Shown: positions 1 through 32,000 of the stretch, piece by piece
Layout: each line of letters begins with the position of its first letter
How positions within the stretch are numbered: position 1 is the first letter of the stretch
NCBI RefSeq assembly: GCF_000146505.1
Contig: NC_017448.1
Span: 2,670,001-2,702,000, forward strand
DNA: 32,000 bases
Source: Fibrobacter succinogenes subsp. succinogenes S85
GTDB taxonomy: Bacteria > Fibrobacterota > Fibrobacteria > Fibrobacterales > Fibrobacteraceae
Direction: 5' to 3'
Program-made: the position numbers and the translations under genes
The notes under the pieces: generated by a model
Seen by the model: the letters and a program-made list of their open reading frames with translations, nothing else
Database searches by the model: none
Told to the model about the DNA's origin: nothing

Positions 1-1937
1 CGGACTACATCATTGTCCGCAAGTCCGATACGACGCTTCTGAACGAAGTCAACTACGCAATTCGCCAGATGAACGTGTTGGATCCGAACTGGATGAACCG
101 TCTGTACCGCAAGTACAACGGCGACGATGTCTTTGACCTGCTCTTGCTGAGTGAACGGGAGCGCCGCTTTTTACAGGGATTCTGGGGTCAGGACCGGATG
201 TTGAAAGTGACGGCCCGCAATGATAAGTTTCCGTTCGCCTACATGGATGGGGATGTCCCGAGAGGCATTTTGCTAGACCTCTTTGCAGAAATTGCACGCC
301 ACAACGGGCTGAAGTATGAATTTGTGACAACGTATAACGAGTCTCAGCCTTTGATTGTTTTGGATGCGCGCTATGGCATGGCCGGTGGCGATGAATCCTG
401 GATTTTTACACCGCCGTATTTCCGTGACCAGTTGCTAGATTCCAATGATAGCCTGCTTGTCGGGATGCATATCGCAGTACCGCGTAAATACCCGCGTGAG
501 TTGGCTTCTATCTTGTCGAAAGGCGTGATGATGCTTTCGCCCAAGTTAGTGCGTTCAAAAATCGTAAAATATGTCGGCTTCCGTATGCCGAATTATTCTA
601 GCGAGCTGTTGCACAAACAATCCCATATCGCTACTGTTTTTGGGAGCATCTTCATTGTCATCGGGATAATCCTGGCCGCATCCCTGGTGTGGCTTGCCTT
701 TAGGCGTAAACTCAAAAATCGTGAGGAGGAGCTCGATTACAAGTTACGCGAGGCGAATGCCTTTGCTGCCGAGGCGAAGGAGGCCAAATCTAAGTTTTTG
801 CTCAACATGAGCCACGATATCCGCACTCCGATGAATGCAATTATCGGCTATTCTGAACGTGCGGAACGACACCTCGACAGTACTGCCGACGTTCAGGATG
901 CGCTCAAGAAAATCCGCATATCGGGCGGCTATCTGCTCCAGCTGATCGAAGAAGTGCTGGACATGGCTAAAATTGAATCGGGCCAGGTGGTGCAGAAAAA
1001 GAGGATGGTGAATCTCCCTTCGTGCATGACGGAATTCTGCGAAACGTATCAGCCCATGATGAAGGTCAAGAACATCTCTTTTATTTGGGATACCTCGTCG
1101 GTCAAGAACAGGTTTGTCGTTGCGGACGTGAGCAACCTTCGTCAGGTCCTCTACAATATCATTTCAAATGCGCAGAAGTTCACCCCTTACGGTGGGCGTG
1201 TTGTGTTTACCATCGAGGAATTGCCCTGCCAGGTGGATGGCTATGCTGTCTTTGATTTTGAAGTCAGTGATAATGGACTTGGCATGTCCAAGGAATTTTT
1301 GGAACACATCTACGATGAGTTTGCGAGGGAACAGTCTTCTACCCAGAGCGGTGTGCAGGGGACAGGCCTTGGCATGTCTATCGTGAAGCGCCTTGTTGAC
1401 ATGATGGGGGCTGAAATTGATATCCAGAGCGAAATCGGCCTTGGAACGACTGTGCATGTGCGGACTCAGCTGAAAATAGCGACAGAAGAGGACGTGGCTC
1501 TAGAATCTGGTGAATCCTGTGCCGAAGCAGACCCGGCGCTGTTGAAGGGAAAGCGCGTGTTGCTTGTAGAAGATAACGAATTCAACAGGGAAGTCGCCCT
1601 GGACTTCTTGCAGGATGCCGAAATGGTTGTTGACATCGCCGAAAACGGATTGGTGGCGGTTACGAAAGTCCGTGAAAAGGGCGTAGATTACTATGACTGC
1701 ATTTTGATGGATGTCCAGATGCCTGTGATGGATGGTTACGAGGCGACTCGTGCTATCCGAAAGACCTATCCCCATGCGCACATCCCCATTATTGCGCTAT
1801 CGGCAAATGCGTTTGAAGAGGATCGGCAAAAGTCCCTTGCCGCCGGAATGGACGAACATCTGGCAAAACCGTTTGTCGTTGCAAAGGTCCTTTCCACAAT
1901 GTGTTCCTTAATGCAAAGAAAAGTTAACGTAAGTTGA
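1..1937 (+). CDS. hybrid sensor histidine kinase / response regulator (5' end outside window)
   Basis: The frame stays open back to the window edge (frame 3: DYIIVRKSDTTLLNEVNYAIRQMNVLD...), which looks like a periplasmic solute-binding-type sensor region. There is a TM segment (IATVFGSIFIVIGIILAASLVWLAF), a HisKA H-box (FLLNMSHDIRTPMNAIIGY), HATPase G-boxes (DNGLGM, GTGLGMSIV) and a C-terminal REC domain (VLLVEDNEFN...LMDVQMPVMDG...LAKP). Confidence 0.85.
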   Translation, partial: DYIIVRKSDTTLLNEVNYAIRQMNVLDPNWMNRLYRKYNGDDVFDLLLLSERERRFLQGFWGQDRMLKVTARNDKFPFAYMDGDVPRGILLDLFAEIARHNGLKYEFVTTYNESQPLIVLDARYGMAGGDESWIFTPPYFRDQLLDSNDSLLVGMHIAVPRKYPRELASILSKGVMMLSPKLVRSKIVKYVGFRMPNYSSELLHKQSHIATVFGSIFIVIGIILAASLVWLAFRRKLKNREEELDYKLREANAFAAEAKEAKSKFLLNMSHDIRTPMNAIIGYSERAERHLDSTADVQDALKKIRISGGYLLQLIEEVLDMAKIESGQVVQKKRMVNLPSCMTEFCETYQPMMKVKNISFIWDTSSVKNRFVVADVSNLRQVLYNIISNAQKFTPYGGRVVFTIEELPCQVDGYAVFDFEVSDNGLGMSKEFLEHIYDEFAREQSSTQSGVQGTGLGMSIVKRLVDMMGAEIDIQSEIGLGTTVHVRTQLKIATEEDVALESGESCAEADPALLKGKRVLLVEDNEFNREVALDFLQDAEMVVDIAENGLVAVTKVREKGVDYYDCILMDVQMPVMDGYEATRAIRKTYPHAHIPIIALSANAFEEDRQKSLAAGMDEHLAKPFVVAKVLSTMCSLMQRKVNVS

Positions 1938-2081
1938 TGCATAGGAACATTTTAAGAACACTTTTCGTGTGATTTTACGCATTATGTCAATCCTTTTACA
2001 AAAGAAGGGTTGATTTTTGATATGCTATCAAACTATCTTTTAGGTTGGATGGGTGAAATCTTTTTTTTAAAAGGAATTCAT

Positions 2082-4268
2082 ATGAAGAATTTGGCGAAAG
2101 TTATGTTTGGCGTTGCTGCAGTCGCTGCAGTAACGGCTTCTGCTGGGCAGTTCCCGTTCCCGCAGAACATGAAGTATCCGCATGGCAAGATCATTGAATA
2201 TGCCGATACGGATATGATCAAGGATCATTACAAGCTGTGGAAACAGGCTTGGTACCAGGCTAGCAATGGTTGGGTTTTGGCACCGGAAGGAACTTGCTCT
2301 ACCGTTTCTGAAGCTATTGCATACGGTATGTTGATTTCCGTGTACATGGACGATCAGGATGTTTTCAAGAAGCTTTATAACACCTGGACAAGCAACAGCG
2401 CTGGTGCCAATGGTGGTATGAACTGGCGTATCGGTTGCAGCGGTGGTACGGGTACCGCATCTGACGCTGACTTCGACGCCGCTCTTGCTCTCGTGATGGC
2501 TTCCAAGCAGTGGAATGATGCTTCTTACCTCTCTGCAGGCAAGTCCCTCATTTCTTGGATTGCTTCTAACGACATCGCTAGCAACAAGATTAAGCCGGGT
2601 AACCAGTGGAATGACGGTTTCAACCCGAGCTATGCAACGACCGCTAACTTCCAGCTCTTCCAGGACGTTGCCGGTGGTTCTTGGTCTAGTGTGATTTCCC
2701 AGGCTTATACGGACTTGAACGCTTGCCAGGATTCTAAGACTGGTCTTGTGCCGGACTGGTGCGACTGGAACTCTCACAAGCCGATTTTGACGTCTGCTGC
2801 CGTTTCTAACGACATCGGTTTCTACGATGACGCTGCCCGTACTCCGTGGCGTATGGCTATGGCTTACTACTGGTACGGTGATACCAAGGCTCAGGCTTTC
2901 AACAAGAAAGTTGTTAGCTGGCTCATCCCGGAAACCCGCACTGCTAGTGGCGTGAACTCCGGTTATAAGTACGAAGGTGGTGCTTATCATATCGATAACA
3001 GCGATATCCGCCGCTTCGTTTCTTCTACCTTCTCCGGCGGTCTCGGCCTTGCAACTTCCTCTATCGATAGCAAGGAAGCTGAAACCTACCTCGGTACCGT
3101 TTACAAGGTTCTCAAGGAAAAGAAGAGCTGCTCTACCGCTCAGGGTTGCGGCGAAGGCTCTGTTGAAGGTGAAAAGTACTATCCGGCTACTTTGAACATG
3201 ATTTACCTCCTCCTCGTGACGGGTAACATGCCGAACCTCTACAATACGACTGGTTTCACTCCGTTCACTCCGGATCCGTCTAAGGCTCCGTCTATCAGCG
3301 AAGGCGAAGGTACGCACTTGGAATTCGGTGATACGACTGTTTCTGTCTCTGGTCTCTGGAACTGGGGTGCATACCACGACAAGCTCGGTATCGGCACCAA
3401 GATGGTCCCGGATTCTGGCGCATCTCCGCTCTACAGACTTGATGATGGTTCTATCGTTGCTCGCGCTTCTATGGAAATCGGTCCGGAACCGGAATGGACT
3501 GAAGCAGCTGCTAAGGCTGGCACGCTCAAGTATCCGTCTGCTGGTATCGCTGTTTCCTTCAAGAAGGACGATTGCAAGAAAGACAAGAGCTGCGGTGTCA
3601 ACTTCAAGACTCTCGGCATCCAGTACATCCGCGTGACGGCTAAGACTTCTGGCCCGATCCGCATGGCTATCCTCAACACCATCACCGACGAAAACGAAGA
3701 AAAGAAAGTTGAAAACGCAGGTGCAGGTTCTGAACCGGGTATCTATGTTGACAACTCCGAAGAATTCAAGGCTGTGACCTATGACATGACTCCGTATGAA
3801 TACGGCTTCAAGGGCTTGGGTGATGGCAAGGAAATCAATATCCTTGACTGGGTTAGCAAGAATAACGCTCCGGAAGGCGGCGAAATCCTCACCTGCATCA
3901 AGGGCCTCAAGTGGGAAGTCAAGGATGCTAAGGGCGGTCTCGGTGAACTCACCATCAGCGCTGTCGAATTCCTCGATGCTTCCAAGCAGGCTGTCGATCC
4001 GGTCAAGCTCACCGGTATGGAAATCAAGGGACCGACCATTGGCCTCTACAAGGTTACCTTTGCTCCGAGCTTCAGCGTTCGTGCCGATGGCATGAAGCTC
4101 CAGATCAGCGGTGCTAAGGCTGGTAACGTGTTCATGGTCTACAACATGCAGGGCAAGGCAATTGCTGGTGGCATGCTCATGAACAGCAACCTCACGGTTA
4201 ACGTTCCGAGTGCTGGTTCCTACATCGTTCGCGTTGGTTCTGAAATGAACCGCGTCAACGTGAAGTAA
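2082..4268 (+). CDS. secreted glycoside hydrolase family 8 endoglucanase with extra C-terminal domains and a T9SS-like C-terminal tail
   Basis: ATG at 2082 gives a signal peptide (MKNLAKVMFGVAAVAAVTASAG); the 2010 start in the ORF track is a TTG extension. GH8 signatures are SEAIAYGMLISVY (catalytic Glu region) and ASDADFDAALALVMASKQW. The last ~70 aa (VFMVYNMQGKAIAGG...PSAGSYIVRVGSEMNRVNVK) resemble Por/T9SS C-terminal sorting domains. Confidence 0.85.
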   Translation: MKNLAKVMFGVAAVAAVTASAGQFPFPQNMKYPHGKIIEYADTDMIKDHYKLWKQAWYQASNGWVLAPEGTCSTVSEAIAYGMLISVYMDDQDVFKKLYNTWTSNSAGANGGMNWRIGCSGGTGTASDADFDAALALVMASKQWNDASYLSAGKSLISWIASNDIASNKIKPGNQWNDGFNPSYATTANFQLFQDVAGGSWSSVISQAYTDLNACQDSKTGLVPDWCDWNSHKPILTSAAVSNDIGFYDDAARTPWRMAMAYYWYGDTKAQAFNKKVVSWLIPETRTASGVNSGYKYEGGAYHIDNSDIRRFVSSTFSGGLGLATSSIDSKEAETYLGTVYKVLKEKKSCSTAQGCGEGSVEGEKYYPATLNMIYLLLVTGNMPNLYNTTGFTPFTPDPSKAPSISEGEGTHLEFGDTTVSVSGLWNWGAYHDKLGIGTKMVPDSGASPLYRLDDGSIVARASMEIGPEPEWTEAAAKAGTLKYPSAGIAVSFKKDDCKKDKSCGVNFKTLGIQYIRVTAKTSGPIRMAILNTITDENEEKKVENAGAGSEPGIYVDNSEEFKAVTYDMTPYEYGFKGLGDGKEINILDWVSKNNAPEGGEILTCIKGLKWEVKDAKGGLGELTISAVEFLDASKQAVDPVKLTGMEIKGPTIGLYKVTFAPSFSVRADGMKLQISGAKAGNVFMVYNMQGKAIAGGMLMNSNLTVNVPSAGSYIVRVGSEMNRVNVK

Positions 4269-4290
4269 TCCACGTACAAAACGAAATTGC

Positions 4291-4325
4291 AAAAAAGCCG
4301 AGGCGTAAAGCCCCGGCTTTTTTTG
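4291..4325 (+). terminator. intrinsic terminator after the GH8 gene (A-tract/T-tract flanked, possibly bidirectional)
   Basis: AGCCGAGG (4296-4303) pairs with CCCCGGCT (4311-4318) with one mismatch and a 7-nt loop. A T run follows at 4318-4324 and an A run precedes at 4291-4296. Confidence 0.7.
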
Positions 4326-4429
4326 TCGCTTTGTCTCGTAAATCTTTGGGCTTGTTGGCCCCGTGCTAGGTTAGCCTCTCTGCTTATTAGGCCCCGCGAA
4401 GGCGGGGCTTTCGTGTTGCGTTTAAGCGG

Positions 4430-5689
4430 TTACCTGCTGATCTTTTTAGTTAAGGGCGTGAGGCCCTTGGCCTCGGCGCGGATGAAGTAAACGCCCTTGG
4501 GATAGCTTTCTGGAACTTTGAAACCGTTTGCGTCACCAAGCTTTTTTCCCTTCAGGTCGAAAATAGTGAATTTGGTGTAGTCTTTTGCGTTCCGTTTTAT
4601 CTTTGGCGGGAGCCCGATTTCTTTTGACGTCTTGATGGTAAGGCTCTTGGACATGAATTCAATGATGTAGTGTCCATCGCTTTCTGGTGTCAGGACCTTG
4701 CCATCTTGCATAATCACGGCTTTGCTGTCAACACGGCTTGTGTCCAAGGCAACTCGCAGTGGAACGCTCTTGGGCATGTACTCGTGCGGGACTTTCCAGG
4801 TGACTTTGTAGCCGTCGTCAGTCTTGGTCATCAAAGCCTTGTCAAAGATGAAGTGGGCGCGCTGGTAGGCGCCTACAGTGCCGATCGGGGCTACCCATAG
4901 GCCGTTTTTGACCGCGCGCTCAAAAAGAGTCTTGATGTCGTCCGGATTGATGGCGTAATTGTCAATCATCCTTTCAGAAACGTCGTGCTGCAAAACAATG
5001 AGCCATGAACCGCCTGTTATTGGATGCTCCAGCGGAATTGAATTGTCGAACTTGCCGATGTATGCCGCTGTGTCTAGCGCGTTTAACATTTCGTTCACGG
5101 TGGCGCCTGAACGGGACCATATCTTGGCGGGCATGCTCATCCAATCCGGTTCTTCGTCCCAGAATGTTCGGGCGCCGTCATAGGTGCAGTCGCGGTTGAG
5201 CATGTGACGCTTATCGATAATGGTTTTGACATGGTCTCCGTTTTCGCAGAACGGGGTAGCAAACGATACGACCTTCACATCGGCGCCGTACTTTGCCATT
5301 GTCGCTTCGATAGTGTCTGCGAATTTCACAACATCTTCTTCAAGTTCTTCGTCTGTTTCGTCGGTTAAATGCCAGTGCGAAATGGTATGGTTGCCCATCT
5401 CGTGTCCGGCGTTGGCGAGAGCCGCAAAACCGGCCGCGTTATCTTTTAAGCGGTCTTGGAATGCGGTCAAGAAGAATGTGACATGGACATCGGGCATTGC
5501 ATCTAGCAATGGTTTCAGGTTCAATACCTGAGTTTCGAGAGCGTCGTCAAAGGTGAAACTCACGGCGCCGACGTGGCCGTTCCAGGGTACAGTTATTAAG
5601 GGGGCTGCCGTACTGATGCCTGCTAGCCCAAGAGCGATACCGCAGGATAATGCGGTAAACGTGGACCTATTTGAATGATTGCAGTTCAT
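4430..5689 (-). CDS. secreted polysaccharide deacetylase (NodB homology, CE4) with T9SS-like C-terminal tail
   Basis: Signal peptide (ALSCGIALGLAGISTAAP). CE4 motifs are FTFDDA and GNHTISHWH. The C-terminal tail (KFTIFDLKGKKLG...YPKGVYFIRAEAKG) follows the same pattern as the GH8 tail. Confidence 0.8.
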   Translation of the reverse strand: MNCNHSNRSTFTALSCGIALGLAGISTAAPLITVPWNGHVGAVSFTFDDALETQVLNLKPLLDAMPDVHVTFFLTAFQDRLKDNAAGFAALANAGHEMGNHTISHWHLTDETDEELEEDVVKFADTIEATMAKYGADVKVVSFATPFCENGDHVKTIIDKRHMLNRDCTYDGARTFWDEEPDWMSMPAKIWSRSGATVNEMLNALDTAAYIGKFDNSIPLEHPITGGSWLIVLQHDVSERMIDNYAINPDDIKTLFERAVKNGLWVAPIGTVGAYQRAHFIFDKALMTKTDDGYKVTWKVPHEYMPKSVPLRVALDTSRVDSKAVIMQDGKVLTPESDGHYIIEFMSKSLTIKTSKEIGLPPKIKRNAKDYTKFTIFDLKGKKLGDANGFKVPESYPKGVYFIRAEAKGLTPLTKKISR

Positions 5690-5794
5690 AGACTTCTTCC
5701 CCTTCAGCTATTAAAAATAATCACATATTTCTAAAAATATCATGGGCCAAATCGTCCTAATCGGAATAATGCACAATTCTTTGCCAGTCAATAG

Positions 5795-5819
5795 AAAAGG
5801 TCTCGGAAAATCCGAGACC
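5795..5819 (-). terminator. intrinsic terminator downstream of the MFS transporter gene
   Basis: GGTCTCGGA (5799-5807), AAA loop, TCCGAGACC (5811-5819). On the minus strand a T run follows (A run 5795-5798 on plus). Confidence 0.7.
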
Positions 5820-5851
5820 TTCGTTGGGTTGATTTATAGCAAATCTTGTGA

Positions 5852-7246
5852 TTACATGGCTTCGAGCTTCTTGCCCTTGGTTTCGTTCACCAGCTTGGCG
5901 ACTAACACAAAGCTTATTGCTGCGAAGGTCGTGTAAATCAAGTAGGTCGGGCCGATGCCGATGCCGTCCTTGCCGACGAGAACCGGGAAAGACCAGCTGA
6001 CCAAGAAGTTTGCACCCCACTGGGCAAGGCCGCATATTGCGATTGCCACGGCACGAATGCGGTTGTTGAACATTTCGCCAAGCATCACCCACATCACCGG
6101 GCCCCATGTTGCGGCAAAGAATGCCACGTAGAAGTTTGCAGCGAGGAGGGCGAAAATACCGCTATTGCCTGTGAGGTTACCGCTAGCGTCGGAACCGAAG
6201 AGGAAGCAGCACGCGAGAATGCCAAGCGTAACGGTCATGCCTGCAGAACCGATGAGCAAGAGCGGCTTACGACCAATCTTATCGATAAGGAGAATAGCAG
6301 CGATAGTCATGGTCAAGTTGATAGCACTGGAAATCACGCTCGTAAGGAATGCATCGCTTTCACCGAAACCGACACTCTGCCAAAGCATGGAACCATAGTA
6401 GAAGATCATGTTAATACCCACGAGCTGCTGGAGAATGGCGATACTGAGGCCAGCCCAGACAATCGGAGCGACGCGCTTTTTGCCAGCGACCGTTTCGAGG
6501 AGGTCAGAAAGCTTGGCCGGCTTGTGAGTCTTGAAGGAGTCTTCAATTTCCTGAGCCTTTTCCTTGATGCCGACGGATGCAATCATCGAAAGCACTTTCT
6601 GAGCTTCTTCCATGCGGCCCTTGCTCACGAGGAAACGCGGGGATTCCGGGAGCTGCCAGGCGGCGACACCGTAGAGGAAAGCCGGGATAGCTTCGACCCA
6701 GAACATCACCTTCCAGGATTCAATGCCCATAATCAAGTTGCTTGCGGAACCCGAAATGCGGACAATGATGTAGTTCGAAAGCAGCGCCACGAAGATACCG
6801 ATAACGATGGCGAACTGCTGCATGGAGCCTAGACGCCCACGCAAATGCGCCGGGGAGGTTTCGGCAATGTAAATCGGGGCGATGATAGATGCTACACCGA
6901 TACCCACACCGCCAATCACGCGCCAAGCAATGAAATCGTAGATGGTGAAGGGGAGGCCAGAACCGATTGCGCTGATAAAGAAAAGGACGGCGGCTGCAAG
7001 CATGCAACGCACACGTCCAAACTTATCTGCCAAGCGACCGGCGAAATATGCACCGATGGCAGCGCCAATCAATGCGAGAGAAACCGCAAGACCAAGCTGC
7101 ATGTCGTTACAATTGAAGTAACCTTTAAGTGCAACGTTGGCGCCGTTAATCACGGACGAGTCAAAACCGAATAGGAACCCTCCGATGGCGGCGGAAAGGG
7201 TTATCATGATGACATGTCCAACTTTGTAATTGTCTTCTACTGCCAT
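5852..7246 (-). CDS. MFS sugar porter family transporter (sugar:H+ symporter)
   Basis: 12-TM protein with sugar-porter motifs GRLADKFGRVR, PESPRFL and NETKGKKLE. The likely start is MAVEDNYKVG (ATG at 7246), which has an upstream AGAGG. The longer ORF to 7306 adds a non-conserved leader. Confidence 0.85.
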   Translation of the reverse strand: MAVEDNYKVGHVIMITLSAAIGGFLFGFDSSVINGANVALKGYFNCNDMQLGLAVSLALIGAAIGAYFAGRLADKFGRVRCMLAAAVLFFISAIGSGLPFTIYDFIAWRVIGGVGIGVASIIAPIYIAETSPAHLRGRLGSMQQFAIVIGIFVALLSNYIIVRISGSASNLIMGIESWKVMFWVEAIPAFLYGVAAWQLPESPRFLVSKGRMEEAQKVLSMIASVGIKEKAQEIEDSFKTHKPAKLSDLLETVAGKKRVAPIVWAGLSIAILQQLVGINMIFYYGSMLWQSVGFGESDAFLTSVISSAINLTMTIAAILLIDKIGRKPLLLIGSAGMTVTLGILACCFLFGSDASGNLTGNSGIFALLAANFYVAFFAATWGPVMWVMLGEMFNNRIRAVAIAICGLAQWGANFLVSWSFPVLVGKDGIGIGPTYLIYTTFAAISFVLVAKLVNETKGKKLEAM

Positions 7247-7308
7247 TTTCGTACCTCTGTTTTTTTTTTGATTTTCAAATGGATTAGCCGCTAATATAGC
7301 TATCAAGA

Positions 7309-7333
7309 AATTGTAAATTCAAGGTTTACAATT
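7309..7333. promoter_or_regulatory. perfect 9-bp inverted repeat AATTGTAAA-N7-TTTACAATT upstream of the sugar porter (candidate operator)
   Basis: Read directly at 7309-7317 and 7325-7333, about 65-85 nt upstream of the 7246 start on the minus strand. Confidence 0.4.
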
Positions 7334-7620
7334 AATCTCGATAGTCCAAAAAGGACTAACGTTTTTCTTACATAAGTCGAAAGTTGTGGCTTCACTGCTC
7401 CCGTCCTATTTAAAAATAGATATATATAATTTTCTTACAATGGGCGAATTTTTTGCAAAAAATGTGAATTTATTTTGGAATATAGGGAAGGTGGGAAGGG
7501 GGTGTTTTGGGCTGCTTTGGCGCGGTGGCGCATTGCCGTATTTTTCGCTATTTTCTAAATTTGCTCACGAAAATTTAAAGCCCGATAGTTGGTGCAAGAC
7601 TGCAACGAACTAGGCGAAAA

Positions 7621-7650
7621 TCTCTCGTCTCTCGTCTCTCGTCTCTCGTC
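7621..7650 (+). repeat. heptamer tandem repeat (TCTCTCG) x4 plus a partial unit in the ileS 5' leader
   Basis: Four exact units at 7621-7648 followed by TC. The repeat ends 26 nt before the ileS ATG. Confidence 0.9.
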
Positions 7651-7675
7651 TAGCTATCATATCAGAGGTCAAAAC

Positions 7676-10600
7676 ATGTTTCGTGAAGTAAAGAAAGAAG
7701 AGACCTTCCCGCAGATCGAAGAGCGCGTGCTCGGATTGTGGGACAAGGACGATAGTTTCAAGAAGTCGCTTGACAGCCGTCCGGAAACCGAACCGTATAC
7801 TTTCTATGATGGCCCTCCGTTTGCAACGGGCCTTCCGCACTACGGTCACTTGCTTGCCGGTACCATCAAGGACATCGTTCCGCGTTACTGGACCATGAAG
7901 GGCAAGAAGGTTCCGCGCGGTTTCGGTTGGGACTGCCACGGTCTTCCGATTGAATCTCTCGTGCAGAACGAACTCGGTCTCGCTGGCGTTGCCGAAATCC
8001 AGAAGCTCGGCGTCGACAAGTTCAACGAAACTTGCCGCGGCAAGGTGCTCAAGTACACAAGCGAATGGAAGAAGACCGTTCGCCGCATGGGCCGCTGGGT
8101 CGACTTCGACAAGGGCTACAAGACCATGGACAAAAACTTCATGGAATCTGTGTGGTGGGTGTTCAAGCAGTGCTTCGACAAGGGCCTTATCTACCAGGGC
8201 TACCGCATCCAGCCGTACAGCCCGGCTCTCGCAACTCCGCTTTCGAACTTCGAAACGAACCAGGGCTATAAGGACCGTCAGGATCCGTCTTTGACGCTCA
8301 TCTTCCCGCTTAACACGGATGAAGCCAAGTTCAAGGACACGAGCATCCTCGTGTGGACGACGACCCCTTGGACACTTTATTCCAACTTCTGCATTGTTGT
8401 TGGCCCGGACATGGACTACAACCTTGTGGAACAGGATGGCAAGAAGTACTGGATTGCCGCAAGCCGTACCGCTGCTTACTTCAAGAACCCGAACATCGTT
8501 GATACCTGCAAGGGCTCTGAACTCGTGGGTAAGGACTACGAACCGCTTTCCCGTATCTCCGATGCATTCGTGACGCCGGACCAGCTGTCCCGCCACTACA
8601 AGATTTACCCCGCCGACTACGTGAGTACCGAAGACGGTACCGGCGCCGTGCATACCGCTCCCTCCTTCGGTGAAGAAGACTTCCAGAAGGGTGCTGAACT
8701 CGACCTCGGCCTTTTCGACCCGCTCGATACCGAAGGCAAGTTCACGGACAAGGTCCCGATGTGGAAGGGCCTTGGTGCGAAGGAAGCCGACAAGGAAATT
8801 ATCCGCTTCTTCAAGGAACAGGGCCGCGTGTTCAAGCAGGACACGATCGTGCATAGCTACCCGCACTGCTGGCGTACCGGCGTTCCTCTGATTTACCGCG
8901 CCCTCAAGACTTGGTTCTTGAAGATTGACGCGCCTGTCACAAGCAAGGACGGTGTGACCAAGACTCTGAAGGAATGGATGGTTGAAAACAACCAGACCGT
9001 GAACTGGGTTCCGGACCACATCAAGAACGGCCGTTTCGGCAAGTGGCTCGAAGGCGCTCGCGACTGGAACCTTTCTCGTAACCGCTTCTGGGGTACGCCG
9101 ATTCCGGTGTGGCTCTCTGACGACGGCGACATGATTGCCGTGGGTTCCATCGAAGAACTCCAGCAGCTCACTGGCGTGAAGCTCGATGACTTGCACAAGC
9201 ACTTTGTGGACAAGCTTACCATCGAAAAGAATGGCAAGGTCTACCGCCGCACGCCGGAAGTTTTCGACTGCTGGTTTGAATCCGGTTCTATGCCGTATGC
9301 AAGCCGCCATTACCCGTTTGAAAACAAGGAACTCGTGGAACGCAGCTTCCCGGCAGACTTCATTGCCGAAGGCCTTGACCAGACTCGTGGTTGGTTCTAC
9401 ACGCTGACCGTGCTTTCTAACGCTTTGTTCCAGAAACCGGCTTTCAAGAACGTTATTGTGAACGGTATTATCTTGGCCGAAGACGGTTCCAAGATGAGTA
9501 AGTCCAAGCGCAACTACCCGGACCCGAACGACCTTATTGAACGCACGGGTGCCGACGCCATTCGCTTGTTCATGATCAACTCCGCCGCTTTGAAGGCTGA
9601 AGACCTCCGCTTCAGTGAAGAAGGCGTGAAGGGCATCGTCAAACAGGTGATGTTGCCGCTCTGGAACGCCGTGGCATTCTTTGTCTCTAACCACAACGCT
9701 GATGCTGCCAAGGGCCAGCTCACGTGGAAGCCCGGTCAGGAAGTGAAGTCTGACAACGAACTGGACCGCTGGATGCTTGCAACGCTGCAGGATCTCGCTG
9801 CCAAGGTTGAAGTTGAAATGAAGGCTTACCGCCTGTACAACGTGGTGCCTGCCGTGATTGCCGCGGTTGATGACCTCACGAACTGGTACGTGCGCCGCAG
9901 CCGCCGCCGCTTCTGGAAGAGCGAAAATGATGGTGACAAGAACGCTGCCTACGCAACCATGTACAAGGTGCTCGTAGACTTCTCCAAGATTCTCGCTCCG
10001 TTCCTCCCGCTCCTCGCCGAAGAAATCTACCAGATTCTCGTGCGCGAAGTCGATGCTAACGCTCCGGTGAGTGTACACCTCTGCGAATTCCCGAGTGCTG
10101 ACAAGTCCCTCATGGACGAAAAGCTTGTGGAACGCATCGCCATGGTGCGTGGCATGGTCGAAATGGGTCGCGTGATTCGTGCAACGAACAACGTAAAGAA
10201 CCGTATGCCGATTGCCAGCATGACGGTCGTTGCTCACGGTAACGAAGAAAAGAACGTTGCTGAAACGATGAAGGACTTGATTCTCGAAGAACTCAACGTT
10301 CGCGAAATGAAGTTCCTCGAAGACGAAACCAAGCTTGTGAAACTCTCTGCAAAGCCGAACTTCCTCGCTATCAAGGCGAAGGGTCCGGATTACGCGAAGA
10401 ACATGAAGGTGATTTCCGCGAAGTTGAATTCGTTGACCGTCGACGAAATCAAGGCTCTGCAGAATGGCGAAACCATCAAGTTCGACTTCGGTGAAGTCGG
10501 TGCCGACTGCCTGATGCTCAACCGCATCGTGGCCGACGGCATGGCCGTGGAAGCCAACCAGCACTTCACCGTGGCTCTGGACCTGAAGATCACGGACGAA

Positions 10601-10861
10601 CTCCGCCGCGCCTGCGTGGCCCGCGAACTCGTGAACCGTATCCAGAACCGCCGTAAGGACCAGAACTACGCCATCACCGACAAGATCGAAGTGACGCTGT
10701 TCTCTGCAAGCGAAGTCTTCAAGCAGGCTGTCGCGGAGAACGAGGCTTACATCGCCGGCGAAACTCAGGCCGTGAAGATTGCCTGGGCGGCCGCTGCCGA
10801 TGGCTTGGAAGCGAATGACGCCGACGGCGAAGCATTCAGTTTCACGACCGTTAAGGCATAA
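7676..10861 (+). CDS. ileS: isoleucine--tRNA ligase, type 2 (eukaryote-like) form, intact, carrying C-terminal tail type A
   Basis: Start MFREVKKEETFPQIEERVLGLWDKDDSFKKS (ATG 7676, AGAGG at 7664-7668). Class I motifs are PHYGHLLAG (HIGH) and KMSKSKRN (KMSKS), plus a WCxSR-like region. The protein is 1061 aa. The 7589 start in the ORF track is a leader extension running through the heptamer repeat. Confidence 0.95.
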   Translation: MFREVKKEETFPQIEERVLGLWDKDDSFKKSLDSRPETEPYTFYDGPPFATGLPHYGHLLAGTIKDIVPRYWTMKGKKVPRGFGWDCHGLPIESLVQNELGLAGVAEIQKLGVDKFNETCRGKVLKYTSEWKKTVRRMGRWVDFDKGYKTMDKNFMESVWWVFKQCFDKGLIYQGYRIQPYSPALATPLSNFETNQGYKDRQDPSLTLIFPLNTDEAKFKDTSILVWTTTPWTLYSNFCIVVGPDMDYNLVEQDGKKYWIAASRTAAYFKNPNIVDTCKGSELVGKDYEPLSRISDAFVTPDQLSRHYKIYPADYVSTEDGTGAVHTAPSFGEEDFQKGAELDLGLFDPLDTEGKFTDKVPMWKGLGAKEADKEIIRFFKEQGRVFKQDTIVHSYPHCWRTGVPLIYRALKTWFLKIDAPVTSKDGVTKTLKEWMVENNQTVNWVPDHIKNGRFGKWLEGARDWNLSRNRFWGTPIPVWLSDDGDMIAVGSIEELQQLTGVKLDDLHKHFVDKLTIEKNGKVYRRTPEVFDCWFESGSMPYASRHYPFENKELVERSFPADFIAEGLDQTRGWFYTLTVLSNALFQKPAFKNVIVNGIILAEDGSKMSKSKRNYPDPNDLIERTGADAIRLFMINSAALKAEDLRFSEEGVKGIVKQVMLPLWNAVAFFVSNHNADAAKGQLTWKPGQEVKSDNELDRWMLATLQDLAAKVEVEMKAYRLYNVVPAVIAAVDDLTNWYVRRSRRRFWKSENDGDKNAAYATMYKVLVDFSKILAPFLPLLAEEIYQILVREVDANAPVSVHLCEFPSADKSLMDEKLVERIAMVRGMVEMGRVIRATNNVKNRMPIASMTVVAHGNEEKNVAETMKDLILEELNVREMKFLEDETKLVKLSAKPNFLAIKAKGPDYAKNMKVISAKLNSLTVDEIKALQNGETIKFDFGEVGADCLMLNRIVADGMAVEANQHFTVALDLKITDELRRACVARELVNRIQNRRKDQNYAITDKIEVTLFSASEVFKQAVAENEAYIAGETQAVKIAWAAAADGLEANDADGEAFSFTTVKA
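10287..10326 (+). repeat. left copy of a 40-nt exact direct repeat inside ileS (island-bounding repeat); near-identity continues for about 95 nt more
   Basis: AAGAACTCAACGTTCGCGAAATGAAGTTCCTCGAAGACGA is identical at 10287-10326 and 13607-13646. The next ~95 nt (10327 onward versus 13720 onward) differ at one position, and then divergence rises sharply. Confidence 0.9.
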
Positions 10862-11043
10862 TCAAGGGTGACTACCGCCCGAGGCGAGTGTAGCGCGAGA
10901 ACTTGTTCTCGCATTACCGAGCCGTTGCGGTAGGGCGCCTTGCGCCAAACTCAGGCTAACGCTATCGTGTGGAAGGATTCTGCTGCTGGCTTGCAGGAAT
11001 CTGATGCAGATGGCGAAAAGGTTGCAGTCGAAGCGGTGAAATA
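10861..11043 (+). pseudogene. orphan ileS C-terminal tail fragment (type B), starting at the ileS stop codon and split by element E1
   Basis: ATCAAGGGTGA [E1] AACTCAGGCTAACGCTATCGTGTGGAAGGATTCTGCTGCTGGCTTGCAGGAATCTGATGCAGATGGCGAAAAGGTTGCAGTCGAAGCGGTGAAATAA is collinear with 14146-14251 of the second copy. It would encode IKGETQANAIVWKDSAAGLQESDADGEKVAVEAVK*. It is not in frame with ileS. Confidence 0.85.
10872..10947 (+). mobile_element. structured 76-nt insertion element, copy E1
   Basis: CTACCGC...GCGGTAG forms a 7-bp outer helix. Conserved AGGCGAG and CCGAGCC strands flank an internal helix capped by a CTTG loop (GCGAGAA CTTG TTCTCGC). A 3' hairpin is GGCGC CTT GCGCC. It is inserted in GGTGA^AACTC of type-B tail sequence, with a 1-nt boundary ambiguity. 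Confidence 0.75.
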
Positions 11044-11066
11044 AATAGACTGTTGCTGACAATTGC

Positions 11067-11103
11067 AAAAGGACCCCGGTTTTTACTGAGGTCCTTTTGT
11101 TTA
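11067..11103 (+). terminator. hairpin plus T-run after the ileS tail stack (possibly bidirectional with the XRE gene)
   Basis: AAAAGGACC (11067-11075) pairs with GGTCCTTTT (11090-11098), followed by GTTT. The loop is large (14 nt), so confidence is moderate. Confidence 0.5.
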
Positions 11104-11135
11104 ATCCAAGACAATGGAATGTGGTTTGCTATAAA

Positions 11136-11531
11136 CTATTTGTTGTTGTGTCCGGATACTTTTGTCTTTTTCAGCTGTTGATGCTCTATATGGCGTAAAT
11201 CCAAAAGTTCTGAAAGGTTTATGCCCAAGGCGTTTGCCATCTCAATCAGAGTGACGAGACGAGGATTTCTTGAACCATTAATGGATCTTGTGATTGTTGA
11301 TTTGGTAAGTCTATTCTCGTAAGCAAATTTTTCAATAGTTGCATAACCCGCATCCTGTATTTTCTGTCGGATGTTCTCTCGAATGTGTGTTATAGTCACT
11401 TCGGGGTCTAGCATACTCCCCAAAGCTAGCGAATAGACCTTCTCGTATAGTTGCCGTATGGCAACTGAATTGGAGGGTTGTATTGAAAACATCTCGTGAA
11501 TCAGCCCGAACCGGACGTTGCCGTTTGGCAT
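11136..11531 (-). CDS. XRE-family helix-turn-helix transcriptional regulator
   Basis: C-terminal HTH_3-like segment (FAYENRLTKSTITRSINGSRNPRLVTLIEMANALGINLSELL). The ATG at 11531 (MPNGNV...) is overlapped by an operator palindrome. The track start at 11534 is a TTG one codon upstream. Confidence 0.8.
   Translation of the reverse strand: MPNGNVRFGLIHEMFSIQPSNSVAIRQLYEKVYSLALGSMLDPEVTITHIRENIRQKIQDAGYATIEKFAYENRLTKSTITRSINGSRNPRLVTLIEMANALGINLSELLDLRHIEHQQLKKTKVSGHNNK
11449..11466. promoter_or_regulatory. operator-like palindrome AGTTGCC-GTAT-GGCAACT inside the XRE coding region
   Basis: Perfect 7+4+7 palindrome with the same TTGCC-N4-GGCAA core as the three sites in the divergent intergenic region. 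Confidence 0.55.
11517..11531. promoter_or_regulatory. operator-like palindrome GTTGCC-GTTT-GGCAT overlapping the XRE start codon
   Basis: TTGCCGTTTGGCA at 11518-11530. Its reverse complement is ATGCCAAACGGCAA, which encodes MPNGN. Confidence 0.6.
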
Positions 11532-11591
11532 CAAAAATCGTGGAAAAAAACTTTTTTTGAATGGTTATTGAAAGAAAATTGGTGAAAAAAT

Positions 11592-11609
11592 GGTTGCCGT
11601 TTGGCAACC
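11592..11609. promoter_or_regulatory. operator-like palindrome GGTTGCC-GTTT-GGCAACC
   Basis: Perfect 7+4+7 palindrome in the divergent XRE / small-ORF intergenic region. Confidence 0.65.
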
Positions 11610-11630
11610 GGTAATGTATATTGACTTGGT

Positions 11631-11646
11631 GTTGCCATTTGGCAAT
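11631..11646. promoter_or_regulatory. operator-like palindrome GTTGCC-ATTT-GGCAAT, directly after a TTGACT hexamer
   Basis: TTGCCATTTGGCAA at 11632-11645, with TTGACT at 11621-11626 immediately upstream. This geometry fits a promoter-occluding operator. Confidence 0.6.
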
Positions 11647-11721
11647 TTGTAAGGTAAATACTAGTCGCGAACGTTCCCACACGGCTAGATATAGGATAAT
11701 TGGGGCAAAAAGGATAATAAT

Positions 11722-11907
11722 ATGATTGGATCTGCAATACAGAAGGGCTCGTCCGTTTATGTGTTTAATGAAAAGGGTGTACAAATATGGTCTAGACCAT
11801 CCGATGCACTTATAGGTTTTACATCATCTTCTGTGACCGTAAGAGTGGGAAATAATGCACGTATATATGATGAAAAAGGGGTTCATAAATACACCAAATC
11901 ACTTTGA
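11722..11907 (+). CDS. small (61 aa) hypothetical protein with an internal repeat
   Basis: ATG is preceded by AAAGGAT. The motif is repeated: SSVYVFNEKGVQI and NARIYDEKGVHKY, separated by GFTSSSVTVRVG. It has no TM segment or signal peptide and is transcribed divergently from the XRE gene. Confidence 0.6.
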   Translation: MIGSAIQKGSSVYVFNEKGVQIWSRPSDALIGFTSSSVTVRVGNNARIYDEKGVHKYTKSL

Positions 11908-12028
11908 TTTTTTCTTTTTTTTGTAAACAATTGAAAACGGGTGCAACTTTGTAGCCGTTTTGGAAAATTGTGAGAAAACAAACGGAATCCTTTACAGGAA
12001 AAAACTGACTAAATCATTGGGAGATGCT

Positions 12029-12790
12029 ATGGCAGCAAATGAATCTAGTTATAAAGATTCTCGTGATGGACATGTATATAAAACAGTTTTCATTGGCAAA
12101 CAGGAATGGTTTGCGGAAAATCTTTGTTTTGAAACATTGGATGAATGTTATTCGTATGACCAAACTGATCCCGGAATCCGTGACGAAATTGACGAACAAG
12201 AGGTGGTTGGTGGATATGGATATCTTTACACCATTGAAGCAGCCAAGGAAGCGGTTCCTGATGGCTGGCGTTTGCCTTCGGAGAAAGATTTTATTCAATT
12301 GACTAGAACGGTGGGTGTTCCTAAAATACAAACAATAAAGTTCCTGAGCAAATATTTAAAAGATAGCCTTTTTAATTGTGATAAAAGACGGGATAACGGC
12401 GTTAAGTGCAATCGCATTCAAAGTCCTTGCTGGAACGATGATTTCAAGGACCCTTTTGGTTTTTCTGCGCTTTATAGTGGATATGGAAGTCTTTTCGCAT
12501 CGGAAAAAGATGGATTCCGTGAGGAGTTTTTGAAATTCAAAGGGCGTGGAGGGTATGAGGAAGAAGATATGCATATTGAGGCTCGCTTGTGGATGTCTTC
12601 GGAACGCAATGGAAAACCTGCATATTTCTTTATAGAAGAAGATAGAGTTGGTTTTTGCGAAAAATTTGACAGGTCCTATAAGAAAATATTTTCGGGTGTT
12701 CCTGGCATGAATTTTGTAAACAAAATGGAAGCGATGGTAGAATCTGGTCGGTGCCTTTGTTCCGTTAGGCTAGTTCGCGATATGAAGTAA
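12029..12790 (+). CDS. Fibrobacter succinogenes major paralogous (FISUMP, TIGR02145-type) domain protein lacking a signal peptide
   Basis: Hallmark motifs are YKDSRDGHVYKTVFIGKQEWFAENL, GYGYLYT..A, PDGWRLPSEKDF, FGFSALYSGYG, ARLWMSSE and CSVRLVRD. ATG 12029 has GGGAG 7 nt upstream. The N-terminus MAANESSYKD is not hydrophobic. Confidence 0.8.
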   Translation: MAANESSYKDSRDGHVYKTVFIGKQEWFAENLCFETLDECYSYDQTDPGIRDEIDEQEVVGGYGYLYTIEAAKEAVPDGWRLPSEKDFIQLTRTVGVPKIQTIKFLSKYLKDSLFNCDKRRDNGVKCNRIQSPCWNDDFKDPFGFSALYSGYGSLFASEKDGFREEFLKFKGRGGYEEEDMHIEARLWMSSERNGKPAYFFIEEDRVGFCEKFDRSYKKIFSGVPGMNFVNKMEAMVESGRCLCSVRLVRDMK

Positions 12791-12830
12791 TCATCTCGTA
12801 TTGAAAAGCCTTAAACATATAGAATGCGAA

Positions 12831-13442
12831 ATGAGCGATAATAAAACTGTTCTTCAAGAGTTTGAATACGAGGATAAGTCTTTTTGGATTGAAGCGAAAA
12901 AATTAAAAAAGGTTCCTGGTTATTATAAATGGTGGGCTAAGGAAAAGCTTGTTAAAGAATTGTTGGATTGGTTAGGAAAAGAAGATCCTAAGTTTAAAAA
13001 ACTTGTAAAGTATGAAAAAATGAAGAGGGAGGGACATTTCGAGTATGACAAAACAAATACATATTGTTGCGTCTATGTAGGAAAGTCGGATAACGTTATA
13101 AGAAGAATTGTAGAAAATCATATTTGTGGCTCAATACGTAATTCAACTATGCGTAGGCATTTGGGGTATATTATACAGAACAAGATTACAAATAAATTTT
13201 TGGATAAAAAATTTTTGGAGAATGCTGTTAACGATATTATTCAACAAATGAAGGTGTCCTTTGTTGAGATAGAAAAAGGCCTAGATCAGGAAGAGACTTG
13301 TCAGATAAACAGAAAGTTGCATATTCTGAATGTTAAGAAAAACGATTATGGGGATAATTATTGTTGCCAACAAGCGAAAATGATAAAATGCAAGTTGGAA
13401 AATATGATGGACAGAAATGGGGATTCTGTTAGGAAAATTTAA
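12831..13442 (+). CDS. GIY-YIG superfamily nuclease domain protein
   Basis: PGYYKWWA (UvrC-like GIY strand), FEY-x9-YVGKSDNVIRRIVENH (YIG plus helix), a conserved Arg region (NSTMRRHLGYI) and a distal acidic/Asn pair (VSFVEIEKG...EETCQINRKLHILNVKKN). An alternative TTG start lies at 12801. Confidence 0.65.
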   Translation: MSDNKTVLQEFEYEDKSFWIEAKKLKKVPGYYKWWAKEKLVKELLDWLGKEDPKFKKLVKYEKMKREGHFEYDKTNTYCCVYVGKSDNVIRRIVENHICGSIRNSTMRRHLGYIIQNKITNKFLDKKFLENAVNDIIQQMKVSFVEIEKGLDQEETCQINRKLHILNVKKNDYGDNYCCQQAKMIKCKLENMMDRNGDSVRKI

Positions 13443-13482
13443 ATCTAAAGGACTACAAATTGCGGGTTATGTTCAATTCGCG

Positions 13483-13606
13483 TTAGGGGTAGTGACCCCT
13501 TGGGGCGGCACTGTGGTGCCGTTTTAGGAGGCGGGTGACGAGCGAAGCGATGACGGCTGCCCCTAAAATATAGCTCGACCCACGTAGTGGGGAACGCCCA
13601 AAAGAA
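13483..13606 (+). other. hairpin-dense junction segment between the island cargo and the displaced ileS fragment (candidate structured RNA or recombination site)
   Basis: Three perfect hairpins are present. They are AGGGGT-AGTG-ACCCCT (13485-13500), CGGCAC-TGTG-GTGCCG (13506-21) and CCCAC-GTA-GTGGG (13579-91). Competing long-range pairings include TTTTAGG (13522-28) with CCTAAAA (13562-68), and GGGGCGGC (13502-09) with GCTGCCCC (13556-63). Confidence 0.4.
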
Positions 13607-14251
13607 AAGAACTCAACGTTCGCGAAATGAAGTTCCTCGAAGACGACAAATGCGTAAGGCGAGAGTCGCGACCGTGCTTGCATGGGCATGACCGAGCCTA
13701 GCATTTGGTACGAAGTGCAAACCAAGCTTGTGAAGCTCTCTGCAAAGCCGAACTTCCTCGCTATCAAGGCGAAGGGTCCGGATTACGCGAAGAACATGAA
13801 GGTGATTTCCGCTAAGCTCAACAGCCTTACGGTTGATGAAATCAAGGCTCTCCAGGCTGGCGAAACCATCAAGTTCGAATTCGGTGAAGTTGGTGCTGAC
13901 TGCTTGATGCTCAACCGCATCGTTGCCGACGGCATGGCTGTGGAAGCCAACCAGCACTTCACTGTGGCTCTGAATTTGAAGATCACGGACGAACTCCGCC
14001 GCGCCTGCGTGGCTCGCGAACTCGTGAACCGCATCCAGAACCGCCGTAAGGACCAGAACTTTGCAATCTCAGACCGTATCAGCATTGAACTTTATTCTGA
14101 AAGCGAAGTGCTGAAGCAGGCTGTGAAGGAAAACGAATCTTACATCAAGGGCGAGACGCAGGCTGACGCTATCGTGTGGAAGGATTCTACTGCTGGTTTG
14201 CAGGAATCTGATGCAGATGGCGAAAAGGTCTTCGTCGAAGCTGTAAGATAA
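13607..14251 (+). pseudogene. ileS: displaced second copy of the ileS 3' end (last ~190 codons, type-B tail), split by element E2
   Basis: Collinear with 10287-10861. The first ~135 nt are nearly identical, then many differences are synonymous (for example KLNSLTVDEIKALQ is retained). The tail diverges to ...ESYIKGETQADAIVWKDSTAGLQESDADGEKVFVEAVR*. It has no 5' part of the gene, and the 73-nt E2 breaks the frame. Confidence 0.9.
13647..13719 (+). mobile_element. structured 73-nt insertion element, copy E2
   Basis: CAAATGC...GCATTTG forms the outer helix, with AGGCGAG and CCGAGCC strands, an apical CCGTG CTTG CATGG hairpin and a 3' hairpin GTAC GAA GTGC. It interrupts GAAGACGA^AACCAAGC, a sequence that is continuous in the intact ileS at 10326/10327. 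Confidence 0.85.
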
Positions 14252-14252
14252 T

Positions 14253-14490
14253 TTCATTGCAAGCGACAACCTCACAAGGCGAGAGCAGCGGCCACGCTTG
14301 CGTGGGCATTGCCGAGCCGAAGAGGTTGGGCACAAAGTGCCAAGTCTTCAAGCAGGCCGTCGCGGAGAATGAAACTTACATTGCGGGAGAGACGCAGGCT
14401 GTCGCCATCAAGTGGGCTGCCGTTGCCGATGGCTTGGAAGCGAATGACGCCGACGGCGAGGCCTTCAGCTTCACGACGGTAAAAGCGTAA
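14253..14490 (+). pseudogene. orphan ileS C-terminal tail fragment (type A'), starting 1-2 nt after the type-B stop and split by element E3
   Basis: TTCATTGCAAGCGA [E3] AGTCTTCAAGCAGGCCGTCGCGGAGAATGAA...ACGGTAAAAGCGTAA is collinear with ileS 10698-10861. It would encode FIASEVFKQAVAENETYIAGETQAVAIKWAAVADGLEANDADGEAFSFTTVKA*. Confidence 0.85.
14267..14342 (+). mobile_element. structured 76-nt insertion element, copy E3
   Basis: CAACCTC...GAGGTTG forms the outer helix, with AGGCGAG and CCGAGCC strands, an apical CCACG CTTG CGTGG hairpin and a 3' hairpin GGCAC AAA GTGCC. It interrupts GCAAGCGA^AGTCTTC, which is continuous in the intact ileS at 10713/10714. Confidence 0.85.
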
Positions 14491-14511
14491 CTCGAAAAAA
14501 TAAAAAATCTG

Positions 14512-14548
14512 AAAAAACGCTCTTTCCTTGCGAAAGGGCGTTTTTTTT
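14512..14548 (+). terminator. intrinsic terminator closing the ileS-derived block
   Basis: CGCTCTTTC (14518-26) pairs with GAAAGGGCG (14532-40) in 9 bp including one G.T. The loop is 5 nt and a T8 run follows at 14541-48. Confidence 0.8.
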
Positions 14549-14738
14549 GTTCAGATTTTCAAATCAGTTTACTTTTTCTTTTTGTTTTTCGATAATAATT
14601 ATGCGTATATTAGCATATATGCACCAGGCGTGCGTGGAAGGGGCCTGATTTTAGGGGACCTGGGGGAGCATCGTCGAAAATGGTGAAATTGCCGATTATG
14701 ATGGAAAAACGGCGTTTTTATTTAAAAAGGAGTCCAAT

Positions 14739-14900
14739 ATGGAAGAAAAACAAATTGAAAATGTTCAGAACCAGAACAACAAACCCGAAACTAACAAAAT
14801 CGTTCTTCCTCCAAAGAAAGGCGATCCCGGTTACGACGCGTTCATGAGGAGACTTTTTAGATCGGCTGCTTCGAACATGCTGAGGGATGACGAAATATAA
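14739..14900 (+). CDS. small hypothetical protein (53 aa), below the ORF-track cutoff
   Basis: AAGGAG lies 7 nt upstream of the ATG. The sequence is MEEKQIENVQNQNNKPETNKIVLPPKKGDPGYDAFMRRLFRSAASNMLRDDEI*. No similarity was recognised. Confidence 0.4.
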   Translation: MEEKQIENVQNQNNKPETNKIVLPPKKGDPGYDAFMRRLFRSAASNMLRDDEI

Positions 14901-14911
14901 AAGTGGGTAGA

Positions 14912-15019
14912 ATGATTATACAAGATTTGAAATCAACGCTTAACAATTTTTGGTTTTGGGCGAGTGTTGGTTTTTTTATATCCACGTTTGTCACAGAGTT
15001 GATTATTGAATTTTGTTAA
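14912..15019 (+). CDS. possible 35-aa hydrophobic peptide
   Basis: MIIQDLKSTLNNFWFWASVGFFISTFVTELIIEFC* has one predicted TM span. It starts 11 nt after the preceding stop and its RBS is weak. Confidence 0.3.
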   Translation: MIIQDLKSTLNNFWFWASVGFFISTFVTELIIEFC

Positions 15020-15089
15020 ATGCTGACACAATGCGTTCAGAAAAACCTCACAAATACAGTTAAAAGCGCACTAGATTCGGAGGTGTTTT

Positions 15090-15644
15090 ATGGAAAAGTC
15101 GACAATCAGCGATGATCAGCAGGCGTTGCACATGGAAGAACGTGCCATTGCTGATATTTACAGGGCCCGTAAGGAACGCCGTAGACGCATCCTTCGCGAG
15201 AATGTGCCTCTATTTATTCGTAATAGGGAGCGCATTCTTGCTGATGATAAGATGGCGCGTTGCCATATAGACTGCATTCGTTTTGGGCTAGCTTATTCTG
15301 GAGAATGGAATGTGCCGGTGGCTTTCTTGGGCGGATTGATTCGCTTGTGGAAGAATCCGACGTTTCAGGCGGAATGCCCCAAGTGTCATGAAACTGCCTA
15401 TTGTACCGGCGGTGGCGGCAGTCCTCTTTCGGGGGCGAAGAGCATTGCCATGACCTGTGGTTCGTGTGGTCATCGGTTTACGACTTCGGCAACGAAGGCG
15501 GATGAGAATGCGATTGCCTTTGGGAGATCCCTGATTGCAGCGATCAACAGCTCAAATGCGGGGCTAGGAAGCGTGGATGATGAATGCCTCCCCATTGAAG
15601 ATGTTGTACATTTATTGGAACTTGAAGAGTCTAACGCGAAATAG
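15090..15644 (+). CDS. hypothetical protein with a putative C4 zinc-ribbon (CPKCH...CGSCGH)
   Basis: Strong GGAGG at 15079-15083. The protein is 184 aa with a basic N-terminal helix (RARKERRRRILREN), two CxxC pairs and an acidic C-terminus. Confidence 0.6.
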   Translation: MEKSTISDDQQALHMEERAIADIYRARKERRRRILRENVPLFIRNRERILADDKMARCHIDCIRFGLAYSGEWNVPVAFLGGLIRLWKNPTFQAECPKCHETAYCTGGGGSPLSGAKSIAMTCGSCGHRFTTSATKADENAIAFGRSLIAAINSSNAGLGSVDDECLPIEDVVHLLELEESNAK

Positions 15645-15673
15645 GCTTTGTATTACACTTTCTTGTTTAATCT

Positions 15674-15721
15674 TTTACACGAAATGTAAAACTTAAAGTT
15701 ATAATTTACAATTTATGTAAA
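15674..15721. promoter_or_regulatory. pair of TTTACA-N5-TGTAAA palindromes (candidate enhancer/UAS) upstream of the dapF sigma-54 promoter
   Basis: TTTACA CGAAA TGTAAA at 15674-15690 and TTTACA ATTTA TGTAAA at 15705-15721. The centres are 31 bp apart, and the proximal centre is 95 bp upstream of the TGGCAC start. Confidence 0.6.
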
Positions 15722-15807
15722 GATTAAAAAGTATGAGAATCCATTAAAAGTCCTGAAAAATGCCGATTTTCGCTTAAATTCGGTAATTTTAACAATTTCT
15801 GTAAAAT

Positions 15808-15823
15808 TGGCACGTTCTTTGCA
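15808..15823 (+). promoter_or_regulatory. sigma-54 (-24/-12) promoter of dapF-dapL
   Basis: TGGCAC-GTTCT-TTGCA is an exact match to TGGCAC-N5-TTGCW. It ends 44 nt before the dapF ATG. Confidence 0.8.
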
Positions 15824-15866
15824 TTAAGGGGGCGATAATCTTAAACTCCTTTAATGGAATGTGCTT

Positions 15867-16720
15867 ATGAATTTTTCAAAATGGACCGGGTTGGGCAACG
15901 ATTTCGTGCTCTTGGAACCGGGTGAGTCGCTGGATTTTAGCAGCGGATTTGAACAGCGTATCATTAAACTTTGCGACCGTCGTTTTGGCATTGGTGCCGA
16001 TGGCGTAGTTGTTGTGACTCCGATGGATGGCGACGGATGCCTCGTGTTAAACGGGATCAGCGAAGGCCCTGTTTCGAAGGCTGTTGCAAATGGCGTGGAT
16101 TTTGAAATGCGCATTTTCAACGCCGATGGTTCTGAGGCGGCGATGTGCGGGAATGCGACGCGCTGTGTCGCGAAGTACATTCAGACTCGCGGTCTTGCAA
16201 AAGATGCAAATACCAAGGTTTTCAATTTGCATACGAAGAGCGGCCTTGTGCGTCCGGCGCTTTTGGATGATGGCCGTGTGTGTGTGGATATGGGGCTTCC
16301 CAGGACGTTCCTAGGCTCTATCAAGCTTACGGCGGACTGCTATGATTTCACGGCCGAAACGGTCTCGATGGGTAATCCGCATGCTGTGATTTTTGTGGAT
16401 GATATTGAAAAGATTCAGCTTGAAAATTGGGGGAGCGTTCTCGAAGTGGATAGGCAGTTCCCTGACCGCTGCAACATTGAATTTGCCCAGGTGGTTGCTC
16501 CCGGTAAGATCCGTATGCGCGTTTGGGAACGCGGCTGCGGTGTGACGATGGCTTGCGGAACTGGTAGCTGTGCGACTCTCGTGGCAGCCCAGCGTACAGG
16601 CCGCGTGGGCGTTGAAGCGGATGTCATCCTGGATGGCGGCACGCTCCACATCAAGCATGAAGAGGACGGTCCGGTGCTCATGACTGGCCCTGCACAGGAA
16701 GTATTTAAAGGAACAATCTA

Positions 16721-16721
<1 letters not shown>
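15867..16721 (+). CDS. dapF: diaminopimelate epimerase
   Basis: Motifs are MNFSKWTGLGNDFVLLE, FNADGSEAAMCGNATRC, MGNPHAVIFVDD and WERGCGVTMACGTGSCA (two catalytic Cys regions). ATG is at 15867; the track start is a GTG two codons upstream. Confidence 0.92.
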
Positions 16722-17960
<1,239 letters not shown>

Positions 17961-18087
17961 ATTGCTTTTTTCTCTATGCTCAGCCAACTAAGTTCTAAGC
18001 TGCTAGTTACTAGGTCTTAAAAATTCTAGTAACTGATAACTATTAACTAGTAACTGCGCCGAAGGCGCGAATTCTAATTACTATCTT

Positions 18088-19617
18088 ATGTCCATGCCCT
18101 CCTCTATTGGTCCTGAAATTTCGGTCATCCAGAAGATTAGCGTTGCGATTATTCACGAGCGCGATGTGGAAAAGTTGCTCGAGAATGTCCTTGGCATTTT
18201 GGAATCCGAACTTGGAATGTTGCGCGGAACTTTCGCGTTGCTTTTTGGCGATACGCTGAAAATCGAAGCTTCGCGCGGGCTTGACGAAACGGAAAAGCAA
18301 CGTGGCTTTTACCGTATGGGCGAAGGCATTACGGGACATGTGGCCGAGCGTGGCTTGAGCCATGTGATTCCGGACTTGCGTAAGGATTCCAGGTTCTTGA
18401 ACCGTACGGGTAGCCGCCATTACGAAACCCAGGTGGCATTTATCTGCGTTCCCCTGATTCATGATGGTCAGGTCATTGGAACGCTCTCGATTGACCGCCC
18501 GGTGGACGGTTCAACCGATCTGGATCGCGATGTGGCCTTACTCGAAATTATTGCAAACATCACAGGCGATGCGGCTAACGAATGCATTGAACTCCACGGT
18601 GAACGTGAGGCGATGCTTGAAGAAAACCGCAAGCTCCGCGATATGCTTTCGAACAACCCCGGCGAACTGGTGGGTAACTGCCGAGAAATGCGCCAGGTGT
18701 ACGAACAAGTGCGCCAGGTGGCGCCTAGCGATGCAACGGTCTTGATTCGCGGCGGTAGCGGTACGGGTAAGGAAATGATTGCCCGTGCGATTGTGAACTT
18801 GTCTGCGAGAAAGGATAAGCCGTTCATCACACTGAACTGTGCTGCTCTCCCGGAAAACCTTGTTGAAAGTGAACTTTTTGGTCATGAAAAGGGCGCCTTT
18901 ACGGGTGCCTTGAATCGCCGTATTGGCCGTGCTGAAGCGGCAAATGGCGGTACGCTTTTCTTGGATGAAGTGGGCGACCTGACGATGCAAACTCAGGTGA
19001 AGCTCTTGCGCTTTTTGCAGGAACGCACCTTTAGCCGTGTCGGTAGCAACGAAGAACTCCATTCGGATGTGCGCTTCTTGGCGGCGACTAGCCGTAATCT
19101 TGAAGAACTCATTGCGCAGGGCAAGTTCCGTGAAGACCTTTTCTATCGCCTGAACATTTTCCCGATCACCATGCCGGACTTGGCCAAGCGTAAATCCGAC
19201 ATCATCTTGCTTGCGGAGCACTTCATTGAAAAGATGAACTTGCGCTACAACAAGAAGGTGGGTCGCCTTTCGACGACGGCTATTAATTTGCTCATGAGCT
19301 ATCACTGGCCGGGCAACGTGCGTGAACTGGAAAACTGCATAGAACGTGGCGTGCTTACGGCAACGGATGATTGCATTCATAGCTACAACTTGCCGCCTTC
19401 GCTCCAGACGAGCCTGAGCGTAGGCTCTGTGGGCGGAACCCCGAGTGACAAGATTGCGCCTCTCGAGGTGATGATGGATAACTATGAACGTGAAATCATT
19501 ACTGAAGCGATTAAGCGCAATGACGGTAACATCTCTGCAGCAGGGCGCGATTTGGGGGTCTCTCCGCGCATGATGAATTACCGCATGAACAAGCTTGGAA
19601 TTAAGCTCGGTCGATAG
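18088..19617 (+). CDS. sigma-54-dependent transcriptional activator with N-terminal GAF domain and C-terminal Fis-type HTH (NifA/NtrC-like enhancer-binding protein)
   Basis: GAF-like N-terminus, AAA+ Walker A (GGSGTGKE), the GAFTGA motif (HEKGAFTGAL), WPGNVRELEN and a C-terminal HTH (GNISAAGRDLGVSPRMMNYRMNKLGI). There is no receiver domain. Confidence 0.9.
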   Translation: MSMPSSIGPEISVIQKISVAIIHERDVEKLLENVLGILESELGMLRGTFALLFGDTLKIEASRGLDETEKQRGFYRMGEGITGHVAERGLSHVIPDLRKDSRFLNRTGSRHYETQVAFICVPLIHDGQVIGTLSIDRPVDGSTDLDRDVALLEIIANITGDAANECIELHGEREAMLEENRKLRDMLSNNPGELVGNCREMRQVYEQVRQVAPSDATVLIRGGSGTGKEMIARAIVNLSARKDKPFITLNCAALPENLVESELFGHEKGAFTGALNRRIGRAEAANGGTLFLDEVGDLTMQTQVKLLRFLQERTFSRVGSNEELHSDVRFLAATSRNLEELIAQGKFREDLFYRLNIFPITMPDLAKRKSDIILLAEHFIEKMNLRYNKKVGRLSTTAINLLMSYHWPGNVRELENCIERGVLTATDDCIHSYNLPPSLQTSLSVGSVGGTPSDKIAPLEVMMDNYEREIITEAIKRNDGNISAAGRDLGVSPRMMNYRMNKLGIKLGR

Positions 19618-19638
19618 TTTTAATTAATTTATAAACGA

Positions 19639-19673
19639 AAAGGTTGTACGCTTTATGGCGTGCAACCTTTTTT
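19639..19673 (+). terminator. intrinsic terminator after the sigma-54 activator gene
   Basis: AAGGTTGTACGC pairs with GCGTGCAACCTT (one G.T) and is followed by TTTTTTG. Confidence 0.75.
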
Positions 19674-19698
19674 GTATGCTCTGGGGAATGCGAAAAAG

Positions 19699-19727
19699 CA
19701 AAAAAGCCACTCGCCAATGGCGAGTGA
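19699..19727 (-). terminator. intrinsic terminator after glnA (minus strand)
   Basis: CACTCGCC (19708-15), AAT loop, GGCGAGTG (19719-26). On the minus strand a T run follows (A run 19699-19705 on plus). Confidence 0.75.
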
Positions 19728-19767
19728 CTTGTCTTCGGTTTTGATGTGCTTAATTAGAGGCTTGTCA

Positions 19768-21888
19768 TTAGTAGATGAAGAGCATCTCACGGTACTTCGG
19801 AAGCGGCCACTTTTCGTCCGGAACAATCTTTTCGAGAGAGTCCACAACCAAGCGGAGGTCGAGCATACCGTTCAAGATATCTTCGTGCTTGGAAGCGAGA
19901 GCCTTTTCCATCACTTCAATAGCAGCGAGGAGCTTCTTGATGCCTTCGCCAAGCGGCTTGGCGTAAGAATCGAGAGCCGGGAAGCCCTGGTTCAGAGCCA
20001 TTTCGTTGGCCTTGAGAGCGGCGGAGTAAGCTTCGATAGCCTGCGGGAGAATGATGTCCTTGGCCATGTCGCGAGCGATTTCACCTTCGATGTGAATCTT
20101 CTTGTGGTAGTCTTCCATGTTGACTTCGTAGCGGGAATCGAGTTCGCGCTTGTTGAACACGCCGTACTTTTCGAAGAGGGCGACGTTTTCTTTCTTGTTG
20201 AGTGCCTGGAGGGCTTCCATAGTAGTGCGGGTGTTCGGGAGGCCGCGCTTTGCAGCTTCTTCGACCCATTCGTCCGTGTAACCGTTGCCGTTGAAGATAA
20301 CGCGCTTGTGTTCCTTGACGATCTTCTGGAGAAGGTTCTGGAGTTCTTCGTGGAACTTGTCTGCAGGAACGTTGGCGAGCTTGTCGGCGATGATGTCGAA
20401 TGCTTCTGCAACGATCGTGTTGAGGATGACGTTCGGTTCAGAGCAGCTCTGGCTGGAGCCCGGTGCGCGGAATTCGAACTTGTTGCCGGTGAAGGCGAAC
20501 GGAGAAGTACGGTTGCGGTCCGTAGCGTCGCGCGGGAGCGGCGGGAGAGTGTCGGAACCGAGCTTGAGTGCGCCAGCCTGCTTACTGGACTTCGGATCGC
20601 CCTTTTCGAGCTGGTCGACGACGTCAGCAAGCTGGTCGCCGAGGTACATGGAGATGATTGCCGGAGGAGCTTCGTTTGCGCCAAGGCGGTGGTCGTTACC
20701 AGCGCTTGCAACAGCCATACGGAGTAGGTCAGCGTGAGTATCGACGGCGTAAATCACAGCGCAGAGCGTGGTGAGGAAGATGGCGTTCTGGTGCGGGTCC
20801 TTACCCGGGTTCAAGAGGTTGGTCTTACCGTAGTTCACAGACCAGTTGTTGTGCTTACCAGAACCGTTGATGCCTGCAAACGGCTTTTCGTGGAGGAGGC
20901 AGACGAGTCCGTGGCGGTCAGCAACCTGACGGAGGACTTCCATAATCTGCATGTTGTGGTCGCAAGCGAGGTTCACTTCTTCGAACATCGGAGCAAGTTC
21001 GAACTGAGCCGGAGCGACTTCGTTGTGGCGGGTCTTTGCCGGAATGCCGAGCTTCCAGAGTTCCTTTTCCACATCGTTCATGAAGTTCAAAATGCGAGAC
21101 GGAATGCTACCGAAGTAGTGGTCTTCCATCTGCTGGTGCTTAGCCGGAGCTGCACCGAACAAGGTGCGGCCGGCCTGATAAAGGTCCGGGCGCTGGAGGT
21201 AGAAACGCTTGTCGACGAGGAAGTATTCCTGTTCGGCACCGAGCGTGACGGTGACCTTCTGCGGAGCGACACCGAAGAGGCCCATGAGACGGTCGGCGGA
21301 TTTCTGCAAAGCCTGGATGGAGCGGAGGAGCGGAGTCTTCTTGTCGAGTGCTTCACCAGTGTAGCTGCAGAATGCGGTCGGGATGCAAAGCGTTGCACCG
21401 TTGCCGTGACGCTTGATGAATGCCGGAGAGGTCGGGTCCCAGGCGGTGTAGCCGCGGGCTTCAAACGTAGAGCGAAGGCCGCCGCTCGGGAAGGAAGATG
21501 CGTCCGGTTCGCCGACGATCAAGTTCTTGCCGCTGAACGCGAGGATGGCTTTGCCATCTTCGGGTTCAAGGAAGGAGTCGTGCTTTTCTGCAGTAGAACC
21601 GGTAAGGGGCTGGAACCAGTGAGTAAAGTGAGTGGCGCCGCGATCGATGGCCCACTTTTTCATAGCGTGTGCAACTTCGCCTGCGATGCTCGGGTCGAGC
21701 GGTGCGCCGTCATCAATAGTAGCGAAGAGCTTTTTGCAAATGTCTTTCGGAAGGTAGGTGCGCATCGCTTCGGCGTTGAAAACATCTTCGCCGTAAAAGT
21801 CGATGTTTGCAGGTGCTGCCGGCATTACGCCCGTTGCGTTTTCACTTGCGATTTCCTTGATAGCTTTTAATCTGTATTCGTTGCTCAT
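19768..21888 (-). CDS. glnA: glutamine synthetase, type III (GlnN-like, ~700 aa class)
   Basis: The 706-aa length is typical of GSIII. Conserved regions include [29 protein letters not shown] and [15 protein letters not shown] precedes the ATG. Confidence 0.9.
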
Positions 21889-21923
21889 GGCAATCTCCTA
21901 TTTGAATTTTTCGGTCTGCCAAA

Positions 21924-21939
21924 TGCAAAAAGTGTGCCA
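21924..21939 (-). promoter_or_regulatory. sigma-54 (-24/-12) promoter of glnA
   Basis: The minus strand reads TGGCAC-ACTTT-TTGCA, 36 nt upstream of the glnA ATG. Confidence 0.8.
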
Positions 21940-22025
21940 AAAGGGGAGACGAACCAGAAAATGGCGAAATCTGCGCGATTTCAAAAATGTAAAAGATTAC
22001 ACTTGATTTTTACTTAGTTGTAAAA

Positions 22026-22071
22026 ATTACAATAAATGAAAAACTTTAATTGAAAATACAAAAAGTGTAAA
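22026..22071. promoter_or_regulatory. pair of degenerate TTTACA-N5-TGTAAA-type palindromes upstream of the glnA sigma-54 promoter
   Basis: ATTACA ATAAA TGAAAA at 22026-22042 (centre 95 bp from the start of TGGCAC on the minus strand) and AATACA AAAAG TGTAAA at 22055-22071 (29 bp further). These match the consensus less well than the dapF and gltB sites. Confidence 0.45.
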
Positions 22072-22141
22072 ACTTAGTGGGTTAAAAGGTTGGTCGGAAA
22101 ATTTCCGAAGATTGTGAAAATTTTCGTGCTGCCGAGTGATG

Positions 22142-22188
22142 TTTACGCGTTGTGTAAAATTACGATATTTCTTTACGATTTTTGTAAA
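22142..22188. promoter_or_regulatory. pair of TTTACG-N5-TGTAAA palindromes (candidate enhancer/UAS) upstream of the gltB sigma-54 promoter
   Basis: TTTACG CGTTG TGTAAA at 22142-22158 and TTTACG ATTTT TGTAAA at 22172-22188. The centres are 30 bp apart, and the proximal centre is 95 bp upstream of TGGCAC, the same spacing as at dapF. Confidence 0.6.
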
Positions 22189-22274
22189 AAGAATACTCTT
22201 TAATGCTCCAATATAAATATGAAAAACCCTAAAAAAACGCCTGTTTTACATTTTATGAGCGGTTTTCCAAAAAT

Positions 22275-22290
22275 TGGCACGGATTTTGCA
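22275..22290 (+). promoter_or_regulatory. sigma-54 (-24/-12) promoter of gltB-gltD-nadE
   Basis: TGGCAC-GGATT-TTGCA, 34 nt upstream of the gltB ATG. Confidence 0.8.
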
Positions 22291-22323
22291 AATAGGAAGC
22301 GCAAAAATTAGGAAAGGATATAT

Positions 22324-25300
22324 ATGAACGCTCAAGCACTTTACGATCCGGCCAACGAACACGACGCCTGCGGTGTCGGCCTGGTCGCTAATATTAATAA
22401 TGTTGCCTCGCACCAGATAGTGTTGCAGGGTATCACGGTCTTGAAAAGACTTATGCATCGCGGTGCGGCTGGTGGCGACCCGGAAACGGGTGATGGCGCT
22501 GGCCTTTTGCTTTCTATGCCGCACAAGTTCTTCCGCAAGCTTTATCCGACGCTTCCGGCACGCTATGGCGTTGGCATGTTCTTTGTCGAAAATACGCTTG
22601 AAGCGGAATCCTTTGACGCTAAGATTCGTGAAATTGCCGAAGCTGAAGGCGTGAAGGTTCTCCAGTTCCGCGAAGTTCCGGTAAACCCGACTAAGATTGG
22701 CCGCACGGCTCGCGAAACCTTGCCGCATATTCGTCAGGTGTTCTTTGACGGTTCTGCATTCAGCACGAATGAATCTTTCGACATTAAGCTGTATGTGGTG
22801 CGCCGCTTGATTGAAAAGGCTTGCAAAGGTCTTTACGTCTGCAGCTGCAGCCGCCGTAGCATTGTTTATAAGGGGCTTTTGCTTGCAAGCCAGATTGAAG
22901 GCTTCTACAAGGACTTGAACGATCTCGATTTTGAATCCCCGATTGCACTTGTCCACCAGCGTTATTCTACGAATACGTTCCCGACTTGGCCGCTTGCCCA
23001 TCCGTTCCGTTACCTCGCTCACAACGGCGAAATCAATACGTTGCGCGGTAACCTCAACAGCTTGCGCGCTCGTGAACCGCATTTGAAGAGCTCTGTTATC
23101 GGTGATGACTTGAAGAAGCTTTTGCCGCTCGTTCCGGGTGGTCAGAGTGACTCGGCTAGCCTTGATAATATGTTTGAACTTCTCGTTGCTGCGGGCCGTA
23201 GCCTTCCGCATGCGATGATGATGCTCATGCCGCAGGCCTGGGGCCAGAAGCATTACCTCGGCCGCGATGTGCGTGGCTTCTTTGAATATGAATCCATGCT
23301 CATGGAACCGTGGGATGGTCCGGCTGCTGTCGCGTTCTCCGATGGTGTGAATGCGGGCGCAATCCTTGACCGTAACGGCCTCCGTCCGGCACGTTACACT
23401 TTATGTAAAGATGGCCTCTTCGTGATGGCTTCTGAAACGGGCGTGCTTGACTTGCGCGATGATGAAGTCGAAGAAAAGGGCCGCCTCAAACCAGGTGAAA
23501 TCATCTACCTCGATTTGGAAAACCACCGCATCTTGAAAAATGCCGAAATGAAGGCTCAGGTGGCACGTAGCAAACCTTACCGCCGCTGGGTTGCCGAAAA
23601 CAAGATGAGTGTTCGTGGCCTCTTCAGCGAAATCAATCCGTCTGATGTTCCGGATGATTTGCTCGTACAGCAGAAGCGCTTTGGCTATTCTGCCGAAGAT
23701 TTGTCTGTCATCTTGAAGCCGATGGCCAAAAATGGTGCAGAACCGATCGGCTCCATGGGTAACGATGCCGCTTTGGCCGTGCTTTCGGACAAGCCGCAGC
23801 CGCTGTTCAACTACTTTAAGCAGTTGTTCGCCCAGGTGACGAACCCGCCGATTGACCCGATTCGTGAAGAGCTCGTGATGAGCCTTACGACTTACATCGG
23901 TAACCACGGCAATATTCTTGAAGAAACTCCGGAACAGGCGCACCTCATCAAGATTCCGCGCCCGATCGTGACCGAAGACGAAATCCGCCGCTTTGAAAAC
24001 ATTGGCGATAAGAGCTTCAAGGCTAAGGTGCTCAAGATGCAGTTCCCGCTGGGCGGAAACGGTGAGGTGCTCGAAGCCGCTTTACAGAATTTGGCAGGTG
24101 ATGCTGTGCGTGCTGTGAGCGACGGTTTTGATATCATCGTGCTTTCGGATAAGAACGTGGATTGGGGCTACGTGCCGATGCCTTCGCTTTTGGCAACGGC
24201 TTGCGTGAACCGCACCTTGGTCGAAGCTGGTGTTCGTCCGGAAATCGGTTTGATTGTGCAGTCCGGTGAAGTCCGCGAAGTTATGCACTTTGCTTTGTTG
24301 CTCGGTTACGGTGCAACGGTCATCAACCCGTACCTTGCATTCCAGAGCCTTACCAGCATGTGCCATAGCGGCGACCTGGATGTCGATCCGGTGACGGCTG
24401 CTGCAAACTACGTCAAGGCTGTGGACAAGGGTCTTTTGAAGATCATGTCGAAGATGGGTATCTCGACGCTCCGTAGCTACCGCAGTGCCCAGATCTTTGA
24501 AGCTGTCGGCTTGAACAAGGAACTTGTCGAAAAGTTCTTGCCGGGTACGGCTAGCCGCATCGAAGGTATCGGTCTTGAAGAAATCGCTCGCGAAGTGGGT
24601 GAACGCCAGAATGTCGCATTTGCCGATGCAAGCAAGGTTCTTCAGTCGGGTGGCCAGTACAGCTTCCGCAAGGAAGGCGAAAAGCACTTGTGGACTCCGC
24701 AGTCGCTCGCTACATTCCGCCAGGCTGTGCAGGGTGGCGATTACGAAAAGTTCAAGGCCTACAGCAAGCTCATCAACGACCAATCTGAACGTCAGGCAAC
24801 ATTGCGTGGCCTCTTCAAGTTCAAGCAGACGACTCCGATTGATATCTCTGAAGTCGAATCCCGCGAATCCATTATCCACCACTTTGTGGCAGGCGCTATG
24901 AGCCTTGGCTCCTTGAGCCCAGAAGCCCACGAAACGATTGCTATTGCCATGAACCGCATCGGTGCCATGAGCAACTGCGGTGAAGGTGGTGAAGATCCGG
25001 ACCGCAATACTCCTGCCGCAAACGGTGATATCCGTAGCTCTGCCATTCGCCAGATTGCTTCGGGCCGCTTTGGCGTGACGATTGACTACTTGCGCCATGC
25101 AAAGGACTTGCAGATTAAGATGGCTCAGGGTGCAAAGCCGGGTGAAGGCGGTCAGCTGCCGGCTCACAAGGTGAACGAATTTGTGGCACGAATACGCCAC
25201 TCAATTCCGAACGTGTCCTTGATTTCTCCGCCGCCGCACCATGACATTTACTCCATCGAAGACTTGGCTCAGCTCATTTACGACTTGCGCAATGCAAACC

Positions 25301-26742
25301 CGAAGGCTCGTGTCTCTGTGAAGCTCGTTTCTGAAGTGGGCGTGGGTACGATTGCTGCTGGTGTCGCAAAGGCTCATGCCGACGTGGTGCTCATTTCTGG
25401 CCATGATGGCGGTACGGGTGCTTCTCCGCTTACTTCCATTAAGCATGCTGGTCTTCCGTGGGAACTCGGTATTGCCGAAGCGGAACAGACGCTTGTCCTC
25501 AATGACTTGCGTGGCCGCGTGAAACTCCAGGTCGATGGCCAGCTCAAGACGGGCCGTGACGTGGTGGTCGCAGCCCTCCTCGGTGCCGAAGAATTTGGTT
25601 TTGCAACGAACTTGCTCGTTAGCCTTGGCTGCGTGATGGACCGTAAGTGCCACACGAACCAGTGCCCGATGGGTATTGCAACGCAGGATCCGGAATTCCG
25701 CAAGCGCTTTGCCGGTAAGCCGGAATACGTTGAAAACTTCCTCTACTTCATTGCAGACGAAGTCCGTGAAATTTTGGCAAGCCTTGGCCTGCGTTCTCTC
25801 GAAGAAGCTTGCGGCCGTAGCGACTTGCTTGAACGCGATGAAGCTATTGCCTTCTACAAGGCTCACAACCTTGACTTCTCGAAGATTTTTGAAACCGTCA
25901 ATGGCGGCATCAAGTCTTACGACAAGAACTACGTGAAGGAAGCTCTCGAAAACTTTGACCGTCGTGAACTCTTGCCGTTCGTTAGCGATACGCTCAAGAG
26001 CGGTGCCAATGTGGAACTCTGCACGGTTGTTCACAATACCGACCGTACGGTGGGTACGGAACTTTCCGGTGAAGTTGATGAACACTTTGGCGTGAAGGGT
26101 CTCCCTGAAGATACGATTAAGGTCCACTTGCACGGTGTGGCTGGCCAGAGCTTCGGTGCTTTCCTTGCTCCGGGTGTAACGCTTGACCTCGAAGGTGAAG
26201 CAAACGACTTTATGGGTAAGGGCCTCTCTGGAGGTAAGATTATCGTCCGCCCGCCTAGCAATGCAAGCTTCAAGGCTGAAGACAATGTCATTGCCGGTAA
26301 CGTTATCGGTTACGGTGGAACTTCTGGTAAGATCTTCATCAACGGTCTTGCTGGTGAACGCTTCGGTATCCGTAACTCCGGTATGCTCCTCGTCTCGGAG
26401 GGTGTTGGCGACCATGGTTGCGAATACATGACGGGTGGCCGCGTGGTTGTGCTCGGTCGCGTGGGCGTGAACTTTGCTGCCGGTATGACGGGTGGCTTTG
26501 CTTACGTGTACGACGAAACGGGTCACTTCGACTTGAGCTGTAACGTAGATTCTGTGGACCTTGAAAGTGTGCTCCCGGGTACCGATAGCGAAAAGGAATT
26601 GCTTGATATCATCGGCCAGCATGTGAAGGCTACAGGCAGTGAAAAGGGCAATCGCATTCTTGAAAACTGGAATAGCGAACGTCCGAAATTTGTGAAAATA
26701 TTCCCGGTGGATTACCGCAACGCATTACAGGGGAAGGCATAA
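22324..26742 (+). CDS. gltB: glutamate synthase large subunit
   Basis: 1472 aa with an N-terminal amidotransferase Cys (EHDACGVGLVANI), an FMN/Fe-S central domain and a C-terminal GXGXG beta-helix domain (GNVIGYGGTSGKIFINGLAGERFG). Confidence 0.95.
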   Translation: MNAQALYDPANEHDACGVGLVANINNVASHQIVLQGITVLKRLMHRGAAGGDPETGDGAGLLLSMPHKFFRKLYPTLPARYGVGMFFVENTLEAESFDAKIREIAEAEGVKVLQFREVPVNPTKIGRTARETLPHIRQVFFDGSAFSTNESFDIKLYVVRRLIEKACKGLYVCSCSRRSIVYKGLLLASQIEGFYKDLNDLDFESPIALVHQRYSTNTFPTWPLAHPFRYLAHNGEINTLRGNLNSLRAREPHLKSSVIGDDLKKLLPLVPGGQSDSASLDNMFELLVAAGRSLPHAMMMLMPQAWGQKHYLGRDVRGFFEYESMLMEPWDGPAAVAFSDGVNAGAILDRNGLRPARYTLCKDGLFVMASETGVLDLRDDEVEEKGRLKPGEIIYLDLENHRILKNAEMKAQVARSKPYRRWVAENKMSVRGLFSEINPSDVPDDLLVQQKRFGYSAEDLSVILKPMAKNGAEPIGSMGNDAALAVLSDKPQPLFNYFKQLFAQVTNPPIDPIREELVMSLTTYIGNHGNILEETPEQAHLIKIPRPIVTEDEIRRFENIGDKSFKAKVLKMQFPLGGNGEVLEAALQNLAGDAVRAVSDGFDIIVLSDKNVDWGYVPMPSLLATACVNRTLVEAGVRPEIGLIVQSGEVREVMHFALLLGYGATVINPYLAFQSLTSMCHSGDLDVDPVTAAANYVKAVDKGLLKIMSKMGISTLRSYRSAQIFEAVGLNKELVEKFLPGTASRIEGIGLEEIAREVGERQNVAFADASKVLQSGGQYSFRKEGEKHLWTPQSLATFRQAVQGGDYEKFKAYSKLINDQSERQATLRGLFKFKQTTPIDISEVESRESIIHHFVAGAMSLGSLSPEAHETIAIAMNRIGAMSNCGEGGEDPDRNTPAANGDIRSSAIRQIASGRFGVTIDYLRHAKDLQIKMAQGAKPGEGGQLPAHKVNEFVARIRHSIPNVSLISPPPHHDIYSIEDLAQLIYDLRNANPKARVSVKLVSEVGVGTIAAGVAKAHADVVLISGHDGGTGASPLTSIKHAGLPWELGIAEAEQTLVLNDLRGRVKLQVDGQLKTGRDVVVAALLGAEEFGFATNLLVSLGCVMDRKCHTNQCPMGIATQDPEFRKRFAGKPEYVENFLYFIADEVREILASLGLRSLEEACGRSDLLERDEAIAFYKAHNLDFSKIFETVNGGIKSYDKNYVKEALENFDRRELLPFVSDTLKSGANVELCTVVHNTDRTVGTELSGEVDEHFGVKGLPEDTIKVHLHGVAGQSFGAFLAPGVTLDLEGEANDFMGKGLSGGKIIVRPPSNASFKAEDNVIAGNVIGYGGTSGKIFINGLAGERFGIRNSGMLLVSEGVGDHGCEYMTGGRVVVLGRVGVNFAAGMTGGFAYVYDETGHFDLSCNVDSVDLESVLPGTDSEKELLDIIGQHVKATGSEKGNRILENWNSERPKFVKIFPVDYRNALQGKA

Positions 26743-28106
26743 TGGAACAGGTGAAACGCATACAAGATGTCTACCGCCCTGTTGAAGAGCGCGTCAAGGA
26801 CAACAAGGAAGTTGAACGTAAACTCACTTCTATTGAAGTGGTAAACCAGGCGGGCCGTTGCCATAGTTGCGGCATTCCGTTCTGTCATGGTGCGGGTTGC
26901 CCTCTCGGAAACCTTGTGCCGGAATTCAATGCAGCAGTCGCTTTAGGAAATGCGGAACGTGCTTACGACATTATCAGTAAGACCGCGTTCTTCCCGGAAT
27001 TTACGGGCCGTGTTTGCCCCGCACTTTGCGAATCTGCTTGCACGGGCAATGTCCATAACGATCCGGTGATGGTCCGCCAGATTGAAAAGTTCATTATCGA
27101 GACCGCTTTTGAAGAAGGCCGTGTGGTGCTCCCCGAAGCGGAACCGAATGGCAAGACGGCGGCAGTGATTGGCTCTGGCCCTGCCGGGCTCTTTGCTGCC
27201 GAAGCGCTGCGTCGTAAGGGCTTTGCTGTCACGGTTTACGAAAAGCGTGAAAAGGCCGGTGGCCTGTTGCGCTACGGTATTCCGAACTGGAAACTCGACA
27301 AGTCTGTGATTGACCGCCGCGTGGCTTTGCTTGAAACTGCTGGAATTAAGTTTGTCTATAATACCGAAATCGGTAAGGATATTGCTGCGGAATACATCCA
27401 CAAGAATTTTGACGAAGTCTTCCTTGCAATTGGTACACCGAATGCCCGTGACCTTAAAATCCCGGGCCGCGATGCCGAAGGCATTTTCCTTGCTCTCGAC
27501 TTCTTGCATGGTGCCGAAAAACCGGGCGAGACGAATCCGGAAAAGTTCTCCGCCAAGGGCCGCAAGGTGCTCGTGATTGGCGGTGGCGATACGGGTAACG
27601 ACTGTGTCGGTAAGGCCATTCGTGAAGGTTGCGAAAGCGTTTTGCAGGTGGAATTCATGCCGAAGCCGCCTGAGGAACGTTCTCCGTCCACTCCGTGGCC
27701 GGATTGGCCATATATGTTGCGTACAAGCTATGCACAGCATGAAGGTGGTGAACGTCGCTGGAATGTGTCGTCTAAGCAGTTTATTGTGAAAGACGGTCGC
27801 GTTGCCGGTGTCGAAGCGGTTCGCGTGGAATGGGAAATGTCCCCACAGGGTCGTCCGCTCAAGCCGAACGAAGTCCCGAATTCGACCGAAGTCATCGATA
27901 CAGATTTGGTGGTGCTCGCCATGGGCTTTACCGGTGTGCCTGCCGAAGGTATCGTGAACGATCTCGGACTTTCGCTCACTCCGCGTACGGCGATTATCCA
28001 GGATCCGGCCCGACATATCTATGCAGTTGGCGACTGTGCCAATGGAGCCTCCCTTGTGGTGCGCGCCATGGCCGATGCCAAGGCAAAAGTTGCTACAATT
28101 AAGTAG
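26742..28106 (+). CDS. gltD: glutamate synthase small subunit (NAD(P)H-dependent oxidoreductase)
   Basis: Fe-S Cys clusters (CHSCGIPFCH, CPALCESAC) and dinucleotide folds (AVIGSGPAGL, VLVIGGGDTGNDC). The start overlaps the gltB stop (TAATG). Confidence 0.92.
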   Translation: MEQVKRIQDVYRPVEERVKDNKEVERKLTSIEVVNQAGRCHSCGIPFCHGAGCPLGNLVPEFNAAVALGNAERAYDIISKTAFFPEFTGRVCPALCESACTGNVHNDPVMVRQIEKFIIETAFEEGRVVLPEAEPNGKTAAVIGSGPAGLFAAEALRRKGFAVTVYEKREKAGGLLRYGIPNWKLDKSVIDRRVALLETAGIKFVYNTEIGKDIAAEYIHKNFDEVFLAIGTPNARDLKIPGRDAEGIFLALDFLHGAEKPGETNPEKFSAKGRKVLVIGGGDTGNDCVGKAIREGCESVLQVEFMPKPPEERSPSTPWPDWPYMLRTSYAQHEGGERRWNVSSKQFIVKDGRVAGVEAVRVEWEMSPQGRPLKPNEVPNSTEVIDTDLVVLAMGFTGVPAEGIVNDLGLSLTPRTAIIQDPARHIYAVGDCANGASLVVRAMADAKAKVATIK

Positions 28107-28130
28107 CGGAGTTTTATAACCAAAAAAGAT

Positions 28131-30125
28131 ATGTTTGGATTCTATCGATTTGCGAGCGTTTCCCCGGTCTTGAAGGTGGCCGATACGGCCTACAATACCG
28201 AGGAAATCATCAAAAGTGCGAAGGAAGCTGCCTCTAACGGGGCGGCTTTTGTCGTATTCCCGGAACTGTGCATTACGGGTTACACGTGTAGCGACCTGTT
28301 CCATCAGGAACTGCTGTTGCAAAATAGCTTTAACGCTTTATTGAAAATCGCGGGTGCTTTTGCCGATAGCGATGTTGTTCTTGCCGTGGGACTTCCGTTG
28401 CGAATGTTCGGGCGCTTGTACAACTGTGCCGCGTTCTTGCAACATGGTAAGCTCATTGCAGTGACGCCCAAGATTCATTTGCCGAACCAGCGTGAATTCT
28501 ATGAGAAACGCCATTTCTCGAGCGGTCGCGACTTGTTGCGTGGTGCCGTTGGCGGCTCTGTTGGAGCAATCCGTTGCTATTTCGATGGCGTTGGCGAAGT
28601 GCCGGTGACAAATTACTTTACCGTAAAGTGTGGTGCGCTTGGTCAAAACGGCAGCGAATGCGCGGGTTCCGAAGTTCGCGTTGGCGTTGAACTTTGCGAG
28701 GACTTGTGGACGCCTGTACCGCCGAGTGGTGAACTTGCACTTGCCGGTGCAAATGTAATTGTGAATTTGTCGGCAAGCGATGCTCTCGTGGGCAAGCGCG
28801 ATTACCGCAGGAATCTTGTATTGAATCAGTCGGCAAGATGCATGGCTGCCTATGTGTATGCATCGGCAGGCGTTCACGAATCGACAACGGATATGGTCTT
28901 TAGCGGTCACTTGATGATTGCCGAAAACGGTTCGTTGATTGCCGAAAGTAAGCCGTTCTCGCGCGAAACGGAAATCGTCTATGCAGATGTTGATGTCGAA
29001 CGCTTGAATATGCAACGCCTGAGCGAAGGCTCGTTCCAGGATTTCGATAGCCGAGAAATTGTAGCGCGTGCCGCAAGTTTTGATGGCCTGCGTGCTGTCG
29101 AAAAACTGCAATACCGATTTGTTTCTCCGATGCCATTTGTGCCGGGCTCTCTAGAATCTCGCGATCAGTCTTGCACTGAGATTTTCAATATCCAGTGTGC
29201 AGGTCTTGCGAAACGTCTGGAAGCTTCGCGCTCCAAGCGTGCTGTGATTGGACTTTCGGGCGGTCTTGATTCGACGCTTGCATTGCTTGTTGTTGCAGAA
29301 ACATTCAAGTTGCTGAAACGCCCTGCGTTGGAAATCTTGTCGCTCACGATGCCCGGATTCGGAACGACGAAGCGCACGAAGAATAATGCTGTTTTGCTTG
29401 CGGAGCTTTTGGGCGTTGAACTGCGGACTGTAAGCATCAAGGATGCGTGCCTCCAACATTTCAAGGATATCGGCCATGACCCGCAAAAGCTTGACGTGAC
29501 TTATGAGAATGTCCAGGCGCGCGAACGCACGCAGATTCTGATGGATGTCGCGAATGGCGAAGGCGGAATTGTGATAGGAACGGGCGACCTTTCCGAGATT
29601 GCGCTTGGCTGGAGCACGTACAATGCCGATCACATGTCAATGTATGCGGTCAACTGCGATATTCCCAAGACGCTTGTGCGCCATATCGTACACTGGTATG
29701 CGGACAACTCGCTGAAGTTTAGTGCCGATGCAAAAACGGCTATGGAATTGAAGAAAGTCTTGTACGACATTCTCGATACGCCAGTGTCACCGGAACTTTT
29801 GCCTGCCGATGATAATGGACAAATTGCGCAGAAGACCGAAAGCATTTTGGGCGCATACGAAATCCACGATTTCTTCCTCTATCATTTTGCCAAGTATGGT
29901 GCAACTCCGCAAAAACTTTTGTTCCTTGCGAAATACGCATTTGCGGGCAAGTTTACGGATGAAGAAATTGAAAAGGCGCTTACAGTCTTTGTGCGTCGAT
30001 TCTTTACGCAACAATTCAAGCGGAGTTGCATTCCGGATGGCCCGAAGGTCGGAACGATTTCACTTTCGCCCCGTGCGGACTGGCGCATGCCAAGTGACGC
30101 AAGTTTTGCGGACTGGCTGAAATAA
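28131..30125 (+). CDS. nadE: glutamine-dependent NAD+ synthetase (long form: CN-hydrolase domain plus NAD synthase domain)
   Basis: N-terminal nitrilase-like domain (VVFPELCITGY, catalytic region VELCEDLW), C-terminal ATP-PPase motif (GLSGGLDSTL) and 664 aa length. It starts 24 nt after gltD, so it is probably in the same operon. Confidence 0.9.
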   Translation: MFGFYRFASVSPVLKVADTAYNTEEIIKSAKEAASNGAAFVVFPELCITGYTCSDLFHQELLLQNSFNALLKIAGAFADSDVVLAVGLPLRMFGRLYNCAAFLQHGKLIAVTPKIHLPNQREFYEKRHFSSGRDLLRGAVGGSVGAIRCYFDGVGEVPVTNYFTVKCGALGQNGSECAGSEVRVGVELCEDLWTPVPPSGELALAGANVIVNLSASDALVGKRDYRRNLVLNQSARCMAAYVYASAGVHESTTDMVFSGHLMIAENGSLIAESKPFSRETEIVYADVDVERLNMQRLSEGSFQDFDSREIVARAASFDGLRAVEKLQYRFVSPMPFVPGSLESRDQSCTEIFNIQCAGLAKRLEASRSKRAVIGLSGGLDSTLALLVVAETFKLLKRPALEILSLTMPGFGTTKRTKNNAVLLAELLGVELRTVSIKDACLQHFKDIGHDPQKLDVTYENVQARERTQILMDVANGEGGIVIGTGDLSEIALGWSTYNADHMSMYAVNCDIPKTLVRHIVHWYADNSLKFSADAKTAMELKKVLYDILDTPVSPELLPADDNGQIAQKTESILGAYEIHDFFLYHFAKYGATPQKLLFLAKYAFAGKFTDEEIEKALTVFVRRFFTQQFKRSCIPDGPKVGTISLSPRADWRMPSDASFADWLK

Positions 30126-30166
30126 TTCTCGCTATTAGTTCACTCGCTATTAATTCAAAAAAATAA

Positions 30167-30192
30167 GTGCCGCCTTTGCGCGGCATTTTTCG
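30167..30192 (+). terminator. intrinsic terminator after nadE
   Basis: TGCCGC (30168-73) pairs with GCGGCA (30180-85) and is followed by TTTTTCGTTT. An A run lies upstream. Confidence 0.65.
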
Positions 30193-30234
30193 TTTGAATC
30201 CTGTTTGACAATTTGACGTTCTCGTTGCAAACGT

Positions 30235-30260
30235 AAAACCCCGGAACATTTGTTCCGGGG
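30235..30260 (-). terminator. intrinsic terminator after amtB (minus strand)
   Basis: CCCCGGAAC (30239-47) pairs with GTTCCGGGG (30252-60). On the minus strand TTTTACG follows. Confidence 0.75.
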
Positions 30261-30284
30261 TACTTTAGTCAACAGAGATACTTT

Positions 30285-30356
30285 TTAGTTGGTAGAACTT
30301 AGTTGGCAGAGCTTAGTTGGCAGAACTTAAAGAGAAAGCTTTGTTCTAAGTTCTAA
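30285..30356. repeat. 14-mer tandem repeat (TTAGTTGGCAGAAC x3) plus inverted heptamers (GTTCTAA x2) just downstream of the amtB stop
   Basis: TTAGTTGGTAGAAC, TTAGTTGGCAGAGC and TTAGTTGGCAGAAC span 30285-30326, and GTTCTAAGTTCTAA lies at 30343-30356. They share the GAACTTAGTTGGC core with the reverse complement of 17981-18000. Confidence 0.85.
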
Positions 30357-30359
30357 ATA

Positions 30360-31625
30360 CTACATGTTGCTGAAGATTTGGAATCCGCTGTAAGCTTCTT
30401 GACCGTGTTCAGCTTGGTCAAGGCCGCGAAGTTCTTGCTTTTCAGTCACGCGGAGGCCCATGGTCTTCTTGATGATGAAGAAGATGAGGCTTGCGGCAGC
30501 GAAGCACGGGACAGCGTAGGCGAGGACACCAACAGCCTGAGTGCCGAGCGTGTAGTCACCGGTGATATCGAAGATACCGACAGCGAGCGTACCCCAGACA
30601 CCGTTTACGAGGTGAACAGAGAGAGCACCGACCGGGTCATCCAAGTGCAAGCGGTCGAACATGAAGACTGCACCGACGACGAGCACACCAGCGATTGCAC
30701 CGATAATCCAGGAAGAAAGCGGGGTCACGACGTCTGCACCAGCGGTGATAGCGACGAGACCGGCAAGGCATCCGTTGAGGGCCATGGTGGCGTCCGGCTT
30801 CTTGGAAACGATCCAGCTTGTAAGCGTTGCGGTGATGATGCCTGCGACAGCAGCGAGGTTCGTGGTCACGAGAATCCAGCTAGTAGCCTTCGGGTCGCCG
30901 TTAAGAGCAGAACCGGCGTTGAATCCCCACCAACCGAACCAGAGCATGAACACACCGATTGTTGCAAGCGGAATGTTGTGAGCCGGGATAGCGTGAACCT
31001 TGCCGCCGACATACTTACCGATACGCGGTCCGAGAATCATGACGCCAGCGAGAGCTGCCCAACCACCCACAGAGTGGACGAGGGTAGAACCGGCGAGGTC
31101 GTGGAAACCGTGAGCACCGAAGGTGGAGAGCCAGCCGCCGCCCCATGTCCAGCTACCGACAACCGGGTAGACGAGAGCCACGTAGGCGATGGTGAAAACG
31201 AGGAAGGAGTTGAGCTTCACACGTTCAGCAACGGCACCAGAGACAATCGTTGCTGCGGTTGCAGCAAACATTGCCTGGAACAGCCAGTCCGTGAACAGAG
31301 TGAAGTGTCCGTTGTAGGCGGCAGTGAAGTTTGCCGGATTTGCCCAGTCGCCAATGCCGAAGCCTGCGAAACCGAGAATGCCGTTGAATGTACCCGGGTA
31401 CATAAGGCCAAAGCCGAGCAAGGCGTACATCGTGATACCGATTGCCGGCACGGCGATGTTTTTGAAGGCGACGTTTGCAGAGCACTTAGCACGCACAAGG
31501 CCTGCTTCGACACATGCAAATCCGAGACCCATGATGAACACCAACATGGCGCTGATCATGATCCAAATGTTTTCCGTCATAAAGATGGCGTCGTTGACGG
31601 TTGCGACTGTTGCTACTTCGTTCAT
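30360..31625 (-). CDS. amtB: ammonium transporter (Amt family)
   Basis: 421 aa with 11-12 TM segments and Amt signatures (DLAGSTLVHSVGGWAALAGVMILGPRIG, FGWWGFNAGS, HLVNGVWGTLAVGIF). Confidence 0.93.
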   Translation of the reverse strand: MNEVATVATVNDAIFMTENIWIMISAMLVFIMGLGFACVEAGLVRAKCSANVAFKNIAVPAIGITMYALLGFGLMYPGTFNGILGFAGFGIGDWANPANFTAAYNGHFTLFTDWLFQAMFAATAATIVSGAVAERVKLNSFLVFTIAYVALVYPVVGSWTWGGGWLSTFGAHGFHDLAGSTLVHSVGGWAALAGVMILGPRIGKYVGGKVHAIPAHNIPLATIGVFMLWFGWWGFNAGSALNGDPKATSWILVTTNLAAVAGIITATLTSWIVSKKPDATMALNGCLAGLVAITAGADVVTPLSSWIIGAIAGVLVVGAVFMFDRLHLDDPVGALSVHLVNGVWGTLAVGIFDITGDYTLGTQAVGVLAYAVPCFAAASLIFFIIKKTMGLRVTEKQELRGLDQAEHGQEAYSGFQIFSNM

Positions 31626-31680
31626 TTGTTAAATCCTTTTTGAAAATTTTAGTTTCTAATTCTGAATTCCTGATTCCGAA

Positions 31681-32000
31681 TTAACCAATCGCCTCCGGGC
31701 CAGTTTCGCCCGTGCGGATGCGAACGCACTGTTCAAGCGACGTGACGAAAATCTTTCCATCGCCGATTTCTCCCGTGCGTGCGCCCTTGATGATGGCGTC
31801 GATGCAGGGCTTTACGAATTCGTCGTTCACTGCAATCTTGAGACAAATTTTCTTCAGCAAATTAACTTCGGTAACAACGCCACGGAAACGTTGGTTGTAA
31901 CCCTTCTGCTGGCCGCAGCCAAGTACGTTAGTGACGGACATCTTGTAGATCTTGTTCTCGTATAGCGATTGCTTTACGCTATTGAGCTTTTCTGGTTGAA
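31681..32000 (-). CDS. glnK: P-II nitrogen regulatory protein (5' end outside window)
   Basis: The frame stays open to the window edge: ...[40 protein letters not shown]...[27 protein letters not shown]. This includes the T-loop and C-terminal P-II motifs. The gene lies directly upstream of amtB. Confidence 0.88.

Follow-up and report, generated by a model that had tools for sequence, protein, structure and literature searches.

The 3' end of ileS in Fibrobacter: a candidate recurrent landing site for accessory-gene units

On several occasions, imported DNA appears to have taken over the end of the essential ileS gene of Fibrobacter succinogenes S85; it would have supplied a fresh gene end along with accessory or defence genes while the old ends were pushed downstream. 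The reading we favour, at somewhat better than even confidence, is that accessory-gene units have landed repeatedly at the ileS 3' end, each with its own copy of the ileS 3' part at the left and a structured element, J, at the right, and that they insert by homologous recombination with long target duplication. The locus lies in a 32,000-nt stretch of contig NC_017448.1 (the window), with these features:

7676-10861, + strand: intact ileS (type-2 IleRS) ending in tail A (..FSFTTVKA, stop); ORF, NCBIfam TIGR00392
10862-10871, +: tcaagggtga (= IKGE), 10-nt B-type 5' stub of a displaced B-tail fragment, by comparison with B-type alleles
10872-10947, +: E1, 76-nt structured repeat inserted at ggtGA^Aact; -38.3 kcal/mol, z = -4.3
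10948-11044, +: remainder of the displaced B-type tail (..TQANAIVWKDSAAGLQESDADGEKVAVEAVK, stop), 89% identical to the functional B tail of L035
11065-11100, +: intrinsic terminator; fold -21.3 kcal/mol, z = -5.4, then a U run
11101-13476, no strand: AT-rich cargo, 2.4 kb, GC 31-41%; composition, Pfam
11136-11534, -: HTH/C-protein-like gene; PADLOC control protein, 2.8e-6
11722-11907, +: 61-aa ORF; ORF list
11960-12790, +: Fib_succ_major protein gene; Pfam
12801-13442, +: GIY_YIG_2 protein gene; Pfam, 1.5e-13
13477-13599, +: J, conserved multi-hairpin element (GCGTTAGGG...AATATAGCTCGACC-hairpin-GGGGAACGCCC); alignment, covariation, nhmmer
13607-13646, +: first 40 nt of displaced ileS copy 2, 100% identical to 10287-10326
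13647-13719, +: E2, 73 nt, inserted at gacGA^Aacc, 47 nt past the J end
13720-14251, +: displaced 3' portion of ileS (177 codons) with tail B' at its end (..GEKVFVEAVR, stop); Pfam DUF5915, 5.5e-36
14252-14266, +: 15-nt 5' stub of the older A' fragment, mostly A-type ileS (tttcattgcaagcga); junction also in L183
14267-14342, +: E3, 76 nt, inserted at agcGA^Agtc; -40.2 kcal/mol, z = -4.6
14343-14490, +: remainder of the displaced A' tail (VFKQAVAENETYIAGETQAVAIKWAAVADGLEANDADGEAFSFTTVKA, stop), the oldest end; repeat with tail A
14513-14548, +: native ileS terminator, strong hairpin and U run; z = -4.8

The intact gene encodes a 1061-aa product starting MFREVKK and matches the NCBIfam ileS profile TIGR00392 at 896 bits against a cutoff of 621 (2e-269). 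Its last 575 nt (10287-10861) form the left copy of a long direct repeat; the 5'-truncated copy 2, which ends in tail B' and holds E2, spans 13607-14251. A repeat search found 10287-10326 and 13607-13646 to be identical over 40 nt, and matched 10318-10617 to 13711-14010 (90%), tail A (10710-10861) to A' (14339-14490; 82%) and the B fragment (10944-11072) to tail B' (14151-14279; 80%). The B stub begins directly 3' of the tail-A stop codon, a junction that recurs in five other loci, and in general the short remnants begin 0-6 nt past the new stop codon with only weak microhomology. The terminator at 11065-11100 came in together with the tail-A end. The native terminator at 14513-14548, after which the native downstream genes follow, also lies 3' of ileS in four other loci, L185 among them.

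Unoccupied states were found in other Fibrobacter genomes and metagenomes. In L185, A' is the functional tail and is contiguous with the window's downstream DNA (95.5%). L183 carries an intact ileS with tail B'; after it come E3, the remnant of A' and that downstream sequence, with neither J nor E2, and the copy 2 region (13607-14480) is colinear with this locus at 89%. The window is thus an L183-like state plus a big insert, and until the island came in, the resident gene ended in tail B'. Tail A is functional in four other loci and tail B in three (L035, L174 and L183). A second ileS C-terminal match occurs in 23 of 80 metagenomic ileS loci, and the order ileS, cargo, J, 40 nt, E and copy 2 was seen in eight further cases.

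Copy 2 is 100, 98 and 98% identical to the intact gene across the first 135 nt and less so afterwards. Its dN/dS against the intact gene is 0.11, 0.10 and 0.19 in three segments and its frame is open across 176/176 aligned codons; its ancestor was therefore a working allele from a different lineage, and it diverged under purifying selection (dN/dS about 0.1). Identity between the two copies is patchy, with patches that vary from locus to locus, as would be expected of homologous exchange and conversion rather than one fixed crossover. A preliminary description of this DNA had given the order tail A, B remnant, terminator, cargo, copy 2 with B', A' remnant and terminator, the near-identity of copy 2 over about 135 nt, and its origin from a different, once-functional allele; all of this is borne out, the last point also by the working A and B ends elsewhere. 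The intermediate states that it proposed to look for do exist, and of the readings it offered, a mobile unit carrying its own ileS end fits best.

The window's cargo holds no methylase, and its GIY-YIG protein has no relative in the PDB; the C-protein-like HTH gene beside it suggests the remnant of a restriction system. No integrase or transposase was found in the cargos examined or across the whole 32-kb window. Cargo elsewhere consists mostly of restriction-modification, toxin-antitoxin and Fib_succ_major lipoprotein genes, and positions 11100-13470 have no match among the other occupied loci. An identical right-hand module (J plus copy 2 from ileS nt 10287) accompanies unrelated cargos, for example DpnII with two methylases and a DndB-like protein, an Eco57I-like type IIG enzyme, or a TaqI-like methylase with a restriction enzyme; others carry PIN toxin-antitoxin pairs, PDC-M09A or Fib_succ_major proteins. 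In L175 and L176, a methylase and HNH cargo is flanked on one side by a new B end and on the other by an A remnant of 29 codons, with no J and no E. The preliminary description had mentioned neither this variable defence cargo nor J, nor the J-headed truncated copies of thrS and leuS.

J terminates the cargo and abuts the displaced ileS copy across an A-rich linker (13600-13606). Alignment and covariation show 12 of 35 pairs holding their pairing through double changes; J has no Rfam family and is a previously unreported second structured element. Its end abuts at least 7 distinct positions, spread over three or four genes: ileS nt ~9251 and ~10287, thrS aa ~98, ~209 and ~335, leuS, and a junction in L068. 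In the case of thrS (TIGR00418, 1e-139) and leuS (7e-66), J is followed by truncated copies, read on contigs that end upstream of them. In L202, 18 kb hold three partial copies of thrS together with 4-5 J elements, and among these the unit of thrS 3' part, VapBC, 270-aa protein and J occurs twice; L201 has two stacked copies. Pile-ups like that at ileS also exist at two other tRNA-synthetase genes, again apparently with no integrase.

From this anatomy we infer that a unit would enter through one homologous crossover within ileS, either Campbell-type from a circular copy or, equally, as a looped insertion from linear DNA with both repeats. The working gene would then consist of the host 5' part and the imported 3' part, followed by cargo and J, with the host's own 3' part left downstream as a 5'-truncated dead copy. 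Repeated entry would stack the old ends with the newest closest to the gene, in the window in the order A' (oldest), B' and A. The short remnants could derive from smaller tail swaps that carried no cargo. Both repeats might then act as homology arms by which cargo is swapped between strains, and through which the whole structure could enter a naive ileS. On this view the E elements are small structured insertions of a family in its own right, spread across the genome with target RRYGA^A, and can persist only in the dead copies.

Several findings speak against this scheme, among them the weak microhomology where the short remnants begin. Homologous recombination alone cannot explain one J end at at least 7 gene positions, and does not explain the 47-nt spacing from J to E, seen in four independent junctions. 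J is also modular: its left two-thirds travel with the cargo and its right third with the target, the two assorting independently with a breakpoint within a ~14-nt invariant core. By the standards of RecA-type exchange such a core is short, which may point to a dedicated enzyme. An integron-like system is possible, if rather unlikely, in which J would be the site of a recombinase encoded elsewhere, cassettes of content plus J would move by J x J exchange at the core AATATAGCCCG, and occasional events between J and pseudo-sites in genes would yield circles with a gene 3' part. Consistent with this are the modularity of J, the arrays of J-ended units (L202, L201, L053 and L125), a structure kept by covariation as in attC sites, and possible pseudo-sites in ileS (CGTACGCC|GGAAG, with ACGCC in common with the J end at the 9251 junction) and in thrS (GTGAACGCCC, 42 nt upstream of the region kept after J). 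However, no recombinase gene lies beside any array or in the window, J has no integron R''/R' motifs, the ileS-10287 junction has no ACGCC-like target, and the J mosaic could also come from homologous exchange between J copies.

The remaining explanations fare worse. Displacement could be driven by E, each event arising from E insertion or from one-ended, rolling-circle-type transposition of E with flanking ileS. The locus holds 3 E copies where shuffles gave 0; every displaced piece in the window has one near its 5' edge (10, 40 and 15 nt away), E has C-GAA-G and C-GTA-G triloop hairpins of a type typical of single-stranded DNA and inserts at GA^A without target duplication, and in L162 one E joins two different ileS GA^A sites. 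Yet all three copies are clean insertions within contiguous ileS-derived sequence, each splitting a GAA codon after its GA, and not junctions. The same junctions also occur without E, which is thus unnecessary for making displaced tails: the B-stop/A-fragment junction lacks E in L174 and L179 but has it in L044, and the J/copy-2 junction lacks E2 in L125 and L128; L175 and L176 have displaced tail and cargo with no E at all. At least 120 copies of this Fibrobacter-wide repeat of about 75 nt lie elsewhere, mostly with no duplicated gene end. In the window each displaced piece does carry one E, but E is a repeat of the whole genome and not a feature of ileS. That it takes part in displacement, an idea implicit in the preliminary description, is not supported by these comparisons, and we consider E-driven displacement very unlikely. 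Intronless homing, in which the GIY-YIG nuclease would cut unoccupied ileS and repair would copy in the island with a recoded, resistant end, is highly improbable: a nuclease gene is present in the window and the imported and resident ends differ mainly at synonymous sites, but the gene is in none of the other occupied loci, whose cargos are unrelated, the first 175 nt of both copies are nearly identical rather than recoded, homing makes no duplication, and the neighbouring HTH gene suggests what is left of a restriction system. Hardly credible, finally, is a chimeric two-strain assembly or an old, fixed and decaying tandem duplication. Assemblies do often break at these repeats (the thrS of P0020 is cut by a contig end), but many independent assemblies and MAGs show this architecture, with extensive cargo turnover and presence/absence polymorphism, and each of the two copies comes from an allele lineage of its own, with separate nested remnants and terminators. 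Interrupted as it is by E2 and J, copy 2 cannot be a second strain's working ileS.

Several known systems share parts of this picture. E resembles REP/MITE-type repeats (REP-RAYT, Correia, ERIC, RPE) in being ~75 nt long, present in many copies per genome, often just 3' of stop codons, folded as an imperfect hairpin and able to insert in coding sequence. It differs in helices that covary between copies rather than forming conserved inverted repeats, in its specific target (RRYGA^A, without duplication), in its conserved motifs AGGCGAG and GCAT..CCGAGCC with an invariant G.T pair and C.A mismatch, and in having no Rfam family. The likeness to Rhs/CDI orphan modules, proposed in the preliminary description, stands for topology only: downstream of a full-length gene lie alternative C-terminal pieces, 5'-truncated, which retain short homology to it. 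It fails in that the gene encodes a housekeeping enzyme rather than a toxin, toxin and immunity modules are both absent, and the remnants are replacement relics with no sign of a switching reservoir. CTXphi/RS1/TLC-type arrays (IMEX) likewise lack an integrase; their cis-acting site works in the form of folded single-stranded DNA, and they build up tandem arrays in which rolling-circle replication between successive sites makes the new copies. The genome of a filamentous phage (inovirus) contains a J homologue beside the repressor gene, the position of attP in CTXphi. However, the targets here are within aaRS genes rather than dif, the islands carry no phage genes, and the named Rep relatives of that phage are from Neisseriaceae.

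Integrase-mediated islands, ICEs and prophages at the 3' ends of tRNA or protein genes also move the old end to the far side and build tandem arrays by successive integration, and in both cases a replacement 3' end is supplied, so that the target stays functional. Here, by contrast, there is no integrase, the repeat is hundreds of nt of mosaic identity rather than a short identical core, and junction positions in the target vary. A close parallel is with insertions with long target duplication, which were described mostly in competent species (PMC2853133). These units (Nobusato et al. 2000; Furuta, Abe & Kobayashi 2010, PMC2853133) are <20 kb, often carry restriction-modification genes but no mobility genes, and lie between long direct repeats, both of which match one and the same sequence where the genome is unoccupied; the repeats often overlap a gene 3' end, and cargo undergoes allelic substitution. 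What is particular to Fibrobacter is a target of 575 nt (up to about 1.6 kb at other loci) in the coding region of an essential aaRS, two copies that are different alleles, stacked events, a right end formed by the conserved, structured J, similar J-headed truncated copies at ileS, thrS and leuS, and, in the window, a cargo with no methylase. In its overall pattern, the Fibrobacter locus matches these published insertions.

The aminoacyl-tRNA synthetase gene ileS was described in the preliminary description as an intact copy followed by stacked, displaced 3' ends of two types (tails A and B; displaced versions A' and B'), and this arrangement is confirmed. Its features are listed below, where E is a structured repeat of ~75 nt and J a structured element at the right end of the cargo.

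Features of the ileS locus
7676-10861, intact ileS ending in tail A (TIGR00392, 896 bits)
directly after intact ileS, B-type ileS stub of 10 nt
10872-10947, E1
to 11044, last 32 codons of a B-type tail
11065-11100, strong terminator
between terminator and J, AT-rich cargo (GC 31-41%)
13477-13599, J, GC-rich structured element
between J and E2, 40 nt identical to ileS 10287-10326
13647-13719, E2 (73 nt)
to 14251, displaced ileS of 177 codons ending in tail B'
between tail B' and E3, stub of 15 nt, mostly A-type
14267-14342, E3
to 14490, A' tail of 48 codons
after the A' tail, native terminator

The repeats in the window lie far above chance expectation, and the rest of the 32 kb is ordinary chromosome (GH8, dapF, glutamine synthetase, glutamate synthase); no tRNA or tmRNA was found by ARAGORN. 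The cargo genes encode a C-protein-like HTH, a 61-aa ORF, a Fib_succ_major protein and a GIY_YIG_2 protein. The 'control protein'-like HTH (11136-11534, minus strand; PADLOC 2.8e-6) stands alongside the GIY_YIG_2 nuclease-domain protein (12801-13442, plus strand) with no methylase, and the pair may be a decayed or atypical restriction/defence module. An Eco29kI-like restriction enzyme was considered for the GIY-YIG protein and rejected, as it has no sequence relative in the PDB and no PADLOC match. At 14633-14657 on the minus strand, 3' of the native terminator, 25 nt are 72% complementary to the J core at 13560-13584 (CCCCTAAAATATAGCTCGACCCACG); this stretch may be an inverted relic of another J, or chance.

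Related genomes were covered by an E-core scan of one genome per species and by a scan of metagenomes for the ileS C terminus, which gave 80 loci. Tails A and B are two allelic lineages, tail A being the working end in L082, L065, L067 and L121 and tail B in L035, L174 and L183. All the allele states that the preliminary description proposed to look for (tail A only, tail B only and intermediates) were found in these scans, and 23 of the 80 metagenomic loci have a second ileS C-terminal match. In L185 the working end is the A' tail, with the window's downstream DNA directly 3' of it (95.5%). In L183 an intact ileS is colinear with window 13607-14480 (89%) and has neither J nor E2; E3, the A' remnant and the downstream genes known from the window come next. 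The window corresponds to an L183-like state with a 3.4-kb insert. An empty site therefore exists, both loci being colinear with the second copy and its downstream DNA without the insert. The single ileS 3' end of L183, L082 and other loci aligns with copy 1, the last 575 nt of intact ileS (10287-10861), and equally with copy 2, the 5'-truncated ileS at 13607-14251 without E2. Because the arrangement is seen in many independent assemblies, mis-assembly, a concern raised at the outset, is excluded, and an artefact in general is disfavoured. Identity between copies 1 and 2 is patchy, with patches that vary between loci, and this pattern is the signature of homologous exchange and gene conversion. 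Copy 2 is a recently displaced allele that was once functional, since its frame is open and its dN/dS against intact ileS is 0.10-0.19. Sixteen loci that greedy blast chaining had suggested as 'A-body/B-end hybrids' proved on sequence to be plain B-type alleles.

A module consisting of J and copy 2 from ileS nt 10287 is common to loci with unrelated cargo, and the inserts range from 2.4 to 5.5 kb.

Cargo of other occupied loci (alleles carrying an insert)
L136, L140: DpnII, two methylases and a DndB-like gene
L125: Eco57I-like type IIG enzyme
L128: TaqI-like methylase and restriction enzyme
L162: PDC-M09A
L129: unknown protein of 755 aa
L161, L173: Fib_succ_major lipoproteins and small partners
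L168: PIN/VapBC toxin-antitoxin genes and a Fib_succ_major protein

In L168, copy 2 starts further upstream and has no adjoining J. In L175 and L176, a methylase and two HNH proteins separate the new B end from an A remnant of 29 codons, and both J and E are absent. Searches with Pfam, PADLOC and NCBIfam revealed no integrase or transposase in the cargos of ~25 occupied loci or in the 32-kb window. A diversity-generating retroelement (DGR) was considered, as Fib_succ_major is a known DGR target domain, and was set aside because no island (imported ileS 3' part, cargo and J) holds a reverse transcriptase or template repeat.

Besides E and J, a conserved non-coding element K (~330 nt) was observed just 5' of Fib_succ_major genes in islands at ileS and thrS. 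Its copies lie at L173:3100-3440, L161:800-1110, L201:7869-8277 and 10951-11347, L055 (minus strand) ~7116-7444, L162:1419-1748, L132:3758-4045 and L148:7553-7863. K consists of near-invariant blocks split by covarying hairpins and resembles either a long structured leader or the gene of an ncRNA; the window island has none. Rfam holds no family for E, J or K (whole window at gathering thresholds; permissive searches on 10000-15000, 13440-13760, K and five related loci).

The E-core pattern has at least 120 matches, virtually all of them from Fibrobacter or Fibrobacteraceae MAGs, and none in viral contigs. E folds into a long irregular hairpin and a small 3' hairpin. Within the core, 7 of 14 pairs stay paired through double changes and one G.T pair is invariant, while the outer helix is particular to each copy (59% of copies form 6 bp or more with their own partner, against 3.5% with permuted partners). 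The 3'-hairpin loops are mostly C-GAA-G or C-GTA-G, which are typical of stable DNA mini-hairpins. Unlike a MITE, E has no conserved terminal inverted repeats, as the outer helix differs between copies, and no target duplication at the three window insertions. Insertion of E is clean and occurs at RRYGA^A, as at these three sites, at NGE^T and DGE^A in ileS of other loci, and at ACGCCGGA^A in thrS. About 22% of copies lie on the stop codon of a same-strand ORF.

Further E arrangements were noted. The core begins 2-4 nt past the ileS stop in L131:1628-1700, L138, L157, L164-L166, L168:5211-5280, L198:316-380 and L065/L067/L082; in such copies the last ileS codons (AAAGCCTAG and similar) form the 5' strand of the outer helix, and in L065 a 9-nt relic of an older end (AACGCGTAA) lies 3' of E. 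Tandem copies occur in L106:774-1000 (three, 77-nt period), in L060:1857-2600 (four, period ~205-245 nt) and in L016, L028, L073 and L077; the sequence after the 3' hairpin often repeats that preceding the element. In L097 (minus strand, ~6530-7290 in reverse-complement coordinates), E sits within a CRISPR array (36-nt repeat GTCTTAATCTCTCTTGCGAGAGCAATGGCATTCTGAC) with partial repeats on either side, and a second E close by is itself interrupted. In L044:480-640, an E copy encloses a repeat that is related yet distinct (core AAGGCGAATGTTGC...GTGAGCC), and this E copy itself lies at ggtGA^Aacc within an A-type ileS remnant of the third level (..LEANDADGE|TFSFTTVRA*). In L162:5596-5900, a single E joins ileS ending ..CAGAATGGCGA (window ~10472) to AGCCTTT.. 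(window ~10828), which implies recombination between E copies at different GA^A sites with loss of ~350 nt. Readthrough, bypassing or splicing across E can be dismissed: E2 has a length of 73 nt, the fragments are out of frame with the upstream stop, and no functional allele has E.

J measures 125-140 nt, with a closing helix GCGTT/AACGC and four hairpins, and 12 of its 35 pairs covary. Its place is always the right-hand end of the cargo, usually immediately 3' of a Fib_succ_major gene (17 proteins, 11 loci). It begins with GCGTTAGGG and ends with GGGAACGCCC, which joins directly onto 5'-truncated gene copies. In ileS, the junction falls at nt ~10287 or ~9251, or only a terminator follows J; in thrS it falls at aa ~98, ~209 or ~335 (TIGR00418, 1e-139). 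One junction is in leuS (7e-66) and one precedes an unidentified gene end. The 179-kb Fibrobacter contig L202 has 4-5 J and three partial thrS copies within 18 kb, the unit [thrS 3' part-VapBC-270 aa-J] occurring twice, and in L201 two J-fragment-E-thrS copies are stacked, their cargo being SIR2, DUF4238 and PIN. Stacked displaced ends are therefore not specific to ileS: in Fibrobacter, J-headed truncated copies form similar stacks at thrS, where they make up arrays, and at leuS, where there is one copy. A search for an intact thrS 5' of the truncated ones, through ThrRS homologues and their contigs, yielded arrays of partial copies only, the contigs ending first. J is also modular: the left two-thirds move with cargo, the right third moves with the target, and the breakpoint falls within an invariant AATATAGCCCG core. 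At four independent junctions, E lies at a fixed distance past the J end (ileS-10287, 47 nt; thrS-209, 47, 46 or 44 nt by lineage; thrS-335, 47 nt; leuS, 41 nt), and earlier GA^A sites lay free in between. Chance is not credible for such spacing, which may reflect directed insertion or selection for a J-47-E module. E is missing from other J junctions, and in L168 E2 occurs in a longer copy that has no J beside it.

The best-supported account is that aaRS genes have repeatedly been the target of insertion with long target duplication. Units of gene 3' part, cargo and J would enter via one homologous crossover within the conserved gene, giving an intact hybrid gene, cargo, J and the displaced old end. 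Repeated entry would stack old ends, and both repeats could then serve as homology arms for cargo exchange. The series of empty and occupied alleles, the turnover of cargo, the lack of recombinases, the mosaic repeats and the dispensability of E are established by the comparisons, whereas the crossover mechanism and the physical form of the incoming DNA are inferred. Rearrangement driven by E is disfavoured. The junction of B stop and A fragment carries E in L044 and lacks it in L174 and L179, the junction of J and copy 2 lacks E2 in L125 and L128, and L160 has lost E1. Because the same junctions occur without it, E is not required to make displaced ends; it persists there because insertion into a working gene would be lethal. 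The earlier interpretation is partly supported: it stands where it derives copy 2 from a formerly functional allele, and does not stand for a role of E in the displacement, which it left implicit. Homing by the GIY-YIG protein, which would link the nuclease to the occupied allele across genomes, is likewise disfavoured, since the gene is unique to the window's island and window 11100-13470 was matched at no other occupied locus.

The crossover account leaves the many gene-internal positions of J, its modularity and the J-E ruler without explanation, and two ideas are kept alive for this reason. One is a trans-acting, integron-like recombinase specific for J. In the other, rolling-circle replication would run from one J to the next, in the manner of CTXphi on tandem prophages, and pseudo-sites would give new junctions; candidates are GTGAACGCCC in thrS and CGTACGCC|GG in ileS. 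The 3' half of J matches two related IMG/VR contigs, L204 and L205, circular inovirus genomes of ~7.3-7.8 kb without an integrase; viral scans with the 5' motif alone gave no match, and only the 3' half found the inovirus. L205 (7.3 kb, 14-nt terminal repeat) encodes a rolling-circle Rep, a Zot-like protein, coat-like genes and an XRE repressor, and has a full J homologue at 7073-7209 on the coding strand (nhmmer 1.5e-12), beside the 3' end of the repressor gene. In L204 the homologue is likewise intergenic, beside the repressor gene. CTXphi has its single-strand-folded attP in a similar position. No phage proteins were found in the Fibrobacter loci, and blast of J against plasmids and phages gave no match. 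The named relatives of the L205 Rep come from Neisseriaceae.

A speculative reading, which we consider rather improbable, is that J and E are cis-acting parts of an undescribed single-stranded-DNA mobility system akin to filamentous phages. A rolling-circle Rep, supplied either by the host or by a helper phage, would begin at one J and end at the next, and a circle of J, gene 3' part and cargo would be released, transferred and turned double-stranded. It would then be inserted in a highly conserved essential aaRS gene by a single homologous crossover, the captured gene end acting as an address label, and the 47-nt J-E spacing would be a functional module, e.g., a nick site and second-strand origin. 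The result would be integrase-free, self-stacking arrays of defence-gene cassettes anchored in aaRS genes. Should the link to single-stranded DNA and filamentous phages hold, it would represent a new route of cassette mobility with a logic comparable to integrons, and would provide a natural model for inserting DNA into essential genes with neither integrase nor scar.

Insertion with long target duplication at these genes has broader consequences. Accessory and anti-phage genes can colonise and re-colonise the interior of essential genes while the cell survives and no recombinase is carried; the spare gene end in the unit both repairs the target and provides a homology address across strains and species. 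Fibrobacter is a key rumen cellulose degrader, and E, J and K are undescribed structured elements organising much of its flexible genome. These repeats also account for contig breaks and 'partial aaRS' gene calls in Fibrobacter MAGs.

Among known systems, the closest is the insertion with long target duplication of restriction-modification units (PMC2853133). By the criteria of Furuta 2010, the locus has an empty site in a related genome, flanking direct repeats >30 bp that align to one target, and an insert <20 kb without other mobile-element genes; R and M homologues are both present in the sister inserts of L136, L128, L175 and L125 but not in the window cargo. Integrase-mediated 3'-end islands differ in having a recombinase at the element end, where none was found in the window or ~25 occupied loci; a short, identical att core at a fixed position, where here there is a 575-nt repeat with locus-specific identity patches; and a fixed target, whereas J is joined to ileS at ~9251, at ~10287 or past the stop codon, and to thrS at three positions. 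J resembles an integron site in that cassettes form arrays, each ending in a site conserved by structure (4-5 J in 18 kb of L202, covarying helices). However, integrons have intI and attI beside the array, and no recombinase lies near any array or in the 32-kb window; the attC boxes RYYYAAC ... GTTRRRY also have the reverse polarity of the J boxes (GCGTTAGGG at the start, GGGAACGCCC at the end). An IMEX or inovirus-derived satellite shares a cis site with filamentous phage, as J does with its homologue in L205, but IMEX integrate at dif by XerC/D, and the targets seen here are within aaRS genes. The proposed resemblance to Rhs/CDI orphan-CT arrays is one of topology only: those are modules of toxin and immunity genes, while here the gene is ileS and its fragments precede E elements and terminators rather than ORFs. 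Our literature search found no work specific to Fibrobacter repeats or aaRS-anchored islands. The locus extends known insertion with long target duplication and 3'-end-replacing islands by two undescribed structured elements and by its reach over three aaRS genes, so that its interest goes well beyond that of one odd locus.

Follow-up and report, generated by a model that had tools for sequence, protein, structure and literature searches.

The 3′ end of ileS in Fibrobacter succinogenes S85 carries an island of AT-rich cargo, and the arrangement is probably best read as an "insertion with long target duplication" driven by homologous recombination, at an ileS site that is a hypervariable hotspot. 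The window, by which we mean the whole 32-kb stretch of DNA analysed, contains the working gene and the following copies of its 3′ end.

7676-10861, plus strand: functional ileS, an open reading frame of the type with GPPFATG/KMSKS motifs
10287-10326, plus strand: first copy of a 40-nt repeat (family D8), highly conserved within ileS and immediately preceding the imported 3′ end
10327-10861, plus strand: imported mosaic ileS 3′ end, with an A-type C-terminus (...FSFTTVKA-stop)
10944-11043, plus strand: B-type ileS end fragment, q268 to stop (family D3)
13607-13646, plus strand: second copy of the 40-nt repeat (family D8), covering q110-q122, with which the displaced native ileS end begins
13720-14251, plus strand: native ileS 3′ end of B′ type (...VFVEAVR-stop), displaced and running from q123 to the stop
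14339-14490, plus strand: oldest displaced ileS end, A′ type, q251 to stop (family D2 and tblastn)
14512-14546, plus strand: hairpin with T-run (inverted repeat I13), read as the ancestral ileS terminator

The gene starts at the ATG at 7676, matching the S85 annotation (N-terminus MFREVKKEETFPQIEERV), and appears in CP001792.1 as a 1061-aa tRNA-synt_1/Anticodon_1/DUF5915 protein. The first-pass annotation had proposed an element lodged in the 3′ end of ileS that supplies a replacement gene end, and comparison with related loci (given as L numbers) bears this out. The gene body is 92-95% identical to L030 and the remnant at 13720-14251 is 93-97% identical to L030 in every bin, so body and remnant track the same relatives. 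Compared with the L030 codons, this remnant shows 19 synonymous and 4 non-synonymous differences, no stops and no frameshifts; its reading frame is still intact and is annotated as a 187-aa DUF5915 protein. The working end has other affinities: 10451-10770 is 97-99% identical to L004, and no relative exceeds 91% over the 124 nt of 10327-10450 or 90% over 10771-10861. Immediately past 10326 identity to every relative falls, which marks the switch from native-like to imported sequence at 10326/10327. Since the remnant follows the relatives of the ileS body while the working end is a mosaic from other lineages, the island brought a replacement gene end. The B-type fragment at 10944-11043 shares 85-91% identity with functional ends of the B type in L062, L045, L050 and L030 and appears to be a nested older remnant that came in with the imported DNA; this fragment and its E3 element are also present in L042 and L128. 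The hairpin at 14512-14546 is matched downstream of ileS in L075, L010, L047, L053, L038, L062, L060 and others.

The exact 40-nt direct repeat reported earlier is present, but its interpretation as a pair of att sites bounding an element fails, as the homology is longer and layered and the stretch is conserved across species. The 40 nt do not form an att-like core; they are what can be seen of a diverged duplication, ~575 nt long, of the ileS 3′ end. Their left limit is set by J, a structured module, and their right limit by E1, a mobile repeat of 73 nt. Within the window, repeat families pair 10318-10617 with 13711-14010 (90% identity), 10710-10861 with 14339-14490 (82%, D2) and 10944-11072 with 14151-14279 (80%, D3). 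The second 40-nt copy is the piece left between the J/ileS junction (13606/13607) and the E1 insertion (13647-13719); taking out E1 regains collinearity with 10326/10327, and the homology then runs far past 40 nt. Because the stretch is 95-100% identical in most Fibrobacter species, independently of any island, its exactness is little evidence for an att core. The structured elements involved are listed here.

10866-10958, plus strand: E3, directly past the ileS stop, inserted between GGGTGA and A in the B-type ileS fragment
13480-13606, plus strand: J, structured module (GCGTTAGGG...GGGGAACGCCCAAAAGAA) at the cargo right end, fused to ileS codon q110
13647-13719, plus strand: E1, 73-nt structured mobile repeat, inserted between GAAGACGA and AACC in the remnant
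14261-14353, plus strand: E2, inserted between GCAAGCGA and A, 14 nt into the oldest remnant

The three E elements are real, with 3 matches in a pattern search against 0 expected by chance. Covariance-model scores are 75 bits for E1, which introduces an in-frame TAG into the remnant, 96 bits for E2 (fold z-score -3.2) and 87 bits for E3, itself a pattern match (fold z-score -4.3). Insertion is strand-specific and leaves no target duplication at A/A junctions (the slash marking the insertion point), and in the common fold 92% of cells are paired, with covariation in 19/27 pairs. Only 3/90 copies in metagenome contigs lie near ileS, clean filled and empty sites exist, and the family is also inserted in CRISPR repeats; E1 belongs to its P1 subfamily, with members at unrelated loci (L111, L137 and L163). 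E is a new, previously undescribed family of small, dispersed, structured, covarying and mobile repeats that target A/A, and it peppers the ileS site. J, whose structure is supported by a computed fold and which had no match in Rfam, recurs at the same junction in L062 with 98-100% identity, and weaker copies are found in L032, L075, L031 and L005. The J/ileS(q110) junction is identical in the window, L062 and L032, each of which carries a different cargo, and L068 has an independent J/ileS junction at about residue 556, at an ACGCC microhomology.

The cargo is AT-rich, as first noted, with a GC content of 0.33-0.41 against ~0.51-0.60 in the flanks, and comprises the following.

11066-11099, plus strand: hairpin at the left edge of the AT-rich cargo (inverted repeat I14)
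11136-11414, minus strand: XRE/Cro-type HTH regulator, 92 aa (Pfam HTH_3, 1.6e-5)
11450-11644, no strand: four palindromes resembling operators, GTTGCC-N4-GGCA(AC), within the divergent promoter region
11722-11907, plus strand: p61, an open reading frame of 61 aa with two ~25-aa repeats (..SSVxVYDEKG..)
12029-12790, plus strand: FISUMP-domain protein, 253 aa by annotation (PF09603, 4e-15; TIGR02145, 6e-25)
12831-13442, plus strand: GIY-YIG nuclease, annotated at 203 aa and assigned to the GIY_YIG_2 family (PF20815, 1.5e-13)

All four genes described at first are there, with the regulator corrected from 132 to 92 aa, a start backed by an L081 homologue and by the S85 annotation. At this length all four operators, 14-nt copies (GTTGCCNTWTGGCA; family D7) that we recovered as originally called, fall within the divergent promoter region; a promoter scan found a promoter-like site (11594-11622) that one of them overlaps, and L081 shows the same layout of four sites. 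The regulator matches the PADLOC Control_protein model (2.8e-6) and resembles restriction-modification (R-M) control proteins. The hairpin at 11066-11099 is probably a terminator, and a simple terminator scan made no call there. p61, 100% identical to an S85 protein, has a 58-aa homologue at the same position in L081, which suggests a conserved partner of the GIY-YIG nuclease. The FISUMP protein shows no obvious signal peptide, and its gene is absent from the L081 version of the module.

The GIY-YIG protein keeps the conserved GxYKWW..YxYVG..R..NH..N residues, gives an AlphaFold model with pLDDT 86.5 and is rare, with only 55 relatives among 1.84 billion representatives. The arrangement of HTH gene, four operators, p58 and GIY-YIG gene recurs in L081 away from ileS, one GIY-YIG homologue is located behind a WYL regulator, and the closest homologues sit in non-ileS contexts (HTH or WYL). 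The GIY-YIG gene belongs to a rare module in which an HTH regulator and four operators accompany a ~60-aa protein and the nuclease. The cargo most likely represents a tightly repressed defence- or toxin-type nuclease system rather than the mobility machinery. It contains no methyltransferase and a PADLOC search of it matched only the regulator, so a defence role is drawn from context. The defence-type reading offered previously is nonetheless plausible, given the methyltransferases, HNH nucleases and DndB-like protein in other hotspot islands, the R-M-control-like regulator and the GIY-YIG homologue behind a WYL regulator. The reported lack of a recombinase, transposase or relaxase also holds among the larger open reading frames in a Pfam scan across the window, in which 19660-20727 and 20734-21870 had no match and 15861-16721, 16721-17929 and 22324-26742 were left out.

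The island is variable and is not core genome: L018 has the order MFS, ileS, ~1 kb, dapF with neither island nor remnant, and the S85 cargo was found in 0/78 species loci. The same island with the same gene end does occur in another sample at 97% identity. Behind unrelated cargo, ileS 3′ remnants are present in six other species. The annotated island cargos include the following.

L046: two methyltransferases and a DndB-like protein
L032: a C5 methyltransferase
L024: a methyltransferase and two HNH nucleases
L068: DUF4062 and FISUMP proteins
L062: unknown proteins

No recombinase is annotated in the cargo of any sister ileS island. Because the same architecture recurs with different recombinase-free cargo, the GIY-YIG gene is cargo and no mobility engine. 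The suggestion that the nuclease and E provide a mobility route is undemonstrated: L062 and L032 share the J/ileS junction without a GIY-YIG gene, the module lies away from ileS in L081 and L082, and the E1 subfamily occurs at unrelated loci. Across islands the direct repeat measures 40 to 347 nt, the L062 island has none at all, and the islands compared have no conserved left end.

In the history that we favour, foreign DNA would have recombined with the chromosome within ileS, bringing an ileS 3′ portion, its stop codon with E3 and the B-fragment downstream, a terminator, 2.4 kb of AT-rich cargo and J. The foreign 3′ end would have taken over as the working gene end from about 10327, and the native end from codon q110 onward would have been moved downstream and kept as a 5′-truncated remnant, having itself apparently pushed out an even older end before. 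The crossover site was probably the 40-nt perfectly conserved block, and the route may have been either a Campbell-type single crossover with a circle carrying a truncated ileS segment or a double crossover with a donor that already had the duplicated structure. E1 would be a later insertion at a preferred ...GA/A site that made the ~575-nt diverged repeat look like a 40-nt exact repeat. The cargo would have come as a self-contained module, with a C-protein-like HTH repressor and four operators that control p61, FISUMP and the GIY-YIG nuclease. Counting against this history, an E lies within 10-350 nt of the gene-proximal boundary in nearly all remnants, always oriented away from working ileS and at both gene ends, which pure secondary insertion of E does not obviously predict. 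Moreover, in L046 identity to the working copy falls from 95% to 83% exactly at E, and the J/q110 junction common to three species could instead be caused by site specificity.

Such specificity would be supplied by a satellite-type integrative element, in which a site-specific recombinase from host or helper acts on an att core in the 40-nt block (q110-q122) and the island brings a matching attP with the replacement gene end. The exact repeat, the shared junction with differing cargo, the recurrent breaks at q109-q122 in remnants and contig ends (L032, L046, L065, L066, L069) and the position of the native-like/imported switch all fit. We consider it unlikely nonetheless, as neither the scanned window reading frames nor any annotated island encodes a recombinase, homology extends well past 40 nt once E1 is removed, the repeated piece varies in length or is missing (L062), the L068 junction lies elsewhere and formed at microhomology, and the 40 nt are conserved between species with or without an island. 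The placement of E could alternatively mean that the incoming DNA has E, together with J, as its active end: an enzyme acting in trans, such as an HUH/Y1 transposase, would recognise the folded hairpin and join E-terminated DNA at ...GA/A sites, driving both end replacement and island insertion. Outward-pointing E near the boundary of almost every remnant at ileS 3′ and 5′ ends, the sharp identity breaks at E in L046, L032 and the window, and its strand-specific, structured, duplication-free insertion, with a likeness to IS200/IS605-type single-strand elements, would agree with this. It is improbable all the same: the ileS sequence continues directly from one side of each junction E to the other, a sign that E was simply inserted by itself, 87/90 metagenome copies lie away from ileS, the E1 subfamily sits at unrelated loci, some remnants and junctions have no E (L024 and the J/ileS joints, for example), and no transposase was identified.

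Homing by the GIY-YIG nuclease, with island-free ileS cut in the conserved block and break repair copying the island and co-converting the gene end, appears very unlikely. In its favour, a GIY-YIG nuclease is present, the junction adjoins part of an essential gene that is ultra-conserved, the gene end alongside is imported, and the divergent 124 nt at 10327-10450 could be an immune target variant. Yet the same junction and hotspot hold cargos without GIY-YIG, the nearest homologues occupy non-ileS contexts behind HTH or WYL regulators, homing on its own does not account for the retained old gene end, tight repression through four operators is what toxin or R-M control typically shows, and the protein showed no DNA-binding domain typical of homing enzymes. 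There is scarcely any chance of a purely local origin, already disfavoured, in which the ileS 3′ region was duplicated in tandem within the genome and diverged, cargo was inserted afterwards and no gene end was imported horizontally. Tandem duplication can yield direct repeats of a gene end, and nested fragments exist; on the other side stand the different closest relatives of the copies (L004-like and L030-like), the nested B-fragment and E3 that the imported part has in common with L042 and L128, the AT-rich cargo, and the island with its gene end at 97% identity in another sample.

The favoured recombination reading has parallels among known systems. Nobusato et al. in 2000 reportedly described insertion with long target duplication for restriction-modification units. 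R-M insertions combine long variable target duplications, low GC and an absence of mobility genes (Furuta, Abe & Kobayashi 2010, PMC2853133). The S85 island likewise is a short (<20 kb), low-GC insert with nuclease-type cargo and no integrase or transposase, its long variable direct target duplication overlaps a gene 3′ end, and different cargos substitute allelically at one locus. Unlike those units, its cargo has no methyltransferase, its duplicated target belongs to an essential gene, for an aminoacyl-tRNA synthetase, whose working end the incoming copy replaces, the ileS layers are nested (A′/B′/A+B) with the same process at the 5′ end in other species, and the junctions bear a structured mobile repeat. 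With C-protein type II R-M systems it shares a small HTH regulator (PADLOC "Control_protein"), several palindromic operators in the regulator's own promoter region and a downstream nuclease; it differs in lacking a methyltransferase, in a regulator divergent from the nuclease operon, and in the extra ~60-aa repeat protein and FISUMP protein of that operon.

Classical 3′-end or tRNA islands and prophages similarly supply a replacement end, displace the original downstream, show direct repeats, have atypical GC and vary in presence among relatives, whereas S85 and its sister islands have no recombinase, junction positions that differ by species, and repeats of variable length with homology far beyond a core. 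In Allomyces atp6, Paquin et al. in 1994 reportedly found a fungal mitochondrial mobile endonuclease reading frame that duplicates and replaces the C-terminus of its host gene. There, as here, a GIY-YIG reading frame lies beside a chimeric gene with a foreign 3′ end and the original end is left as a pseudogene, but the S85 nuclease is inconsistently tied to the junction, repressor-controlled and part of an operon. For E, the comparators are REP/REPIN, ERIC-type and IS200/IS605-derived miniature palindromic elements (Bertels & Rainey 2011, PMC3116915; Di Nocera et al. 2013, PMC3733652). Like these elements, E is a 75-95-nt imperfect palindrome with many dispersed copies, often just past stop codons; its sites are polymorphic (filled/empty), and target duplication is absent or minimal. 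Unlike them, it has a conserved core with a tandem G.A motif, a second GCGAAGC-type mini-hairpin and stems that covary between subfamilies, inserts in coding-derived remnants and CRISPR repeats, and has neither a consistent GTAG/CGTC tag nor an identified associated transposase. In Fibrobacter, the ileS 3′ end is probably a repeatedly used, recombinase-free gene-end-replacement site, of which the S85 island would be one layer.

The S85 genome carries a genuine island in the 3' end of ileS, which supplies a replacement gene end and comes without an integrase, as the first-pass annotation had read it. The 40-nt exact direct repeat reported there is present at 10287-10326 and 13607-13646. It lies within a longer, diverged duplication of the ileS end with about 575 nt of homology in total, split by E1, one of three window copies of a structured repeat that we call E. 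Segments 10318-10617 and 13711-14010 are 90% identical, 10710-10861 and 14339-14490 are 82% identical, and 10944-11072, 3' of the ileS stop, and 14151-14279 are 80% identical. The locus is thus layered in the following order (q, ileS codon index; A and B, the two types of ileS C-terminal end):

Working ileS with an A-type C-terminus
10866-10958, E3
Short B-type ileS end fragment
Hairpin
Cargo genes
13480-13606, module J
13607-13646, 40 nt of ileS (q110-q122)
13647-13719, E1 (73 nt)
13720-14251, remnant: ileS from q123 to a B'-type stop
14261-14353, E2
A'-type end
Conserved ileS terminator

The deposited S85 annotation (CP001792.1, 2,228,994-2,241,179, equivalent to window 5722-17907 at 99.99% identity) agrees with our gene calls, listing ileS (1061 aa), HTH (92 aa), p61 (61 aa, 100% identical to the S85 protein), FISUMP (253 aa) and GIY_YIG_2 (203 aa), and downstream of the cargo two ORFs of 187 aa (IleRS C-terminal domain, PF19302) and 77 aa. 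The cargo is AT-rich as described, with a GC content of 0.33-0.41 compared with 0.51-0.60 in the flanks. Scans for tRNA and tmRNA found none in the window, and Rfam gave zero gathering-score matches in the window and none at E-values up to 5 over 10800-14700, E and J included. A second AT-rich stretch (14491-15685, GC 0.38-0.49) runs from the old ileS terminator to dapF and contains two ORFs, one of 53 aa and one of 184 aa that is Cys-rich and gives weak zinc-ribbon matches; as it has no counterpart in the comparison loci L018 or L059, it represents another variable segment of the ileS hotspot. A 984-aa ORF antisense to ileS (7610-10564, minus strand) almost certainly results from the codon usage of ileS and is no gene, and a local GC dip (0.386) is seen at 22001-22500, at the 5' end of a 1472-aa ORF region.

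The two ileS ends have different affinities. The remnant is 93-97% identical in every bin to the working ileS end of L030, and its frame is intact; of the codons that differ from L030, 19 are synonymous and 4 non-synonymous. By segment-wise identities, the closest relatives of the window ileS gene body are those closest to the remnant. For the working end, 10451-10770 is 97-99% identical to L004, 10327-10450 reaches at most 91% to any relative and the last 90 nt at most 90%, with the switch in closest relatives falling at 10326/10327. Since the remnant tracks L030 like the gene body and the working end does not, the latter is foreign, itself mosaic, and came with the island. Judged by these identities, the native ileS end was displaced downstream by the island fairly recently, which bears out the earlier claim that the element supplies a replacement gene end. 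The 40-nt block would most plausibly be the crossover site between diverged partners; this stretch is 95-100% identical in most Fibrobacter species, so that the exactness of the repeat is expected. Across the species-representative loci L001-L078, the ileS C-terminus occurs in two alternative types, A (...EAFSFTTVKA) and B (...EKVFVEAVR), which have been swapped for each other repeatedly; the working S85 end (10327-10861) is a three-part mosaic.

These 78 Fibrobacter-type ileS 3' loci came from a scan of one genome per species. The window cargo was found in none of the 78, which speaks against conserved core genome at this position, and L018, which shares the MFS–ileS–dapF order of the window, has ileS, about 1 kb and dapF, with neither island nor remnant. 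The duplicated target is single-copy in L018, L014 and L030. Among the species representatives there was no same-species strain without the island, the ileS of L060 being only 91.6% identical. The window island, including the ileS end, E3 and the B-type fragment, recurs at 97% identity in another sample, where divergence begins inside J, and also on about 40 short contigs from other runs. Extra ileS 3' fragments lie behind unrelated DNA in six other species (L046, L032, L062, L068, L024 and L042), and the ileS 3' region is the break point of many contigs among the scanned loci. In about 50 loci, the ORFs of the 8 kb that follow ileS fell into 193 clusters, mostly singletons, and the recurrent genes are ordinary chromosomal backbone. 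The cargo of the sister islands is as follows:

L046: Dam-type and N4/N6 methyltransferases, a DUF6996/6997/7226 protein and a DndB-like protein
L032: C5 methyltransferase and an unknown protein
L024: methyltransferase and two HNH nucleases
L068: DUF4062 protein and a large FISUMP protein
L062: unknown proteins

FISUMP proteins are also present in the J-bearing islands L075, L031 and L005. No recombinase was found in these three or in the remnant-bounded sister islands, and the islands compared share no common left end. The island starts downstream of ileS in L031 (1628-2128) and L068 (2914-3414), covering the DUF4062 gene region, are 99.6% identical between two species, pointing to recent inter-species transfer at this hotspot.

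Module J is 98-100% identical in L062, whose ileS C-terminus is only 68% identical, and there it adjoins an ileS fragment beginning at the same codon as in the window. A diverged J with the same J-ileS junction is found in L032, and in L068 an independent junction lies at about residue 556 with ACGCC microhomology. J is free-standing in L075, L031 and L005, where it has a terminator of its own. In L005 and L003 its start directly follows FISUMP-type stop codons, and copies upstream of ileS occur in L003, L016 and L043. The direct repeat is absent in L062; in the other islands the repeated piece measures 40-347 nt and matches the working copy at 94-100%, with only 82-87% identity beyond E. J itself has several hairpins, the internal ones variable, between fixed ends (GCGTTAGGG...GGGGAACGCCCAAAAGAA). 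It frequently follows FISUMP-type genes directly and frequently carries a terminator, and may represent a small RNA or an element of a 3' UTR. Its copies are:

Window 13480-13606
L075:4190-4440
L031:7621-7790
L005:14437-14720
L003:7382-7546
L043:13808-13960

We next describe E, present in three copies in the window, where chance would give none. Aligning 24 copies, taken from the window and from related genomes, gave a fold in which the sequence of the outer stem varies and the core (AAGGCGAG...CCGAGCC), which has a tandem G.A motif, is conserved; the fold also has an inner hairpin and a second mini-hairpin, of the GCGAAGC type. Pairing holds in 92% of cells, compared with 28-42% when the partners are slid; both sides change in 19 of 27 pairs, and one G.U pair is kept. 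E1, E2 and E3 fold alike, and their outer stems differ yet remain complementary. A covariance model found 62 copies in ileS loci, and a metagenome scan placed E in more than 120 contigs, with only 3 of 90 examined copies near ileS-like sequence. Subfamilies are set by the outer stem, that of E1 occurring also at unrelated loci. Pairs of filled and empty sites were found for J, for a CRISPR repeat and for the intergenic region 5' of ileS. The clean comparisons, in J and in the CRISPR repeats of L140, show a discrete unit of 73-95 nt between ...A and A... with a duplication of 0-2 nt. An E variant with the co-varied core GCCGAA...CTGAGGC sits inside J at L062:10004-10084 and L005:14519-14600, and the window J (13560-13570) is the corresponding empty site, CCCCTAAA|ATATAGC. 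Many copies lie in AGACGA|A contexts resembling the ileS site GAAGACGA|AACC. Given the discrete insertion and the presence of its subfamily at unrelated loci, E1 is best taken to have inserted secondarily into the remnant.

E copies also sit in the repeats of CRISPR arrays (L140:3400-8500 and L109; metagenome contigs JAEEGJ010007393.1 and Ga0310690_10001916), which confound the comparison of E flanks at non-ileS loci for gene-end duplications. At least five repeats of one array carry E without target duplication, the repeat being GTCTTAATCTCTCTTGCGAGAGGAATGCTTTTCAGGG and its filled form GTCTTA[E]ATCTCTC.... Simple repeats of the AGACGA(A/G)AG type are frequent insertion contexts, and E copies are often immediately preceded by members of a second repeat family, …GTCATCCTGA…GAAGAC (L018:7380-7440; metagenome loci L095, L099, L113 and L153). 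E shares dispersed copies and filled/empty polymorphism with REP/REPIN/MITE-type repeats, but a classical MITE has terminal inverted repeats and a target-site duplication, whereas E leaves 0-2 nt at A|A. We also considered and rejected an integron attC-like or DGR-like nature of E and J, the box polarity being wrong by eye and reverse transcriptase and integrase absent, as well as an intron or translational-bypass element in working ileS, since the interrupted copy was a remnant beside an intact gene in every case examined.

In almost every remnant E lies near the gene-proximal edge, and in all cases it points away from the working ileS. A mirror-image structure is found at the ileS 5' end of six loci, where an inverted E, inserted at GGGA|A, splits a short MFREVKKEET... 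start remnant, and the working ileS downstream has a variant MALFREVDKNET... start:

L018:7448-7720
L007:7528-7617
L002:480-573
L017:7447-7687
L020:7542-7636
L022:7490-7584
L021:2863-3053, where the ileS 5' remnant is longer and lies some 4.8 kb upstream

The window ileS has an uninterrupted MFREVKKEET start and no upstream E. Local hopping together with lethality of insertions in the working gene may explain the position of E. A causal role is an unlikely alternative reading of the same placement, in which E, possibly with J, would be a new structured mobile class, A|A-targeting and duplication-free, that drives recombinase-free replacement of gene ends. The folded E at the outer edge would then join incoming DNA to ...GA|A sites at both ileS ends, and defence islands would have an integrase-independent way into an essential gene.

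The four cargo proteins are as described, and the four operator-like palindromes are located at 11450-11644, one promoter-like site in a promoter scan overlapping an operator. The GIY-YIG domain (PF20815, 1.5e-13) has conserved catalytic-type residues and belongs to a rare family, with 55 representatives among 1.84 billion; Foldseek returned no significant PDB neighbour for its confident model (pLDDT 86.5). Its closest homologue, at 55% identity, is part of the same module away from ileS at L081, made up of a divergent HTH gene (93 aa), four operators of the same sequence type, a two-repeat protein of 58 aa and the nuclease, with no FISUMP gene; another is found 3' of genes for a WYL/WCX regulator and an unknown protein of 690 aa. 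The HTH regulator matches R-M control proteins (PADLOC Control_protein, 2.8e-6). It was the sole cargo match to the known defence systems of PADLOC-DB v2, p61, FISUMP and GIY-YIG having none, and across PADLOC, PHROGs and NCBIfam the only other was a weak NCBIfam match between the nuclease and a phosphorothioate-dependent restriction enzyme (E = 0.0026, far below the cut-off). The cargo thus shares the controller HTH and palindromic operators of a C-protein-controlled R-M system but lacks the cognate methyltransferase, Pfam finding none in the cargo.

How the island arrived can be weighed against known classes. Pfam scans of the cargo and most larger window ORFs found no recombinase, transposase or relaxase, in agreement with the first-pass annotation. 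Integrase-type islands likewise bring a replacement gene end and displace the old one, but they carry a tyrosine or serine recombinase in or beside the element, found neither here nor in the sister islands, and a short identical att core of fixed length and position, which the S85 island and its sisters do not have. The 40-nt repeats are therefore not element-bounding att sites, given homology over about 575 nt, repeat lengths of 0-347 nt in sister islands and differing junctions. The proposed GIY-YIG mobility route was not supported either. The nuclease shares the catalytic domain of free-standing homing endonucleases, but the gene of a homing endonuclease is linked to its own insertion site, whereas the same junction occurs without the nuclease in L062 and L032 and its homologues sit at non-ileS loci; it is cargo.

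The closest described phenomenon is one in which restriction-type units undergo insertion with long target duplication. It is recognised by a duplication of >30 bp that aligns to one copy only in a related genome, an insert of <20 kb with no other mobility genes, and homologues of both R and M genes in the insert (PMC2853133). The S85 island has such a duplication, single-copy in L018, L014 and L030, and an insert of about 3.3 kb without mobility genes; it encodes a nuclease but no methyltransferase, although the sisters L046, L032 and L024 do have methyltransferases. The S85 case is an unusual variant: it is nested, the process affects an essential synthetase gene at either end, and copies of a new structured mobile repeat family decorate its junctions. 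We found no prior description of the Fibrobacter repeats or ileS islands in the literature.

For annotation, exact repeats around an island need not be att sites, and the hotspot explains the breaks of Fibrobacter assemblies at ileS. The rare regulator/p60/GIY-YIG module is a candidate defence or toxin system. E constitutes an undescribed, strongly covarying family of small mobile repeats in a major rumen cellulose degrader, with insertions in gene remnants, in a structured RNA-like module and even in CRISPR repeats. An essential housekeeping gene can serve as an integrase-free landing pad for accessory and defence islands, and since a fossil is left each time an arrival swaps the gene end, successive horizontal transfers are recorded at the locus.

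Follow-up and report, generated by a model that had tools for sequence, protein, structure and literature searches.

The window, i.e., the whole 32,000-nt stretch of the Fibrobacter succinogenes subsp. succinogenes S85 genome analyzed here (NC_017448.1:2670001-2702000), hosts an intact ileS gene followed by silent copies of its 3' end, an islet of cargo genes, a structured sequence termed S, and three copies (E1 to E3) of a short structured element termed E. The features are as follows.

7589 to 10861, + strand: intact ileS, 1090 aa (ORF list; Pfam tRNA-synt_1, Anticodon_1, and DUF5915)
10862 to 10871, + strand: 10-nt stub TCAAGGGTGA of a "B-type" ileS allele, directly 3' of the active stop and ending in the insertion-site GA
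10872 to 10947, + strand: E1, with outer helix CTACCGC/GCGGTAG, conserved core, 3' hairpin GGCGCCTTGCGCC, and a terminal A (covariance model, 79.8 bits)
10948 to 11046, + strand: silent ileS 3' fragment R_A, B-type end ETQANAIVWKDSAAGLQESDADGEKVAVEAVK plus stop, continuing the stub across E1; 88.5% identical to 14156-14251
11136 to 13442, no strand assigned: AT-rich islet cargo (Pfam), comprising the next three entries
11136 to 11534, minus strand: HTH regulator (Pfam)
11960 to 12790: Fib_succ_major protein (Pfam)
12801 to 13442: GIY-YIG_2 nuclease-domain protein (Pfam)
13475 to 13606, + strand: S, the structured ~130-nt right end of the islet, abutting duplicated ileS sequence
13607 to 13646, + strand: U2, 40 nt, 100% identical to active ileS 10287-10326 (aa 900-913)
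13647 to 13719, + strand: E2, with outer helix CAAATGC/GCATTTG (70.9 bits)
13720 to 14251, + strand: silent ileS fragment R_B, aa 913 to stop, B-type end; 86% identical to ileS 10318-10770, with protein-level conservation
14252 to 14266, + strand: 15-nt stub TTTCATTGCAAGCGA of a C-type allele, directly 3' of the R_B stop (compare GTTCTCTGCAAGCGA at ileS 10699-10713)
14267 to 14342, + strand: E3, with outer helix CAACCTC/GAGGTTG and 3' hairpin GGCACAAAGTGCC (84.1 bits)
14343 to 14490, + strand: silent ileS fragment R_C, C-type end (translation); 81.6% identical to ileS 10710-10861

Translation of the intact gene shows that its last ~33 aa form a "C-type" end (...DADGEAFSFTTVKA and stop). The silent ileS fragments represent 3' ends that were displaced at a hotspot of variable islets, often with defence genes, a point missed by the earlier reading of the sequence alone. 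R_B is a displaced former ileS 3' end, and R_C is the oldest of them. Since the differences between active and silent gene ends are mostly synonymous, the silent fragments appear to be displaced functional ends; at valS, DNA identity is 74%, yet 30 of 36 residues are identical. The 10-nt B-type stub is conserved in loci L232, L236, L252, and L256, and the E1 element occupies the same site in four metagenome loci. The E3 type recurs at its site in L281 and L288, and at another ileS site in nine loci. A terminator-like stem-loop with a T-run lies 3' of R_C at ~14505-14548, where it shows up in a chance Thr_leader alignment.

Other loci carry unrelated cargo at the islet position, including DpnII and Eco57I-like restriction-modification genes as well as DndB-like and PIN-like ones. 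S consists of a closing helix (GCGTT/AACGC) around four hairpins and has no Rfam match; it is conserved in at least 10 ileS loci with differing cargo, a covariance model of S also gave matches, and 12 of its 42 predicted pairs display compensatory changes. The adjoining U2 is nearly invariant in all loci, with E2 present or absent; the long target duplication starts with it, and it is possibly an att-like core.

E1, E2, and E3 each contain a 7-bp outer helix, a GGC/GCC helix with a tandem G.A loop, inner and apical helices, and a separate 3' hairpin. Their alignment has 45 invariant columns and a common AGGCGAG...CCGAGCC core. The pattern AGGCGAG-N(20-45)-CCGAGCC has three occurrences in the window, compared with an expectation of 0.00 based on shuffling, and the next best covariance-model match in the 32 kb reaches 10.8 bits. 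Fold z-scores are -4.8, -3.2, and -5.2, respectively, and the complement strand gives a weaker fold in all three cases. The sequence-only reading had described E1 to E3 as + strand copies of one fold, and they are indeed true copies with these boundaries and that orientation.

The element belongs to a large family. A pattern scan returned at least 120 matches, with ~92, among the matches listed, in Fibrobacter/Fibrobacteraceae MAGs and several contigs per genome. Our covariance model identified 141 copies in 92 Fibrobacter/Fibrobacteraceae genome loci and 59 further copies in 80 rumen ileS loci. Copies are about 73-90 nt long. The sequence of the 7-bp outer helix is variable (that of E2 is the commonest type), and the internal loop region is almost invariant, with A-GGC-GA-G on the 5' side and C-GA-GCC on the 3' side forming the GGC/GCC helix and tandem sheared G.A pairs. 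A short inner helix follows, in which two pairs covary freely, a G.T wobble is nearly invariant (135/137 copies), and a C/A mismatch occurs; the apical stem is variable and usually capped by a CTTG loop of the G(CUUG)C type. The small separate 3' hairpin usually has a C-GAA-G loop, that of the classic, very stable DNA mini-hairpin d(GCGAAGC), and is followed by (C/A)A.

In the model-fitted alignment, 93.7% of cells are paired compared with 64.1% after shuffling, 20 of 22 pairs show double-sided changes, and covariation is 0.657 versus 0.165 in the shuffled control; sliding the partners lowers it to 0.03-0.08. An unfitted MAFFT alignment is 95% paired versus 74.5%, although the invariant AGGCGAG, GCG, CAT, and CCGAGCC columns of that set are partly forced by the collecting search pattern. 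The compensatory base changes proposed from three copies thus hold family-wide, on both kinds of alignment, and so does the claim of a constrained, strand-specific fold: the tandem G.A can form on one strand only, and the G.T wobble hardly varies.

The placement of the copies follows gene sense. Twenty-two lie -11 to +17 nt from the stop codon of a same-strand ORF, versus 1-3 in the mirrored arrangement. All 28 matches at or adjoining ileS or its fragments are on the ileS sense strand, as are 52 of 59 overall when weaker or more distant ones are included. In other genomes, a copy overlaps the stop codon of active ileS and re-encodes the last residues; it is kept in many diverged alleles, where compensatory changes preserve both K-A-stop coding and pairing. 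The statement that no insertion lies in the intact gene is therefore correct for the window and fails elsewhere. In addition, an orthologous copy at asd is kept in three species, with the helix retained across species and the core swapped, which suggests selection or gene conversion in place and not merely the decay of a dead copy.

These data raise the question of whether E is primarily a functional 3' UTR RNA element (protein-binding, processing, or stabilizing) built around the tandem-G.A loop and kept by selection at many gene ends, with its spread being secondary. The sense-strand bias, the stop-codon placement, the near-invariant loop nucleotides and G.U wobble amid freely covarying stems, the G(CUUG)C-type apical loop, and the persistence of the asd and ileS stop-overlapping copies all speak for it. 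However, one subfamily is antisense, 10-20 nt upstream of the start codons of divergently oriented genes, a position in which E is unlikely to be transcribed in the sense direction; many copies reside in tandem arrays (units of 78-92 nt) or within heptamer tracts far from gene ends; the C-GAA-G loop is that of a classic, very stable mini-hairpin of DNA; and alleles without E appear fully functional. We consider a primarily RNA-based role rather doubtful on balance, and it is compatible with E mobility.

Searches for known families support the earlier impression that E was not a recognized element. No Rfam 15 model matched at its gathering score in the 32 kb, with hammerhead, twister, pistol, hatchet, HDV-like, hairpin, and known Fibrobacter/rumen motifs included. 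At E-values up to 10, nothing between 10600 and 14700 overlapped E1 to E3, and 13440-13730 gave chance-level matches only, at 19.9 bits or less versus gathering scores of 35 or more. ARAGORN found no tRNA or tmRNA genes in the window. A small self-cleaving or self-ligating, retrozyme-like ribozyme, whose cleavage at CA^A would process read-through ileS transcripts to unit-length RNAs, might account for conserved loop nucleotides amid variable helices, tandem units of 78-92 nt, and a fixed dinucleotide at the boundaries. It is very improbable given that no Rfam ribozyme model matched even at the relaxed threshold, that the fold is a plain hairpin plus hairpin in which neither junction nor pseudoknot was detected, and that precise DNA presence or absence needs no RNA catalysis.

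Comparison of ileS loci, one of the checks proposed with the initial observation, uncovered empty alleles. At ileS site 2, the loci L222 and L225 and the active gene are empty (10326/10327), and the window, L226, L232, L258, L288, and L296 are filled. Likewise, site 4 is empty in L269 and L277 and filled in L294 and L280, and the stop codon site is empty in L228 and filled in L262. Filled and empty alleles at the identical nucleotide mark E as a discrete insertion. Upstream of E2 lie the 40 nt of ileS that end at 10326, and the downstream sequence resumes at ileS 10327 with 86% identity; excising any of the three copies gives back ileS-like sequence. The proposed clean insertion into silent ileS fragments is thereby borne out. 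Different E types share one site, and one E type was found at two sites.

Insertion is precise between RA (mostly GA, often RRYGA) and a following A, with no target-site duplication apart from a single ambiguous A. Of 81 copies, 75 have A at position -1; at position -2, G occurs in 40, A in 24, C in 16, and T in 1 (G/A/C in 80/81), and the sequence after the 3' hairpin is [A/C]A[A/T]. Gene-derived sites read RRYGA^A(R). This bears on two claims of specificity. The first, for ileS, does not survive, as the family is found at over a hundred other places, e.g., valS, a radical-SAM gene, asd, promoter-proximal sites, and tandem arrays. The second, for a Glu codon, is unneeded: the family-wide flank is RA^...A, and of the YGAAR motifs within window genes, 72.5% place GAA in frame as a codon, so that seven to eight in-frame E sites are unsurprising. 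The codon phase is thus explained by a YGA^AR DNA target combined with codon usage. Separately, we observed that the same few RRYGA^A sites are reused by different E types and cargo junctions, that fragment junctions lie exactly at stop codons, and that the target GGCGA^ resembles the AGGCGA-G motif of E itself; these observations, like the closeness of E to fragment starts, are compatible with the broader gene-end exchange considered below.

E also lies 8-40 nt from the 5' start of a silent fragment in at least seven independent cases, i.e., at ileS (four sites), valS, the radical-SAM gene, and the L183 gene, and a preference for the post-stop zone explains this closeness only partly. One explanation would be an attC-like folded recombination site at which a trans-acting recombinase swaps "gene-end cassettes" (3' end, stub, and E) at the RA^A sites of essential genes, e.g., ileS and valS, with E creating the fragment boundaries. 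Arrays of two or three tiny end-stub-E units (L252, L232, L266, and L286), reciprocal B/C-type arrangements at the same sites, and the attC-like combination of conserved unpaired bases, variable stems, one strand, and a position at the 3' end of a same-strand ORF, often at its stop codon, fit this proposal. However, identical fragment junctions occur without E (L269/L277 versus L294; L222/L225 versus L226), and the stub and the post-E fragment share an allele type, showing that E interrupts a contiguous fragment. The active gene of L294 and L280 is B-type throughout, where the cassette model predicts a chimera at the E site. Moreover, the attC R''/R' boxes (RYYYAAC...GTTRRRY) are absent from E, whose outer helices vary widely and contain no GTTRRRY, and no integron integrase domain was found among 20 ORFs scanned around ileS loci. 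Cassette exchange of this kind is accordingly improbable. Just as unlikely, in our estimate, is the broader proposal that E, perhaps together with the ~130-nt S, is the folded site of a trans-acting recombinase or nuclease that moves E and swaps ileS/valS 3' ends for foreign alleles plus defence islets, in an integron-like manner with no integrase in the locus.

Overall, we somewhat favor the explanation that E is a previously undescribed family of non-autonomous mobile elements of the REP/PATE type, abundant in Fibrobacter/Fibrobacteraceae. Copies at many non-ileS places, together with the landing of E1 to E3 in discarded ileS ends, argue for a new small mobile element without ileS specificity. 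As in PATE and REP-RAYT systems, insertion is precise, since filled and empty alleles differ by exactly E, one ambiguous A aside, and it takes place 3' of a short motif in a single orientation. "Peel-and-paste" transposition is known from IS200/IS605-type elements, from the miniature PATEs derived from them, and from REP elements moved by RAYTs. The precise insertion without duplication, the one orientation, and the asymmetric hairpin ends would fit such single-strand transposition. A putative mobilizing enzyme would act in trans and recognize the conserved loop and hairpins rather than helix sequences. The sense-strand, post-stop clustering of surviving copies may simply reflect a zone that tolerates insertions, or else exposure of the non-template strand there. 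At the ileS 3' hotspot, the arrival of an islet with variable cargo duplicates a long stretch of the ileS end, and each event leaves the previous end as a silent fragment. Such fragments, on the transcribed strand, untranslated, YGAA-rich, and starting directly after the active stop, are where the three E copies landed.

Several points count against mobility of this type. Both ends of E are hairpins but dissimilar, the 5' end being a 62-nt composite and the 3' end a stem of 5-8 bp capped by a GAA loop. In IS200/IS605 elements, by contrast, the two ends are alike, and their subterminal hairpins are bound by the same transposase, so the dissimilarity may weigh against the mobile reading. The gene-sense bias exceeds what replication-strand targeting predicts and fits a role in RNA. 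The asd copy kept with a swapped core and the unusual closeness of E to fragment starts also count against such mobility. A tblastn search of 1.27 Mb of Fibrobacter loci for a Y1 HUH transposase, a weak test with one IS200 TnpA query, gave nothing at an E-value below 5, and no recurrent recombinase-like ORF or enzyme-like neighbor adjoined E copies.

Fibrobacter is a major rumen fibre degrader, and its mobile DNA is poorly described. With its many copies, a structural signature of unusual clarity, and alleles that occur naturally both with and without the element, the E family is a convenient system in which to look for a new structure-specific activity that transposes DNA, probably as a single strand, or for a new RNA motif bound by proteins. 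It also matters for annotation, as copies overlap stops, re-encode C-termini, and flag pseudo-fragments of essential genes. Following E uncovered the ileS 3' hotspot, where cargo including restriction-modification genes is swapped with long gene-end duplications, and, beside that cargo, a second unannotated structured element, S.

Among known systems, Correia elements of Neisseria, RUP, BOX, ERIC, and Rickettsia palindromic elements are, like E, small structured repeats at gene ends, and Correia elements and other bacterial MITEs can likewise alter C-termini or supply stops and act as recombination substrates. Where the mechanism is known, such elements carry terminal inverted repeats and duplicate a TA or some other target, whereas E shows neither trait. 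A classical MITE was rejected as a candidate for E on these grounds: no target duplication (of 2 bp or more) is seen at the ileS insertion sites, and an additional hairpin 3' of the outer helix makes the ends asymmetric.

Integron attC sites share with E a folded, strand-specific form in which the paired sequence varies while structure and unpaired bases are conserved, a position at or overlapping the stop of the upstream ORF, and an occurrence in arrays. In contrast to attC, E lacks the RYYYAAC/GTTRRRY boxes, neither integron integrase nor attI was seen, inter-E units are mostly not ORF cassettes, and E comes and goes as its own unit.

REP/BIME sequences with their RAYT (TnpA-REP) and PATEs are closer: like E, they are short, non-coding, and present in hundreds of copies, form imperfect hairpins with conserved unpaired bases, lack transposon-type terminal inverted repeats and target duplication, insert strand-specifically beside a short fixed motif, and are enriched just 3' of genes and in tandem clusters. 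E differs in having no sequence or structure resemblance to them and no GTAG motif, in being a two-hairpin unit with a tandem-G.A loop and dissimilar hairpins, and in its target of merely RA^A, its lack of a linked HUH transposase, and an orientation that follows gene sense very tightly.

The ileS islets, as distinct from E, resemble the restriction-modification genes inserted with long target duplication that were described by Furuta et al. (2010; PMC2853133), in their low G+C cargo, often restriction-modification, without integrase or transposase, and in long direct repeats overlapping a gene 3' end. At ileS, however, the duplication comprises up to 575 nt of the end of an essential gene, its two copies represent alleles that have diverged, one event after another has left arrays of ends, and the right boundary is the conserved, structured ~130-nt S.

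The ileS gene of Fibrobacter succinogenes S85 is followed by three copies of E, a ~75-nt folded repeat, which the sequence-only reading had located correctly and which all lie on the ileS sense strand. The features concerned are:

7589-10861, plus strand: active ileS
10872-10947, plus strand: E1
10948-11046: silent fragment R_A, a displaced ileS 3' end
11136-13442: cargo (HTH regulator, Fib_succ_major protein, GIY-YIG protein)
13475-13606: S, a structured element at the right end of the cargo islet
13647-13719, plus strand: E2
13720-14251: silent fragment R_B
14267-14342, plus strand: E3
14343-14490: silent fragment R_C

Alignment of E1-E3 showed 45 invariant columns and bore out the shared fold proposed earlier, in which a 7-bp outer helix encloses a GGC/GCC helix beside a 2x2 G.A/A.G loop; the inner part comprises a short bulged helix and an apical stem capped by a CTTG loop, and the 3' hairpin is separate. 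The fold energies were 3.2-5.2 standard deviations below those of shuffled sequences, and the fold is strand-specific, as had been suggested, since the complement folds worse for each copy and the tandem G.A is confined to one strand. The core pattern occurs three times in the window versus 0 expected, and a covariance model derived from 13 copies of the family scored E1-E3 at 84, 80, and 71 bits and the rest of the window at no more than 11 bits. None of E1-E3 matched Rfam at the gathering score or at an E-value of 10 or below, and a literature search for a described Fibrobacter repeat or ileS integration site returned nothing relevant; E is therefore taken as new in its architecture and target, while small structured non-autonomous repeats are an already known kind. 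A tRNA-like or retron-like identity is unsupported, given that ARAGORN found no tRNA in the window and no reverse transcriptase lies nearby.

The proposal that E is specific to ileS did not survive, as E forms a large family with copies at many other Fibrobacter loci. A scan with the exact core pattern, using one genome per species, returned at least 120 loci, and ~92 of the matches listed belong to Fibrobacter, Fibrobacteraceae, or Fibrobacterales metagenome-assembled genomes (MAGs), often with several contigs per genome. The remaining listed matches are GC-rich, lack the fold, and are put down to chance, apart from two near-identical weaker copies (30-35 bits; L107 7530-7603 and L115 304-377) in MAGs labelled Alistipes and Bacteroidaceae, which are either mis-binned Fibrobacter contigs or a spread of the family beyond Fibrobacterota. 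Viral contigs were scanned twice (one scan's gap range excluded the true spacing) and gave only chance-level matches lacking the fold, so a phage origin was rejected. Within the Fibrobacter loci listed, the covariance model detected 141 copies.

In the model-fitted alignment, standard pairs fill 93.7% of cells versus 64.1% in shuffled data, both sides have changed in 20 of 22 pairs, and the covariation score is 0.657 versus 0.165, falling to only 0.03-0.08 when partners are slid by 1-3 columns. A plain MAFFT alignment of 40 copies, in which several invariant columns are imposed by the search pattern, gave 95% versus 74.5% for the inner helices. Two adjacent pairs beside the conserved loop occur in seven complementary combinations, the G.T wobble is preserved in 135 of 137 copies, and the 3' hairpin, very frequently with a C-GAA-G loop, begins 0-2 nt after the outer helix in 63 of 81. 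The modules of E reassort: E1 and the L202 element have a common core but different helices and hairpins, and orthologous copies in asd keep helix and flanks and differ at ~10 of 32 core positions.

Rumen metagenome contigs spanning the ileS 3' end provided before/after allele pairs, and the expected empty sites were present. At site 4 (GGTGA^AGC), E is found in L294 and L280 and missing from L269 and L277, with the same fragment, junction, and downstream sequence; at site 2 (GACGA^AAC), E2 is carried by the window and seven other loci, and the active gene and the L222/L225 silent fragment are empty; and at the ileS stop codon, L262 has E and L228 does not, with identical sequence downstream. 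These insertions show no target duplication, one A being ambiguous. Among 81 copies, base -1 is A in 75 and base -2 is G in 40, A in 24, C in 16, and T in 1; [A/C]A[A/T] follows the 3' hairpin, and gene-derived sites read RRYGA^A(R). Site 1 is occupied by both CTACCGC-type and CAACCTC-type E, and the latter is found at sites 1 and 3. The preferred target GGCGA^ resembles E's own AGGCGAG.

Gene-internal sites were found in ileS (four), valS, a radical-SAM gene, the L183 gene, and asd (one apiece), and every one of them splits an in-frame GAA or GAG codon between its second and third bases. The Glu-codon position reported earlier thus stands, whereas selection for the codon is unneeded: of the 291 YGAAR motifs in the window genes, 211 (72.5%) contain GAA as an in-frame codon, and the sense strand carries YGAA 2.5 times as often as the antisense strand, so a DNA target plus codon usage suffices to account for the phase. 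Codon-aware insertion would start with ribosomal cleavage in the A site, behind the second GAA base and at stops, and proceed through RNA ligation and reverse transcription; it was dropped because YGAAR is mostly in frame anyway, and it would also require two diverged alleles within one cell.

Twenty-two of ~85 copies lie within -11 to +17 nt of a same-strand stop codon (ORFs of at least 100 aa), and the mirrored arrangement was seen for one to three copies only. Copies that remove a gene's last codons replace them, stop included, with codons from their own 5' strand and linker. The truncated asd reads GGG GA^G ATG CTC TAA, with the displaced native end after the 3' hairpin (L156/L175/L192), and the ileS end reads GTC A^AA GCC TAG, K-A-stop being re-encoded; among ileS alleles, third positions of K-A-stop co-vary with the opposite strand. 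Such placement would suit an RNA element of the 3' UTR, a less probable reading that may coexist with transposition; that E is a ribozyme is very unlikely. The sense-strand clustering after stops may reflect tolerance of insertions there or the 2.5-fold target-motif excess on the sense strand and, more speculatively, the post-stop clustering may arise because the non-template strand is exposed as translation terminates.

The outer helix might instead be a guide matching the target, given that the sequence displaced at the ileS stop codon, like that at asd, resembles E's 5' strand, and 19 of 81 copies (2.5 expected) are followed by a direct repeat of strand plus linker. We did not adopt this reading, as no such match exists for E1-E3 or the site-4 and site-2 insertions, and about half of the direct repeats are the next unit of a tandem array.

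Elsewhere, copies are tandemly arrayed (78-92 nt), embedded in heptamer tracts, or placed antisense a short way upstream of divergent genes. A subfamily with the outer helix ATTTAGTA/TACTAAAT, followed by a direct repeat of helix strand plus linker, sits 10-20 nt upstream of divergent-gene starts:

L100, 374
L148, 625-696, minus strand
L159, L177, L187, L209, and L215

The Bacteroidetes-type -7 promoter motif is TAnnTTTG, which the helix on the gene's strand, TACTAAATTTG, fits. The only recurrent neighbours of E are the abundant Fib_succ_major paralogues, at no fixed distance or orientation, and no mobilising enzyme was found for E. In 1.27 Mb of Fibrobacter loci, we also counted 112 tandem arrays with a 7-nt period versus ~20-30 for periods of 6, 8, 9, 10, and 11 (e.g., L151 ~7600, L137 6795-6887, and L113 5480-5629). 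Recurring units are AGACGAG (the commonest, one mismatch from E's AGGCGAG), TGGTTAG, and GTAGGAA, and an E core is found no more than 60 nt away from 25 of the 112 arrays (~2.6 expected).

Downstream of active ileS lie the ends of other ileS alleles, each fragment beginning directly after the preceding stop, such that every silent fragment's left junction is exactly at a stop codon. Comparison of window 10762-10861 with 10948-11046 and 14156-14251, and of 80 rumen ileS loci (L218-L297), showed that the last ~33 IleRS residues exist in two unrelated versions, QAVKIAWAAAADGLEANDADGEAFSFTTVKA and QANAIVWKDSAAGLQESDADGEKVAVEAVK, each running to the stop. In rumen Fibrobacter populations, B-type ends (DADGEKV.VEAV[KR]-stop) and C-type ends (DADGEAFSFTTVKA-stop) trade places between the active and the silent position. 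Active and silent ends differ mainly synonymously, and we therefore consider that the silent ends were functional in other lineages until displaced.

The layout of active end, stop, short stub, E, and silent diverged end also occurs outside ileS:

L148, 3300-3680: valS
L125, 500-720: radical SAM/SPASM gene
L183, minus strand, E at 1851-1914

E lies 8-40 nt from silent-fragment starts in at least seven independent cases, which speaks for a fragment-making role; an attC-like E creating the fragments is nevertheless disfavoured and improbable, as the same junctions occur without E. The like layout of valS and the radical-SAM gene made a mobile cassette of replacement end, stub, and E attractive, but we rejected it as a general explanation because junctions without E exist, stub and downstream fragment share an allele type, and the E site of L294/L280 shows no chimerism. 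The arrays are eroded by later deletions: at L222 2371-2440, a deletion fusing E's AGGCGAG to the ileS GGCGAG (GGCGAGGCATT) removed most of E and ~60 nt of silent fragment, which is microhomology-mediated decay, and L294/L280 look like L266 minus its first unit.

A large ileS fragment (aa 900 to the stop) borders cargo that varies by genome. On the left, a complete ileS end runs to its stop codon and the cargo begins there; on the right, the cargo ends in S, which adjoins 40 nt identical to active ileS:

Islet repeat: window 10287-10861 versus 13607-14251; also L222, L225, L226, L232, L258, L265, and L272
Cargo at other loci: DpnII system with two methylases and a DndB-like gene; Eco57I-like enzyme; PIN-like genes
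S elsewhere: L222 5866-5997; L232 6250-6381; L123 6507-6641 (minus strand); L219 487-634; L279 1854-2000; L264 11787-11953; others

S, about 130-250 nt long and without an Rfam match, has four hairpins within a closing helix (GCGTT/AACGC) and conserved ends (GCGTTAGGGATAGTGACCCC and ATATAGCCCGACCCACGAAGTGGGGAACGCCC, the latter followed by an A-rich stretch); its long hairpin is variable yet covarying, with compensatory changes in 12 of 42 predicted pairs. It forms the islet's right end, directly adjoining the duplicated target, and the targets seen comprise aa 900, aa 555, and the terminator of ileS, the last in L228 and L244, plus a different gene in L123. Copies of E occur within S in L259, L267, and L277. 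The last cargo gene of the window, ~30 nt before S, encodes a GIY-YIG_2 nuclease-domain protein (12801-13442) and is not recurrent among the other islets examined. Four copies of a palindromic, operator-like TTGCC-N4-GGCAA motif (gttgccgtatggcaac, gttgccgtttggcatc, ggttgccgtttggcaacc, and gttgccatttggcaat) lie at 11449-11646, at and upstream of the HTH gene's 5' end (11136-11534, minus strand); the ORF as listed contains two of the four. No integrase was seen in the ileS islets examined. At the ileS 3' end, which is an insertion hotspot, islets with unrelated cargo are bounded by long direct repeats of that end; the layout matches that of restriction-modification genes described as "insertion with long target duplication" (PMC2853133).

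Collectively, E combines a structure-constrained single-strand fold with precise, orientation-specific RA^A insertion without duplication, and exists in many polymorphic copies. From these properties, we somewhat favour the view that a trans-acting enzyme, which would read E's conserved loop and hairpins, transposes E through a single-stranded intermediate. A GAA mini-hairpin loop is of the DNA type, and the GAA loop of E's 3' hairpin is consistent with transposition as single-stranded DNA. Such single-strand, trans-mobilised transposition is the mode of IS200/IS605-type miniature elements and of REP-RAYT.
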